A DNA stretch of 62,755 nt, the filler included, from Craspedostauros australis (taxonomy: Eukaryota): the NCBI GenBank assembly GCA_030167865.1. It is 16 parts of 16 records of this genome, joined end to end, with 100 filler letters (N's around TTAATTAATTAA, not from the genome) between each part and the next. Parts side by side here need not be neighbours in the genome. Positions count along the whole stretch, not along the records: positions 40,560 to 50,367 come from JALAGF010005412.1; 15 more parts are not named here. The stretch is one strand, 5' to 3'. Position 1 is the first letter of the stretch, and the number at the start of each line of letters is the position of its first letter. Made by a program: the position numbers and the translations under genes. Under the pieces are notes generated by a model. That model searched no databases. It was not told where the DNA came from and was given only the letters and a program-made list of their open reading frames with translations. Positions 1-62,755 of the stretch are shown here, piece by piece.

Positions 1-19
1 ATCTACACGACATTTTTCT

Positions 20-138
20 TGTAACCAACTGTAACCAACTGTAACCAAAAAAATTGGTTACAGCCGGCTCTTTGAGGCACTAGTGCCTTCAAGAGCCGCC
101 TGTAGCCAAACAATTTGGCTACAGTTGGCTACAATTGG
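20..138. repeat. ~120 bp imperfect palindrome built from TGTARCCAAY 10-mers, centred on GGCACTAGTGCC
   Basis: The left arm has gtaaccaact repeats then ggctctttgaggcac. The right arm tagtgccttcaagagcc...ttggctacagttggctacaattgg is its near reverse complement. Confidence 0.8.
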
Positions 139-757
139 ATCACAAAAAACTGCTCTGTAGAATGTAGTACATTTTCTACGTAAATCCCGAACAAAAACAG
201 GCCAAAAACAGCATCAACCGTAGTCCAACTCTCCGCACTCAGCTCATGTGCGTGTTCCTGTACTCATCTTGATTCGATATCATTAAATGGCGTTTATATA
301 TACAATCCTACAGTTTGGTGGCTGTTGCTCTCTTGCTCGGTGAGCACTGATGTGATCCGCCAAGCACCCCCATCATTCACGGACGTTTTTTGGCTTCTGG
401 TTGGCCTGTTTTCTTGTTCTGATTGGTCCAAAGAAGTGTTCCAACCATCGCTGACGTCATGATGACGCAAGCATTGGAACCAGAATTCGCCAAACTTGCC
501 ACCGAAATCGGGGATCCGAGTGGTCAAATATCGTTCCGATCTCCATGGGAACACTAAACGCAAGCATACCAGCACACCATGGCAATCCAACAATGTATAG
601 ATCATACGGTTGTGACCGCTTCGGAGAGAGAATTCTAAAATGATACGCATTGTTGCGAATGAGCCAACGAATGCTCAGCGCGGAGACTTCAAAGATGGCG
701 AGTCGAATTTCTCGAAAAAAGAGGCCAGATCCTACCGGACTCCTGTAGAATCCTACT

Positions 758-797
758 TGTAGCCAATTGTAGCCAATTGTAGCCAATTGTAGCCAAT
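758..797. repeat. Tandem 10-mer (TGTAGCCAAT)x4
   Basis: Direct tandem repeat with the same unit as 20-138 and 1087-1114. Confidence 0.9.
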
Positions 798-1086
798 GAA
801 AACCCAGTCCGTCCTTCGTACGAAGGCACAACCACACCAAGGGGGTCAACAAACACAAAAAGATCGACGAGATGGTAGTAACAACATTATAATGTTATCA
901 CTTGCCTGGATAGNNNNNNNNNNNNNNNNNNNNNNNNNNNNNNNNNNNNNNNNNNNNNNNNNNAACATTATAATGTTATCACTTGCCTGGATAGCCCTGG
1001 CTCTTAAGTTTACGTAGATGTGAAGAGATGTTGGATTGAGTGTCTATTAAATGAAGGCGGAGTTTGGGAAAAACTGATCCAAAATC

Positions 1087-1156
1087 TGTAGCCAACTGTA
1101 GCCAATTGTAGCCAAAAATCGCCAATTTTTTGGTCTGGCTCTTGAAGGCACTAGTG
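1087..1156. repeat. Third TGTAGCCAAY array followed by GGCTCTTGAAGGCACTAGTG
   Basis: Reproduces one arm of the 20-138 palindrome. Confidence 0.8.
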
Positions 1157-1844
1157 TCGTCAGATACGACCAGGGACTTCTACCAACGCGCATTTTGCAT
1201 CCTTTGGAGATCCTGACTGCCGTATCGGAAGTCGTTGGTGGTCTCCAACCAACCCAACATGCAATCGCAATAGTTCTGTGTAGACTGCGTAAAGAGCTTC
1301 TATTGGACAACAAACTGCTGATCTATCTCCATGATACGGTGATCAAGAGGTCTCTGCCACCGACATTGACAACAGAGCCTTGAACAAGCCATGAATCATC
1401 AGGGACAAAATGCTTGCGCATATGTTACCGGACCTCTGTTAGTGGCAAAGTTGATACAGAAGAGATGGCAGCGAAACTCTCACTACAAGAAGCTCCTAAG
1501 AGGAGAAAGAGGGATGGGCGTTGCATGCAACTCAGAGCACACCCATTAACGATCCTACCATCCTTTGGTCTCAACAAGTGATGCGATAACCTGCAACGAA
1601 GCATTCAGATCATNNNNNNNNNNNNNNNNNNNNNNNNNNNNNNNNNNNNNNNNNNNNNNNNNNNNNNNNNNNNNNNNNNNNNNNNNNNNNNNNNNAGTCA
1701 CGAGTACCAATGTGAAATCCGAACGTGAGTGCCACATGTGACATGAACACAGGGGTGTGAATGTGAAATGCGATAGGCCTCTATTTTGTTGACTTTTGTT
1801 TGGTTTCTCTGTCGATGGAACGGCTGAAGGTCGGACTGTTTGTT

Positions 1845-2645
1845 TGTTGGAAATCCGGGGTTATAGTAGTAGACTAATCTGTTATCAGTCTGTACCGTTT
1901 TAGAACTGTGAGCACAACATGCTCATCTCNNNNNNNNNNNNNNNNNNNNNNNNNNNNNNNNNNNNNNNNNNNNNNNNNNNNNNNNNNNNNNNNNNNNNNN
2001 NNNNNNNNNNNNNNNNNNNNNNNNNNNNNNNNNNNNNNNNNNNNNNNNNNNNNNNNNNNNNNNNNNNACCTACATTCGTCAAGTTCATACTCGTAGACCT
2101 GTAGGTACCTCTCCTTTGGTCTCCTGTCACCTCACTGGTCCCACTTCATTTCAGTTCCTCCCTCCAGTCATCTCGATGGTTGCCTTTGGATGCTTGGAAC
2201 TTATTGTCGTCTGGATCGTGGTCTTGGGTGAATAGGGATCGCCTCTGTTTCGCTTTCTCACATTAGGTTCNNNNNNNNNNNNNNNNNNNNNNNNNNNNNN
2301 NNNNNNNNNNNNNNNNNNNNNNNNNNNNNNNNNNNNNNNNNNNNTCACTCAGGGCTGGTGTGTTGCCATCGTCATAGATCTCTCGGTTCCCGACCGTTAT
2401 CGGGACATGGCCGAGTAGGCCACTGGATAAGGGTGCTTGGATGTCACATAAGACAGGTAAGGCCATTGGGCTGTCCGAGTACAACTGGTCGATTGCTAGG
2501 TTGCGGTTTGTCTGGGAGATGCTATTGGGGGTTGCGGCAATNATGGGTATCTTTGCACTTAATACCATTTCGGTTCCAGTCAGTCCTCATGGGAGCTGCG
2601 GTAGAGTGTGGTATCTTTGCAAAGTCGTACCCCCGATTCCTGACA
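1845..2645 (-). repeat. 3' LTR of Copia family A (~800 bp including gaps)
   Basis: On the minus strand it starts TGTCAGGAATCGGGGGT right after the PPT and ends ...GGATTTCCAACA, a 13/17 imperfect terminal inverted repeat. Its end matches 23221-23290, upstream of a family A gag. Confidence 0.8.
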
Positions 2646-2740
2646 CCCTTCCATTGTCGCACCACCATACTCACTCACACATAAAATCGTCTCTCGTCTC
2701 ACTCCCTTGTCTCGCTATTGCACTCATCCTTTCTGTCTCG

Positions 2741-4250
2741 TTAATCCATGGTCGATCTCAACTGAATGATGCTCCCTTTGTGTCTATCGTAGATCTCCTT
2801 CTTTGTGTTCTTGGTGAAGCCGTCTGCGATGTTGTCCTCTGAGCGCACAAANNNNNNNNNNNNNNNNNNNNNNNNNNNNNNNNNNNNNNNNNNNNNNNNN
2901 NNNNNNNNNNNNNNNNNNNNNNNNNNNNNNNNNGACGGATTGGAGGCAATGAAGATAGCCCCCACATTGTCCACATACACATCCACTGGTTTGGTCATCG
3001 TCAAGCCGATGTCCTCCATTAGTTGCGTGAGGAAGCGAATCTCCTTTCCTGCCTCTGATAGGGCGACGTATTCCGCCTCTGTTGAGCTGAGAGTTACACT
3101 TCGTTGTGCCTTCGATCTCCATACGATGGGTACCCCTTGCAGTAGGACAAGATGTCCCCCGACACTGATTCGGTTATCCTTGTCTCCCGCAAACTCGCTG
3201 TCTGCGTAGATCTCGATCTTCCATGCGTTGTTCTCCAGCGGGGTTGGTTGCATTCGGAGTCCGTAGTCCCTCGTGTCCGATACGAACTTCATCACTCGCA
3301 GCATCTCCTTGTATGCTGCAGCTGATGGTCCGTCCAGCACCTTGGTAAGTTCGCGCACCGCATTCGCAATGTCTGGTCGCGAGTGCTTCACCAAGTATAG
3401 CAGCATACCTACTCCACTTTGGTATCTGCTGTGTCGGTCACTGTCCATTTTGGGTAGGTCGCTGTTTCTCTGGATACCCTGTCCTGGTGTTCCTGGGGTT
3501 CCGTATCGTTGTAGAGTCAGCACGTCATCCTTGAATGTATCGATGATATTCTTGATGATGTGTGGCTGGTTCACCCAGCAATTCGACTGGTCGTTGTTGA
3601 AGATGATGTTGCAGCTGAGGTAGTCTTCTAGGTCATTCTCCACCTTGATTCCGAATTGCTCAGCCTTAATGTCGATCGTCAGTTGCTTCAACTCCTCCTT
3701 TTCTCTGATGCATAGGCAGTCGTCAACGTAGGTCCCTATTAGCAGTAGTCTCCCTTCCTGATTCCGAATCAGAAGGCATGGATCCACTTTGCTCTGTCGA
3801 AATCCCAGCTTGAGTAGAATGTCGACCAGCTTTTTGTTCCATTGTCTGGCGCTCTGCACTAATCCNTAGATGGTCTTCTTGAGCAGCAAGCATTCGTCGG
3901 CCTCATGCCTCATGCCCTTTGGGCATTGCATGTAGATCTCTTCATCGAGTTCTCCATGCAAGAATGCTGTCTCAAAGTCGATGATGATACTATCCATGTG
4001 CAGCAGCATCTTCATAGTGAGCATGATGCGGTAGGTTGCATCATGAATCACTGGTGCGTGGTGTGCTGAGAAGTCCACTCCTGCGATCTGTGAGTAGCCG
4101 CAGGCGACGAGTCTGGCCTGGAAGACTCCGTTCCTCTTCTCCTTGAATACCCACTTGGTCTTCACGCATCGCCGATCTCTCGGCATTTGGTTCCTCTTGA
4201 TCTTCTCCCATACTCCTCTTCTGGTCATATCGTTGAACTCCTTATTGATG
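2741..4250 (-). CDS. Copia pol C-terminus: reverse transcriptase + RNase H (5' partial)
   Basis: Motifs KWVFKEK, ARLVACGYSQ, DFETAFLHG, GLVQSARQW, YVDD, SRPDIA, YADSEFAGD, SSTEAEY, NIADGFTK. Confidence 0.95.
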
Positions 4251-4350
4251 NNNNNNNNNNNNNNNNNNNNNNNNNNNNNNNNNNNNNNNNNNNNTTAATT
4301 AATTAANNNNNNNNNNNNNNNNNNNNNNNNNNNNNNNNNNNNNNNNNNNN
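4251..4350. other. Artificial scaffold linker (44 N + TTAATTAATTAA + 44 N), first of 15
   Basis: The same six-frame-stop 12-mer in N runs starts at 4295, 8225, 10128, 12323, 13932, 18476, 23593, 24902, 32523, 36369, 38520, 40504, 50412, 55992 and 57340. Confidence 0.98.
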
Positions 4351-4399
4351 AGAAACGCTGGCCAGGATCTCTTCGCACGAAGTCACGAGGTTCACTTAC

Positions 4400-6950
4400 T
4401 GTGGTTGCCGGTGTCTGCGGGCTTGACGCCCCAAATGATGTAAGCGACGCTGCCTTCTGCCCTATCGAGCTGATCGTATAGAAGCTCCTGTCGCCAGGAG
4501 TACGCCTGCTCAAACTCGACGTCATCTCCCAGAACGCGGACATCCGAAGAGGTTGGGAGGTCCAGCTGTGCTGCGAAGATGGCGGTCACCACAAGCGCAA
4601 TCATGGAGAGCGCGAAGATCGGCCACTTTCCACGCTTCAGGATGTGGAACAGCCCCAGCAGGGCTCGTCGAATGAGGGATGAATCTTCATGTTCATGTTC
4701 GCCATGGTCAACAGCATCGTTGTTGGAATCGTGAAGGCTGTCGCCGTTGCGCTCTGCCTTGTCCTCACGTTGCGAGGAGGTCTCTGGGTCCGCTTCGTTG
4801 TCGTTGTCCCCACCGTTCTTGCGGCAGCACAGGTTGCAGCAATGATTGGAGTGAATGCAGCAATGGACCTGATCGCCCTTCTCTTGGATAGCGATGTCAT
4901 ACATGCAGAGGGCTGGGAAAACCAGTAGCACGTTGAGGAAGTAATCGAGGAGGACGAGGAGACCGCAGAAGATCGCGAACATCTTGACTGGCGCGACGGG
5001 GCAGATGGCGGTGGCGAAGAAGGCGACTGCGGTGGTGACCGTGGTGAGGAACATCGCAGACGCAGCATCTGGNAGCGCCATAGCCGCAATGTCTTCGGTG
5101 GATACGTTGGGGTGATCCAGGCGGGNATTCTTCCACTTGTCCATGGCAACGAAGACCTGTGTGCGTGCGTGTGCATGCGTGTGCATGCGTGTGCGTGCGT
5201 GTGTTCCATTTATACGCGTTGAGAGTATTGTTGCGTGGCATGCAAATATGGCACGACGGCATGGCGGTATGGCGATGGTGTGGGTAGATCCAATGGCGGT
5301 AGAGCGGTGACATGGAATGAACAGAACAGCATATGCGATTGGTTAGATACAAGATTGTGTGAGCTCTCAGTGCATATGCAATTTCTTGGCTCCTTCATCG
5401 TGCGTCCATGACACGAGTATGAGGCCATGTAGTACTTACGTCGTCAGCACCAAGTCCGAAGATGACGAACATGCCGAGGAAATTCAAGAATGGGAAGAAC
5501 TCCAGCCCAAGGATCAGGCTGTAGACGAAGAAGGACAGTGGGAAGCTGAACATGATCTGCACCAGGCCAATCAATGTGATGAAGGGACTGCGGGTGTGGA
5601 CCATGATGGCGATGGCGACGATCACAGCCGATGCCATGGCCAAGGCCATATCGGATGTCAGCGCGCCATCAGCGTAAAGGTCGACAAAATCCTCCTTCTG
5701 GGTGTCGTACACCCCACTCACGCCGCCACTGCCGTCGGCGTACTTGTCCACATCGTCGAACATGTCCTCGAGGGTATCATCGTCGCTGTAGGTGGCAAAG
5801 ATGGAGGAGGTGTAAGACACCACGCCAGTCTCGTCGTAGTCGAAGTTCACCATGGCGGAGGAGAAATGGTCANNNNNNNNNNNNNNNNNNNNNNNNNNNN
5901 NNNNNNNNNNNNNNNNNNNNNNNNNNNNNNNNNNNNNNNNNNNNNNNNNNNNNNNNNNNNNNNNNNNNNNNNNNNNNNNNNNNNNNNNNNNNNNNNNNNN
6001 NNNNNNNNNNNNNNCGTCTTGGCCTCGTATGGCCCCCATGCATCTCGAAGGGCTGCGCAGGACATGGAGAGACCGTCGTCGGAGGTCAGGGCGAGTCGGG
6101 CGTAGAGCACGATGGACAAGGGTGGGAGACATCCTTCATCGCATCCAAAGCAGTGGCCTTTCTCCTCCAAAATGCTCTGGGTGTCCTCCTCAGCAACGCA
6201 AAGTTCGTAGATGATATCTGCATCAAGGGCTGACTTGGAGCTCTTGACCTCCCAGATGGGCCAGAGGCGGGATGAGTTGGTCATCGATTCCGAATTGTAC
6301 CATCCGAAGTCGCAGCCTGGCATGAGATGGCTTTTCTCCTCGAGGCGACGGCGAAGGTCGCTTGTCATGGTGAAGGGCATCGTGCGAGTGCGGTGGTAGC
6401 CATGTCCGAGAGCGTTGCTACCAACGCTGGTGGAAGCCTGAGAGAGGAAGGATGAAATGGGAATTGAGCCAAAGGATGATGCCAGTCGACGGTTGCTGCT
6501 ATCTCCGGTGTTTGTCTTCCTCTTGTTGTCGTTACTGTCATCGCTTTCAGCATCATATCCTGGTTGGATGTTGTTGATGAGATCGGTCCATGCCGCCTCT
6601 CCTCCGTCGTAGATGTACTCTCGGTTCATCTCGACGAGCAGCACTTGCGCACTGCGATCAGCGATGGAGGTTCCACGCGATTGCCATCCACCGGTCTCAG
6701 CGCCGACGCTGAACTTGCCGGCGACCATGCCGATGACGGAGAGCACCAGCGAAGCGGCGAGACCCCAAAGAAGGTAGCTTCGCGGCCTGCTGGCGACTCG
6801 TCGTGCCACACGTTGCCAGATCTTCTCGTTGCTGTTGTCGTTGTCGTCGTTGTCGTCGTTCTTGTTGTTGTTGTCACCATCCTCTCCGTAAGCCGTTTCT
6901 TCGTTGGAAACGACAGGCGGATCAGCCTGGACTTCGACACCGTGGATCAT
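4400..6950 (-). CDS. Dispatched/Patched-family RND transporter with sterol-sensing domain; exons 6950-5440 and 5156-4400, 3' partial
   Basis: Splicing the GTAAGT...CACAG intron 5439-5157 restores GLGADD|VFVAMDKWK (GxxxDD motif). Also FLTTVTTAVAFFA and multiple TM helices. The next GTAAGT donor is at 4399. An N gap at 5873-6014 breaks the frame. Confidence 0.88.
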
Positions 6951-7591
6951 GACGGTGGGTCTTCTTGGTTGTTTCTTGGAGTTGGGTTTGGGTTGGGTTT
7001 GGGTTCAACTTTGGAGCCTGAATGTTTTTGTGAGATCTGGATGTGAGGATCCTCTCTTCAGACATACCACCACGAGTCTGAGTGTGAGCCTGAGCGTGAG
7101 TATGCGTTCTTGTCGGTACTGATGCAAGTACCTGCGCTGAGTGCTTGGTGTGCATGATGATCCGGCTTGGTGCAGCTTGTGCTCCACTATGCGCGACGCA
7201 GGTTCGTGCACATTTCCTCAGACAGATCCTCTTCACCCAGGAGCAAGACTCCATGACCGGCAAACAGATCTTCCATCTGCCTCCTACGCCACCCACAGCG
7301 CACGGTGGAGGGGCCCAGATGGTCTCTCTCCCTCTCTCTCTCTCCTCAAGGATCAAAGAAGAATAATCATGACAGATGTATGGATATGCAACGATCCGGC
7401 TGCACAGGGGTCAAGGTAGCGAATGCGCCATGTCTTCGCGGTTGCCATCTTCGTCGTCACCATCTCGTCCCTAACAGCATGCTGGTCCGGACACAACGCA
7501 ACAGGACACAACGAGAACGCCAGTGGGAACAAGAAAGCAGAGAATGAGCTCTGATGGATGTTCCTTGTGCTATCGCTCAAAACTTGATCAC

Positions 7592-7680
7592 CAAAGTGGA
7601 GGCGCAGATGAACATCAAAGTGTAGGCGCAGATGGGTACCAAAGTACAGGCGCAGACGGCACTAAAGTACAGGCGCAGAT
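7592..7680. repeat. Minisatellite, ~24 bp unit x4 (core AAAGTnnAGGCGCAGA)
   Basis: Units start at 7592, 7616, 7640 and 7663. Confidence 0.85.
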
Positions 7681-8281
7681 CAACAAGGATGATTCCGACG
7701 AGCACGACTTGCTTCGCATTTTACATCGAAAGCGAACTGTTGACAAAAATTAACCACGACATCAACATCAACATCATCGTCGACATTCTCGCCTCTTCCG
7801 ATTTCAACTCCGGCAACCGGTTCTCATCGCTATCTAATGCACGTTGGTGGACATGAAAGTGTGCGGGACTCACAAGCAGTTCGCCATGTCGTTTACCCCG
7901 ATTGTGCGTCACATAGATCGTACGTCCTCCTACGAAGATTTTCGCGTCTCACAACACACGGGATGGGGTCATGCGCCTTGAGGTGCAGACACTTTTTGTC
8001 TCTGCCCACCACGTTGGCCATCTCATTGGATATACGCGACGTTCGAGATTGGTTGGCGCTCCATCAGCATTCCAACGCCTGGCACAGAACCGACAGGTAT
8101 CGTCTCGGAGATCTGCAGATCTTGGAGGCGGCAAACTCCGAGCGACGTGGAGGCAAATCCCTGTGAAATTCGTGGGTACANNNNNNNNNNNNNNNNNNNN
8201 NNNNNNNNNNNNNNNNNNNNNNNNTTAATTAATTAANNNNNNNNNNNNNNNNNNNNNNNNNNNNNNNNNNNNNNNNNNNNG

Positions 8282-10083
8282 ACTCCACCACGAGAAGAGA
8301 AGGAAGCAGCCGCGGCTACTGTCCTATCAGGCGCAGACGCAAGCGCGATTGACGAGACCGAAGAAGAACGGTCAGCAAGACTACATCGTAAAGAGAAGAG
8401 GATTCTCCAGGCGATCAAGCAAGAGGAGACTGGTGTGACGAAGAGCATTCGCACAGCCAAACAGGGTGGGAAAAGTGAGATACCACCAGGAGGAGAATTT
8501 GTGAGCAAATCAGTCCTCGCGAAACAACAAGCGAAAATCGAAGAATCGACAACACAGAAACAAACGGAAATCAAGGGCGCGAGCGCACCAACGACGAAAC
8601 AACGAATTAACATGGCGACATCAGCCAACATGAACAAGCGACGCATCAAGGCGCCGATATTCAGTGGTGAACAGGAAGACTACAGCGCATGGGAGTCCCA
8701 AGCGAAGGCATACGCTCGTACACAGAAGACGAAGGACGTGATGTTAGGCAAGACCAAGGTGCCAACGATGAAGGAGATCGCGACAGCCGCCGATGAAGAC
8801 AAGGAAGCGATGGAGGAGATCTACGAACTGGGATGCGACTGTTTCAGCGATCTGATCCTCATGATGGATGCAGAGAAAGGAAAAGGGAAGCAGGCCATCC
8901 AGTACATCAATCAATGCATCTCCGACGACTACCCTGAGGGAGACGCACACGCAGCATGGAAGGTTCTCGCGGAGAAGTTCCGACCATCCGATGCGGTGAC
9001 GAAGATCAAACTCAAGCGCCAATTCAACAACGAAAAGATGAAGAGAGACACGGACCCCGATGTTTACATCACGCAACTCGAGAGCCTACGATCGCGTCTC
9101 CACGATGTCAAATACGAGATCACGGACGAGGAAATGATCATGCAGATTCTCAGCACAGTGAGCGTGGAATACAAAACCCACGTTGTGAACTTCCAACACC
9201 AACTCACGTTCAATCCGGAACTGGTTACCATCAACACAATCAGAGGAGTACTCCGCACTGCATACGCCACGCACAGAGGAGGCAAAGCATACGTCGACGA
9301 CTTCCAAGACAGTAACACGAAGNNNNNNNNNNNNNNNNNNNNNNNNNNNNNNNNNNNNNNNNNNNNNNNNNNNNNNNNNNNNNNNNNNNNNCATAGATCC
9401 GCCGATTGCCCAGAACGCAAGAAATCGAACAACAAGAAAAACAACAACAACAACAACAAAATGAACGGAAAGCGCAACAAGACAACCGGCTTCAAGGGCA
9501 AGTGCAACTACTGCGGCATCTTCNNNNNNNNNNNNNNNNNNNNNNNNNNNNNNNNNNNNNNNNNNNNNNNNNNAACGCGGCTACGGAAGGACACGACAAG
9601 AGCGGGCACGAGATGGTACTCTCTGCGAAGGACATGCCGCTCTGCATGTTGGTGTCCAACGACTACATCGAAGACTCCTTCTTCGATAACTTCGAATACG
9701 TCGGGAGTGACGACGAAGTGCGGGATGATGAGATCATCCCGGAGTGGCTCAGCGAGGAGCCAATCATCCACGAGGTGGACCCAAGACGCGAAGTGAGCTA
9801 CGAATGCTGCTTCAACGCGCACGACCTGATCGGTTCATACAGCGACGAAGCTGAGATGGACGAGGCCAACGATAGCGACATCGAAGAGGCCATGAGCGAT
9901 GACGACGATGACGCCGACGAGGACGGCGCAGATGAAGACGATGAGGCGGACCGCGGCGCGGCGCCTCCTCCCCCAGCGGCGGGGAACAACAGATCGGGTA
10001 TCTTCGACGAGGATGACAGCGACGAATCCGAGGACGGCAATCATCCAGACGACAGCTTCAATCCAAACGAGCGTGTCGTCTAC
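8282..10083 (+). mobile_element. Copia family B gag fragment (UBN2-type capsid, two CCHC knuckle remnants, acidic linker)
   Basis: PIFSGEQEDYSAW, GDAHAAWKVLAEKF, DPDVYITQLE, HRSADC, FKGKCNYCG. The frame is open from the scaffold start; a possible ATG is at 8612. Confidence 0.88.
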
Positions 10084-10183
10084 NNNNNNNNNNNNNNNNN
10101 NNNNNNNNNNNNNNNNNNNNNNNNNNNTTAATTAATTAANNNNNNNNNNNNNNNNNNNNNNNNNNNNNNNNNNNNNNNNNNNN

Positions 10184-12278
10184 GAGTGGAAAAGGATAGT
10201 CGGCTCTTAAGTTGCGAGTAGAGGCATCATTGGCGGCGCGGATAGCAGACCGAGGCAGGAGTTGTTGCGTTGCATCGTCGAGCACCCAAAACGTGAGGTC
10301 GTCGCCCTTGTGGAGACACGGACCAGCCCAGTGTCCGCGGCGCTCCTTGGACTCACTCGGGAAGCCAGGACGTTCCACACGGTAGTAGACCGGTTGCCAC
10401 CAGTAGTACGCAAGGTACTTGCTGACATCCGGACGCTGCCCGAAGGCAGCCTGTGACGGGGTCACATTACCACACGTGCGCTGCGCGANNTGATTGAACA
10501 AGTCAATGACGTACATNGTGCAGATGAGCCAGAACCGCGACGGGGTACCCGTGCGATCCATGACGCCGTTCACAGTACGCTTGATGTCCTGTATGCGGCG
10601 CTCAGCTCCGTTCTGGTGTTGGTGCTCGGGTTCACTCTGGTGATCCTTGATTGCGTATTGACGCAGGATGTCTTGTACCTTGAATCCCACCTCTGATTTC
10701 GCGTTGTCCGACATTAGTAGGTCGGGCGCTCCATGCCGACGAATGAAATCGAGCAAGGAGTCCGCGACCTGCCGCTCGGACGCCATCGGGAACCCCGATG
10801 TGTACCGAGAGTCGAGCGCAACGAACACCTGGATCATGGTGCAGCCACCATGGCCAGGGACACNNNNNNNNNNNNNNNNNNNNNNNNNNNNNNNNNNNNN
10901 NNNNNNNNNNNNNNNNNNNNNNNNNNNNNNNNNNNNNNNNNNNNNNNNNNNNNNNNNNNNNNNNNNNNNNNNNNNNCGTTCCGAAGTGCGGTACCACTGG
11001 GAAGTGCAACCGAGAGTGTCCTTGATCCGACGAGCAGGGATCCAGCCGAAGTGTGGACGCAGTGCCTCATAGTCGATGGGCGAGTTGTGAACACGAACGG
11101 AACCGGAATTGCCAGCGGACCCGGAATACGGGACTGTCCCGCGGGCCTCATCCGTCGATGCCGCATATACATGCAGGCGATCGAGGTCGGCGAGCGCGGA
11201 ATCATCATCATCATCGNNNNNNNNNNNNNNNNNNNNNNNNNNNNNNNNNNNNNNNNNNNNNNNNNNGAGCGCAACGAACACCTGGATCATGGTGCAGCCA
11301 CCATGGCCAGGGACACCGTCATCATGAGCGGGTGTATCAGAGAAGAAAGTATCCATCGCGACCGTCTCATGAAGACGATCAACGTTGGCCGCCGGAAAAC
11401 GAGTGCGGAAATGCTTGCGCATCGCGAAACGTTCCGAAGTGCGGTACCACTGGGAAGTGCAACCGAGAGTGTCCTTGATCCGACGAGCAGGGATCCAGCC
11501 GAAGTGTGGACGCAGTGCCTCATAGTCGATGGGCGAGTTGNGAACACGAACGGAACCGGAATTGCCAGCGGACCCNGAATNCGGNACTGTCCCGCGGGCC
11601 TCATCCGTCGATGCCGCATANACATGCAGGCGATCGAGGTCGGCGAGCGCGGAATCATCATCATCATCGTCCGCGAGAGCGCGGACATCATCAAGACCGA
11701 ACTCCTGATCGAGGATGGAAGGGTCCCAGATGTCATCGGACGTGAAGTCCACATGAGGGTACTGATCCATCTCAGCAGGGGTCGGTGGACGCATATCCAT
11801 GTAGGACAGGCCAGCACGGATAGACAGCGGGATGACGTGCCCCTCAGGCGTGACGACAGTTTGCCGACCGCCAGGGAGTCCACNNNNNNNNNNNNNNNNN
11901 NNNNNNNNNNNNNNNNNNNNNNNNNNNNNNNNNNNNNNNNNNNNNNNNNNNNNNNNNNNNNNNNNNNNNNNNNNNNNNNNNNNNNNNNNNNNNNNNNNNN
12001 NNNNNNNNNNNNNNNNNNNNNNNNNNNNNNNNNNNNNNNNNNNNNNNNNNNNNNNNNNNNNNNNNNNNNNNNNNNNNNNNNNNGTCTTGCACAGGACCAG
12101 AACGTCGTCGCCAGCAAGGCCGCCATTGGCGCCACTGTCGACGAGTGCACCCGTCTTCGCCGCCACCGAGGTCTCGAAGTTGTATCGGACCACGGTGGAG
12201 TTGACACGTCGCCATGCGCCACCCTCAGAATCGACGAAGTCAGCGGTCGATTGACTGGACTGACGCGCCTGGGCGAGC
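10184..12278 (-). mobile_element. Diatom CoDi-I-type Copia pol fragment (protease + integrase), family D
   Basis: Protease LVDSGANGGLAG. Integrase LRPHFGW, VAMDTFFS, LMSDNAK, SEPEHQHQNGAERRIQ. Contains gap-flanking duplicates. Confidence 0.9.
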
Positions 12279-12378
12279 NNNNNNNNNNNNNNNNNNNNNN
12301 NNNNNNNNNNNNNNNNNNNNNNTTAATTAATTAANNNNNNNNNNNNNNNNNNNNNNNNNNNNNNNNNNNNNNNNNNNN

Positions 12379-12577
12379 AGACATGCAAGCAGACATGCAA
12401 GCAGACATGCAAGCAGACATGCAAGCAGACATGCAAGCAGACATGCAAGCCAACATGCAAGCAGATATGCAAGCCAACATGCAAGCCAACATGCAAGCCA
12501 ACATGCAAGCCAACATGCAAGCCAACATGCAAGCCAACATGCAAGCCAACGTGCAAGCAGACGTGCAAGCAGACATG
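12379..12577 (+). repeat. Coding 12-bp tandem repeat ATGCAAGC(AGAC/CAAC), at least 16 units; also at 14786-15059
   Basis: Direct tandem repeat encoding MQAD/MQAN/VQAD. Confidence 0.95.
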
Positions 12578-12849
12578 CTGGCTGAAACGCAAATGGAATT
12601 GCAAAGGGTTTTGCAACTGTTGCAAACTCAAACACCAGGAGTTCAAGGCAACCCTGATGAAAACACAAGGAATCAAGTCTATGTTCCAGTTGCAGAGGTC
12701 GTCCCTGAAAATGATGATAATCCTGAACCATATTCTCGGAGGGCAGGATGGAGCTGGAAAGGTATTGTTACTGTGGTGTTACTAGTCGCCGGTGTAGCTG
12801 GTGCCATTGCAGCAGGCTTAGTGTTTCTCCAAAGTGACGTGAGCAGCAG

Positions 12850-12911
<62 letters not shown>

Positions 12912-13887
12912 CCAACACCAACACCAACAGCAACAGCAACAGAGATGGCAGCAGTAGTAGTCAGCCCACAGCAAACGGCCCTAGTGATCGGCCATCACAA
13001 AATCCAACCCGCACACCCACAGATATACCGAGCGATCTATCCTCGTCGAACCCAACCCTCACACCCACGCATATACCGAGTGATCGACCCTCACAAAGTC
13101 CAACGCACACACCCACGGATATACCGAGTGATCTTCCCTCGTCGAACCCAACTCACATACCCACGCATATACCGAGTGACCTGCCCTCGTCGAACCCAAC
13201 ATACAGCTTCGATCAATCGAATGCTTTCTTCACCATTTGGGAGGTGCTCCTGCCCACACTCCAAGAAGAGCCTACCTTCATCGATACAGACATACTCGCC
13301 AGCCCAACCAGTACTGCACACCAGACGATGAACTGGATTGCAAACAGCAACCACCCAGATCTCACATCAATGATCGCGGAAGATGCACAAGCCAATGCCA
13401 TGCGTCTATTGGAGTACTATGCAGTAGTGAGCATATACTTTTCACTCGATGGAGCCAATTGGATCGACAAGATGGGCTTTCTATCAGATGCTGACGTGTG
13501 CGACTGGCACTCTTCCTCTGGTGGTGTGACATGCGATAATGGCCATGTGGTACAAGTAGCTTTGGGTGACGAAGGCATGCGGGGCACGCTCGATCCAGCC
13601 CTGTATCATCTCTCGCAACTTGAGCAATTGTCAATGGAAATGACTTATAGCTCCCGCCGACAGATGGATGGTATCATCTTCAGTCATATTGGCATGTTGA
13701 GCATGCTCTCAGAGCTAACTCTAGTGTACATGGGACTGCGAGGTGCGTTTCCGTCGGAATTGTATCAACTTCCGCAATTGACACGTCTTGACCTGGAGTT
13801 CAACGACTTCGCTGGACCACTTCCTTCTCAGATTGGTCAATTGACAGCTCTCGCCACTCTTGATCTGGGATATACCGACTTCACTGG
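12379..13887 (+). CDS. Type II membrane LRR receptor-like protein, copy 1 (partial at both ends)
   Basis: (MQAD/N)n tail, TM GIVTVVLLVAGVAGAIAAGLVFL, S/N and P/T/S stalk, cap motif CDWHSSSGGVTC, then plant-type LRRs. Confidence 0.9.
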
Positions 13888-13987
13888 NNNNNNNNNNNNN
13901 NNNNNNNNNNNNNNNNNNNNNNNNNNNNNNNTTAATTAATTAANNNNNNNNNNNNNNNNNNNNNNNNNNNNNNNNNNNNNNNNNNNN

Positions 13988-14031
13988 ATCATACCATGCG
14001 ATCATACCATGCGATCATACCATGCGATCAT
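13988..14031. repeat. 13-bp tandem repeat (ATCATACCATGCG)x3+
   Basis: Direct repeat at the scaffold start. Confidence 0.85.
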
Positions 14032-14701
14032 AGGAGCGGATGAGGAATACCGCTTTGGCTCTTCGGTCCGTGTCCCATGATAAAGAACATCTGCGAAAGT
14101 AGAAGGATAAGTGTCAGAGTGCGTGGTACGAGTACAAAGTAATCGGAGATTTGATTTCTACGAGTACAGCGTGTGCGATGGGGATGATGCAGCACCAATG
14201 CGTACGAAACGGTACGGAAGGGTACCACTTCTGACGGTTGACACCTCAACTGCCCACCGTCACCGCCACGGATGCAAATGACAGACGTGGGGCAACTGCC
14301 CTCGTGTATCACCTCTTTGGGCCAAACATCGAAGGGTGTACTCTGTGAGAAGTTGCAACATTTGGAGAGTTGTATCGTTGCTCCTTTGACCACCACGCCC
14401 GCACTGATGAGTGCGATCAAGAGATTGTTGCTGCAGAAAAGCGAAGTTGCTCTCTCTGCCTCGCCCAAGATTGATCTTGTTGACATGCCTGAAATCGTTT
14501 GGAACAACTGATTTCCTCGCCCTCACAATACATCAACACCGTCATCCATAAACCACCACCACTCACAATCTCGAGAGAGACAGAGAGAGAGAGAGAGCCC
14601 AAGTTCCGCAGGTGCCATTCACATCTTTGCCACGGGTGTGACCGACACACAACTCACTTACACAGCCGCAGTTGCAGCCGCAGCCACATTCATACGAAAC
14701 A

Positions 14702-15324
14702 ATGGATGACAAGAAAAAACATGATGCGTCTGCTAAACTTCCGTCATCAATCCCTGCTGCCCCCTCTGAGCCAGTAGCGTCTGAAGCAGACATGCAAGCA
14801 GACATGCAAGCAGACATGCAAGCAGACATGCAAGCAGACATGCAAGCAGACATGCAAGCAGACATGCAAGCAGNNNNNNNNNNNNNNNNNNNNNNNNNNN
14901 NNNNNNNNNNNNNNNNNNNNNNNNNNNNNNNNNNNNNNNNNNNNNNNNNNNNNNNNNNNATGCAAGCCAACATGCAAGCCAACATGCAAGCCAACATGCA
15001 AGCCAACATGCAAGCCAACATGCAAGCCAACGTGCAAGCAGACGTGCAAGCAGACATGCTGGCTGAAACGCAAATGGAATTGCAAAGGGTTTTGCAACTG
15101 TTGCAAACTCAAACACCAGGAGTTCAAGGCAACCCTGATGAAAACACAAGGAATCAAGTCTATGTTCCAGTTGCAGAGGTCGTCCCTGAAAATGATGATA
15201 ATCCTGAACCATATTCTCGGAGGGCAGGATGGAGCTGGAAAGGTANTGTTACTGTGGTGTTACTCGTCGCCGGTGTAGCTGGTGCCATTGCAGCAGGCTT
15301 AGTGTTTCTCCAAAGTGACGAGAG

Positions 15325-15405
<81 letters not shown>

Positions 15406-15410
15406 AGATG

Positions 15411-15441
<31 letters not shown>

Positions 15442-15834
15442 AGATGGCAGCAGTAGTAGTCAGCCCACAGCAAACGGCCCTAGTGATCGGCCATCACAAA
15501 ATCCAACCCGCACACCCACAGATATACCGAGCGATCTATCCTCGTCGAACCCAACCCTCACACCCACGCATATACCGAGTGATCGACCCTCACAAAGTCC
15601 AACGCACACACCCACGGATATACCGAGTGATCTTCCCTCGTCGAACCCAACTCACATACCCACGCATATACCGAGTGACCTGCCCTCGTCGAACCCAACA
15701 TACAGCTTCGATCAATCGAATGCTTTCTTCACCATTTGGGAGGTGCTCCTGCCCACACTCCAAGAAGAGCCTACCTTCATCGATNNNNNNNNNNNNNNNN
15801 NNNNNNNNNNNNNNNNNNNNNNNNNNNNNNNNNN

Positions 15835-15918
<84 letters not shown>

Positions 15919-18103
15919 AGATGGCAGCAGTAGCAATCAGCCCACGGCAAATGGCCCTAGTGATCGACCATCACAAAACCCGACCCACAGACCCACGAAT
16001 GCCCCTAGCGATCGACCCTCACAAAACCCGACCCACAGACCCACGAATGCCCCTAGCGATCGACCCTCACAAAGCCCAACCCACACACCCACGGATACAC
16101 CGAGTGATCTTCCCTCGTCGAACCCAACGTACAGCTTCGATCAATCGAATGCTTTCTTCACCATTTGGGAGGTGCTCGCGCCCATACTCCAAGAAGAGCC
16201 TACTTCCATCGATGCAGCCATACTCGCCAGCACGACCAGTACCGCGCATCGAACGCTGGACTGGATGGCAAACAGCAACCACCAATACCTCACATCAATG
16301 ATCGCAGGACATGCGCAAGCCAATGCATCACACCTGTTGGAATACTATGCAGTAGTGAGCATGTACTTTTCACTCGATGGAGCCAATTGGAACAACAAGA
16401 TGGGCTTTCTATCAGATGCTGACCTTTGCGACTGGCACTCTTCCTCTGGTGGTGTGACATGCGTTGATGGTCATGTGGTAGAAGTAGCTTTGGGTGACAG
16501 AAACATGCGGGGCACGCTCGATCCAGCCCTGTATCATCTCTCGCACCTTGAGAAATGGTCAATACAAATGGGCTATTGGTCTGGTGGACAGATCGATGGG
16601 ATCATGTTCAGTCATATTGGTATGTTGAGTACGCTATCAGAGCTAACTCTAATACGCATGGAACTGCGAGGTGCGTTTCCGTCAGAATTGTATCAACTTC
16701 CGCAATTGACACATCTTGACCTGCATTCCAACAACTTCGCTGGACCACTTCCTTCTCAGATTGGTCGATTGACAGCATTGCGGCATCTTGGCCTGGATTA
16801 CAATGACTTCATTGGGCGTCTTCCATCCGAGATTGGTCAACTGACAGCTCTCGCCTCTCTTGATCTAGAATGGACCGACTTCACTGGGTGGCTCCCATCT
16901 GAGATTGGTCAGCTGACAACGCTCACAATGCTCAATTTGGGATCTTCTCATTTCACTTGGCGGCTTCCATCCGAGATTGGTCAGCTGACAGCTCTCGCCT
17001 CTCTTGATCTAGAATGGACCGACTTCACTGGGTGGCTCCCATCCGAGATTGTTCAGCTGACAGCACTCACAATGCTAGATCTGGGACAAACCGACTTCAC
17101 TGGGCAGCTTTCATCTGAGATTGCTCAGCTGACAGCTCTTGCCTCTCTTGATCTAGAATGGACCGACTTCACTGGGGGGCTCCCATCCGAGATTGGCCAA
17201 CTGACAGCACTCACAATGCTAGATCTGGGAAATACCGACTTCACTGGGCAGCTTTCATCCGAGATTGGTCAGCTGACAGCACTGAAACGTCTTGATCTGA
17301 GATCTACCAATCTCACTGGGGGGCTCCCATCCGAGATTGGCCAACTGACAGCGCTCACCTATCTTGATCTGTGGGATGCCGACTTCACTGGGCAGCTTTC
17401 ATCCAAGATTGGTCAGCTGACAGCACTGGAACGTTTTGATCTGAGATCTACCGATCTCACTGGGCGCTTTCCATCCGAGATCGGTCAACTGACAGCTCTC
17501 ACCTTTCTCATCATGGAGTCCACCGATCTCACTGGACGGCTTCCGTCCGAGATTGGTCAGCTGACAGCGCTTATCATTCTTGATCTGGGAACTACTGACT
17601 TAACTGGACAGATTCCATCCGAGATTGGTCAACTGGCAGCACTGAAATATCTTTACCTGGATTCCACTGACTTCACTGGACAGCTTCCATCCGAGATTGG
17701 TCAACTGGCAGCGCTCACCTATCTTAATCTGGGGACTACTGGCTTGACTGGACAGTTTCCATCCGAGATTGGTCAACTCACAGCTCTCACCCGTCTTGAT
17801 CTAAGATGGACCGAATTCACTGGGCAGCTTCCGTCCGAGATTGGTCAACTGACAGCACTGAAACGTCTTTACCTGGATTCCACTGACTTCACTGGACAGC
17901 TTCCATCCGAGGTTGGTCAACTGACAGCGCTCACCATTCTTGATCTGGGACCTACTGACTTCACTGGACAGTTTCCATCCGAGATTGGTCAACTCACAGC
18001 GCTCACCTATCTTGATCTACAAGGGACCAATTTCACTAGACCGCTTCCAACTCAGCTTGGCCTCCTCACATCATTGGAAATAACCGGAATTTCCGGAATC
18101 TAA
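14702..18103 (+). CDS. Type II membrane LRR receptor-like protein, copy 2, ~21 LRRs of 24 aa; probably a chimera of two alleles or paralogs across gap 15785-15834
   Basis: ATG at 14702, TM, stalk, N-cap, then units LxxLxLxxTxFTGxLPSEIGQLT to TAA at 18101-18103. The stalk and start of the cap occur twice, either side of the gap, and the first matches copy 1. Confidence 0.9.
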
Positions 18104-18531
18104 TTCACTCCAATGGTCTCAACACAACTGGCCAAGCTTATGAGCCCATTCAGTCACAAACCAACGAGTCACAGGGGGAGCAGTCTACTACTCCGCTCGG
18201 ACGAGTTTGCAGCACCTTGCCGGCTCGCAGTTCGGTTGGATGCCGTTCAGTGTTTTGGGAGCCGCGGCAATTTTGGAGAGAGCCCTTTGCAATGACGTTC
18301 CCGGCAAGCCTGACAGGTTGTCACGTTGCTGGACATGATGACGTGGGTTGAAATGTCTGCGACCTTTGAACTTTCTTCGAGCTCCTTTGTGCATACCATA
18401 TACTGAGTACCTTGGTGTGATACTACAAATTNNNNNNNNNNNNNNNNNNNNNNNNNNNNNNNNNNNNNNNNNNNNTTAATTAATTAANNNNNNNNNNNNN
18501 NNNNNNNNNNNNNNNNNNNNNNNNNNNNNNN

Positions 18532-20958
18532 TATTTCTTCGGCTCTGCTGCTGCGATCCGCGTCGTCGGCCTCCATGCTCTTGATGGTCTCCGATCGTCG
18601 CTCCCAAGTTGTTCTTGTAGCTCGGGTGTTCACACCCGACGTAGAGTCGTCATCTTCTAGATCTATCAGCATAGATCTGTTGGCATTCTCGATACCTCTG
18701 AATTGCCCGTATGACTGATTCATCCATGTCACGTCTCTCGTGATTAGGATCTTGGTTGTTGCGAGATTCAGCATTCGATATACTCCTTTTGCGTGCGATT
18801 GGCCGTAGCCAACGAACATGGCTGGTCTGGATCTATCGTCCAGCTTGGCCTTTATCGTACGACCGCCGATGTATACCATCCCTATTTCTCCGAATTTTCG
18901 TAATCCATCCACGAATGTTGGGATCCGGTTGTTGAAGAGAACACATGTTGGTTCTCTTGTCTTTGTCTCAATAATATTTTCGAGCTGTGTTGCGGTTCGG
19001 GCTGCTTCCGCCCACAATTTCCCACGCACTGTTCTCGGTAGATGCGTTTGGTTGAGCATGGAGCGGACTTTCCCGTACAACGTCGCGAATTTTCTTTCCA
19101 CGCGACCATTCTGTTGGGGGGTGGAAGCGGCAGTGTATTCGAACGTTGGGCCGAATCCTGCTCTGAGAAGCTGTTTTTCTGCGGCATAATTCTCTCCCGC
19201 GTTGTCACATCTGATATTTTTCACATGTGCCTGTTGGTTGGAGTTAAGCCATCGGAGGAGCGTGATCAGCTTTTCTCCGACTTCATTTTTCTCTTTCAAA
19301 AAGTAACTCCAGCAGTAATCACTGTAATCATTGATGACAAGGAGCCAATATTTTCCTTGTCCGTAGCTGTGCGTTTGAACACTCGATGTGTCAATGAACA
19401 ACCGCTCACCAATTTCCTTTGCTCGGAGCTGCAGGCGTTTTGTCATTGACTTCTGCTTCTGTTTTCCAATTGCGCAGTCAATGCATGCATGCAACTTGCC
19501 TGTGACATTCCAACCGTATCGTCCCGCTGTGCGAGAGATCGTGTAAGTGTCAACATGGCCTAACATTTTATGAATTTGGTTGATGTCCACCGTGGACCCG
19601 GTGGACACGCCGACATTGGCTTGGTCCTCGTGGGGAGGGGCACTGATCATGTTCACTCCACTCACGAAACCGCTATGGGTTGCCATGAGTCTGTCGAACG
19701 TGATGCGTTGCCCGCGCTTCTCCAAGCTCATCACGACACCTTGGTTGCTGATGTCGAAGCCGTTCTTGAGAGCTTTGTTGATGCTCAAGAGGTTCACCCA
19801 CAGGTTGGGCACGAACTTCACTTGCTTGAGCACGATGGTAGCTTGGTTCCCGTTCTTCTGCATCACNNNNNNNNNNNNNNNNNNNNNNNNNGTTGCCTTG
19901 AGGTATCGGCCGCTGCCGATCTTGATGGAGTGGTTGGCCACTCGCACGTTAATCATTCCCTCTTCGCTATTGGTGAGGTGGCATGAGGCACCAGAATCAC
20001 CCAGCCATGTGTTTGCTTCGTGGTGGTCGGGGGCGATGGTGTGGCGGAGTGCGCTTGCATCGTCGAGGTCACCGATCACCATGGCAATGTCTGGTTGAGC
20101 GTCTTGGTGGTCACCGATCACCATGGCCATGTCTGGTTGAGCTTCGGCGGCTCGGTAGATGGGGAGTTGGTTGAACTCCTCTGGGTCTCGGACTCCTTGG
20201 TCACCTGGATGATGCATCCACATCAGCATCTCTGCGGCATGCTGAACCAGGCTGTCGATGAGCCCTCTGTGGATGGGTGGCAGGTTGAGCTCTTCAAGCC
20301 TTGCGTTAATGTGTTGCACGGCTTGCACCAGTTGCATTGGCATGTACACGTCGATGCGGTGCATCATGTAGTAGAGCGTGCGAGGGTTCAGGCTTTCTCC
20401 TCCTCCTTCAGTGTATGCGTGCGCCGCGTCGCAGCACAGTAGGGCGAGCTCAGAGCGCACTTCATCAGCAACCATCATGTTGCTGAGAGAGTATCTCATT
20501 GCGACATGCAGAGGTCCTGCAGTCCAGAGCTTCTGGCGGCGCGTCATGATGTCTTGGATCGTTGTTGGCGCCGCCCTTGCAGGGGGGTTTGCCAGTTGGA
20601 TGAGGAACGGCGAGTTACAGCAGGTCTTGCACATGGCGTAGAGAGGGCCGCGCTGAAAGCACAGCGGGCACCATCCTGCAGTGCTCCCTCCGTTGCGGGA
20701 CGACTCTTCGATCATTCGATCGACCAGATGTTGGAAGGCTCCGCGCACGGAGAATCGGTAGTAGTCACACTCTTTTGTCGAAAGTGTTTCTGTTACTGTT
20801 ACTGTTACTGTTGTTGCTATTGATTGTTGGTGAGCGAACGTGGGGTATGAGATGATCAAGATGCTCTCTTGATCCATCTCTTCCTTGCTCTCATTGCTTG
20901 GTGCAATCCTCTTGCACCTCCATGTACATTGCTCACATGTTGCTCGTTGATGTTGACT
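18532..20958 (-). CDS. Copia pol: extra CxxC-CxxC domain, aspartic protease, GAG-pre-integrase, integrase (3' partial)
   Basis: WLGDSGASCH; HKMLGH...CIDC zinc finger; LFIDT, IRCDNAGE, PQQNGRVER; KAKLDDRSRPAMFVGY. Confidence 0.92.
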
Positions 20959-23141
20959 TCATCGTCAACGTCGTCGTTTCTCTTTCGTTGTCTCGTCGTT
21001 GTTCCGTGTTCAGGTTTTGTTGAACCTGATGATTGATCGAATCTGATGGAATATTCACAACATATTTCATTCCTGTAGACCTGGTAGTTAAGGTCTCGAT
21101 GTGACGTCACGTGTGATGGATACTGTGGTATCCGCTGGTATCGCGGTATCCTGTCATCGTAGTATCGCAGTATCCTCGTGGTATCGCGGTGGTATTGCTG
21201 TGACGTCATAGTTTTGTGTCGTGATTCCGCCACCGAATAGTCTAGATGGCGGCAAGCAAGTGTGACTGATGCATACACATNNNNNNNNNNNNNNNNNNNN
21301 NNNNNNNNNNNNNNNNNNNNNNNNNNNNNNGTCGTGATTCCGCCACCGAATAGTCTAGATGGCGGCAAGCAAGTGTGACTGATGCATACACATCCGAGTA
21401 CACACATTCCGACAACCAGAGTCCTTGGTTCGGTTCGAGAGTAGATGGTGGAGGTGACGCGATGGTCGACTCCAGGCATCGCTACTTCATTCTCGATGAT
21501 GTCTCCGATGTTGAGGGGTTCATCCTCGTAGACGATCCCGTCGAAGAGATTGTCTTCGTCGGTGTAATCGTCTTCGTCGCTTGATGGGAAGTGCTCGCGG
21601 TTGATGGTCTCAACTGCAGCAACTGGGGGTCTGTAGTATCCGTACACACTCGGGGTGTGGGCCTCTCGTTCCTCTTCAGAGTACTCGACCTCTTCTTCGA
21701 GGTCGAGTCCGGTCATGTCTTCGTTGGTGGTTGCGAGGGCCATGTCGTTGATGGACGACTCGTAGTGCGCCATGTCGGTGGTGTTGATTGTTTGGTTTTT
21801 CTTGATGTTCGTGATTTCGTCGATTGTCACGATTCTTGGGTTGGTCACATTTTTGACCTCAACGGGGTCGGTTTCGAGCTCGTCGGTGGGGAAACACACC
21901 AATTCTTCGTTGTTGACCGACTTGTCTTCGTCGGGTAACCACATTGATTCATCGGTCATCACGAGATCGATTTCGTCTTCTTCGTCGTTAGCGGGCATCC
22001 ACATGGGTTCATCTACCACGACGAACGCGGCGTTGTCTGCCGCGGCGTCTTCGGGTANNNNNNNNNNNNNNNNNNNNNNNNNNNNNNNNNNNNNNNNNNN
22101 NNNNNNNNNNNNNNNNNNNNNNNNNNNNNNNNNNNNGGCTGCTCTCATCGCTGCCTTCAACTTGAAGCACTCGAGGATCTTGTGTCCCTTCTTACCGCAG
22201 TACTTGCAGTTTCCGTTGAACTTGGTCTTGTCTTCAGTATCACTTCTCTTGTTCTTCTTCGTGGGCTTGCCTCCTTTGTTCTTAGGCGCAGAGCGGCAGT
22301 CTGCCTTCTTGTGCCCGTAGGCACCACAGTTGCGGCAGTGGCCCTTGAAGCCACCAGTGGCGGCGAGTGCCATTTCTTCCTTGCTATTGTTCTCGCGCTT
22401 ACTACCTCCTTGCTTGATGTGACGTGCGTCGTAGGTTGCACTCACTGCTTCGCGGATGTCTTTGACAGTCATCTGCTTTTCGATGTTCTCGAACTTGAGC
22501 TCGATGAGCTTCACATCCATCTCGTAGTCCCTTCCGAGAGCGTTGAGCACGAGCATGTGGTACTGCTCCATGTCCATATTAACTCCCGCGTGCTTGAGGC
22601 GGTTACGGATCACCTCCATTTCGGTGAGGAAGGTATCCGGATGTTCGCCTTTCTTCAATCGCATCCCGTTGAGTTGAGCCAACAACTTTGCCTTCATTGG
22701 CGCAGTNNNNNNNNNNNNNNNNNNNNNNNNNNNNNNNNNNNNNNNNNNNNNNNNNNNNNNNNNNNNNNNNNNNNNNNNNNNNNNNNNNNNNNNNNNNNNN
22801 NNNNNNNNNNNNNNNNNNGTTTCATGGTTGATTGCCATGGTCAGTTCTTCAAACGCGTACTTGGCCAGAGCCTTCTTGTACTCCGCCTTCTCCTCGGGAG
22901 ACATGGCAGATAACTTTGAGGCCTTAAGCTTCTTCTCTTCACTTCCCGCGATGGAGGCGAGAGGAGAGGGGTCAAAGGTCTCGGTCTTCACAATCACATT
23001 ACCCAAGTCCTTGAGATACAAGTCTCCGTAACCCTTGCGGTTGGCACGGGCGAGGAACTTCGCACTCCAAGCTTTCCAGGAGGATCGCTTGCCGTCGAAC
23101 ATGATCATGTAACGATTGGTCTTACCAAGGAAGGACGTCAT
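20856..23141 (-). CDS. Copia gag with two CCHC zinc knuckles and a long acidic tail
   Basis: FDGKRSSWKAWSAKF, HPDTFLTEME, CRNCGAYGHKKADC, CKYCGKKGHKILEC. The frame beyond the N gaps is uncertain. Confidence 0.88.
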   Translation of the reverse strand: MTSFLGKTNRYMIMFDGKRSSWKAWSAKFLARANRKGYGDLYLKDLGNVIVKTETFDPSPLASIAGSEEKKLKASKLSAMSPEEKAEYKKALAKYAFEELTMAINHEXXXXXXXXXXXXXXXXXXXXXXXXXXXXXXXXXXXXXXTAPMKAKLLAQLNGMRLKKGEHPDTFLTEMEVIRNRLKHAGVNMDMEQYHMLVLNALGRDYEMDVKLIELKFENIEKQMTVKDIREAVSATYDARHIKQGGSKRENNSKEEMALAATGGFKGHCRNCGAYGHKKADCRSAPKNKGGKPTKKNKRSDTEDKTKFNGNCKYCGKKGHKILECFKLKAAMRAAXXXXXXXXXXXXXXXXXXXXXXXXXXXPEDAAADNAAFVVVDEPMWMPANDEEDEIDLVMTDESMWLPDEDKSVNNEELVCFPTDELETDPVEVKNVTNPRIVTIDEITNIKKNQTINTTDMAHYESSINDMALATTNEDMTGLDLEEEVEYSEEEREAHTPSVYGYYRPPVAAVETINREHFPSSDEDDYTDEDNLFDGIVYEDEPLNIGDIIENEVAMPGVDHRVTSTIYSRTEPRTLVVGMCVLGCVCISHTCLPPSRLFGGGITXXXXXXXXXXXXXXXXXXVYASVTLACRHLDYSVAESRHKTMTSQQYHRDTTRILRYYDDRIPRYQRIPQYPSHVTSHRDLNYQVYRNEICCEYSIRFDQSSGSTKPEHGTTTRQRKRNDDVDDEVNINEQHVSNVHGGARGLHQAMRARKRWIKRAS

Positions 23142-23220
23142 GGTGATGATGGTGAGAGTCGTTTGTTGCTGTGTTGGTGATGATGGAAACGTAGGATTTC
23201 AATCGTAACGTTTCGAAACG

Positions 23221-23548
23221 TGTTGGAAATCCGGGGTTAGTGTTAGTAAGAACTAATTGGTTGTTAGTCCGTACTATTCAGAACTGTGAGCTCATTCTCT
23301 TCAGCTCCTTTGCCTTTCGTTTCTTATATAGCATCTCCTGCAGCAGCATCGTCTTATACTGTTGCATTCATGCATCTCTTCATCATGAATCATCGCTTGC
23401 ATACATGAGATCGCATCCGCAGGCATCCTTGTCATGCACATCGTCGTGCATATCCGTAGGCATTCTTGCCATGCACCTTGTCGTGCATATCCTTATTCTA
23501 CACTCCCTGCGGTACGATTCCACAGTCTTGCGTTTCGCTCTTGATCTC
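23221..23548 (-). repeat. 5' LTR (partial) of Copia family A
   Basis: TGTTGGAAATCCGGGGTTA is identical to 1845-1863, and similarity starts exactly at this TG. It lies 80 bp upstream of the gag ATG. Confidence 0.8.
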
Positions 23549-23648
23549 NNNNNNNNNNNNNNNNNNNNNNNNNNNNNNNNNNNNNNNNNNNNTTAATTAA
23601 TTAANNNNNNNNNNNNNNNNNNNNNNNNNNNNNNNNNNNNNNNNNNNN

Positions 23649-24857
23649 ACAGAATGGGTATCATCTACGAAGACAGCAGCGATGAATCAGAACAAGAAGT
23701 AGACAGATTCAATTCAAACAAGAGAGTCATCTATCCAACAGACATCTCGTTCCCACCAGTCCAGAACGCTGAGGCTTCGACACCATACACAGGCATGATA
23801 CGATCCCATATCCTACATTGACAGCAGAGACAATGCAACAACAGCTCATCCACGACGCCGTGATGGTAGCAGGCATGCGTCTCTTCCCAGCGATGATCAA
23901 CGGGGGACTGNNNNNNNNNNNNNNNNNNNNNNNNNNNNNNNNNNNNNNNNNNNNNNNNNNNNNNNNNNNNNNNNNNNNNNNNNNNNNNNNNNNNNNNNNN
24001 NNNNNNNNNNNNNNNNNNNNNNNNNNNNNNNNNNNNNGAATTGCACTACGTCCTTGGAGGATGTATGCAGGTACTCCTGCGCGAGCGACCACAAGTCATG
24101 CCATGCGATTCGGTGACAGGAACTCACCGAGAAGACATGACTCCAGCAGTCGGAGAACCGTACTACGACGGCATGGACTACCACAGGATNNNNNNNNNNN
24201 NNNNNNNNNNNNNNNNNNNNNNNNNNNNNNNNNNNNNNNGAGGCTTCGACACCATACACAGGCATGATACGATCCCATATCCTACATTGACAGCAGAGAC
24301 AATGCAACAACAGCTCATCCACGACGCCGTGATGGTAGCAGGCATGCGTCTCTTCCCAGCGATGATCAACGGGGGACTGCAACACGTATGGGTGCGCGTG
24401 ATTGGCACCATACTGTCCAACAATTTCCGATCAATCGAAGAGATTCTCGCCAACACAGTGATCCTCAACCGGCTGTTGGAGGAAAGANGAGCTCATTCCA
24501 GAGACNGAATTGCACTACGTCCTTGGAGGATGTATGCAGGTACTCCTGNGCGAGCGACCACAAGTCATGCCATNCGATTCGGTGACAGGAACTCACCGAG
24601 AAGACATGACTCCAGCAGTCGGAGAACCGTACTACGACGGCATGGACTACCACAGGATGGACGACGGGAACGAAGAAGATCACGACGACAACATGGCAGC
24701 GGCTGCCATGGAACAGTTTCACAAGCTGAGCACCAAGTACAAGGACAAGGTCAACAAGGACACCTGGCTTGCCGACAGCGGAGCCTCGTGTAACATCGTG
24801 AACTCAGACGCCAGCCTCTTCAACGTGCGGCACATCAAGTCCTTCATCCAAGTGGGA
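23649..24857 (+). mobile_element. Copia family B fragment: gag-protease spacer and protease start, frameshifted
   Basis: Protease TWLADSGASCNI. The start GIIYEDSSDESE..FNSNKRVIY aligns with the end of the 8282-10083 scaffold, GIFDEDDSDESE..FNPNERVVY. Confidence 0.8.
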
Positions 24858-25130
24858 NNNNNNNNNNNNNNNNNNNNNNNNNNNNNNNNNNNNNNNNNNN
24901 NTTAATTAATTAANNNNNNNNNNNNNNNNNNNNNNNNNNNNNNNNNNNNNNNNNNNNACAGCATTCCAACTACCATACGAATAACACAGTAAACCAACAC
25001 TCTCCTCACCAACAACAACGACTTGATCACTCTACGTTCTCGGTGCGGTATCTTCAAACCCATCTACGATTACGTTCTAACAGTTCTTGTCCAATTTGAA
25101 TCCATGCTCTCATCAAGCAAGAGTGGACAA

Positions 25131-26975
25131 CTAGTCGACAACATCATTGTGGCCCCGTTCTTTCGCAATGTCCAGTGCAGTCACGCCATCGTTATCTTTG
25201 ATGCTGATGTCTGCGTTGCACGATTCCACCAAGTACTTCACGACCTCCACGTTACCATGCCAACTTGCCCGACAAAGTGGAGTTTTGCCATCCTTGTTTT
25301 GAATGTTGACATTCGCGTTGCACGATTCCACCAAATACTTCACGACCTCCAAGTTGCCATTTGCGCTCGCAAGGTGCAGTGCAGGGCTGCCATACTGGCC
25401 GGTTTTGATGTTGATATCGACCTTGCCTTGTTCAACCAACGACTTCACAACGTCGAGATTCCCAGCAATGCTTACGCGATGGAGGACGGTGGAGCCATCC
25501 TCGTCTTTCACGTTCAAATCGACATTGGGTGTTCCGATGAGATACTTGACAATGTCGCTGTGATTGTTATGATGTGCCTTGAAGATTGGAGTCTCGTGTT
25601 TGTCGTTCTCAGCGTTGATATTGGCTTTGCCGGATTCAACCAGCCACTTCACAACATCGAGATGGCCATCGCCACTTGCGAGATGGAGCACGGTGTTACC
25701 ATCCTCGTGTCGGGAGTTGGGATGTATGTTTGGTGTTCCGATGAGATACTCGACAACATCGAAGTGGCTGTGGCAATATGCCTTGTAGAGGGGAGTCTCG
25801 CACTCATGATTCTCAGCATTGATATTGGCTTCGCCTTGTTCAACCAGCCACTTCACAACATCCAGATGTCCACCCACGGTTGCAAGATGGAGTGCAGTGT
25901 TGCCACCCTTGTTCTCAGCGCTGCCATCGATGTTCGCTTTGCCTGAGCCCACCAAATGCTTCACCAAATCCAGATGACCTCTAGCACTTGCGCAGTGAAG
26001 CAAAGTGTCGCCATTCTCGTCCTTGATATTGATGTCCACCTGTCCTGACTCCACCAACCATCTCACAACGTCCAGATGACGTTTGGAATATGCAGACTGG
26101 AGAGCCGTGCCACCAGCGTCATTCTCAACATGAACATCTGCCTTGCACGACTTCACCAGGTACTCTGCAACATCCAAATGACCATTTCTGTACGCAACAT
26201 GAAGTGCAGTATCGCCGTCATTGTTCTGGACGTCGATAGCCACAGCACGAGCCTCCATCACATACTTCAAGATATCAAGATGGCCCTTCAGACACACATT
26301 GTGGATCGCAGTATTGCCGAATTCATCTTGCACATTGATTTCCACTCCATGTGATCCAACGAGGTATTCCACAACATCCAAACGCCCATGAAGACACGCG
26401 GCATGGAGGGCATTCTCACCCTTCTCATCTTGCACGAGAGCGCTTGCAGAATATGACTCGATCAGAGTCTTCACGATGGCCGTATGCCCCTCGGTGCATG
26501 CGTCGTGGAGTGCCACCTTGCCGGAGTTATCCTGGAGGTTGACATCTGCAGTATGCGACCCGGCCAGGTATTCCACAACCTCGACGTTGCCCTGTGCGCA
26601 TGCATAGTGTAGCGCAGTCTCTCCATCCATGGATTGGGCATTGATGTCCGCTCCGCATGACTCCACCAACTGTTGGATCGTTGCAAGCTGGCCGTTGGAG
26701 CATGCGAGGTGGAGTACAGTCTTGTCGCGGTGATCCTTGATCGTGTCGATGGAGGTTTGTGGAAATGCCGCCTTCCACGCGGTGAGGGTGTCCACATCTC
26801 CTCGTTCTGCGGCGCGCAGGAGATCCTGGTCGGTGATGGTTGGCGGGGGTGCATCACCAGGGGTCGACTTGAGCGAAAGGAGAGATGAACATGTTGTGGT
26901 TTGTGTTGACGAAGCCTGGAGGTTGCGCAATGGTGAGGCGAAGAGCGCCACGAGTGGGGGACGGATGAAGACCAT
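25131..26975 (-). CDS. Ankyrin repeat protein (~16 repeats, 614 aa)
   Basis: Repeated GxTxLHxAxxxGHLDVVKYLV units; S/T-rich N-terminal extension. Confidence 0.93.
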   Translation of the reverse strand: MVFIRPPLVALFASPLRNLQASSTQTTTCSSLLSLKSTPGDAPPPTITDQDLLRAAERGDVDTLTAWKAAFPQTSIDTIKDHRDKTVLHLACSNGQLATIQQLVESCGADINAQSMDGETALHYACAQGNVEVVEYLAGSHTADVNLQDNSGKVALHDACTEGHTAIVKTLIESYSASALVQDEKGENALHAACLHGRLDVVEYLVGSHGVEINVQDEFGNTAIHNVCLKGHLDILKYVMEARAVAIDVQNNDGDTALHVAYRNGHLDVAEYLVKSCKADVHVENDAGGTALQSAYSKRHLDVVRWLVESGQVDINIKDENGDTLLHCASARGHLDLVKHLVGSGKANIDGSAENKGGNTALHLATVGGHLDVVKWLVEQGEANINAENHECETPLYKAYCHSHFDVVEYLIGTPNIHPNSRHEDGNTVLHLASGDGHLDVVKWLVESGKANINAENDKHETPIFKAHHNNHSDIVKYLIGTPNVDLNVKDEDGSTVLHRVSIAGNLDVVKSLVEQGKVDINIKTGQYGSPALHLASANGNLEVVKYLVESCNANVNIQNKDGKTPLCRASWHGNVEVVKYLVESCNADISIKDNDGVTALDIAKERGHNDVVD

Positions 26976-27528
26976 GATGGAGTTGGTGTGTGTTGAGATG
27001 GAACGGCTTGTTGCTCAGACGTGATCAATGCGACGGGCTTTTCATGTGATTTGAATGATTGTTTGGATGATTGCAGTCGCTTGATCGCATCTGTGTCTGC
27101 TTTTTATGAAGCGATCATGTTCTGCTTCATGATCGTTGGTGGTGGTGTCCCTTGTTCTGTTTCACGCGGCGTGCATGGCATTGCGTTGCTTGCTGTTTCA
27201 CGATGATTGTCATTTCACATTGTTGCCGTGATACCACTCTGTGATTGTCCCATCAACTTTGGCGTCAGCTTGAACATCAGCTTGGACAGTCTTGAACGTG
27301 ATCGTGGCCAGCCACAGAAGGAGAAAGTTGATCGTGGGCGAAGGTGTCGGAAGTCATCATTGTGCGTGTCATCATTCTTGGAATGTGGAGACGACCGAGG
27401 ATCCTGCGAGCGTGGTATGACTATGTTGCAAAGAATGGGAGTCAACACGAATCTGGAGAAACCGCTGGTGTTCCGTGTTGGAACGTGCCCGCTCTGTGGC
27501 GCCGAAATTGGTCACGGCTCCCTTCTGC

Positions 27529-27531
<3 letters not shown>

Positions 27532-27571
<40 letters not shown>

Positions 27572-27582
27572 TTGTTGTTGTT
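27532..27582. repeat. Compound microsatellite (CTG)n(TTG)n
   Basis: Direct inspection. Confidence 0.9.
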
Positions 27583-28260
27583 GTTCTCATCTGTTTTCCA
27601 GGAAGGTACGATGGATCGGTTGCGTCCTCGTAGTGCCATGGCGACTGATGTCCCTCCTGCATGCAATTCTCCGCGTGTGCGTGGACGAGAGGAAGAACAC
27701 GGTGGAAGTGTTCGTGCCGTGGGATCTCCGGCTGCTGATGCTAATACTTCGAATCTCTCTACTTGTAGTTCGATACTTCTGCTGGTATCACTTCTGTTGG
27801 TACCACTTCTACTCGTATGCACATCATCATCATTGTGTTTGTCGCAGCGTCGTCAGTCCTTTGGCTGGCGGTACAATGGGGCATCCATGATCATTCGAGT
27901 GCTCATCTCACGCCATGCTTTTTGTTGTCGGTGGTCATTCATTCACGAATCAGTTGCTTTCTTCGACATTGAGTCACGCGATGCACTCAATCAACGTTCA
28001 CCCAACGGTCGCTGCGAATCTGGCCACTGTCGCCATTGCCATCATTGTCATCACTGCAGTCATAGCACAATACCAGTCAGTGCCGAGGATGCTGCCAATC
28101 AAAGGCACGCGCAAGAGGAAGCGGTATCGCACCATACCATACCACACCACACCATACCTACTTCATCCTGATCGCAGCAGTGTGCGCAGTGCATTGGCTC
28201 AACAACGCAACGGCAGATGGCAGCCCACTGCACAAACACGATGGATCGTTCGCGCGAAAG

Positions 28261-29850
28261 ATGATGGCCGGCATTTTGGTGTGCTTCATGCTTCTGCAAG
28301 CCAAGGGTCTGTACAATGCATCGAATCATCCCTGGTTTCTGGACTCTTCAATTCCACTGGAGGGTGCCGACTATGCCACTCCCATCGATCTGGCTTCTCC
28401 TCGTCGGGATGCACACACGGATGGTTGGAACGACATGGCGACCACCGCATCCGCCGAGTCATTGGTGCAGTCATTGACTCAGGTGTCAATGGCAACACCA
28501 GCGAATACCAGACTACGAGTGGATGGAACACTGCAATCCCCGCATGCTCCTCGCATTCAACAGAAGATGCCGCAACTCGTCCTCCACGTTGGACCATCGA
28601 AGACAGCCACATCCACCATGCAAGCCAACATGCAAGAGCTCAAGCAGAAAGGGGTTTTCGAGCAGGACAACTTCGTCTACTGGGGGCGGGAATCTTTTGA
28701 TGGAAGATATGGTGGGATCGAACTTAACTCCATTGGTGAGTTATGGAACGTCACCTGCATGCACAAGGAGTACGCAGACTATCTCCAACGGAAACGACAT
28801 TCCGTCGATGCCAGGAACGCCAACAATTTGACGATTTTGTCCACTGAATTCGATTCAGCGGCGTCTTCGCCCACGCATGCTGTTCCGGCTTGCATACGGA
28901 ACGTCAAGAACCTTCTGGATTCATTGAGGCAGGATGGCATGCCCTTGATTGTGAGCGACGAATTGTATTCCTGGAGAACACGATTTCGAAGGACGGGGAT
29001 CTATCACAAGCCCATGTTCTTTGATCACCTCCAGGACTTGCTACAGGGTTGGAATGTGACCGTCGTCGTCACCTATCGCCGTGTCTTCGACTGGATGCTC
29101 AGCAGCATCAAGCAGGATCACTCCCGCAAAATTGAAAAGGTGTTGGCGATAAGCCAATGGCCTGCCGTCGGTGGAAAGCCTCAAGAACGGACTTGGCCCA
29201 TCATTTGCGGTTGGGTCCGCCAGAGCTTTCCTCTTGCGCGAGATCCCAACAGGCGCCAGACGGTCACAGGGACGTACGCCTTCATGGATGGTTCCATACA
29301 TCTCTGGAATTCAGGCGGCTTTGCAACGAACATCCTCAACATGCATTCCCAACGCCACATCACGCAGCAGCTGATTTGCGATTTCATCCATGATGCGCCC
29401 CATTCCTGTCGGTATCTGGAGGAGAAAAAAGACAACCCACCAAGGAACGTTCGCAACATGCTGTGGTACAAGCACAACAATATTATCTTCTCAGCCGCGT
29501 AGCGAGGCGTGATTCCCCAAAACAAGCAAGCCCGCCAATCAAGCATAAGCATTGCGAATCTACTGGCACGCTACCATGGTCGCACCTGCAACAAGACGAT
29601 GGCAGATCTGCCATTGATTTGCCCTTCCGACGATCAGCTGGAGCACTTTCTGAACATGTCGCTGAATATAGAACGCCAATTGATGCCTGATTGGTACGCT
29701 TCTCCAGAGGGCGAATCGCTGCGTCGATCAGCATTTCAACACACCGCGTATCGCAAACGTGAGTTTTGTGAAGTGGACTTGGACCGACTCTTTCAGAATG
29801 TCACGTCCTGGAATGGTCTGTTGCGGAACCTCAATCGGACCTGGGATTGA
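28261..29850 (+). pseudogene. Membrane-anchored P-loop/sulfotransferase-like protein interrupted by one in-frame TAG (29500-29502)
   Basis: Hydrophobic N-terminus, LVLHVGPSKTATSTMQ, IVSDE, VVVTYRR motifs. ORFs 28180-29502 and 29509-29850 are in the same frame, separated only by TAG. The true start is uncertain. Confidence 0.65.
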
Positions 29851-30441
29851 GGTGAGGCTGCAGCGTCCTGCAACTGCTATCCGCGTGCAACGTCGCAACC
29901 AGCAATGATGGGCTTCTTCGCTGTTGTGGGTTCCGACATGCCATTGCATGTCAATAGAGTAGAGTACATACCCATGCATTGTAAATGAATCAATTTGATG
30001 AACATGGAAATGAGTTTCGTCAAGCATGTGGTACAGCATAGTGTTAGGATCTACGGAAGGTACCATGCTGTTGAGAGTAAGTACTCTGTTTATTTGCAGG
30101 TATGGGTTGGAAATGAGGTGGCTTTCCTTTTCGAAATCACGACAATAGTACTGGTACAGTCGTGCGTAGATACTCCATGGTCTCGACTTGAACTCGTAGA
30201 CTTCAGTTGATTGTATGTAAATACGGACAGACTATTGCAGTGTCAGACAGCGATGTGAACTCGGGATTGTCGCACGACTGAGAACACGATGGAATTCGAT
30301 CGAAGAACACTTCGAGACATTCTCCGAAAATCGAGCAATCATGGCACGACTCGTCTGAGAAACACAAACCTCCTCACAAAATGCAACAAGCAACAACTCA
30401 CAAAATGCAACAACAAGCCACAAGCAACAACGGACACGACA

Positions 30442-30597
30442 ATGATATTCTCACTTTCACCATTCGATACCTACGATGGCGAGCACGAGCCGTACTTTCG
30501 CCGCAGTCAGCCGCAACACTATACGACTATGAACGCCGATGAGATGTACAATCGGAGACACGCGGCCGTCGTTGCTCGGAGAGAAGCGCAACGATGA
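30442..30597 (+). pseudogene. Possible truncated 5' gene fragment (MIFSLSPFDTYDGEHEPYFRR...)
   Basis: ATG follows a CAA-rich UTR-like leader. The ORF stops where the opposite-strand dehydrogenase-like sequence appears to end. Confidence 0.35.
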
Positions 30598-31494
30598 CCC
30601 TTGACAACCGTCAGCGCTTCTTCTGCCAGAATGAGGAACGTCGCCACGAGCAGGGTTGCTCCGGCACCGCCTGATCCCGCCGTGAAGAACCCGAAATCGA
30701 CATTGAGATCGGCCAGCTTGAGGTTCTTGTTTTGCTGCAGAACTTGCCGCACGAGCTGCTTGGCCATGAGACTGGAAACGCCTGGCCAGCATCCGGTGCT
30801 GATGATGCAAGGGACGTTGGATTCGATGGCCTTTGCATTGTACTTCGCCTTGGTGGCAGAGCCTGTGCAGTAGTCATTGCAGACGTCGATGTAAGCAACG
30901 CTGTTGGACACGCAGGCCGCGATGACACCGTTGGGCGTCTTGACCTTGCCTTGGAAGGGACCGGCCGTGTGCACGCACATATCGTAGCGCCCCGCTGCAG
31001 CACCTATGCGACGGATTGCCCCTCCTCGCGGTCCAGAGCCTGGAATTGCACATCGTCCACCGGTAGATTGGGGAAGCTGGCGTGCCAGCGTTGCTGCGCC
31101 GCGAGGAAGGAATCGACGCTGGTGCCACCCACGGTGACCGCCGATCCTCGCTTCAGCAGCTGCGTNNNNNNNNNNNNNNNNNNNNNNNNNNNNNNNNNNN
31201 NNNNNNNNNNNNNNNCTTCAGCAGCTGCGTCACGACGCTTCCGCCCACGCGTCCCGATCCACCGACCACCAGGACATTCTTTCCGTCCAGCGCATCAAAG
31301 GAGATCTCTTGCTTGGCTGCCAGGCGCAACGAAGGAAGTCTCCGAGCGGCGCAAGCACCAGCATCCCCATGAGCCTCGTGGCCTACTATCGAAGCTGATG
31401 AAGGCCATGAAGGCAATGAAGGAACGAACGCAATGCTTGTTGAAAGACAGCATGCGAACGCATAGCACGCGACGAGGCAATGCGATCTGATCAT
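30596..31494 (-). pseudogene. Plastid-targeted saccharopine dehydrogenase-like oxidoreductase, disrupted and 3' truncated
   Basis: Signal peptide with SIA|FVP (ASAFAP-like), Rossmann VLVVGGSGRVG, VHTAGPF, YIDVC, STGCWPGVSSLMA, TAGSGGAG. In-frame TAG at 31006-31004 and a frameshift near 30990. Confidence 0.82.
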
Positions 31495-32085
31495 CGTCGA
31501 GCAAGGGAGTCGTATGATGTTTACTCTCGAGAAGAGTACGTATTGTGTTTGGGTATTGTGGGTCGAAGTTTGTGCAATGTGTGTTGCTGTCTTCTCGAGG
31601 GAGAATCTCAGCGAACGCAGATGGCGAACATTTCTGAGTCAAGGATACGCACACGCACGTGACAAAGTGGAGTCGCGAATCCTTCCTCACACTCGCACGA
31701 CTCGTTTGAGTGACGGGACCTGAAGATCGCATTTTTTAACACCCACAGCAACACAAGGTCGTACGGTGACTTGTGCACAAAGAGAGGAAGAGAGGACCAT
31801 GCGACCAAGACTACAAGACAACAACACCACTCAGCCCCACACTCGAGGACATCAGGGACACCCAGCAAAAAGCAAAGGAAACGGAAACTCGACTAGTACG
31901 ACTAATTCGACACCCAAGAACGATTTTGTCACCCAGACACGAGAAAGCCACATTCGACATTTCGCCATTGACAAAGAACGAATCTTCTTTCAAAAAACAT
32001 CGCATGAAAGTCTGTTGGTCCTAGTCCGGAGAAATACAAAAGGACATCAATACCGCTTGCCTGCTTGATCGAGTCCCGTCAATAT

Positions 32086-32437
32086 CAATGACACGAAAAT
32101 CCAGAATCTAAATAAATCGAATGACGACTATTTAATTCGAATGAAGTCTAAATAATTCAAATGGTGTCTACATAAATCAAATGACGAGACTATTTAAATC
32201 GATGCCGTCTAAACATTTCAAATGACGACTAATAAATTCGAATGGCGTCTAAATAAATCAAGGGTATCTCTGTGGCACGATTGCCCGGGAATAAATCGAG
32301 ACGAAGCGTGTGGAGGTCATTTTCGGAGTTTTCCTCAAATACCCCTTAAATGAAATTGGCGTCTGTGACCCACGAAGAGTTCCTGAGAACGAAAGTAAGA
32401 GTCGAGAACGTTCTTTTCGCAGAAACGGTTGTCATTG
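32086..32437. mobile_element. Candidate MITE with 8-bp TIR CAATGACA...TGTCATTG and an internal 20-bp array
   Basis: TIRs at 32086-32093 and 32430-32437. The left 16-mer CAATGACACGAAAATC recurs at 57807. The TSD match is imperfect. Confidence 0.45.
32108..32260. repeat. Degenerate ~20-bp tandem repeat x8 (CTAAATAAATCGAATGACGA-like)
   Basis: cta...tcRaatg recurs about every 20 bp. Confidence 0.85.
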
Positions 32438-32578
32438 TCAACACAACATGCTTTGATTGGCTGGATCAGTCAAATCGCNNNNNNNNNNNNNNNNNNNNNN
32501 NNNNNNNNNNNNNNNNNNNNNNTTAATTAATTAANNNNNNNNNNNNNNNNNNNNNNNNNNNNNNNNNNNNNNNNNNNN

Positions 32579-35500
32579 CACACATCATATGCGCGCGTCA
32601 GGACTGAACGTCTACGATCGCCTAATTGAACATCAGGGACAGCAGCGGGTCTCATCGGACGATATCAGCATACCACTGGAGAACCATGAAGGCAACACGC
32701 TCCGAATTCCCATCAGAAAGCCAACAGCCCACGAGATGGCGACGGCACGGCATATCATCATATGCGACAGACACCAGCGTCTACGACGCAATGCGGGTCG
32801 GGTCGATTTCAAGCGAATCTTCCGACACCTTCCACCACACGTGGTGGAGAAGACAATGGCGGCGTCCACTCAGCTGGCGGATACTCCGATCAAGGCAGAG
32901 TCAAGACTTATCCCGCGGCAGTATCGAGCGCAGCGAGCAGGAGTGCTGCAACCCAACAGAATCGACGGCAGAGTTGATACGGACACGTTCTTCTCTACCG
33001 TCCAGTCCATCAGGCACTACAAGTGCTTTCAGCTATTCTCGCACAACCAATCGAAATTCATCTGGGCGAAGCCACTGAACCGCGAGGCCATGGCGCCAGG
33101 GGCGCTCACGGATTTCATCATCCGCGTCGGCGCTCCGGATCTGCTCGTATCAGACAATTCGCAGGTGCAATCGGGCAAGGCATGGAAAGCGGTCACATCC
33201 CGCTATCTGATCAAGCATCAGTTCACTGTGCCCATGAATCAGAACCAGAACCACGCAGAACGGGCGATCGGCGATGTCAAGCGGCATGCATACCAGCTTC
33301 TGTGGGCCGCATCGGCTCCACTATCATTCTGGTGCTACGCTGTGCAGCACGCAATCGACGCATGGAATTACACGGCGAAGGCAAGCCTCCAATGGCGCAC
33401 TCCAATCGAGATCCTTCGTGGCAACACTCCCGATATCTCGATGTTTCGCTTCACGTTCTTCCAACCCGTCTGGTTCTTCGAACCCATGACCAAATTTCCC
33501 AACCATCCATTCAAGCCAGGGTACTTCCTTGGCATCGCATGGAACCACGGAGATCCATTCACCTACACTATATGGTCACCACGAGGCGACGACGTCACGA
33601 AGGGCACCGCGCTTGTGCGCAACATCGTCAAGCCGCGTGTCGTCGAAGACGCCGTTCCTCCACGCATCACAGACGCGGAAATCAGCCGCATCGCTCAACT
33701 GGATATCATTCACACCACTACGCGCGGCGAATCCGGCGAACGCGCCAGGACCAAGACTTTGCCGGCGGAACTCGCTCGACAGGTCCGTGAGGCCATCGAC
33801 GCGATTGCTGTGCAGTCAGGGGCGGCGGCGGGTCCACCGGAGCCGGAGACGCAGGAGGTCAGGGGCGTATCCGCTAACAACACGCCAGCAGGCACGGCTG
33901 ACCGATGGTTCGGTCAACCAAACATAATTCCCAACGACGGCGACATGCCGGAACATAATGCACACGGCGTCATCTCGGATGACGACGGCGACGCATCCAC
34001 GGATAACATCTCTGAGGAGACCGATGACTCCGAAGTCACGGCGATGCCAGACCCTCCGGAGCACCGCTCTCAGGGGCGTGAGTCCTCTCTCATTGAGAGA
34101 GAGCATGACGAGCTGTTCCGAAATCAGGTCGAAAACGAGAAATCTGACGACTTGGCAATCAACTCCATCCTCAGCCACGCATTCAGAGACGGACATCTAC
34201 ACTTCAACGTGCAATGGTCCAATACTGAAACGCAATGGTTCCGATATGACGTGATCCGCGCCGACCATCCCGAAATGGTAGCACGATACATCATTGACAA
34301 TGAACCACGACGCAACGGTCGACACAATCGACAATCGCAAGTCCTACTCAAATGGGCGAAACATGCTCTGCGAGCCATCAGGCGTAGAATCAGACGAATC
34401 GAGCAAACTCGAGTCTTCACAACGGATGAGAACAACAACATCATCATCATCAGACGAATCCGTCCAGGCAAGAAGAAGCCGAAACGAGATTACTTCGCCA
34501 CTGTATATCAATACGGTGTCGAGGTCCCACGCAACATGAAGCATGCATTGCAACTGGATGAAGCCAACGGGGATCATCAATGGAGAGACGCAGCGAAGAA
34601 AGAGATCGACGCATTGATCGAACTCGACTGCTTCACATTCCACCCACCGACATACCAACCACCAGCAGACTACCAGAGCACGAAACTCCGACTCATCTTC
34701 GCGGTCAAGCAAGATCTGCGACGCAAGGGGCGCTTGGTAGCAGGCAGGCATCTCATCGAGCTGGCGGACAACATCCGAGTCTACTCATCAACTGTCAAGT
34801 CGACAAGCGTCCGCATCCTTGATGCAATAGCAGATGCAAACAACCTGCAACAGCTATGTGGCGACGTCGGCAACGCATTCGTCAACGCGTACACCAATGA
34901 GAAGATCTACGCGACAGCAGGAAAGGCATTCGACGACAAAGAAGGACAGGTCATTGTGCTCAAGAAAGCACTGTACGGTCTTCAGTCGAGCGCTCAACGA
35001 TTCCATGCACACTTCGCCAATACTCTCTCATCAATGGGATTCACGCCATCCCGCCATGATCAAGATGTATGGATACAGCGCAGAGACAACTCTGGCTACG
35101 ACTACATCTGCACCCACGTGGACGACTTCAAGATAGTCGCCAAAGACCCAGATCAGTACATGAAAGCGATCCNNNNNNNNNNNNNNNNNNNNNNNNNNNN
35201 NNNNNNNNNNNNNNNNNNNNNNNNNNNNNNNNNNNNNNNNNNNNNNNNNNNNNNNNNNNNNNNNNNNNNNNNNNNNNNNNNNNNNNNNNNNNNNNNNNNN
35301 NNNNNNNNNNNNNNNNNNNNNNNNNNNNNNNACTGCATGACCAACATGTGCCCATGAAGAGCAAGGATCATCCGGAAACGGATGATACGCCACTACTAAC
35401 ACCTGACGAGCAACAGCAGTTCCAGCAGCTCATCGGCATGCTGAACTGGGTTGTACAGCTCGGACGTTTCGACGTCGCATTTGCCACCTCTTCTCTCTCA

Positions 35501-36220
35501 CGTTTCACATCTACACCACGAAAAGGGCATCTCACGAGAGCACTTAAGATATGGGGATACCTCAAGAGCAAATCCACGCTGAGAACCATGATTGACTCAA
35601 AGCCCATCGTATTCGAGAACTTCAATCCAGAATCGCCCAACCCGGAGATGGTTGCACAGATGAAGGAAGAGTACCCCGAAGCGGCTGAGGACATTGACGA
35701 TCAGGCACCGGCAGCGATATATCCTGAGATCCAGATGTGTGCATTCGTCGATGCAGACCACGCTCACGATCTGGTCACGCGGAGATCGAACACCGGCATC
35801 ATCATCTTCCTGGGGCGCACCCCTGTGCACTTCTCCAGCAAACGCCAGACATCAGTCGCGACATCAACATACGGAGCAGAATTCAACGCAATGCGCTCGG
35901 CAACCGAGGAAATCATTGCACTCCGATACACACTCCGATCTCTGGGAGTCACAGTCAAAGCGCCAACGATCACGTTCGGCGACAACAATGCAGTGATATC
36001 GAACACGACCATTGCAGACAGCTTGCTTCAAAAGAAGCACGTGGCAATCTCNTTCCACAGAGTCCGCGANGCGGTGGGAGCTGGAATCCTTGTCCCAGTC
36101 TATGTCCCATCGAAGCGGAACTTTGCAGATATGCTCACGAAAGCACTGGCAAAGCCAGAACTCACATCATTTGTCACAACTCTGTTCTATGCAGGTCTAC
36201 CTCGAGATCAAGGGGCGTGA
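32579..36220 (+). CDS. CoDi pol: integrase, chromodomain-like module, RT, RNase H (5' partial; frame broken by gap 35173-35331)
   Basis: VDTDTFFS, LVSDNS, QNQNHAERAIG, CGDVGNAF, KALYGLQSS, THVDD, FVDADHAHDLVTRRS, TSTYGAEF, NFADMLTK. Confidence 0.94.
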
Positions 36221-36324
36221 CAATTCTCACAGAATTCTTTGAGAAAATTCACTAACCAGGTCGTTTTGGAGGCCAAAGTCCACTAACCAGGTCGTTTTGG
36301 TGCCCGACACGATGATTGGATGAC
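36218..36324 (+). repeat. 3' LTR start (U3) of family C, with 20-bp direct repeat CACTAACCAGGTCGTTTTGG x2
   Basis: Follows the short purine tract AAGGGG. The pol TGA stop is the first three LTR bases. Repeats are at 36250 and 36281. Confidence 0.8.
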
Positions 36325-36424
36325 NNNNNNNNNNNNNNNNNNNNNNNNNNNNNNNNNNNNNNNNNNNNTTAATTAATTAANNNNNNNNNNNNNNNNNNNN
36401 NNNNNNNNNNNNNNNNNNNNNNNN

Positions 36425-38475
36425 GTCGAGAGTGTTTCACCAGGTATAGCAGCATGCCTACTCCACTTCGGTATCGGCTGTGTCGCTGTTCGTCCACCTT
36501 GGGTGCATTGCTGTTCCTTTGAATGCCCTGCCCTGGTGTTCCTGGTGTTCCGTATCGTTGTAGTTTCAGCACATCGCTCCCGAACGTGTCTATGATGTTC
36601 TTGAGGATGTGTGGTTGGTTCACCCAACAGTTCGTCTTGTCGTGGTTGAATATGATCTTGCAGCTCAGGTAGTCTTCGAGATCTTCCTCCACTTTGACCC
36701 CGAACCGTTCCGCTCGGATATCTTTCACGAGCTTCTTCAGTTCCTGCTTTTCTCCGATACAGAGACAATCGTCCACGTAGGTGCCGATCAAAAGCAGTTG
36801 CCCTTCCTGATTCCGAATCAGCAGGCATGGGTCTACCTCACTCTGTCTGAACCCCAATTTGAATAGGATGTCGNNNNNNNNNNNNNNNNNNNNNNNNNNN
36901 NNNNNNNNNNNNNNNNNNNNNNNTAGGATGTCGACGAGCTTCTTATTCCATTGTCTGGCACTCTGCACGAGTCCGTAGATGGTTTTCTTGAGCAGCAGGC
37001 ATTCATCCGTTTCGTGTTTCATGCCTTTCGGGCATTGCATATAGATCTCTTCGTCGAGGTCTCCATGCAAGAATGCTGTCTCAAAGTCGATGATGATGCT
37101 GTCTAGCTTCAGTATCATTTTCATGGTGAGCATGATACGGTAGGTTGCATCATGTATCACCGGTGCGTGGTGCGCTGAGAAGTCGACTCCTGCGATTTGC
37201 GAGTANNNNNNNNNNNNNNNNNNNNNNNNNNNNNNNNNNNNNNNNNNNNNNNNNNNNNNNNNNNNNNNNNNNNNNNNNNNNNNNNNNNNNNNNNNNNNNN
37301 NNNNNNNNNNNNNNNNNNNNNNNNNCCTTCTGGCCATATCGTAGAATTCCTTGTTGATGGCTTCTCGCCATTTCTTTCTCTTACTGGGGTCCGCGTGGTC
37401 CCAGCAGTCCTCGAATGTGGTTGGGTCCAGCAGCATAGCGATGCTCGCTATTTCCATCCCATCCTCATTCCGTTCGTTGTTCAATGCTTGGTCCACAGTG
37501 ATGATATCGTCGAGTCTCATCATTCCGTGAGGTGTATCTATCATCATACCTGCGATATCTCTGTTGAATGTTGACCCGTCCGCGTGGAANNNNNNNNNNN
37601 NNNNNNNNNNNNNNNNNNNNNNNNNNNNNNNNNNNNNNNNNNNNNNNNNNNNNNNNNNNNNNNNNNNNNNNNNNNNNNNNNNNNNNNNNNNNNNNNNNNN
37701 NNNNNNNNNNNNNNNNNNNNNNNNNNNNNNNNNNNNNNNNNNNNNNNNNNNNNNNNNNNNNNNNNNNNNNNNNNNNNNNNNNNNNNNNNNNNNTTTGGCC
37801 TCTTCATTAGCTCTCCCCTCATCGTCCCTTCCGAATTCGTCGCCGTCATTATCGTTCGACTCATTTTCCCCTTGGGTGGGAAGCAAGTCATCTTGCCCTC
37901 GCGCAGCGTCTTCTGTATCTTCTTTCTCTCCGGCTCTGCTGCTGCGATCTGCGTCGTCGGCCTCCNNNNNNNNNNNNNNNNNNNNNNNNNNNNNNNNNNN
38001 NNNNNNNNNNNNNNNATCGTCGAGTCTCATCATTCCGTGAGGTGTATCTATCATCATACCTGCGATATCTCTGTTGAATGTTGACCCGTCCGCGTGGAAA
38101 TCGGGTCCTCCTGTATCCGGTGGGGATGCGATAGTCTCTTGGGGTGTCTCGTACCCTTCGTCTGTATTTGGTTCTGACTCATCGCTTGATTCGAGGTCTC
38201 GCTCCTCCTCTGGGATGGGTTCTTTGTTGTACCCTGCGAGAGCACTCACCATCCTCGGTACGCGTTGCACAGGTTCTGCGATAGGGGTCTGCTNNGGCTC
38301 GNNTTTGGCCTCTTCATTAGCTCTCCCCTCATCGTCCCTTCCGAATTCGTCGCCGTCATTATCGTTCGACTCATTTTCCCCTTGGGTGGGAAGCAAGTCA
38401 TCTTGCCCTCGCGCAGCGTCTTCTGTATCTTCTTTCTCTCCGGCTCTGCTGCTGCGATCTGCGTCGTCGGCCTCC
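36425..38475 (-). mobile_element. Copia family A INT-RT linker and RT fragment
   Basis: DPTTFEDCW..WREAINKEF, DFETAFLHG, YGLVQSARQW, YVDD; closely similar to 2741-4250. Confidence 0.93.
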
Positions 38476-40559
38476 NNNNNNNNNNNNNNNNNNNNNNNNN
38501 NNNNNNNNNNNNNNNNNNNTTAATTAATTAANNNNNNNNNNNNNNNNNNNNNNNNNNNNNNNNNNNNNNNNNNNNAACGATCAACAATGAGTGGGCGGCT
38601 CCAGACAGCAGCTGGAGAGCTTCTGATCACACCCAACAACTTCACGCACGGCTGAGCATCGATCAGAGTATTCTGCCACCACCAGCTATCAATGCATCAG
38701 CAGTGATCCTTGCCAGATGTCATTTGGCAAGCAGTAGTGAATTGGCAGTGATGATTTACAAGAGAGAGAGAGAGGGAGGAGCATCCAGCACACCACTTGA
38801 CCCAACCAGAGAATCCACAGTTTACCCAACCAAGAGATTCCAGAAAAGCATATCCAGAAGAGAGCTGAGCATGCATGTTGGCAAGTTCCGCTCACGGAAG
38901 CCTATGATTGTGGAAGATGGTATTGGTTGATAGTCGTTCGTTTGCTATTTCATTACGTTGGCACTCCAATCCTCTTGGTGTCCATTCGTTCTCTTGCCTG
39001 ATGCTCTTGGCGCTTCAATCTGTTTCGTAGATTCAGTCTCCAACTATGAGTCGGTGTGCGAGATGCTCTCTCGCTGCTCTTCGTATTCTCTCTGTCTCAG
39101 CATTATGTGCTTCGTGCTACGCGATACTACATGTTCGATGCGTACTCCGCATTCAACACTCCGTTCATTCAGTACTGGTTCCTACTCCATGAGTACTTAC
39201 CATTTGAAGTTCATCTCCTGTATCCATGATCTTGATGCCCTTTGGTCATCGGATCTTTGCCTCCTGCTCTGACTTGGAGACAGATGTCAACGTGGTGACA
39301 CGATGACATCCTGTTGACGTCAGTAGGCGTCCTTCTGCTCTCCAGATGTCACGTTCCATTGGTGATGCAGCAGGCTGTCAGATGATATTGTCATCTGAGG
39401 TTTAGTTGGGAAGTACCTCGAGATTCTCTCGGTACCATCGATGGATGGACAGACGATATTTCCAATTCTCTCAGAAATCGTCGATTGCAACTTTCCTCCA
39501 GAAATTCTGCTCTTTTTCGTGTGTTCCATTTCCGCTGTAATTCTGACGAATCACATCATACTATTGAAACGAATGTAGTTATACCGTCCATACATGAATA
39601 AGAGAATAACAGGTGAACGATGCACATACACACGTACATCTTGACATATACACGCATGTACATCTCGACAAAGCTGGATGCTTGAGGTTGAATGGAGTCC
39701 AATGGTGTCAAAGCTTCCTGTTGCTTGCGCAAGGCCACCACAACATTGCTCCAACACTCTTTCCAACACCAACAATCATACACTTTTCAAAGGATCTCTG
39801 CCCATTGAATGTAGAGGAAAGATCCCAACCTGGATGCCNNNNNNNNNNNNNNNNNNNNNNNNNNNNNNNNNNNNNNNNNNNNNNNNNNACTGGTTCCTAC
39901 TCCATGAGTACTTACCATTTGAAGTTCATCTCCTGTATCCATGATCTTGATGCCCTTCGGTCATCGGATCTTTGCCTCCTGCTCTGACTTGGAGACAGAT
40001 GTCGACATGGTGACACGATGACATCCTGTTGACGTCAGTAGGCGTCCTTCTGCTCTCCAGATGTCACGTTCCATTGGTGATGCAGCAGTCTGTCAGAGAT
40101 ATTGTCATCTGAGGTTTAGTTGGGAAGTACCTCGAGATTCTCTCGGTACCATTGATGGATGGACAGACGATATTTCCAATTCTCTCAGAAATCGTCGATT
40201 GCAAATTTCCTCCAGAAATTCTGCTCATTTTCGTGTGTTCCATTTCCGCTGTAATTCTGACGAATCACAGCATACTATTGAAACGAATGTAGTTATACCG
40301 TCCATACATGAATAAGAGAATAACAGGTGAACGATGCACATATACACGTACATCTTGACATATACACGCATGTAAATCTCGACAAAGCTGGATGCTTGAG
40401 GTTGAATGGAGTCCAATGGTGTCAAAGCTTCCTGTTGCTTGCGCAAGGCCACCACAACANNNNNNNNNNNNNNNNNNNNNNNNNNNNNNNNNNNNNNNNN
40501 NNNTTAATTAATTAANNNNNNNNNNNNNNNNNNNNNNNNNNNNNNNNNNNNNNNNNNNN

Positions 40560-40695
40560 TTCACCATCTACCAGTATTCTAAATTGACTACTTGTGGAAC
40601 AGAAGACTCTCGTCCGGATCGCTTGCCAGTCAAGCCTCTGCCTACAGCTAAAGAACAGCCAACAAGACAACAGCCATTACGTTTGGGCTCTATTA
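40560..40695 (+). mobile_element. Right end of a second copy of the hAT-like MITE
   Basis: Nearly identical to 41572-41708, with identity ending exactly at GGGCTCTATTA. Confidence 0.75.
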
Positions 40696-41180
40696 AGGGT
40701 CGCTGGCATGTCCGTTCTGGATGATCTGCTTGATCTGGATTCCTTCTTCTGCTGCGGACTGCGGTTGAGCAGGCGTTGGACATTCTTCCTCAGCTTGCCT
40801 GGCGACAGCGACATCGACTTGTTGCCGGACGATGAGGAGGAGGCTACTGTTCTGCTGCTTCTGGGAACAGCGCCATGGTGGGTTGGCATGGTACTGCTGC
40901 TGCTGCTACTTCTTTTGGTGCTAGTGGAGCTGTCCTGTTCTGATGGATGTAGCAGTGGATGTAGCAGTGGATGTGGATGATTGAGAAGTTATGAGGTTGC
41001 CGATGTTGCCGATGTTGTTGCTATGATGCTGTACGGCTGCTGTACGACTGTTGTTCCACTTGGTGGCCAACTTGATGGTCAGGTTGAAGTGTTGGTGCTG
41101 ACGTTCCAGAGAAGGAAGGAAGGAAGGAAGGAGAGCGATGCGTCTCTGTTTGGCTCTGCGTTCGCTGGTGTAGCAGCAGC

Positions 41181-41708
41181 TAATAGAGCTAAACTAGTAA
41201 CCACCTTAGCGAGAGAGACTACGAATCATCCGACTCGTCAGCATTCCAGTAGATCGAACGGACACTTCGCCGAACCCCACGTTTGGAGACAGATCCAGAA
41301 CCTTGAAGCGGATCTTCGGAATTCGTGTCAAGGAACCAATGGGGTTCCGATAACCAAGTTTCTGACACCCGCTGTCGCCAAAACACCGACGCACGGAACC
41401 AAAGCCACAACAACGGGCATCATCGCCCATTGTCTCTCACAGAACCCAGATGACGGATCTCGACCCACGGTACTCGGGCTACACAACCCACACGCATTGT
41501 CAAACAGGACACCACAGGAGATTCCCCTCGAAGAGAAGAACCATAGCACTAATCTCATAATCCGCACGTTTCTTCACCATCTACCAGTATTCTCAATTGA
41601 CTACTTGTGGAACAGAAGACTCTCGTCCGGATTGCTTGCCAGTCAAGCCTCTGCCTACAGCTAAAGTACAGCCAACAAGACAACAGCCATTACGTTTGGG
41701 CTCTATTA
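41181..41708. mobile_element. Non-autonomous hAT-like MITE (528 bp)
   Basis: TIR TAATAGAGC / GCTCTATTA. The 8-bp flanks GCAGCAGC and GCAGCAAC match at 7/8. The second copy fixes the right boundary. Confidence 0.75.
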
Positions 41709-43687
41709 GCAGCAACTCGTGCGAAGCAATGGACCAACTCCGATCCAATTCCTCTGATCGCAAGACCGGATCTCGATGCGGCAGATCAGGCAATTCAGCA
41801 CCTTCCGTGAAAGATTCGATCGCTGAGGATAATTGAAGGAACGAGAACGGCAATGAGGCCCACAGAGATGGACATTGACAGAATACAGTAAGCACACAAG
41901 CACACAAGTACGCGATGAACAGACAAAGACTTGTGTGAGTTGGGAAGTGGCGGACGCTTGCACCAATACGAATCGTGCGTGGGTATGTGCGTTCGTTCGA
42001 GTCTGCGGAATGCCATGACCCGCGGATGTTGTCAACGCCATTGTCGATGTCTCCTCACTGCGCTGCCCTGTGCTGCAACAACCGAACCGTCTCTGCTCCT
42101 CGTGGTGTGGGCTGTACGAGTCGGCTGTGAACCACTCGGTCTTGCTCGTTGGCTGTCTTGCTGGCCTGTCTTGGTGTGTTCTTACCTCAGCGGATCTCGC
42201 GTTGTTGGCTGCTGACCTTGTCGTGTTGGTATGGATAGTACGCTGTGTTGTTGGGATGCAATGGGATGGACGATGACGACGATGGTGATGGTGGCAATGA
42301 TGGTGGCAATGGTGGTGGCAACGGGAGAAGTGGTTGGAGTCTTCGCGACTACGAGTATGAGAACTTCTGAGTGGAGGGTGCGATGTTATGATCGGTAAAC
42401 ATGTCTTTGTCGATTGTGGATGAAGTGTGCATCGTTGCCGTTCTTGTCGTTCNNNNNNNNNNNNNNNNNNNNNNNNNNNNNNNNNNNNNNNNNNNNNNNN
42501 NNGAGGGTGCGATGTTATGATCGGTAAACATGTCTTTGTCGATTGTGGATGAAGTGTGCATCGTTGCCGTTCTTGTCGTTCTTGTCGCTGTTGTCTCTGT
42601 TGTTGTTGTTGTTGTTGCTGTTGTCCTCCTCTCCCTTCTTGTTCGTTGCTTCTTGGCCTCGCTGCTTCTTGTTGCACATCGTCAACAACCCACAATTTCG
42701 AAAATCCGTCTTGTCCCTGTCTCATTCGCTGGTTGCGCTTCGTTGGCATTTCTCCATAGGCGCATTGGTCCGTACTGCATGCCATGGTTGGAGCTCCGTG
42801 TTTGTACACGCAATTGGGAGAGTTGCCATGGTGGCAACATGACGAGCAGAGTACTGCTGTCACAATCAATCAATCATCTCCGAAGCACCGCCCACCCGTC
42901 CACCGCACCATCTGACGAGCGCTGAGCTTTGGCAATGTTGGCAACGCCGCAGACTGCACCATAGACTGCACCACAGACTGCACTACAGACCGAGTCATAG
43001 ACTCCATCGCAATCTGCAACAGAGCAAACGCAAAGGCCAATACCAACGTTCACACTCGTATGTACAGAGTAACCATGTTGTGTCGCGACATGGGTTATGA
43101 GCGTTAATTTCTTGTGTTCATGCAGGGTGTGGACTGGCTTCGTGGTTCGATTCCGCAGCGCGCTATTTTGACACAGTTGCAGTGGGGTACGACGATCCAT
43201 GCATGACGCCAACGGATACCACCATCCTTTTCCACACAATTCCTTCTGTACAACTCCTTCCACATCATTGAAACCAACGAACGCGGAAACCACTTGATTG
43301 GCGACGACGACCACGGCGACAACAGCGGTGGCCAGACCATCGTCGTCATGCCGCACTGTCCAATGATGCTGTATGGTACACCAACGTGCTGTTCACCAAC
43401 CAGGATCATCTGCTGCTCAGCGACATGATCATCAGAAATGCATTGGCCAAAGAGCATACCTTTCTGTCCAGCCAGTCAGGCTGTGCTGCGCATGATACGG
43501 TCGTGCATAGAACAGCATGCTGCGCGAGTCACCAAAGGCAAGATCCAAGATTTGCCGGGCGCACCATTGGATGTATCACTGATAACTAGCTTACGAAATA
43601 TGGTGGAGTGGTTACTTCTCTGATTACAGCCTATTCATTTCCTCTTCTTCATGACGCGCTCACTTCTCTGTCTACTGTTGTTGTGAT

Positions 43688-45866
43688 TCACTCCTCTTCT
43701 CCAGCGGCAGCGCCATCGGCCTCAGCCACCCTGGAAGGTGCGACGGACCGCACGAGGTTCATCAACGTTGTACGATTCATGTATGAATCCACTTGCGCAG
43801 TACCCTCACTTTCATCCACGACCTTGTACAAATCCATCATGGACATGGCACTGTACTCATCATCAACTTCATTGTTTGCCGCTCTCCCACTGCAGATGGC
43901 ATGAATGCCTTCAATCAGTCGAGGATGTAGAATCAGCTTGCTGCAATCTTCACGAGCGAGTAAAGTCTGCATGTTTCGAGCTGCCATTCTCGTTGCTGCA
44001 TCCTTCAACACCACGCAGTTGTGTTGATCAGCGAAGATCAACGCATCTACCATGGTGTCTTCTGTGAGATGAGTGCGGGCCAACTCTGCTTCAAGAACNN
44101 NNNNNNNNNNNNNNNNNNNNNNNNNNNNNNNNNNNNNNNNNNNNNNNNNNNNNNNNNNNNNNNNNNNNNNNNNNNNAGTTGGCTGGTCAGCGCCATCATC
44201 ATCGTCATGAGCGCCATCGCGGGTATCAGTATCGTTGTCCGGAGTGCTGTGATCGAAGGATATCTCACCTGTGTAGATGCATTCGAGGACACGTTGGACA
44301 TGCTTGGGTTGATGGTTGGGAAGAGGGATGAGCCTGCGGGTGAGGGCAGTGGCAGAATCAGTGCCGTCATCAGTGCCGTCATCGACATGCTGANNNNNNN
44401 NNNNNNNNNNNNNNNNNNNNNNNNNNNNNNNNNNNNNNNNNNNNNNNNNNNNNNNNNNNNNNNNNNNNNNNNNNNNNNNNNNNNNNNNNNNNNNNNNNNN
44501 NNNNNNNNNNNNNNNNNNNNNNNNNCGAACAGCGCTGCGACGATCTTGGTCGATGCTGATGTTGGTTGTTGTGTGGATTTTAGGATTGTTGTGCTTGGTT
44601 GGTGTTGTGATGGTGTTTGTGTTGCTTTGCTTGCGCACCTGCGTCTCTGTTTGCAGCTGTGTCTGCAGTTGCAAGTTGCGACGACTGAGATGACCGAGAC
44701 GCTTCATGATTGATGTCATCATCTTGACCTGCTTGTTCGCNNNNNNNNNNNNNNNNNNNNNNNNNNNNNNNNNNNNNNNNNNNNNNNNNNGGGATGAGCC
44801 TGCGGGTGAGGGCAGTGGCAGAATCAGTGCCGTCATCAGTGCCGTCATCGACATGCTGATGTTGGATTCCCGAGTCGATCAATGTCTGAATGGACGGAAC
44901 AGTGACCATGAGGACTCCGGAGTTTGCTTTGATTGGCTGTTGTTCGTCGCCTTGTCCGCACAGGAAGGTGGTGTCTGCCTTGGCCTCAGACCGAACAGCG
45001 CTGCGACGATCTTGGTCGATGCTGATGTTGGTTGCTGTGTGGATTTTAGGATTGCTGTGCTTGGTTGGTGTTGTGATGGTGTTTGTGTGGCTTTGCTTGC
45101 GCACCTGCATCTCTGTTTGCAGCTGTGTCTGCAGTTGCAAGTTGCGTTGACTGAGATGACCGAGACGCTTCATGATTGATGTCATCATCTTGACCTGATA
45201 TTCCGCTTTGATTAATTCGACGGGTGTTTTGTTGTCGTTGTTTTGGATGTCGATATTGACCTTGGCTGATTCGATGAGGTACTTGACGCATTCAGAATAG
45301 CCGCCGGCGCATGCTCGATGGAGTGGAGTGTCGCCATCGTTGTTCTTGCAGTTGACATCGGCGTTGCATGTTTCGATGAGGTACTTGACACACTCCAGGC
45401 TGCCATAGTAGCATGCTCTATGAAGTGGAGCGTAGCCATCGTCGTTTTTGCAGTTGACATCGGCGTTGGCTGATTCGATGAGGTACTCGACGCATTCAGA
45501 ATGGCCTTCAATGCATGCATCGTGAAGTGGAGTGTTGCCACCTTTGTTCTTGCAGTTGACATCGGCGTTGCATGTTTCGATGAGGTACTTCACACACTCC
45601 AGGCTGCCTTTGCTGCATGCTGTATGAAGTGGAGTGTCGCCATCGCCGTCTTTGACCTTGTTGACATCGGCGTTGGCTGATTCGATGAGGTACTTCACAC
45701 ATTTCAGGCTGCCTCCAACGCATGCTTTATGAAGTGGAGTCCAGCCACAGTAGTCTTTGACCGTGTTGACATCACGTCCTTCATTCTGCTCCTTCCATTC
45801 CTTCAACACCGACAGATCACCTCTCTTGGCAGCATTAAGGAGTTGTTTGTTCGAGACATTCGGCAT
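43688..45866 (-). CDS. Ankyrin repeat + BTB/POZ-BACK protein (putative Cullin3 adaptor)
   Basis: About 6 TPLHxAC ankyrin repeats, BTB-like ADTTFLCG..IKANSGVL..VLECIYTG, BACK-like VDALIFADQHNCVVLKDAA. ATG at 45866. A segment is duplicated across gap 44741-44790. Confidence 0.85.
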
Positions 45867-46094
45867 GTTGGTCGTTGGTTGTTGAGCTGTTGGTAGACAA
45901 ACAATTGCTGGATGATTGCTCAATGTGTTCACGGTCTTATGATGAAGATGCTGACTGATGGTATGAGACCAAACTGTTGCAAGGAATAGCAAGGTTGTTG
46001 TTGTCTTGTTCGCACGTTCTGTTTCTCTGTTCCATGATTGCACTCTTGTTTGTCGTGGAAGAGGTGGTTGGTGCGGATCCTTCTCGACATCCAC

Positions 46095-46264
46095 TGACAA
46101 TTCTCACAGAATTCCTTACTTCTTACTCTTCTACTAATCCTATTAGTCAAATACTGGTCGGGGGCTGTCTTCGGACAGCACTCACAAATAAACAACAAGA
46201 GCTCCGACCAGGGCACGAAACAACGGGCCAATACATCTTTCGTAGTTACTTGCACTGTTTGACA
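46095..46264 (+). repeat. 5' LTR, 170 bp
   Basis: TGACAA...TTTGACA. The first 20 bp equal 36218-36237, and the 3' two thirds resemble 50607-50703. AATAAA is at 46187. Confidence 0.85.
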
Positions 46265-46294
46265 GATTAAGAGTCGTGCTTACCAACACTGAGC
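46265..46294 (+). promoter_or_regulatory. Primer-binding site complementary to the 5' half of tRNA-Lys(CUU)
   Basis: GATTAAGAGTC complements GACUCUUAAUC (nt 30-40 of typical eukaryotic tRNA-Lys CUU). Downstream TGCT, TACC and ACTGAGC complement the D arm. Confidence 0.8.
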
Positions 46295-46333
46295 AACACC
46301 ACACCACCTTTCACCATCTTACGAGTTGCCACC

Positions 46334-47731
46334 ATGGACCGACCAACCAACATCAACACCTTCAACAAGATCATCCAAGAGCTGGTACAGCTCGATGACG
46401 AGGAGATGGCGTTCATCGGCGAGAAACTCGGGAGAATCAATCGTGTCATCCGCAATCCGGACATCACAATCGTGGCAGCTTTGGCGCTCTCGCCAATGCT
46501 GTCATCAATCAACATCACAAACATCCTCCGCATCTTCGCGTACGCGCGAGCCAACACCATCACTGCACGCACCGATTGGGCAGCAATCGACTTGTTCAAC
46601 GAAGCGAACAGCTACGATCCATCGGCAGTCGGCACGCCAGTTGCGAACGCAGCTGCTCAAGTGCGATCGGAAATGGCGATCAGGGAGGCAGCCGCAGCAG
46701 CGGATGCCACTGGAACCGCGGGTCGCGAAATCACCGCCAGCTCACCGAGCCGCGCGAGACGCACCCCACGGTCACCACGAACCCCACGGACTCCATCAGG
46801 ATGGAAGTTCGACAAGATCAGCATGCCAGAGGCACCTGAGTTCACCGGGAACAACAGCAACTGGTATGACTGGAAGATCGCATTCAAGCGGCAGCTGGTC
46901 ACATCCAGATACGCCGCGTACCTCGAAGTTGACAAGCCATCACACTTCAGCGCGGAGATCGATGCACAGCTCTACACTGTCCTGCACACCAAGACAGAGA
47001 AGGGGTGCGCAGCATTCATCGTGGAAGCGCATGACCCGAACGGCCATGACGCATACCAGGTGCTCGTACGCAACTACGAGTCCGTCGACCACAAAGCTGA
47101 GGCCATCGCAGAAGAAGAACAGAAGATCGCCGAGCTCCGTTACGACGGATCAGAGCCCTTCCCAGTCTTCGTCAATGACTTCTCCAAATGCATCCGTGTC
47201 ATGGAGCAGAACGGAAAGCAGATGACCGACCAGCAGAAGATCGCGAAGTTCTTTCGCAACATTACCGACGATCGCTTCACAAGCGAGATGTCCAGATTCC
47301 GTAACACGGAACAATCCTTCAACACAATCCGCGAGGCATTCATGCAACATGATGCGCTACTCACGAAGTCGGAAGGACACTACTCTCCCAAGCGCAACCG
47401 TCGCTACCAGCAGAAGGACAACAAGGACGATCGCAAGAGGCCACGCGAATCCTCCAAGTGGGATCGCAAGGGCGCCGCATCGTTTCGGTTGCCGGACTCC
47501 GTCTTCCGTCGCATGCCGGTGAGCACTCAAGTGCTCCTCGTCGAAGCGTCTCGTCACTTCCGCACCACGGGGAAACCAATCGATGAGGAAACCCTCAAGC
47601 GCAACAAGCCAGCAGACTATGCGCGCAACCTCGAGTTGCCCATGACCCAGCGAGGGCCCAAGCGGCCTCGCACGGGCGATCACAAGACCAGACGATCCGG
47701 CACCCAAGGACCATGGAACGCCGGTTCTTGA
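46334..47731 (+). CDS. CoDi gag (465 aa)
   Basis: GCCACCATGG start; PEFTGNNSNWYDWK, NGHDAYQVL and LRYDG gag-like motifs; lies directly after the PBS. Confidence 0.85.
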   Translation: MDRPTNINTFNKIIQELVQLDDEEMAFIGEKLGRINRVIRNPDITIVAALALSPMLSSINITNILRIFAYARANTITARTDWAAIDLFNEANSYDPSAVGTPVANAAAQVRSEMAIREAAAAADATGTAGREITASSPSRARRTPRSPRTPRTPSGWKFDKISMPEAPEFTGNNSNWYDWKIAFKRQLVTSRYAAYLEVDKPSHFSAEIDAQLYTVLHTKTEKGCAAFIVEAHDPNGHDAYQVLVRNYESVDHKAEAIAEEEQKIAELRYDGSEPFPVFVNDFSKCIRVMEQNGKQMTDQQKIAKFFRNITDDRFTSEMSRFRNTEQSFNTIREAFMQHDALLTKSEGHYSPKRNRRYQQKDNKDDRKRPRESSKWDRKGAASFRLPDSVFRRMPVSTQVLLVEASRHFRTTGKPIDEETLKRNKPADYARNLELPMTQRGPKRPRTGDHKTRRSGTQGPWNAGS

Positions 47732-50367
47732 CAATCAAAGACGGGCACAACTCGCCGTCAGTCGGAGATTGTCATCCACCNNNNNNNNNNNNNNNNNNNN
47801 NNNNNNNNNNNNNNNNNNNNNNNNNNNNNNGGGCGAGCGTGACGACCGCAGCGGGAATGCCCGGACGTGCACGTCCGGTGGCACCACAAGAGTCCCGTCC
47901 GTGCACAACCCACCTGACAGTGGAGCATTGCATCCGAAGGGCGAGAGTAACGAACAATAGCCAAGGCTTTATCATCCTAGACTCAGGGGCGGACGGAGAC
48001 ATCGTTCATGCGTCGGGCTGGGAGGTGACCCACACACACCAACAAGAGTTTCGTGCCCGAGGGGCGACGATCAACTCACCAATCGAGACATTCCAAATGG
48101 TCGACGCGGTGGCAGCATACGAGCCCCCATCAGGCGGCGTGATCCTCATCAAAGCGAACTACGTGGCTCTCGACAAGCATCCACAGCAGACGGAATCACT
48201 GTTTAACACACATCATATGCGCGCGTCCGGACTGAACGTCTACGATCGCCTCATTGAACATCAGGGACAGCAGCGGGTCTCATCGGACGAAATCAGCATA
48301 CCACTGGAGAACCATGAAGGCAACACGCTCCGAATTCCCATCCGAAAGCCGACAGCCCACGAGATGGCAACGGCACGGCATATCATCATATGCGACAGAC
48401 ATCAGCGTCTACGACGCAATGCGGGTCGGGTTGATTTCACGCGAATCTTCCGACACCTTCCACCACACGTGGTGGAGAAAACCATGGCGGCATCCACTCA
48501 GCTGGCGGATACTCCGATCGAGGCAGAGTCAAGACTTATCCCGCGGCAGTATCGGGCGCAGCGAGCAGGCGTGCTGCAACCCACCAGAATCGACGGCAGA
48601 GTTGACACGGACACGTTCTTCTCTACCGTCCAGTCCATCAGACACTACAAGTGTTTCCAACTATTCTCGCATCACCAATCGAAATTCATCTGGGCGAAGC
48701 CACTGAGCCGCGAGGCCATGGCGCCAGGGGCGCTAACGGACTTCATCATCCGCGTCGGCGCTCCGGATCTACTCGTTTCAGACAATTCGCAGGTGCAATC
48801 GGGCAAGGCATGGAAAGCGGTCACATCCCGCTATCTGATCAAGCACCAGTTCACTGTGCCCATGAATCAGAACCAGAACCACGCAGAACGGGCGATCGGC
48901 AATGTCAAGCGACATGCATACCAGCTTCTGTGGGCCGCCTCGGCGCCACTCTCATTCTGGTGCTATGCTGTGCAACACGCGATCGACACATGGAACTACA
49001 CGGCGAAGGCGAGCCTCCAATGGCGCACTCCAATTGAGATTCTTCGCGGCAACACTCCCGACATCTCGATGTTTCGCTTCACGTTCTTCCAACCCGTATG
49101 GTTCTTCGAACCCATGACCAAATTTCCCAACCATCCANNNNNNNNNNNNNNNNNNNNNNNNNNNNNNNNNNNNNNNNNNNNNNNNNNCCGCTATCTGATC
49201 AAGCACCAGTTCACTGTGCCCATGAATCAGAACCAGAACCACGCAGAACGGGCGATCGGCAATGTCAAGCGACATGCATACCAGCTTCTGTGGGCCGCCT
49301 CGGCGCCACTCTCATTCTGGTGCTATGCTGTGCAACACGCGATCGACACATGGAACTACACGGCGAAGGCGAGCCTCCAATGGCGCACTCCAATTGAGAT
49401 TCTTCGCGGCAACACTCCCGACATCTCNATGTTTCGCTTCACGTTCTTCCANCCCGTNTGGTTCTTCGAACCCATGACCAAATTTCCCAACCATCCATTC
49501 AAGCCAGGGTACTTCCTTGGCATCGCATGGAACCACGGCGACCCATTCACCTACACCATATGGTCTCCACGAGGTGATGACGTCGCGAAGGGCACCGCGC
49601 TTGTGCGAAACATCGTCAAGCCGCGTGTCGTCGAAGACGCCATTCCTCCACGCATCACAGATGCGGAGATCAACCGTATCGCTAAGCTCGATATCATCCA
49701 CACCACTACGCGCGGCGAATCCGGCGAACGCGCCAGAGCCAAGACATTGCCGGCGGAACTCGCTCGACAGGTCCGCGAGGCCATCGACGCGATTGCCATG
49801 CAGTCAGGGGCGGCGGCGGGCCCACCGGAGCCGGAGACGCAGGAGGTCAGGGGCGTATCCGAGAATAACACGCCAGCAGGCACGGCTGACCGATGGTTCG
49901 GTCAACCAAACATAATTCCCAACGACGGCGGCATGCTGGAACATAATGCACACGGCGTCATCTCAGATGACGACGGCGACGCATCCACGGGTAACATCTC
50001 TGTGGAGATCGATGACTCCAAAGTCACGGCGATGCCAGATCCTCCGGAGCACCGCTCTCAGGGGCGTGAGTCCTCTCTCATCGAGAGAGAGCATGACGAG
50101 CTGTTCCGAAATCAGGTCGAAAACGAGAAATCTGACGACTTGGCAATCAACTCCATCCTCAGCCACGCATTCAGAGACGGACATCTACACTTCAATGTGC
50201 AATGGTCCAATACTGAAACGCAATGGTTCCGATATGACGTGATCCGAGCCGACCATCCCGAAATGGTAGCACGATACATCATTGACAACGAACCACGACG
50301 CAACGGTCGACACAATCGACAATCACAAGTCCTACTCAAGTGGGCAAAGCATGCACTGCGAGCCATC
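47732..50367 (+). CDS. CoDi pol: protease, integrase, chromodomain-like module (3' partial)
   Basis: IILDSGADGDIV protease and DDE integrase. The junction with gag is obscured by gap 47781-47830. Confidence 0.9.
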
Positions 50368-50467
50368 NNNNNNNNNNNNNNNNNNNNNNNNNNNNNNNNN
50401 NNNNNNNNNNNTTAATTAATTAANNNNNNNNNNNNNNNNNNNNNNNNNNNNNNNNNNNNNNNNNNNN

Positions 50468-50703
50468 GATATGCTCACAAAGGCATTGGCGCGGCCAACA
50501 CTAACCACTTCCGTCACAGCTCTGTTCTACAGGGGTCATCCTCAAGATCAACAGGTGTGACAGCTTTCACTGTACATCTTACCTTTTTACTATTCGTATT
50601 AATCGGAAATACTGGTCAGAGATCGTCGTCGAACGACTCACAATACAACAACAAGAGCTCCGACCAGGGCACGCAACAACGGGCCAATACGTCTTCAGTA
50701 GTT
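50468..50703 (+). mobile_element. 3' end of a sister family C element: RNase H C-terminus and 3' LTR from 50558
   Basis: DMLTKALARPTLTTSVTALFY aligns with 36128-36190. The TGA stop is again the LTR start. Shares CAACAAGAGCTCCGACCAGGGCACG with the 46095 LTR. Confidence 0.85.
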
Positions 50704-50975
50704 NNNNNNNNNNNNNNNNNNNNNNNNNNNNNNNNNNNNNNNNNNNNNNNNNNNNNNNNNNNNNGGCCAGAAGCCAACAATGGCTGTTGGCGACGACTAG
50801 CAGAGAGGAGGTCCAAACACACAGGCAGGGAATAGACCTGAATCGAGGATGAAGCTGTACCATAGAGTAGACATATGGAGGGAAGGCAGTGTGTGCTGAT
50901 TGGGATGAGGACGATGATCAACGTCCCAGTGCACGAACAGAGGCAGAACCGCGAATAAGACAGTGTGAAAGTCAA

Positions 50976-51721
50976 GCTGGGGGTCAAGATCTGGATTACC
51001 CACCAACCCAAAACTCTAGATTTCGACCACTGATCCACGGTCCAGACGAAGTAGCAGCCTCATCATGCCTACNNNNNNNNNNNNNNNNNNNNNNNNNNNN
51101 NNNNNNNNNNNNNNNNNNNNNNNNNNNNNNNNNNNNNNNNNNNNNNNNNNNNNNNNNNNNNNNNNNNNNNNNNNNNNNNNNNNNNNNNNNNNCGCATTTG
51201 TCCCTCGACGTCTGCATGCTTGGCGTTTTTAGACGTAGACTAGTGCGAAAAATATAAACTTTTTAACTACGGCGCCCAGGAGCTTGTTACTTCACACATA
51301 TACTCTCTACAACATAATAGGATGATCTAAGTGTTAATCTCAAAAATCCGCAAATGACTACATGAGAACNNNNNNNNNNNNNNNNNNNNNNNNNNNNNNN
51401 NNNNNNNNNNNNNNNNNNNAGCAGCCTCATCATGCCTACCGCTACCACGCAATCCTCAACAATTCATCGAAACGGACCACCTCACCCACGCGAAATGTGG
51501 GAGTGTCGACAATAGACACGACTGGACAGCAAGCCGAAGCACGACTGGCGATTCGGAACCGCATTTGTCCCTCGACGTCTGCATGCTTGGCGTTTTTAGA
51601 CGTAGACTAGTGCGAAAAATATAAACTTTTTAACTACGGCGCCCAGGAGCTTGTTACTTCACACATATACTCTCTACAACATAATAGGATGATCTAAGTG
51701 TTAATCTCAAAAATCCGCAAA
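50976..51721 (+). repeat. Unclassified dispersed repeat, copy A (includes a gap-flanking duplicate)
   Basis: Aligns colinearly with the reverse complement of 62377-62755. Confidence 0.85.
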
Positions 51722-51738
51722 TGACTACATGAGAACTC

Positions 51739-51766
51739 CGCGGTCTCGCTTATAAGCGAGACCGCG
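51739..51766. repeat. Perfect 28-bp palindrome CGCGGTCTCGCTTATAAGCGAGACCGCG
   Basis: Exact self reverse complement. Confidence 0.95.
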
Positions 51767-52450
51767 AAGAGTCACAACAGAATTTGACACCGCACAAAAA
51801 GTCGGAAAGCGAACATCGCAATACACAAGGCCACCAGTGACGCTATTGCACTCGCGCTATACCTTGTGACTCGTACCTGCTCCATAGGCATCCATCATAA
51901 TTGCTCGTGAAAGCGCTGTGTGGTAGATAAGAGGTGGCATATATGTTGTGAACCGATCGAAGGCGAGAAGTTGTTCTCAGGCAATCGTTCCAAAACCAAC
52001 ACTCACTTTTTGGCCCTAGCGATAGGAGAAATCGTCTTCTCTTTGTTGGAGGAATCAATCAGGGCTCTAAGTGAAGAACCGAGATGATGGCAGCATCGCG
52101 AGCCTTCTTTGCTCTGTGGGATGCACACAGATGGAGATTGCTCGTCCGGTGGTGAAAGCAGAAGCGCTATCTGTTGGTACTTTCGCAACCTATTCATTCA
52201 GATTATATGTATGAAGAGGATGCGCGGAATAAAACATAGCACCACAATCGCAGCAGAATGAAGGAGTCACCAACTCCAACACAAGTCGGAATACGCGTTT
52301 GTTCGCAATAACTCACCTTCATTGCAGCAATCATCATCCTGAACTCATAAAATCAGCTTCAGCATCAACTCGAGCAACATACAAATCAACACACGCAAGC
52401 ATCTGCAACACTGATCTTGGACCCACAGATCAAGTCCACGTACATCAACC

Positions 52451-53773
52451 ATGAAGATCATCATCGCATCAGCCCTTGGAGCAGCCCTCCTCCTTCTAGC
52501 CCCCGACGTGGCCACGGCACGAGGTGGCGGTCGTGGTCGTGGTCGTCGCGGTGGCGGTGGCGGTGGCCGTGGTAGCGGTGGCCGTGGTCCCCCACATGGA
52601 AGGCCACCCAAAGGCCGTGATCCCCCACGTGGAAGGCCACCAAAAGGCCGTGACAACATATTCTCTGGAGGCAATAAGCCATTCGAGTTCGAGCTTGACA
52701 ACATCACCTGCGCCGAAGAATTCACTTGCGACCTTCCAATGGGACGTGGCAAGCGCGGCATGGACGATGACGAGACCACCGAAGGTGTCTTCGTCTGCCG
52801 CACCAAGTTCCATCCTCTCATCGGTACCAACACGACCTCGACCCTGTGCGTGCCAACCGACGAGGCATGGGAATTGGACGATTGCGGCTGCTGTGAAGAT
52901 GACTGTCCAGTCAAGCCGGACTTCACCAACAGCACGTGCAACAACACCGAGGTTCTCTCAGACTTTGGCGAGCCGGACCGCTACCTCAAGCGACGTGGAG
53001 ATTTCAATGCTGGATCTCGTGGCCGCCGAGACAGAGGCAGAGGCCGAGGCCGAGGCAAGCGCGGACGTCCTGACAAGGATTTGGACGTGATCTGCAGAGA
53101 AGTGTTCAATCCATTCACAAGAGATGTGGTCAACAAGACATTTGTCATCCGAGAAAACCGTGGCTTGGCGGGCGACGTTTGTGGTTGCTGCGACGACACC
53201 TGCCCAGAGGATTTCAAGGGCGAACAGTTCGAAAAGCCTACCTTGGTGAATGCTACTTGCACAGTTGAAGAGGTGACCACATGCGTGCTGCCAAAGCGTG
53301 GCGGTGGCCGCGGCAAGCGAGGTGGAAACAAGGGCCGCCGCGGCGGCAGAGGCCGAGGCCGAGGACGAGATGACAGCAGCGATGATAGCAGTGATGACAG
53401 CAGTGATGACGATGACGACGAAGCGGAGGAGGGATTGTTCATGTGCCGCGAAACATTCGACCCATTGACTGGCGTTTCTCAAACGAAGACCGTATGCGTT
53501 GCTGAGGATGCTACGTGGGAATCCGACGCCTGCGGTTGCTGTGGAGACGAATGCCCACAGCGTCGCGATGATCAGTTCATGGAGTCGACTTGCCAAGTAG
53601 ATGACATGGCCTTGTGCGTCCTTCGTTCCGGCGACCAAGGCCAATACGTGTGCCGTCCATTCTTCAACCCACAGACCGGAGAAGTCGCATCCACCAGCTC
53701 TGTGTGCATTCCATCTGACAGGTTCTTGCCGAATGACACCTGTGGATGCTGCGCTGATTCTGGATGCCCATAG
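52451..53773 (+). CDS. Secreted protein with four Cys-rich CGCCxxxCP modules and RGG-rich and Asp/Ser-rich inserts (440 aa)
   Basis: Signal peptide MKIIIASALGAALLLLAPDVATA; four repeats of CRxxFxPxxG...DxCGCCxxxCP; intact ORF. Confidence 0.9.
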   Translation: MKIIIASALGAALLLLAPDVATARGGGRGRGRRGGGGGGRGSGGRGPPHGRPPKGRDPPRGRPPKGRDNIFSGGNKPFEFELDNITCAEEFTCDLPMGRGKRGMDDDETTEGVFVCRTKFHPLIGTNTTSTLCVPTDEAWELDDCGCCEDDCPVKPDFTNSTCNNTEVLSDFGEPDRYLKRRGDFNAGSRGRRDRGRGRGRGKRGRPDKDLDVICREVFNPFTRDVVNKTFVIRENRGLAGDVCGCCDDTCPEDFKGEQFEKPTLVNATCTVEEVTTCVLPKRGGGRGKRGGNKGRRGGRGRGRGRDDSSDDSSDDSSDDDDDEAEEGLFMCRETFDPLTGVSQTKTVCVAEDATWESDACGCCGDECPQRRDDQFMESTCQVDDMALCVLRSGDQGQYVCRPFFNPQTGEVASTSSVCIPSDRFLPNDTCGCCADSGCP

Positions 53774-56047
53774 GAGAGTACGAAGAACGAGCGAGCGAGC
53801 AAGCGAGAGAGATTAGAGTAGATGACATTGTCATGAGTGGCGATCGTGGTAGCAATCACAACATCATGAATAATGAAGTCAACTAAAACGAAACGAAATG
53901 AAGCAAAAGGCAACATCAAAACTGACAACGAAAGACGGACAGCGGGCCCAGAGCGACCAGAACAGGCACGAGCCGGGATAGGATCCGAAACCATTACGCA
54001 AGCAAGCACTGGTGTCGCCTCGCTAGAGAAATACATAACATCATATAATACTAAGACAATAAAAGACGACAAAATGCGTCAGAGAATACACGTAGCAGTA
54101 GTGCGAGCATTCATCGTGCGAAGGATGTTGACATGGAGGTGAGTCTGATCTACTTTTATCATTCGTTTCCGTCTCGGGTGGATGCTTCGCCGTTCCTCTA
54201 CCAAGAGCTGCCGTACTTCACTTACAAAGGCATACGAATACCGTACGAGTAGCACGAGTCGCAGGTATTATACTCTGCGAAAGGAGGCCCCTCCAAATCA
54301 TGTGTAACCCGCTGCCTCGAAGTGCTACATCGTCAACCAAACCGCAGTCCCTTCTTGATTCATACGCAAAGGATCGGCAACCATCCACCAAACAACAGCC
54401 AAAGGGAAAGATGCGATGAGGCTCCGTGTATTCGAACATAGAGAGCGCCTCATTGGCGTCGGAGCAAGCTGGTGCACGTGCCTACCGAGGATAGGAGATC
54501 CTGTACACGAGAATCTTACTGCAGGTTTCTATTCTCTCCAGCCATTTCGTAGCCTGTTGCTACCAATGCTATTAGTGAGTTGGCTTCGATAGCGTCTTTT
54601 ATCCATGACCCAACACAAGTAATCGAAGCAGTCCGACTGTTTGATTAGAAACGGACACCACGTCCTTCGATAAAAGAACAAGAACAACGATTCGGACTCG
54701 GACGATTGTTTTTGACAATTCTCACTGCATCGGCAAAAATACACGTTTTTCTTTCCGTGTATCACAATTCTGATGCAAAATTGTTGCCCCTGATGTTGAT
54801 TGGCTAACGCTGATGGATAAGACCCACTCGAGTGAACGAAGGTGCAGTCGTGCCTGATCGTGACTTAAACTTTAACAAAATAAGTACATATTCGGAATCC
54901 AAGTAAAATTTTGTCGAGGGATATTTAATTTAAAAATCGGGAGAGTTGTGGATCAAAAGTTATAGACCCTGCAATAGTTTTGGTCTTCGGCCGTTGTAGA
55001 CCTTCCTTAGACTTCGCTGGGTATCGCCAAAACTCGCTGATGATGTCACACCTGTTCCTATTTTGAATTATTTTTCGCTTGCTATCTGGTTCTGACACGA
55101 TTCACAATTTCCCACGTCACATTTTCCTTCAATGTTTCCGCACTTTCGACTGCTTGTTTTGCCGCATGTGGATGCAAATCATCATGGATTTACTGCAACA
55201 TTTCGTCTTCCTTGGCTCTGCACCGTCCAAATTCTTCTTCGTCACAACCAGAATCATGCAACGTTGGTTGCGCACTGGCGCTCGCAGTCATACGTACCAT
55301 TGTGCACTCCATCGTTTCAGCGGTTTTTGACTTCTTTTCTTGTTTTTTTACTTGAGATAGTCCGTGATGAGGTATGCTTTACTCTCAGTGGTGATACTTG
55401 TAGTTGAGCGTACCAGTCTGTTTTCACCNNNNNNNNNNNNNNNNNNNNNNNNNNNNNNNNNNNNNNNNNNNNNNNNNNATTTACTGCAACATTTCGTCTT
55501 CCTTGGCTCTGCACCGTCCAAATTCATCTTCGTCACAACCAGAATCATGCAACGTTGGTTGCACACTGGCGCTCGCAGTCATACTTACCATTGTGCACTC
55601 CATCGTTTCAGCGGTTTTTGACTTCTTTTCTTGTTCTTTTTTGAACTTGAGATAGTCCGTGATGAGGTATGCTTTACTCTCAGTGGTGATACTTGTAGTT
55701 GAGCGTACCAGTCTGTTTTCACCCGTTCCATCGCCATCAGTTGTCGGTGTGCGTCGTACTCCGACATTCTGTTCCTCGAGTCATGGCAAGCAAGTACGCA
55801 GATTTTGTTCACCTCTGCCAACAAATAGTCAGGGATAGGTTCAAACGATCGAGTCTTCTTTGTGGCGCAACCCGGTGTTGTAACAGGAGGAAGATCCATA
55901 GCAGCAGTTGTATCCTTCCACATTGCGTCGTGACCAGCAGTTTCCATNNNNNNNNNNNNNNNNNNNNNNNNNNNNNNNNNNNNNNNNNNNNTTAATTAAT
56001 TAANNNNNNNNNNNNNNNNNNNNNNNNNNNNNNNNNNNNNNNNNNNN

Positions 56048-57295
56048 TCCATGGACTTGTCGTCCTCGGGCAACCAGAAGGGCTCCTCGATCATGGCTAG
56101 GGCAACGTCGTCGGCCTTCTCGTTGGTAGGTAACCACATCTCCTCGTCAACTTCAACGAAGGAGTCGTAGCCAGCCACATCGTCTTCGGTAGTCCGCCAC
56201 ATGTGTTCTTCGACCATCACGAGGGCGACGTCTGTCTCTTCNNNNNNNNNNNNNNNNNNNNNNNNNNNNNNNNNNNNNNNNNNNNNNNNNNNNNNNNNNN
56301 NNNNNNNNNNNNNNNNNNNNNNNNNNNNNNNNNNNNNNNNNNNNNNNNNNNNNNNNAACTTGTTCTTGGCGGGGGTGTCACCTCTCTTGTTGTTCTTCTT
56401 CAAGGCCTTGTTGTTTTTGTTCTTTGGGGGAGAGCGGCAGTCTGCCTTCTTGTGCCCGTAGGCACCGCAGTTGCGGCAGTACCCTTTGAAGCCGCCCGTG
56501 GCGGCGAGAGCCATTTCCTCTTTGGTGTCGCTCTCGCGGCGGTTGCTTCCTTGCTTGATGTGACGTGCGTCGTAGGTGGCACTCACTNNNNNNNNNNNNN
56601 NNNNNNNNNNNNNNNNNNNNNNNNNNNNNNNNNNNNNCGCGGCGGTTGCTTCCTTGCTTGATGTGACGTGCGTCGTAGGTGGCACTCACTGCTTCACGGA
56701 TGTCCTCGATTGACATCGTGTCTTCAATGCCAGTGAACTTGAGCTCGATGAGCTTCACATCCATCTCGTAGTCCCTTGCGAGGGCGTTGAGCACGAGCAT
56801 GTGGTACTGGGTCATGTCCAAGTCGACGCCGGCGTGGGAGAGACGCCCGCGGAGCACTTCCATCTCGGTGAGGAACGTGTCCGGGTGTTCTCCCTTCTTC
56901 ATGCGCATCCCGTTGAGCTGCGCCAACAATTTTGCCTTCATAGGCGCAGTGCGCTGCTCNTAGATACGCTCAAGAGCNTTCCANGCCTTACGTGGGTCTC
57001 CTCCCTNGTAAGCNCTGCTCTTGCATCCCAACACAGCCATGAAGGCAACATTGCCTTNGGTGGTNTCATGGCTAATAGCCATGGTCAGTTCTTCAAACGC
57101 GTACTTCGCCAATGCCTTCTTGTACTCAGCCTCCTCTTTAGGAGTCATGGCACTTGGCTTCTTGGCTTCGTCGTGGTCCTTCTTCTTGCCTTTCACAGGG
57201 AGGGCAGCAGAGGAGGGGACAAACGGTTCTTCCTTCACAACCACATCACCCATGTCCTTGAGATACAAGTCTCCATAGCCCTTGCGGTTGGCGCG
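56048..57295 (-). mobile_element. Copia gag fragment, sister subfamily of family A
   Basis: YKKALAKYAFEELTMAI, TAPMKAKLLAQLNGMR and CRNCGAYGHKKADC are shared with 20856-23141. Confidence 0.92.
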
Positions 57296-57395
57296 NNNNN
57301 NNNNNNNNNNNNNNNNNNNNNNNNNNNNNNNNNNNNNNNTTAATTAATTAANNNNNNNNNNNNNNNNNNNNNNNNNNNNNNNNNNNNNNNNNNNN

Positions 57396-57706
57396 GGTGG
57401 ACGAAGGTTGGGAAAGGAGTGAAGGAGGCTGCTCAACCTGCGGTCGTGGCAGTTCAGAACGGTCACGAACCAGCTGAAGAATCTGGAACAGATGGCAGGG
57501 CAGCAGCAGCAGCAGCAGCAGCAGCAGTCGCAGCAGTAGCACAAGTAACTCAAGAGGGTGGAGAAGACGAACAGGGCGAAGAAGAATCCCAAGCAAGGCA
57601 AGAGGCAGACGAAAGGAAGACAGCAGCAGAGATGAAGAAACGAGCAGCAGCTCGATTTGCTGCTGAAGAGAAGGCTCGCAGCAAGAAACGACACCGCACA
57701 ACCTGA
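57396..57706 (+). CDS. Possible 3' end of an unknown charged, Ala-rich protein
   Basis: Open frame from the scaffold start to TGA, with an E/K/R-rich helix and basic tail; no recognisable domain. Confidence 0.35.
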
Positions 57707-57864
57707 GAGCACTCTAGAGAGATCAAAGCCAGCAGTAGGGAAAAGCAGCATCAATAGCATATCAGCTCACCTACGCAGATGCAACAGATCTGTGCCAGAA
57801 GCGAGACAATGACACGAAAATCAAACGGATTATGAACGCGAAAGGCAAACTACGGAAATGAAAT

Positions 57865-57978
57865 TAACACGTGAATACACGCGAAAGGCATACCACAAAA
57901 ATCAAAAATAACACGTGGATACACGCGAAAGGCATAACACAAAAATAAAAATTAACACGGGAATACACGTGAAAGGCA
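57865..57978. repeat. 44-bp tandem repeat x2.6 (TAACACGTGAATACACGCGAAAGGCATA...)
   Basis: Units at 57865, 57909 and 57953. Confidence 0.85.
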
Positions 57979-58387
57979 GATGAACCAAATGCTCTCGACT
58001 GAGATCGTAAGAATTATAAACTCGAGAAAACAAAGAAAACAATTTGTAAACGCAAAGTAGCGAAAAAAATCGCAAGGTTACTATAGAGCATCTCATGATC
58101 AGGAAAACAATTTGAGCAAATTGGAAACAATCCATCGCAACATCTCAATGAAAAAAAATGGGATCGCCCCGAAGGGGATCCAACACAACACAACTCTCTA
58201 TTCCTCACGGAAAGCAAAAAATGAAACACTTGCCACACCAAACCAAAAAACAAACAATGATATCACAAGACATGATGAAAAACATGACAAGAAGATGATA
58301 TTACGTTGAAACGAATAGATGTACTATTTCAGTGAATGACCACCTTTATATGTGGATGTGATTCTGTGTGGGTGCAGGAGCGAGTGT

Positions 58388-58876
58388 GACTGCTCCAGTT
58401 GGTGTGGATGGCTGCTCCAGTTGCTGAGGATGGCATTCTGTGTGCGTGCATGGACGAGAGCGGCTGCTTCAGTTGGTGTGGATGGNNNNNNNNNNNNNNN
58501 NNNNNNNNNNNNNNNNNNNNNNNNNNNNNNNNNNNGACGAGGGCGACTGCTCCAGTTGGTGTGGATGGCTGCTCCAGTTGCTGAGGATGTGATGCTGAGT
58601 GAGTGCATGGACGAGAGCGGCTGCTCCAGTTGGTGTGGATGGCTGCTCCAGTTGCTGAGGATGTGATGCTGAGTGAGTGCATGGACGAGGGCGACTGCTT
58701 CAGTTGGTGTGGATGGCTGCTCCAGTTGCTGAGGATGTGATGCTGAGTGAGTGCATGGACGAGGGCGACTGCTNCAGTTGGTGTGGATGGCTGCTCCAGT
58801 TGCTGAGGATGTGATGCTGAGTGAGTGCATGGACGAGGGCGACTGCTCCAGTTGGTGTGGATGGCTGCTCCAGTTG
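58388..58876. repeat. 74-bp minisatellite, at least 6 units
   Basis: Units at 58388, 58462, 58545, 58619, 58693, 58767 and 58841. Each holds two CTGCTYCAGTTG sub-repeats. Confidence 0.95.
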
Positions 58877-59862
58877 ATGCAGATGCCTGTTTCAGTGGAT
58901 GTGGATGGCATGCGGTGTGGATGCACGAATGCTTGGATGGGGATGGCATGAATCAATGGATGCGGATGTGATGATGAGGGCTGGCCTTTCCAGACAGGTT
59001 TTGTGCTGTGGATGTTGATGCTGTGTTTTTCTTTGCTGGTGTGGTCGCTTTCTTTGTTGCTTTTGCTGTCGCTTTGTCTTCGCTTTTTTCGTTGCGGTGC
59101 CGTTGGCTTTTCGTCTTCTGCCCATCCTTCCGCCTTGATGTGCAATGGACATGAACAATGACGCAAACCCAGACCGAAACAAACCAAGATGGTTGTTCTG
59201 GGCCACCCAAAACCGATGACATTCATTGGCGCAGAAACCGGACACAACTGTCCAACCCAGAACCTGGATACCGCTATCTGTCACTGCAGACACCAAAACG
59301 ACTCTTTTCACATAACGGTGCGATTTTGTTTTTTTTTCAACGCCTCGATGAAATTTGTTTGAAATCGAGTGTAACATGTGGAAGACGTCTCATTCAGCTT
59401 GAAAACGATCAAAACACGACCGAGATGGACGCCGAGCGCAACCAGAGGAGAAGAATCGGAACCACCTCATCTACACGTGGAGGTGGGACGTCCTCCCGCA
59501 TCTGTCAGTCTGAACGTCGACTTGCATGTAGACGTAGCAAAGCAACCTTGAAGGCAACTGTACTAAAGTAACATAGTAGAAATATATGCATTACTATTAC
59601 CATTATCGATCTTCCACATGCATAGGAGAAGTATAGATCAGCTAGTGTCGAAGGAGAGGCATTTGTGTATTATTCGTGCTCACATCAAGTGCTGCATGCG
59701 TGCGCTGCAATTTGGCACTAGTCTGTAAAGCACAGCAACCAGAAGTAAATTTGCGGTTGCAACGTCCGTATGTATCGCGTAGAGCAAAAACCGTGTTGTT
59801 TTCACGCAGTGGGGTGTCATGTTTGCGTTGGGGTCTGTTTTTTTGCCATCTGGACCCCTCCT

Positions 59863-59982
59863 GAGAGGCCGGAGAAGTGCTTTTAAAAGCACCTGGTGCT
59901 TTTCAAAGCATTTTTGGGCCTCTCGGATCACCCGAAGTGCTTTCAAAAGCACCTCCGCTAGAGAAAGTGCCTTCAAAGGCAC
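59863..59982. repeat. Cluster of four 16-bp palindromes GTGCYTTNNAARGCAY; the first two are nested in a larger inverted repeat
   Basis: Copies at 59877, 59896, 59937 and 59967; outer arms GAGAGGCC / GGCCTCTC. Confidence 0.85.
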
Positions 59983-60392
59983 CAAAAAAATCACCATGGA
60001 TATGCTCTGATATTTTGCACGATAGTCGTAGATTGAGCCAGTGTGTCCGAATAGGGGTTGTACAATTATGCTGTATGGTATCATAGAGTATTATATTCAT
60101 GAGCTATTATGTTTCGCAACGCCTGCGTCGCCTTCCTTGATGTGCGATGTTCCTCCATGGACACCACCCTTCCGCCGCAATTGTATCCACATCGATGGGT
60201 GGATTGTTGAGCTCACTCTGCGGTGTCAGCCTCTCGTTCATCTCGTGGGAGCGACGATTTGGTCATGTACTCGTACGAACTGTGACATCGTAGGAACATC
60301 GAGGCGTGCTGGGCTGTACTGTGCCGTGGTTGGTTCGTTAGTATGTAAAAGTATATGTACATGGGTGGATGGCCACCACAAGCTTTGCTTGC

Positions 60393-61391
60393 CTACAACG
60401 ACCTTGGGGGGAACGTATGAAGGCCGTTGTTGTCATGTCGTCGCATCTTGAGGACCTTGCGTGATGGCATTTCAAATGCATCTTCATCGCAAAGTTCCCT
60501 GAGCTCAGGCAACGGCTGGCCTGGGATGTCGTGCTGCGGGAAGGAGGTTGCGGTGGTCGCGGACTTCGACATCGACAGCGACAGCGACGGAGCCGCGGGT
60601 AGCTGGGTCGGGGCACTCTCGCGAAGCTGGAGCTTCCACGTCTCGAGGAACTTGAGGTCGACGACTGTGCTGCGCTTGACCGGCGAGTACTGGGGGCGGT
60701 GCCTTCGGAATGGGTTGCCATCGAAGGCCTCCATCTCTGGCGAGTTGGGTAGCATGGGAGCGGGAAGTGCGAACGCGTCGTAGCTCTGGGTGCAGCGCAG
60801 ACGCTTGCGCGAACTGCCCGTGCTATCGTTGCTCGCGTCATCGTCGCTGGCCACGTGGCCGAAGGATCGGTCGCAGACGTCCTCCCGGGCAGCAAAACAG
60901 AAGCGGATGCGATCCTGCTCTGCGTAGGGTTGGAGGCATTTCTCGCGGCACATTTGCGGCGGCAAGATCTTGGGGGGTGTGACGCAGCTTGGTTTGCGCT
61001 TGCGCGCGACGATCGGTGTTTGCGGTGCGGGTGATGGCAGGTCGTTCAGGCTGAGGCGGCTGAGATCCAGTACCTGTTTCTCCAGGGAGGGAGTGGCAAA
61101 GCCATCGCCGCCAGCTGCGTTCACGTTCACATCGATGTCGGCGTTGTTGGTGTTTTCGTGGCGGCGCTTGCCATCACCGACGACGGTGCTGTAAGTCGTG
61201 GACGATGACGATGTTGTAGAGGCCGAAGCTGTGGCACGAGTTGACATTGGTGCTGGTGAAAGAAAAGATGGCGATGTTGGCTGTGTCATGGTGGCGGAAG
61301 GAGATTGTCGGGTCGAGCAGGTACTTGTGTCGCTGATAACGTTGCTGTTGGCAATCCTGGCGGTCGTCGTGCTCTTGCTCTTGCTTTGCAT
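60393..61391 (-). CDS. Hypothetical S/T/P-rich protein (332 aa), possible NLS (RKRK, RKRLR)
   Basis: Intact ATG-to-TAG ORF with plausible composition; no recognisable domain. Confidence 0.55.
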   Translation of the reverse strand: MQSKSKSTTTARIANSNVISDTSTCSTRQSPSATMTQPTSPSFLSPAPMSTRATASASTTSSSSTTYSTVVGDGKRRHENTNNADIDVNVNAAGGDGFATPSLEKQVLDLSRLSLNDLPSPAPQTPIVARKRKPSCVTPPKILPPQMCREKCLQPYAEQDRIRFCFAAREDVCDRSFGHVASDDDASNDSTGSSRKRLRCTQSYDAFALPAPMLPNSPEMEAFDGNPFRRHRPQYSPVKRSTVVDLKFLETWKLQLRESAPTQLPAAPSLSLSMSKSATTATSFPQHDIPGQPLPELRELCDEDAFEMPSRKVLKMRRHDNNGLHTFPPRSL

Positions 61392-62376
61392 GGATGTTGA
61401 TGCCAGCCGACGTTTCGTTTTTGTGTGATGGTTCTGTCTTGGCCTTGTGGTGTTTGCTCAAATTGTGGCCGTTCTGTGGACCAGGATGAACGTGGCTGGT
61501 TAGATATGTGCACAATACCTCAGGTGGACAGATTTCAGAGGTTCTTCCCATCACTGGGGTCTTTCCAGAATCGAGCCTGGCACGTATTTGGTGCTATTTT
61601 TGTAGTATATACCATCTGAAGTGAGCATGGTATTTAGACTTTTTCGAGCGCGGTTGTGTGGTTCCAAATCGTATGCTTCCTTCATGTTTGATTACGTGAA
61701 TAAACCAATGACCTCATTGTTGTCCGTGAAATAACGCCGATTCAACGTCAGAATGGACCCTGTCTAGTTCGTGGGCGCGAACGAAGCGCGCGTGTGGGGA
61801 AGAGAGAAGGTAGGTTGACTGGAGATTTGGGGTTGTGGGGGTTTGTTGGGGATGCCAATCACCGATTGGATGCCATGGTGAAGTTGTGTTGACTGAGTGT
61901 CGTCATCGTGATGCCGTTGATGCCGTTGATGCCATCTGTGTGGTTCCGCGTCGTCCTCACGTTCTCTCCGCTTACTTCAACGCATTGAAACCACGGCACA
62001 CATCAGGAGGCATCCGAGGGTGCGCTCAATACTGGTCTTTGGAGGGCATACTGGTATGGCGGTGCATGATATTCTATGTAATAGTGGGCATGCATCTCGT
62101 TTTCTTTTTTGGCCATCATCGCCCGCCCAAGGAGGCCGTTGTGGTCTGAAATTTCAAGCAGGGCGTGCGACCTCCCGAAACGAACTGAGGAAGAAGAAAA
62201 GTCGATGCGTGTGACGTAAATCAATGTTCGCAAGAACCATGTTTGTGAACATCTTACAGAATTGGCCATACTCAATCTCGGAAGGTGCCTTGCATCGTTT
62301 ACGGATACGTGTGCCAATCGTCTCTACATGATGACGCAGCGCATGTATGACCCCATTCAGGATAGAAACGTACGTT

Positions 62377-62755
62377 TTTGCGGATTTTTAAGATAAGCAC
62401 TTAGATCATCCTATTATGTTGCATAGAGTATATGAGTGAAGTTACAAGATCCTGGGCCTTATAGTTAAAAAGTTTATATTTTTCGCATTAGTCTACGACT
62501 AGAAACGTTGAGCATGCGGACGTTGAGAGGCACGTAGGGTTCGGAATCGCCAGTCGTGCTTCGGCTCGCTGTCCAGTCGTGTCCATCATCGGCGCTCTCG
62601 CATTTCGCACGGGTGAGACGGTTGGGTGCGAAGAAATGATGAGGATTGCGCAGTGGCGGCAGGCTTGCTGCGGCCGATGCTTCGTCTGGGCTGCCGATCA
62701 GGCATCGCAATCCAGAGTTGTGGGTTGGTGGGTAATCCAGATCTTGATGCCCAGC
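62377..62755 (-). repeat. Unclassified dispersed repeat, copy B
   Basis: Reverse-complement homolog of 50976-51721; runs off the window end. Confidence 0.85.

Follow-up and report, generated by a model that had tools for sequence, protein, structure and literature searches.

Positions 46265–46279 of the window (the whole stretch of DNA analysed, 62.7 kb of small scaffolds strung together through N44-TTAATTAATTAA-N44 linkers) very probably form the minus-strand primer-binding site (PBS) of a Copia element that has a chromodomain and is of the diatom CoDi-A type. To judge from its sequence, the partner of this site in tRNA-Lys(CUU) is the anticodon stem-loop and not the 3′ end. The broader reading, a putative primer site for the interior of a tRNA, is well supported.

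Priming would proceed as follows. The anticodon stem would be cut in its 3′ strand, leaving a tRNA-Lys fragment with a 3′-OH at nt 40; this fragment would anneal to 46265–46279 and prime minus-strand synthesis, and the reverse transcriptase would extend it directly into U5. The clade as a whole would prime in this way, having moved between tRNAs whose nt 30–40 differ by one or two bases. Priming by a tRNA fragment, inferred here, is established for Drosophila copia and yeast Ty5, both of which use an initiator Met half as primer (cited in passages of PMC5371799).

The element and its boundaries

The element and its PBS lie on the piece 40560–50367, which has inner gaps; the pol ORF contains two N50 gaps and is cut off by the scaffold end (Table 1). 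The gag-like ORF matches TYA weakly (E 0.042, 13.3 bits, below the cut-off of 22.9), and a protein search with it returned no homologue of near length. The protease–integrase (PR–IN) part of pol is not recognised by Pfam. It has homologues with up to 57% identity, three of which (P0003, P0005 and P0007) carry PF07727 RVT_2, the Copia-type RT family; a cluster look-up of homologues P0003–P0007 gave no names, and no Pol relatives were found in a search of viral contigs.

A second copy of the element's family, for which the 5′ LTR and PBS are absent because its scaffold begins inside pol, contains RVT_2 at 34380–35171 (E 7.7e-15; 55.6 bits, where the cut-off is 31.6), within an ORF that ends at 36220. 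With RVT_2 taken from this copy and from the homologues, the domain order is gag–PR–IN–RT; the element is therefore a Copia element, as the initial annotation had called it. The long open ORFs and the 96–97% identity of the second copy suggest recent activity. The element may be inactive; the assembly is gapped and pol is truncated.

Within pol, 300 nt at 48828–49127 are repeated with 99% identity at 49188–49487, on either side of an N50 gap; the repeat is most likely an assembly artefact and not a real duplication.

Table 1. Coordinates of the element, of related sequences in the window and of Ile-type sites in other loci. Positions are those of the window unless a locus is named.
Feature	Position	Strand	Remarks
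5′ LTR, 170 bp, TGACAATT...TTTGACA	46095..46264	+	Start TGACAA; end set by alignment A3
Putative PBS core GATTAAGAGTCGTGC	46265..46279	+	Complementary to nt 26–40 of tRNA-Lys(CUU)
Imperfect tRNA D-arm complement	46280..46294	+	TTACC..ACTGAGC vs GCTCAGT..GGTA
Gag-like ORF, 465 aa	46334..47731	+	Gag ATG at 46334
Pol ORF	47713..50367	+	Protease motif LDSGAD, integrase, chromo-like domain; ended by scaffold end
Chromo/chromoshadow-like domain	50122..50367	+	C-terminal to integrase; alignment A4, 13 sequences
Second copy of the element's family	32580..36220	+	Mid-pol to pol stop; tblastn, 96–97% aa identity
3′ LTR start of second copy	36218..36237	+	Same 20 nt, TGACAATTCTCACAGAATTC, as from 46095 onward
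LTR fragment, next small scaffold	50558..50703	+	81% over 147 nt; enters gap
Ile-type sites	L007 4357; L010 4018; L012 3650; L014 243; L015 1096; L019 599		

The module that follows the integrase is common to 12 relatives (for instance at 3551–3748 of L001), where it lies between integrase and RT. Its AF2 model has a pLDDT of 86.8, and the top Foldseek matches are all to HP1, Rhino or CBX, in each case to a domain of the chromo or chromoshadow kind (E from 4.8e-3, TMt 0.7–0.78). Pfam Chromo matches relative L001 weakly (E 0.0073, below the cut-off). A hint of the host comes from an Atlas cluster in which Bacillariophyta is the commonest phylum, although just six of its members have an assigned phylum.

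A chromodomain at the integrase C-terminus was reported by Llorens et al. (2009) for the diatom CoDi-A clade (PMC2774666). The domain therefore serves here as a classifier and is no discovery, and we rejected it as a novel feature; its place after the integrase fits that clade. Compared by description, CoDi-A resembles the window element in being branch-1 Copia, in its integrase C-terminal chromodomain and in its marine relatives (PMC2774666, PMC2806351).

The 5′ LTR's terminus at 46264 was placed by homology because the scaffold stops inside pol and holds no 3′ LTR of the same copy. The start TGACAA is common to the window element and to all relatives with a visible LTR, L001, L002 and L025 among them. 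The first 20 nt of the LTR, TGACAATTCTCACAGAATTC, occur at 46095 and a second time at 36218, where the pol ORF of the second copy ends. On the small scaffold that comes after the element's own, an LTR fragment has a Copia pol end (..DMLTKAL..) upstream of it at 50468–50559, and the 68 nt at 46180–46247 recur at 50636–50703 with 90% identity. The U5 motif GGCCAATACATCTTT is common to the window LTR and L002.

In the metagenome relative L025 the two LTRs (TGACAAAGG...TATTA) are both present, together with a target duplication of 5 bp, GGCAC. Immediately after the 5′ LTR comes GATTATGAGACCGA, whereas flank sequence comes after the 3′ LTR. In a junction alignment of eight elements the common sequence is A/GATTA..AG.C, the stroke marking the junction. 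Both the LTR pair of L025 with its duplication and the eight-element junction agree with an end at 46264. A longer LTR, ending elsewhere beside a TGG site, had been named as the case that would overturn the initial annotation, and it is therefore unsupported.

Several details of the LTR ends can be added. The pol stop codon TGA coincides with the first three LTR bases at 36218–36220, at 50557–50559 and at about 7372 of L025, and the purine-rich tract caagggg directly before the 3′ LTR sits within the end of the pol coding sequence. Beyond 36237 the 3′ LTR of the second copy is entirely unlike the 5′ LTR from 46115 onward, and 36238–36324 has two direct copies of the repeat cactaaccaggtcgttttgg; this divergent stretch could belong to another LTR subfamily or to a chimeric scaffold end.

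The primer-binding site and its tRNA

The 30-mer GATTAAGAGTCGTGCTTACCAACACTGAGC at 46265–46294 (plus strand) occurs a single time in the window even when up to three mismatches are allowed, and none of 100 shuffles matched it; there is one copy of the PBS in the window. Directly upstream of the 30-mer is TGTTTGACA. The site abuts the LTR end and no TGG precedes the gag ATG at 46334, which bears out the earlier statement that this is not a PBS of the 3′-CCA type. When 46265–46330 was scanned with Rfam, no tRNA was matched even at E values as high as 10, the only match being a chance one to Xist_exon4, and among the papers listed for the motif in print none concerns a retrotransposon PBS.

To find the tRNA, we scanned viral contigs with the first 15 nt of the 30-mer. 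The scan gave 31 loci; identity over 15 nt follows from the construction of the search, and the result consists in the hits being Lys tRNAs in that register. The match falls within a tRNA gene in two of the 31 loci, L040 and L044, both called tRNA-Lys(ctt) by ARAGORN. One of them lies on a contig of a giant-virus MAG and the other on a further viral contig; neither is a host tRNA. In each, the reverse complement of 46265–46279 ends 6 nt past the first anticodon base, i.e. at nt 40.

The first 11 nt of the PBS core are the complement of tRNA-Lys(CUU) nt 30–40, GACTCTTAATC. The initial annotation had these 11 nt pairing with nt 40–30, and the complement is indeed exact in both viral-contig genes. 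Its further claim that a cleaved tRNA-Lys is needed also stands as a prediction: the match to the anticodon arm stops at nt 40, and the primer would therefore be a cleaved tRNA fragment with a 3′-OH at that nucleotide.

Relatives of the element were collected in one scan of metagenome contigs with the PR–IN alignment, which gave 32 loci, none of them with the Lys motif; ARAGORN found no tRNA genes in these loci (L001–L032) and none in the window. The junction A/GATT-NNN-AG, where NNN is the anticodon complement, is present in eight elements, namely six relatives of Met type, one of Asn type and the window element with Lys. The Met type has the sequence GATTATGAGAC[TC]GA (6/32 loci: L001, L002, L009, L016, L025 and L027) and the Asn type, in L026, has GATTAACAGTCTCG. 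A perfect hairpin, TAAGCTT-TCATC-AAGCTTA, lies in L026 directly after the 14-nt PBS core, at positions 79–97.

Six further loci carry an Ile type, GTTTATCAGACCCAT, which precedes the gag ATG by about 25 nt (Table 1). This 15-mer is the complement of tRNA-Ile nt 26–40 with C opposite position 34. These loci form a sister group of marine Copia elements. A C opposite position 34 is expected for inosine-34; for Bianca, C opposite position 34 and an inosine-34 tRNA-Ile were described by Neumann et al. (PMC6317226). In the remaining 19 of the 32 loci this kind of site is absent. The majority have too little upstream sequence to include it, whereas L006 and L030 have enough and lack it all the same.

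The cores of the relatives recur in tRNA genes of viral contigs, in six tRNA-Met(cat), in 16 tRNA-Asn(gtt) and, for the Ile type, in three genes, of which one is Ile gat, one Ile tat and the third was called Met cat. Wherever a core matches a tRNA, the match ends 6 nt past the first anticodon base (nt 40), and the 11-nt cores of the four types (Met, Asn, Ile and Lys) are only 1–2 bases apart. The tRNA of the relatives' Met type, with its A/U-containing stem, we take to be an elongator-like tRNA-Met and not the initiator.

The D-arm complement and the rival readings

Beyond the core, the stretch 46280–46294 was compared with the D arm by local alignment of tRNA nt 1–25 against the 40 nt that follow the core, with shuffles and window 40-mers as controls. 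With L044 the alignment GTT-GCTCA(GT)GTTGGTA scores 20; 42 of 20000 shuffles did as well or better, as did 11 of the 21974 other 40-mers in the window. With L040 the score is 17 (162 of 20000 shuffles, 182 of 21974 40-mers). If the 30-mer's reverse complement is taken as an unbroken tRNA, 2 nt are missing between D stem and anticodon loop, and any pairing past the core must therefore be discontinuous. The D-arm complement also speaks for a fragment that takes in nt 10–25, and so for a 5′ half rather than a short piece of the anticodon arm.

Seven relatives of Met and Asn type, compared with 6 and 8 tRNAs, gave no significant complement to the D arm, since between 629 and 2960 of 3000 shuffles scored equally; this negative result is a soft one because the tRNAs compared were non-host. 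The extended, discontinuous PBS of the initial annotation thus stands in part. The D-arm complement exceeds chance and is discontinuous, as proposed, but the extension is absent from the seven relatives, and its function as part of the PBS is therefore unproven. The complement is real as sequence and appears to be no conserved requirement of the clade. Most likely it was left behind when the reverse transcriptase copied more of the primer than the core, or else it serves as an auxiliary contact.

That it is a trace of copying is plausible, if somewhat short of an even chance. In that case plus-strand strong-stop synthesis would have over-read the tRNA-Lys fragment, and a copy would have been fixed past the core that is now neutral and decaying; the over-read copy may date from the lineage's switch to Lys. 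Consistent with this, the extension is confined to the one Lys-type element and has the form of an imperfect tRNA copy with indels, while the Met-type cores agree over 14 nt (nt 27–40), stop exactly at nt 27 and diverge afterwards. A reverse-transcriptase stop at a modified G26 would give such a 14-nt core, ending before position 26. The weak point is that a single element cannot show decay.

Rather unlikely is a functional extended PBS, in which the 5′ half (nt 1–40) would also pair through its D arm with 46280–46294 and would need this contact for initiation. The complement, beyond chance as it is, does lie beside the core in the right order and orientation, and Ty1 and Ty3 are known to have a bipartite PBS with extra tRNA complementarity outside the core (PMC5371799). 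These two elements use an intact tRNA 3′ end, whereas in the window element the additional pairing would be with a fragment's D arm, and the relatives do not share it (PMC5371799 for Ty1/Ty3). Besides the negative result in the seven relatives, obtained with non-host tRNAs, the exact D-arm 15-mer is found in 27 viral-contig loci, none of which is a tRNA, and the local fold of the leader RNA is unremarkable (z = 0.98).

The core itself could be a decayed, unused PBS of Asn or Met type whose match to Lys is an accident, as a single base separates it from the Asn core and two bases from the Met core, cores of the different types being 1–2 substitutions apart, and as the Met type is the common state (six of the eight junction-aligned elements). 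We regard this as very unlikely: the GTGC beyond the 11-mer fits the Lys stem of L040 and L044 and not the Asn or Met stems, and the long open ORFs and the closely similar second copy point to recent activity. Self-priming as in Tf1, or chance similarity, with no tRNA involved at all, is hardly credible, since nothing in the LTR could pair with the site (no inverted repeat joins the LTR to 46265–46294, and the only two pairs found are both elsewhere), and since the same register recurs in seven relatives and three other anticodons occur.

Priming from an internal fragment of tRNA-Lys(CUU), the reading that we prefer, might be part of a wider rule. We offer only tentatively, and with more doubt than confidence, the proposal that the marine chromodomain Copia clade primes from fragments cut after nt 40 and uses ANN-codon tRNAs (Met, Ile, Asn and Lys) only. 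The four putative primer tRNAs all have U36-A37-A38. The ANN-reading tRNAs also share the t6A37 modification, and the fungal Arg and Lys primers as reported fit the same ANN rule. Were the rule to hold, the loop type would be recognised by the enzyme that makes the cut or by the reverse transcriptase of the element, or the elements would hop between tRNAs by 1–2 changes in the PBS; the 14-nt core would be set by the reverse-transcriptase stop at modified G26, and the 30-nt Lys stretch would be the fresh footprint of a primer switch.

Known systems and surrounding sequence

Half-tRNA priming of Copia elements and an internal tRNA-Lys PBS in fungi are known already, and the window presents a further case. 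Donnart et al. (2017) described for FunCo1, of filamentous ascomycetes, a PBS ATTAAGAGTCT that is complementary to an internal region of a D. melanogaster tRNA-Lys gene (PMC5445492). With this PBS in print, the claim of novelty for a Lys-primed Copia element fails; the initial annotation was wrong in knowing of no described Copia element primed by a Lys half. As in the window element, the PBS of FunCo1 comes right after the 5′ LTR, and 10 of the 11 bases of its printed sequence are identical to 46266–46275 (PMC5445492); the comparison covered the PBS. FunCo1 differs in its fungal host and in a register that is apparently one base shorter at the 3′ end, and the passages on it report no D-arm complement or chromodomain, unlike what is found in the window element (PMC5445492).

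In plants, half-tRNA priming is restricted to lineages of Ty1/copia (Neumann et al. 2019, PMC6317226): Osser, Bryco and Gymco-II use 1/2 tRNA-Met, and Bianca uses 1/2 tRNA-Ile. Together with copia and Ty5, these elements resemble the window element in the cut within the anticodon stem, in a PBS that abuts the LTR without TGG and in the restriction to Copia. These elements use Met or Ile, whereas the window element has Lys(CUU) and the hosts concerned are marine and diatom-like. For elements of the diatom type, a literature search that covered the main texts of Maumus 2009 (PMC2806351) and Llorens 2009 (PMC2774666) found no description of an internal-tRNA PBS; in these two main texts the word ‘tRNA’ has no occurrence.

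The part worth following is the clade-wide use of four ANN-reading tRNAs in one register, with cores 1–2 substitutions apart; four tRNAs that end at nt 40 provide a natural series for the study of cut site, PBS length and primer switching. As a route of reverse transcription, half-tRNA priming has received little study, and we know of no nuclease that makes a half-tRNA primer. Stress nucleases cut within the anticodon loop and are not known to cut after nt 40; the resulting fragment would be too short to reach nt 40. The tie between transposition and stress-induced tRNA cleavage that the initial annotation raised gains no support from the analysis.

Diatom Copia elements were reported to be stress-activated (Maumus 2009, PMC2806351). 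In P. tricornutum, Rogato et al. observed tRNA fragments of 30–35 nt that are enriched under iron starvation, as well as ‘D loop/anticodon’ fragments of about 19 nt (PMC4247016); one supplement of that paper contains no tRNA-Lys sequence. P. tricornutum thus offers a system in which to test whether transposition is linked to tRNA cleavage; at present this is a lead only.

The window is a collection of unplaced scaffolds and is repeat-rich in character. It contains at least four Copia fragments of other lineages, at 2741–4228 (−), 8612–9796 (+), 18484–23141 (−) and 36369–38252 (−), with matches to RVT_2, Retrotran_gag_2, Pol_BBD and SH3_retrovirus. The 5′ regions of other Copia families at 8281–8640 and 23100–23548 (−) have no clear LTR end or PBS. 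Ankyrin-repeat ORFs are present at 25131–26975 and 44580–45866, and ORFs with LRR/PT repeats lie within 12383–18103.

What the first reader, a model, noticed from the sequence alone, without database searches (positions are those of the whole stretch)
47720..47780. gag stop UGA-CAA-UCA: a readthrough context held in an RNA stem
Seen: gag ends TCT TGA CAA TCA and the same frame stays open (QSKTGTTRRQSEIVIH) up to the N gap. TGACAATC (47729-36) is the perfect complement of GATTGTCA (47767-74) and encloses a GACGG/CCGTC hairpin. I see no -1 slippery heptamer. Known: stop-CARYYA is the tobamovirus-type leaky-stop signal, most Copia elements have one gag-pol ORF, and Tca2 separates gag and pol by an in-frame UGA. 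Inference: Pol is made by programmed readthrough, and the -1 offset in the ORF track is an artefact of the 50-N gap.
Basis: partly seen in the sequence, partly recalled or inferred. Interest (0 to 1): 0.75.

Follow-up and report, generated by a model that had tools for sequence, protein, structure and literature searches.

The report
Leaky gag stop in Copia family
A family of jumping genes, probably from a diatom, separates its coat gene from its enzyme gene by one stop codon followed by a leak signal known from plant viruses, so the enzymes are most likely made when ribosomes occasionally read through the stop, a known trick in a new and tidy form.

Summary
The site is the gag-pol junction of a Ty1/Copia LTR retrotransposon. 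Sister copies show that the 50-N gap stands for about 21 nt, which puts pol in the gag frame. All 50 of 50 readable junctions in this genome have a stop (49 UGA, 1 UAA), and 46 of 50 have CAAYCA after it, across five subfamilies whose Gag is only about 45% identical. The second codon switches between Ser (UCA) and Pro (CCA) but stays YYA. No shared AUG, slippery site or intron was found. Programmed readthrough is the best reading (0.85); it is inferred, not measured. A helix better supported by covariation, 47722-26 with 47844-48, may close a three-way junction around the stop (about 0.5); its role is unknown. The frame of this particular copy stays open, because 4 of 17 sisters lost a base inside the gap. 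Gag-stop-pol is known (Tca2, VdLTRE5, Tj1), and this scan noted it before in other diatom-type genomes. The full CARYYA hexamer at a Copia gag-pol junction was not found in my 10 paper searches, but three key papers were unreadable.

The parts
46095..46264 (+). 5' LTR (about 170 bp, TG...CA ends)
   Evidence: Start matches the 3' LTR start of the second copy at 36218, right after a polypurine tract; the end abuts the primer site. Ends inferred; no target-site duplication could be checked.
46265..46279 (+). Primer-binding site complementary to the anticodon arm of host tRNA-Lys(CUU) (half-tRNA priming inferred)
   Evidence: 15-nt exact complement of tRNA-Lys(CTT) genes of this genome
46334..47731 (+). 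gag, 465 aa, ends in TGA
   Evidence: ORF; weak Pfam TYA, E 0.042, below cut-off; best outside relative P0010 hits Retrotran_gag_2, E 9e-9
47722..47726 (+). 5' arm of candidate helix P1 (-7..-3 from the stop)
   Evidence: Compensatory changes with 47844-48 across five subfamilies
47729..47731 (+). In-frame UGA between gag and pol
   Evidence: Stop in 50 of 50 junctions, UGA in 49
47732..47737 (+). CAAUCA, a CAR-YYA hexamer
   Evidence: CAAYCA in 46 of 50 junctions; Ser/Pro swap keeps YYA
47740..47759 (+). Small hairpin GACGG/CCGTC starting 8 nt after the stop
   Evidence: Kept 5/5 in 16 of 17 A, 5 of 5 B and 2 of 5 E copies; 2-4/5 in C and D
47767..47774 (+).
   Evidence: 8/8 only in A; one pair switches U-A/C-G together in 37 of 37 copies
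47781..47830 (.). Assembly gap of 50 N; 21 nt in most sister copies, containing a G run prone to one-base loss
47844..47848 (+). 3' arm of candidate helix P1 (+86..+90 in ungapped sisters)
47732..50367 (+). pol: protease (Asp of DSG at 47980), integrase; cut by further gaps before RT
   Evidence: ORF; profile A1 hits solved integrase cores weakly, E 9e-4; RVT_2 E 7e-14 in the second copy, downstream of the integrase-like part

Best explanation
A multi-copy Ty1/Copia LTR retrotransposon family, probably of a diatom, carries gag and pol in one frame split by a single UGA. Most ribosomes stop and release Gag; a few percent insert an amino acid by near-cognate tRNA and make Gag-Pol, which sets the Gag excess needed for particle assembly. 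The main signal is the CAR-YYA hexamer, perhaps helped by a hairpin 8 nt downstream. Shown: the layout, the frame in sister copies, conservation of stop and hexamer, coding-type selection on both sides of the stop. Inferred: readthrough itself, its level, the inserted residue, any role of RNA structure.
For: Stop in 50 of 50 junctions, CAAYCA in 46 of 50; protease Asp in frame with the stop in 37 of 45 determinable copies. Five subfamilies, Gag 45-47% identical to the window's. Background: third positions are invariant across five subfamilies at 26 of 188 four-fold codons, 6 of 77 where the residue changes, and 2 of 15 Gln codons (both CAG); stop, +1 and +2 are all invariant while codon -1 varies (first of three sets). 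pN/pS in frame 0 is 0.56 just before the stop, 0.50 for codons +1..+20 and 0.65 for +1..+59, against 0.89-1.07 in the other frames. No AUG shared by the subfamilies between stop and protease. The hexamer is lost only in 4 copies of subfamily C, a subfamily whose 6 examined copies share a one-base protease deletion. Control: 8 of 20 stretches of other Copia families in this genome run open from gag through integrase. CAR-YYA as a readthrough signal: PMC3159437, PMC2194720, PMC2754532.
Against: No translation data. The described motif is generally UAG-CAR-YYA, here the stop is UGA. Tca2, the nearest Copia case, gave no readthrough from its junction in S. cerevisiae. All 50 junctions come from one genome, and only five subfamilies are independent; the closest outside relative has gag and pol called as separate proteins but no DNA could be seen. 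8 of 45 copies are out of frame at the protease Asp and 4 more (subfamily D) are shifted in between. A related clade keeps UGA followed mostly by A, not a leaky context, so an in-frame UGA need not depend on this hexamer.
Confidence: 0.85

Rival explanations
1. Pol is made separately, from an internal promoter, re-initiation or internal ribosome entry near the junction, and the conserved RNA structure serves that.
For: Tca2 has a minor junction promoter. Some copies have an in-frame AUG before the protease, for example codon 33 in many A copies. A candidate structure spans the junction.
Against: The AUG positions differ between subfamilies (3, 33, 64) and are missing in some copies. Coding-type selection starts at codon +1 and the 74-codon spacing is kept. 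Neither is expected without a fusion protein.
Confidence: 0.07
2. A rare splice or RNA edit removes the stop and yields a gag-pol mRNA.
For: One conserved GT at -112 would give an in-frame join to two downstream AGs in five tested copies. Splicing controls Gag/Pol in Drosophila copia.
Against: That GT has no donor consensus and is absent from the window copy; the would-be intron shows coding-type selection on both sides of the stop.
Confidence: 0.04
3. The stop is an old nonsense mutation inherited by a dead or non-autonomous family.
For: Two of five subfamilies (C, D) spread despite shared frameshifts. A private CGA-to-TGA stop is seen in an unrelated metagenome copy, L069 against L099/L102.
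Against: Pol is under purifying selection between subfamilies after the stop (pN/pS 0.26 protease, 0.19 integrase), with open frames up to 1412 codons; no copy with a sense codon was found among 50.
Confidence: 0.03
4. UGA is reassigned to a sense codon in this host.
For: Several Copia lineages here carry one in-frame TGA.
Against: Trp is always TGG in the ORFs counted (6 in gag, 8 and 11 in pol; no TGA), and the TGA occurs at one place only; other families have none.
Confidence: 0.01

Closest known systems
Tca2 of Candida albicans (Ty1/Copia; PMC2194720)
   Same: Copia element with gag-UGA-pol in one frame and a predicted structure 3' of the stop
   Different: Tca2 lacks CARYYA (PMC3441728) and its junction did not read through in S. 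cerevisiae; here the hexamer is complete and conserved
VdLTRE5 of Verticillium dahliae (Copia; PMC3441728)
   Same: gag and pol separated by UGA
   Different: Two copies, lacks CARYYA; fungal
Tj1, Tcry1, Tosmo1-3 of fission yeasts (bioRxiv 10.1101/2022.12.06.519325)
   Same: Conserved in-frame TGA between gag and pol; the stop is essential for Tj1 transposition
   Different: Ty3/Gypsy elements; context GAA-TGA-CT, not CARYYA
Type I (tobamovirus-like) readthrough signal, generally UAG-CAA-UYA (PMC3159437)
   Same: CAR-YYA right after the stop
   Different: Stop is UGA; CCA variant common; in a retrotransposon; possible extra structure, which tobamovirus-like sites mostly lack
SIRE1 of soybean (Sirevirus, Copia)
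   Same: Copia element using stop-codon suppression (PMC2829016); CARYYA context recalled from Havecker and Voytas 2003, paper not held
   Different: Stop lies between pol and env and is recalled as UAG; here between gag and pol
CoDi elements of diatoms (PMC2806351)
   Same: Copia order; relatives include a Chaetoceros protein; the paper notes one or no stop codon/frameshift between gag and pol
   Different: No mechanism was given in the parts read; I could not assign a CoDi group

Membership tests
Ty1/Copia LTR retrotransposon | pol order PR-IN-RT-RH with Copia-type RT | tested here: met
   DSG motif, then integrase-like core (weak), then RVT_2 E 7e-14 in the second copy; RNase H not detected by Pfam
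Ty1/Copia LTR retrotransposon | LTRs with TG...CA ends, primer site, polypurine tract | tested here: met
   5' LTR and tRNA-Lys primer site; polypurine tract and LTR start in copy 2
Ty1/Copia LTR retrotransposon | Paired LTRs and target-site duplication of this copy | tested here: inconclusive
   The contig ends at 50367; the LTR at 50557 lies beyond gaps and differs in sequence
CoDi group (diatom Copia) | RT phylogeny with named CoDi references | not testable with these tools
   No reference sequences held; supplement unreadable
gag-pol stop-readthrough retroelement | gag and pol in one frame split by one conserved stop | tested here: met
   50 of 50 stops; 37 of 45 in frame
gag-pol stop-readthrough retroelement | Gag-Pol fusion made by decoding the stop | not testable with these tools
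   Needs reporter, profiling or proteomics
Type I (tobamovirus-like) signal | CAR-YYA directly after the stop | tested here: met
   46 of 50
Type I (tobamovirus-like) signal | Stop codon generally UAG | tested here: not met
   UGA in 49 of 50 against PMC3159437
Structure-stimulated readthrough (MuLV or alphavirus type) | Conserved stem or pseudoknot starting about 8 nt 3' of the stop, with compensatory changes | tested here: inconclusive
   A 5-bp hairpin starts at that distance in A, B and part of E, without double changes; folds from +9 give z 0.65 to -2.3 in 7 copies; no Rfam match

The most novel reading that the evidence does not exclude
The UGA and its CAR-YYA hexamer sit inside a conserved three-way RNA junction closed by a helix that starts upstream of the stop. 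The arriving ribosome must melt it, which frees the 3' strands to refold into the readthrough stimulator, so the structure works as a switch between translation and another use of the RNA such as packaging. Together with two other Copia lineages that carry gag-UGA-pol in different contexts, this would mean UGA readthrough arose or was re-tuned several times in algal Copia elements.
Probability: 0.2. Interest if true: 0.75.

Novelty: new variant of a known kind. Interest (0 to 1): 0.5.

Why it matters
Copia elements usually have one gag-pol ORF, and in Tca2, the one studied Copia gag-stop-pol case I could read about, the bypass mechanism is unresolved. This family gives a clean test case: a textbook plant-virus signal at a gag-pol junction, with natural variants (UCA/CCA, hexamer loss, UAA) to use as controls. 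It would also be a direct way to ask whether diatom ribosomes read through CAR-YYA. In practice, annotation pipelines would call these copies broken or split when they may be intact.

Tried and rejected
Sequencing runs: none was listed for a sister copy, so no reads were laid; this is no evidence on expression, and the gap of this copy was not closed. Outside DNA for the clade: none from metagenome contigs with the single protein, prokaryote genomes or viral contigs with P0010; gag search among near-length proteins gave nothing. Rfam: 0 matches at E <= 1. The second copy in the window lacks its junction behind a gap. A -1 frameshift was rejected: no in-register heptamer, and the GGGAAAC at 47570 is in the wrong register. 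Third-position conservation over codons 0-14 is raised but not exceptional: 35 of 716, 48 of 465 and 11 of 621 other windows reach it. L069 (TGA CAAGTC) looked like a parallel case but appears private. Gao 2003, Havecker and Voytas 2003 and Havecker 2004 are not held. The supplement of PMC2806351, which lists ORF layouts of CoDi families, could not be read and may bear on novelty.

Full report
Observation. The sequence is as described. TGA lies at 47729-31 and ends a 465-aa ORF from ATG 46334; CAATCA follows; the frame is open to the 50 N at 47781-47830; both complementarities are exact. The local fold alone is marginal: z = -1.94, 10 of 200 shuffles, and weaker in three other windows.

What the element is. 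A Ty1/Copia LTR retrotransposon: LTR 46095-46264, a 15-nt primer site complementary to the anticodon arm of the host tRNA-Lys(CUU), gag, then protease (DSG), integrase, and, in a second copy at 32580-36220, RVT_2 (E 7e-14). Integrase support is weak but consistent. The host is probably a diatom; this is inferred from relatives (a Chaetoceros protein; an Atlas cluster labelled Bacillariophyta from one member) and was not established.

The gap. A DNA search of the window's genome gave 55 matches. In most subfamily-A sisters the two flanks of the gap are 21 nt apart, so the protease Asp lies 222 nt after the stop, in frame, against 251 in the window. Gap sizes in this scaffold are nominal: the next 50-N gap is flanked by a duplicated stretch. 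The gap holds a G run that is a base shorter in 4 of 17 readable A sisters, so the frame of this copy is likely but unproven.

Conservation of the signal. I read 50 junctions, one per contig, from five subfamilies (A-E) whose Gag is 45-47% identical to the window's for B, C and E. Searches located them by protein or DNA similarity, not by the motif; loci that ended before the junction were dropped (L050; L136, L139-141, L146, L149). All 50 have a stop (49 TGA, 1 TAA); 46 have CAAYCA and 4 have AAACCA. The Asp is in frame in 37 of 45, out of frame in 8, and 5 cannot be read; 4 of the 37 (subfamily D) are shifted in between and regain frame. Codon +2 is Ser or Pro but always YCA. In the background, third positions are invariant over five subfamilies at 26 of 188 four-fold codons, 6 of 77 when the residue changes, and 2 of 15 Gln codons. 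The four copies without the hexamer belong to subfamily C, whose six examined copies share a protease frameshift; the four themselves were not checked for it. The stretch after the stop evolves as coding sequence in frame 0: pN/pS 0.50 for +1..+20 and 0.65 for +1..+59, against about 1 in the other frames. No AUG is shared before the protease, no slippery heptamer is in register and no good conserved intron was found.

RNA structure. A blind search over a 2.5-kb alignment of 10 copies found another helix, -7..-3 with +86..+90 (window 47722-26 with 47844-48): the only one of 73 helices of 5 bp or more with over two double changes. Codon -2 is the exact reverse complement of codon +29 in all five subfamilies with four different states, the only such case among 379,086 triplet pairs. 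It is 5/5 in 30 and 4/5 in 5 of 35 readable copies. Folded from -12 to +96, a window chosen after the fact, this helix is in the best structure for 4 of 9 copies and within 1.1 kcal/mol for 3 more, closing a three-way junction in A and C. Against it: in a 210-nt window its pairing probability is 0.04 or less in 8 of 9 copies; four C copies mismatch one covarying pair; the changes are transitions among five related lineages. I put its reality at about 0.5. Any helix that holds the stop or upstream bases must be open when the stop is decoded, so it cannot be a classical 3' stimulator. The small hairpin that starts 8 nt after the stop fits the spacing of known stimulators but shows no double changes.

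Wider distribution. On an integrase tree of 44 rows (three short rows dropped) A-E form a clade (100/100) with sister P0001. P0001 and the best outside Gag hit P0010 are separate called proteins whose longest contig is 5877 bp in both cases, so probably one element; a Gag of the same cluster comes from an MMETSP transcript. Their DNA was not seen. Of 56 metagenome loci I examined 39: 12 form a separate clade with an in-frame TGA 13-33 codons before the protease anchor, 11 of them TGA-A; several others have one long ORF. In the window's genome 8 of 20 fetched stretches of other Copia families are single ORFs, and another distant lineage has one TGA in the matched junction in nearly all of 42 matches, TGA-C in 24 of 24 readable loci, never CARYYA. 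Whether these are separate origins was not tested.

Mechanism. Leaky termination at UGA-CAR-YYA gives a small share of Gag-Pol (0.85). Layout, frame, conservation and selection are shown; decoding, level and structural help are inferred. Rivals: separate pol initiation 0.07, splicing or editing 0.04, dead family 0.03, recoded UGA 0.01.

What is known. Read: PMC2194720 (abstract, Background, Discussion), PMC2806351 (passages, sections 6, 17, 18; supplement unreadable), and passages of PMC3441728, PMC3159437, PMC2829016, bioRxiv 10.1101/2022.12.06.519325 (74), PMC5009743, PMC2754532. Gag-stop-pol is known in Tca2, VdLTRE5 and fission-yeast Tj1/Tosmo; Tca2 and VdLTRE5 lack CARYYA. CoDi elements were noted to have one or no stop or frameshift between gag and pol, with no mechanism in the parts read. 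That SIRE1 uses CARYYA at pol-env is recalled, and I recall that RIRE2 and Kamikaze were listed as gag-stop-pol cases, possibly with this motif; those papers are not held. Ten searches found no report of readthrough in a diatom retrotransposon or of CARYYA at a Copia gag-pol junction; the library lacks most subscription papers. This scan already noted gag-UGA-pol in four diatom-type elements from other genomes; no look-alike of this sequence was on record.

Verdict. Real and well supported by comparison; a new variant of a known kind. The distinctive points are the complete hexamer under visible selection and the candidate three-way junction. Interest 0.5.

Noticed in passing
G000:C3180 (L134, stop at 2732) and L156-L180: A second, distant Copia lineage in the same genome has gag-TGA-C-pol: TGA-C in 24 of 24 readable loci, without CARYYA.
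   Followed up: partly
L072, L074, L076, L083-L088, L090, L091, L101 (metagenome loci): A clade of Copia elements with an in-frame TGA 13-33 codons before the protease anchor, 11 of 12 followed by A, which is not a usual leaky context; mechanism unexplained.
   Followed up: partly
window 46265-46279: Primer site matches the anticodon arm of tRNA-Lys(CUU), not a tRNA 3' end, which suggests half-tRNA priming.
   Followed up: yes
L021, L023-L026, L029 (subfamily C); L027, L055-L057, L150-L152 (subfamily D): Whole subfamilies share a frameshift (C in the protease, D in the G run after the stop) yet are multi-copy: likely non-autonomous spread.
   Followed up: partly
window 47781-47830 (by sisters): The G run inside the gap is a one-base-loss hot spot in subfamilies A, B and D; slippage or assembly error not told apart.
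   Followed up: partly
window 32580-36250: Second copy of the element: pol with RT, polypurine tract and start of the 3' LTR; gag and junction missing behind a gap.
   Followed up: yes
window 44580-46103 (-): Ankyrin-repeat ORF whose upstream end abuts the 5' LTR; part of its 3' region is duplicated at 43688-44878 across gaps.
   Followed up: partly
P0001 residues 646-687: Weak chromodomain hit (E 0.015, below cut-off) between integrase and RT in the closest outside relative; the window pol has a similar stretch near 50170-50290. Unusual for Copia if real.
   Followed up: no
window 52415-53773 (+): 452-aa ORF with a signal-peptide-like start, Gly/Arg-rich stretches and repeated Cys-rich modules, resembling diatom cell-wall proteins from recall.
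   Followed up: no
codons +60..+80 after the stop (protease active site): Third-position conservation peaks here (0.72-0.77), higher than at the stop; unexplained.
   Followed up: no
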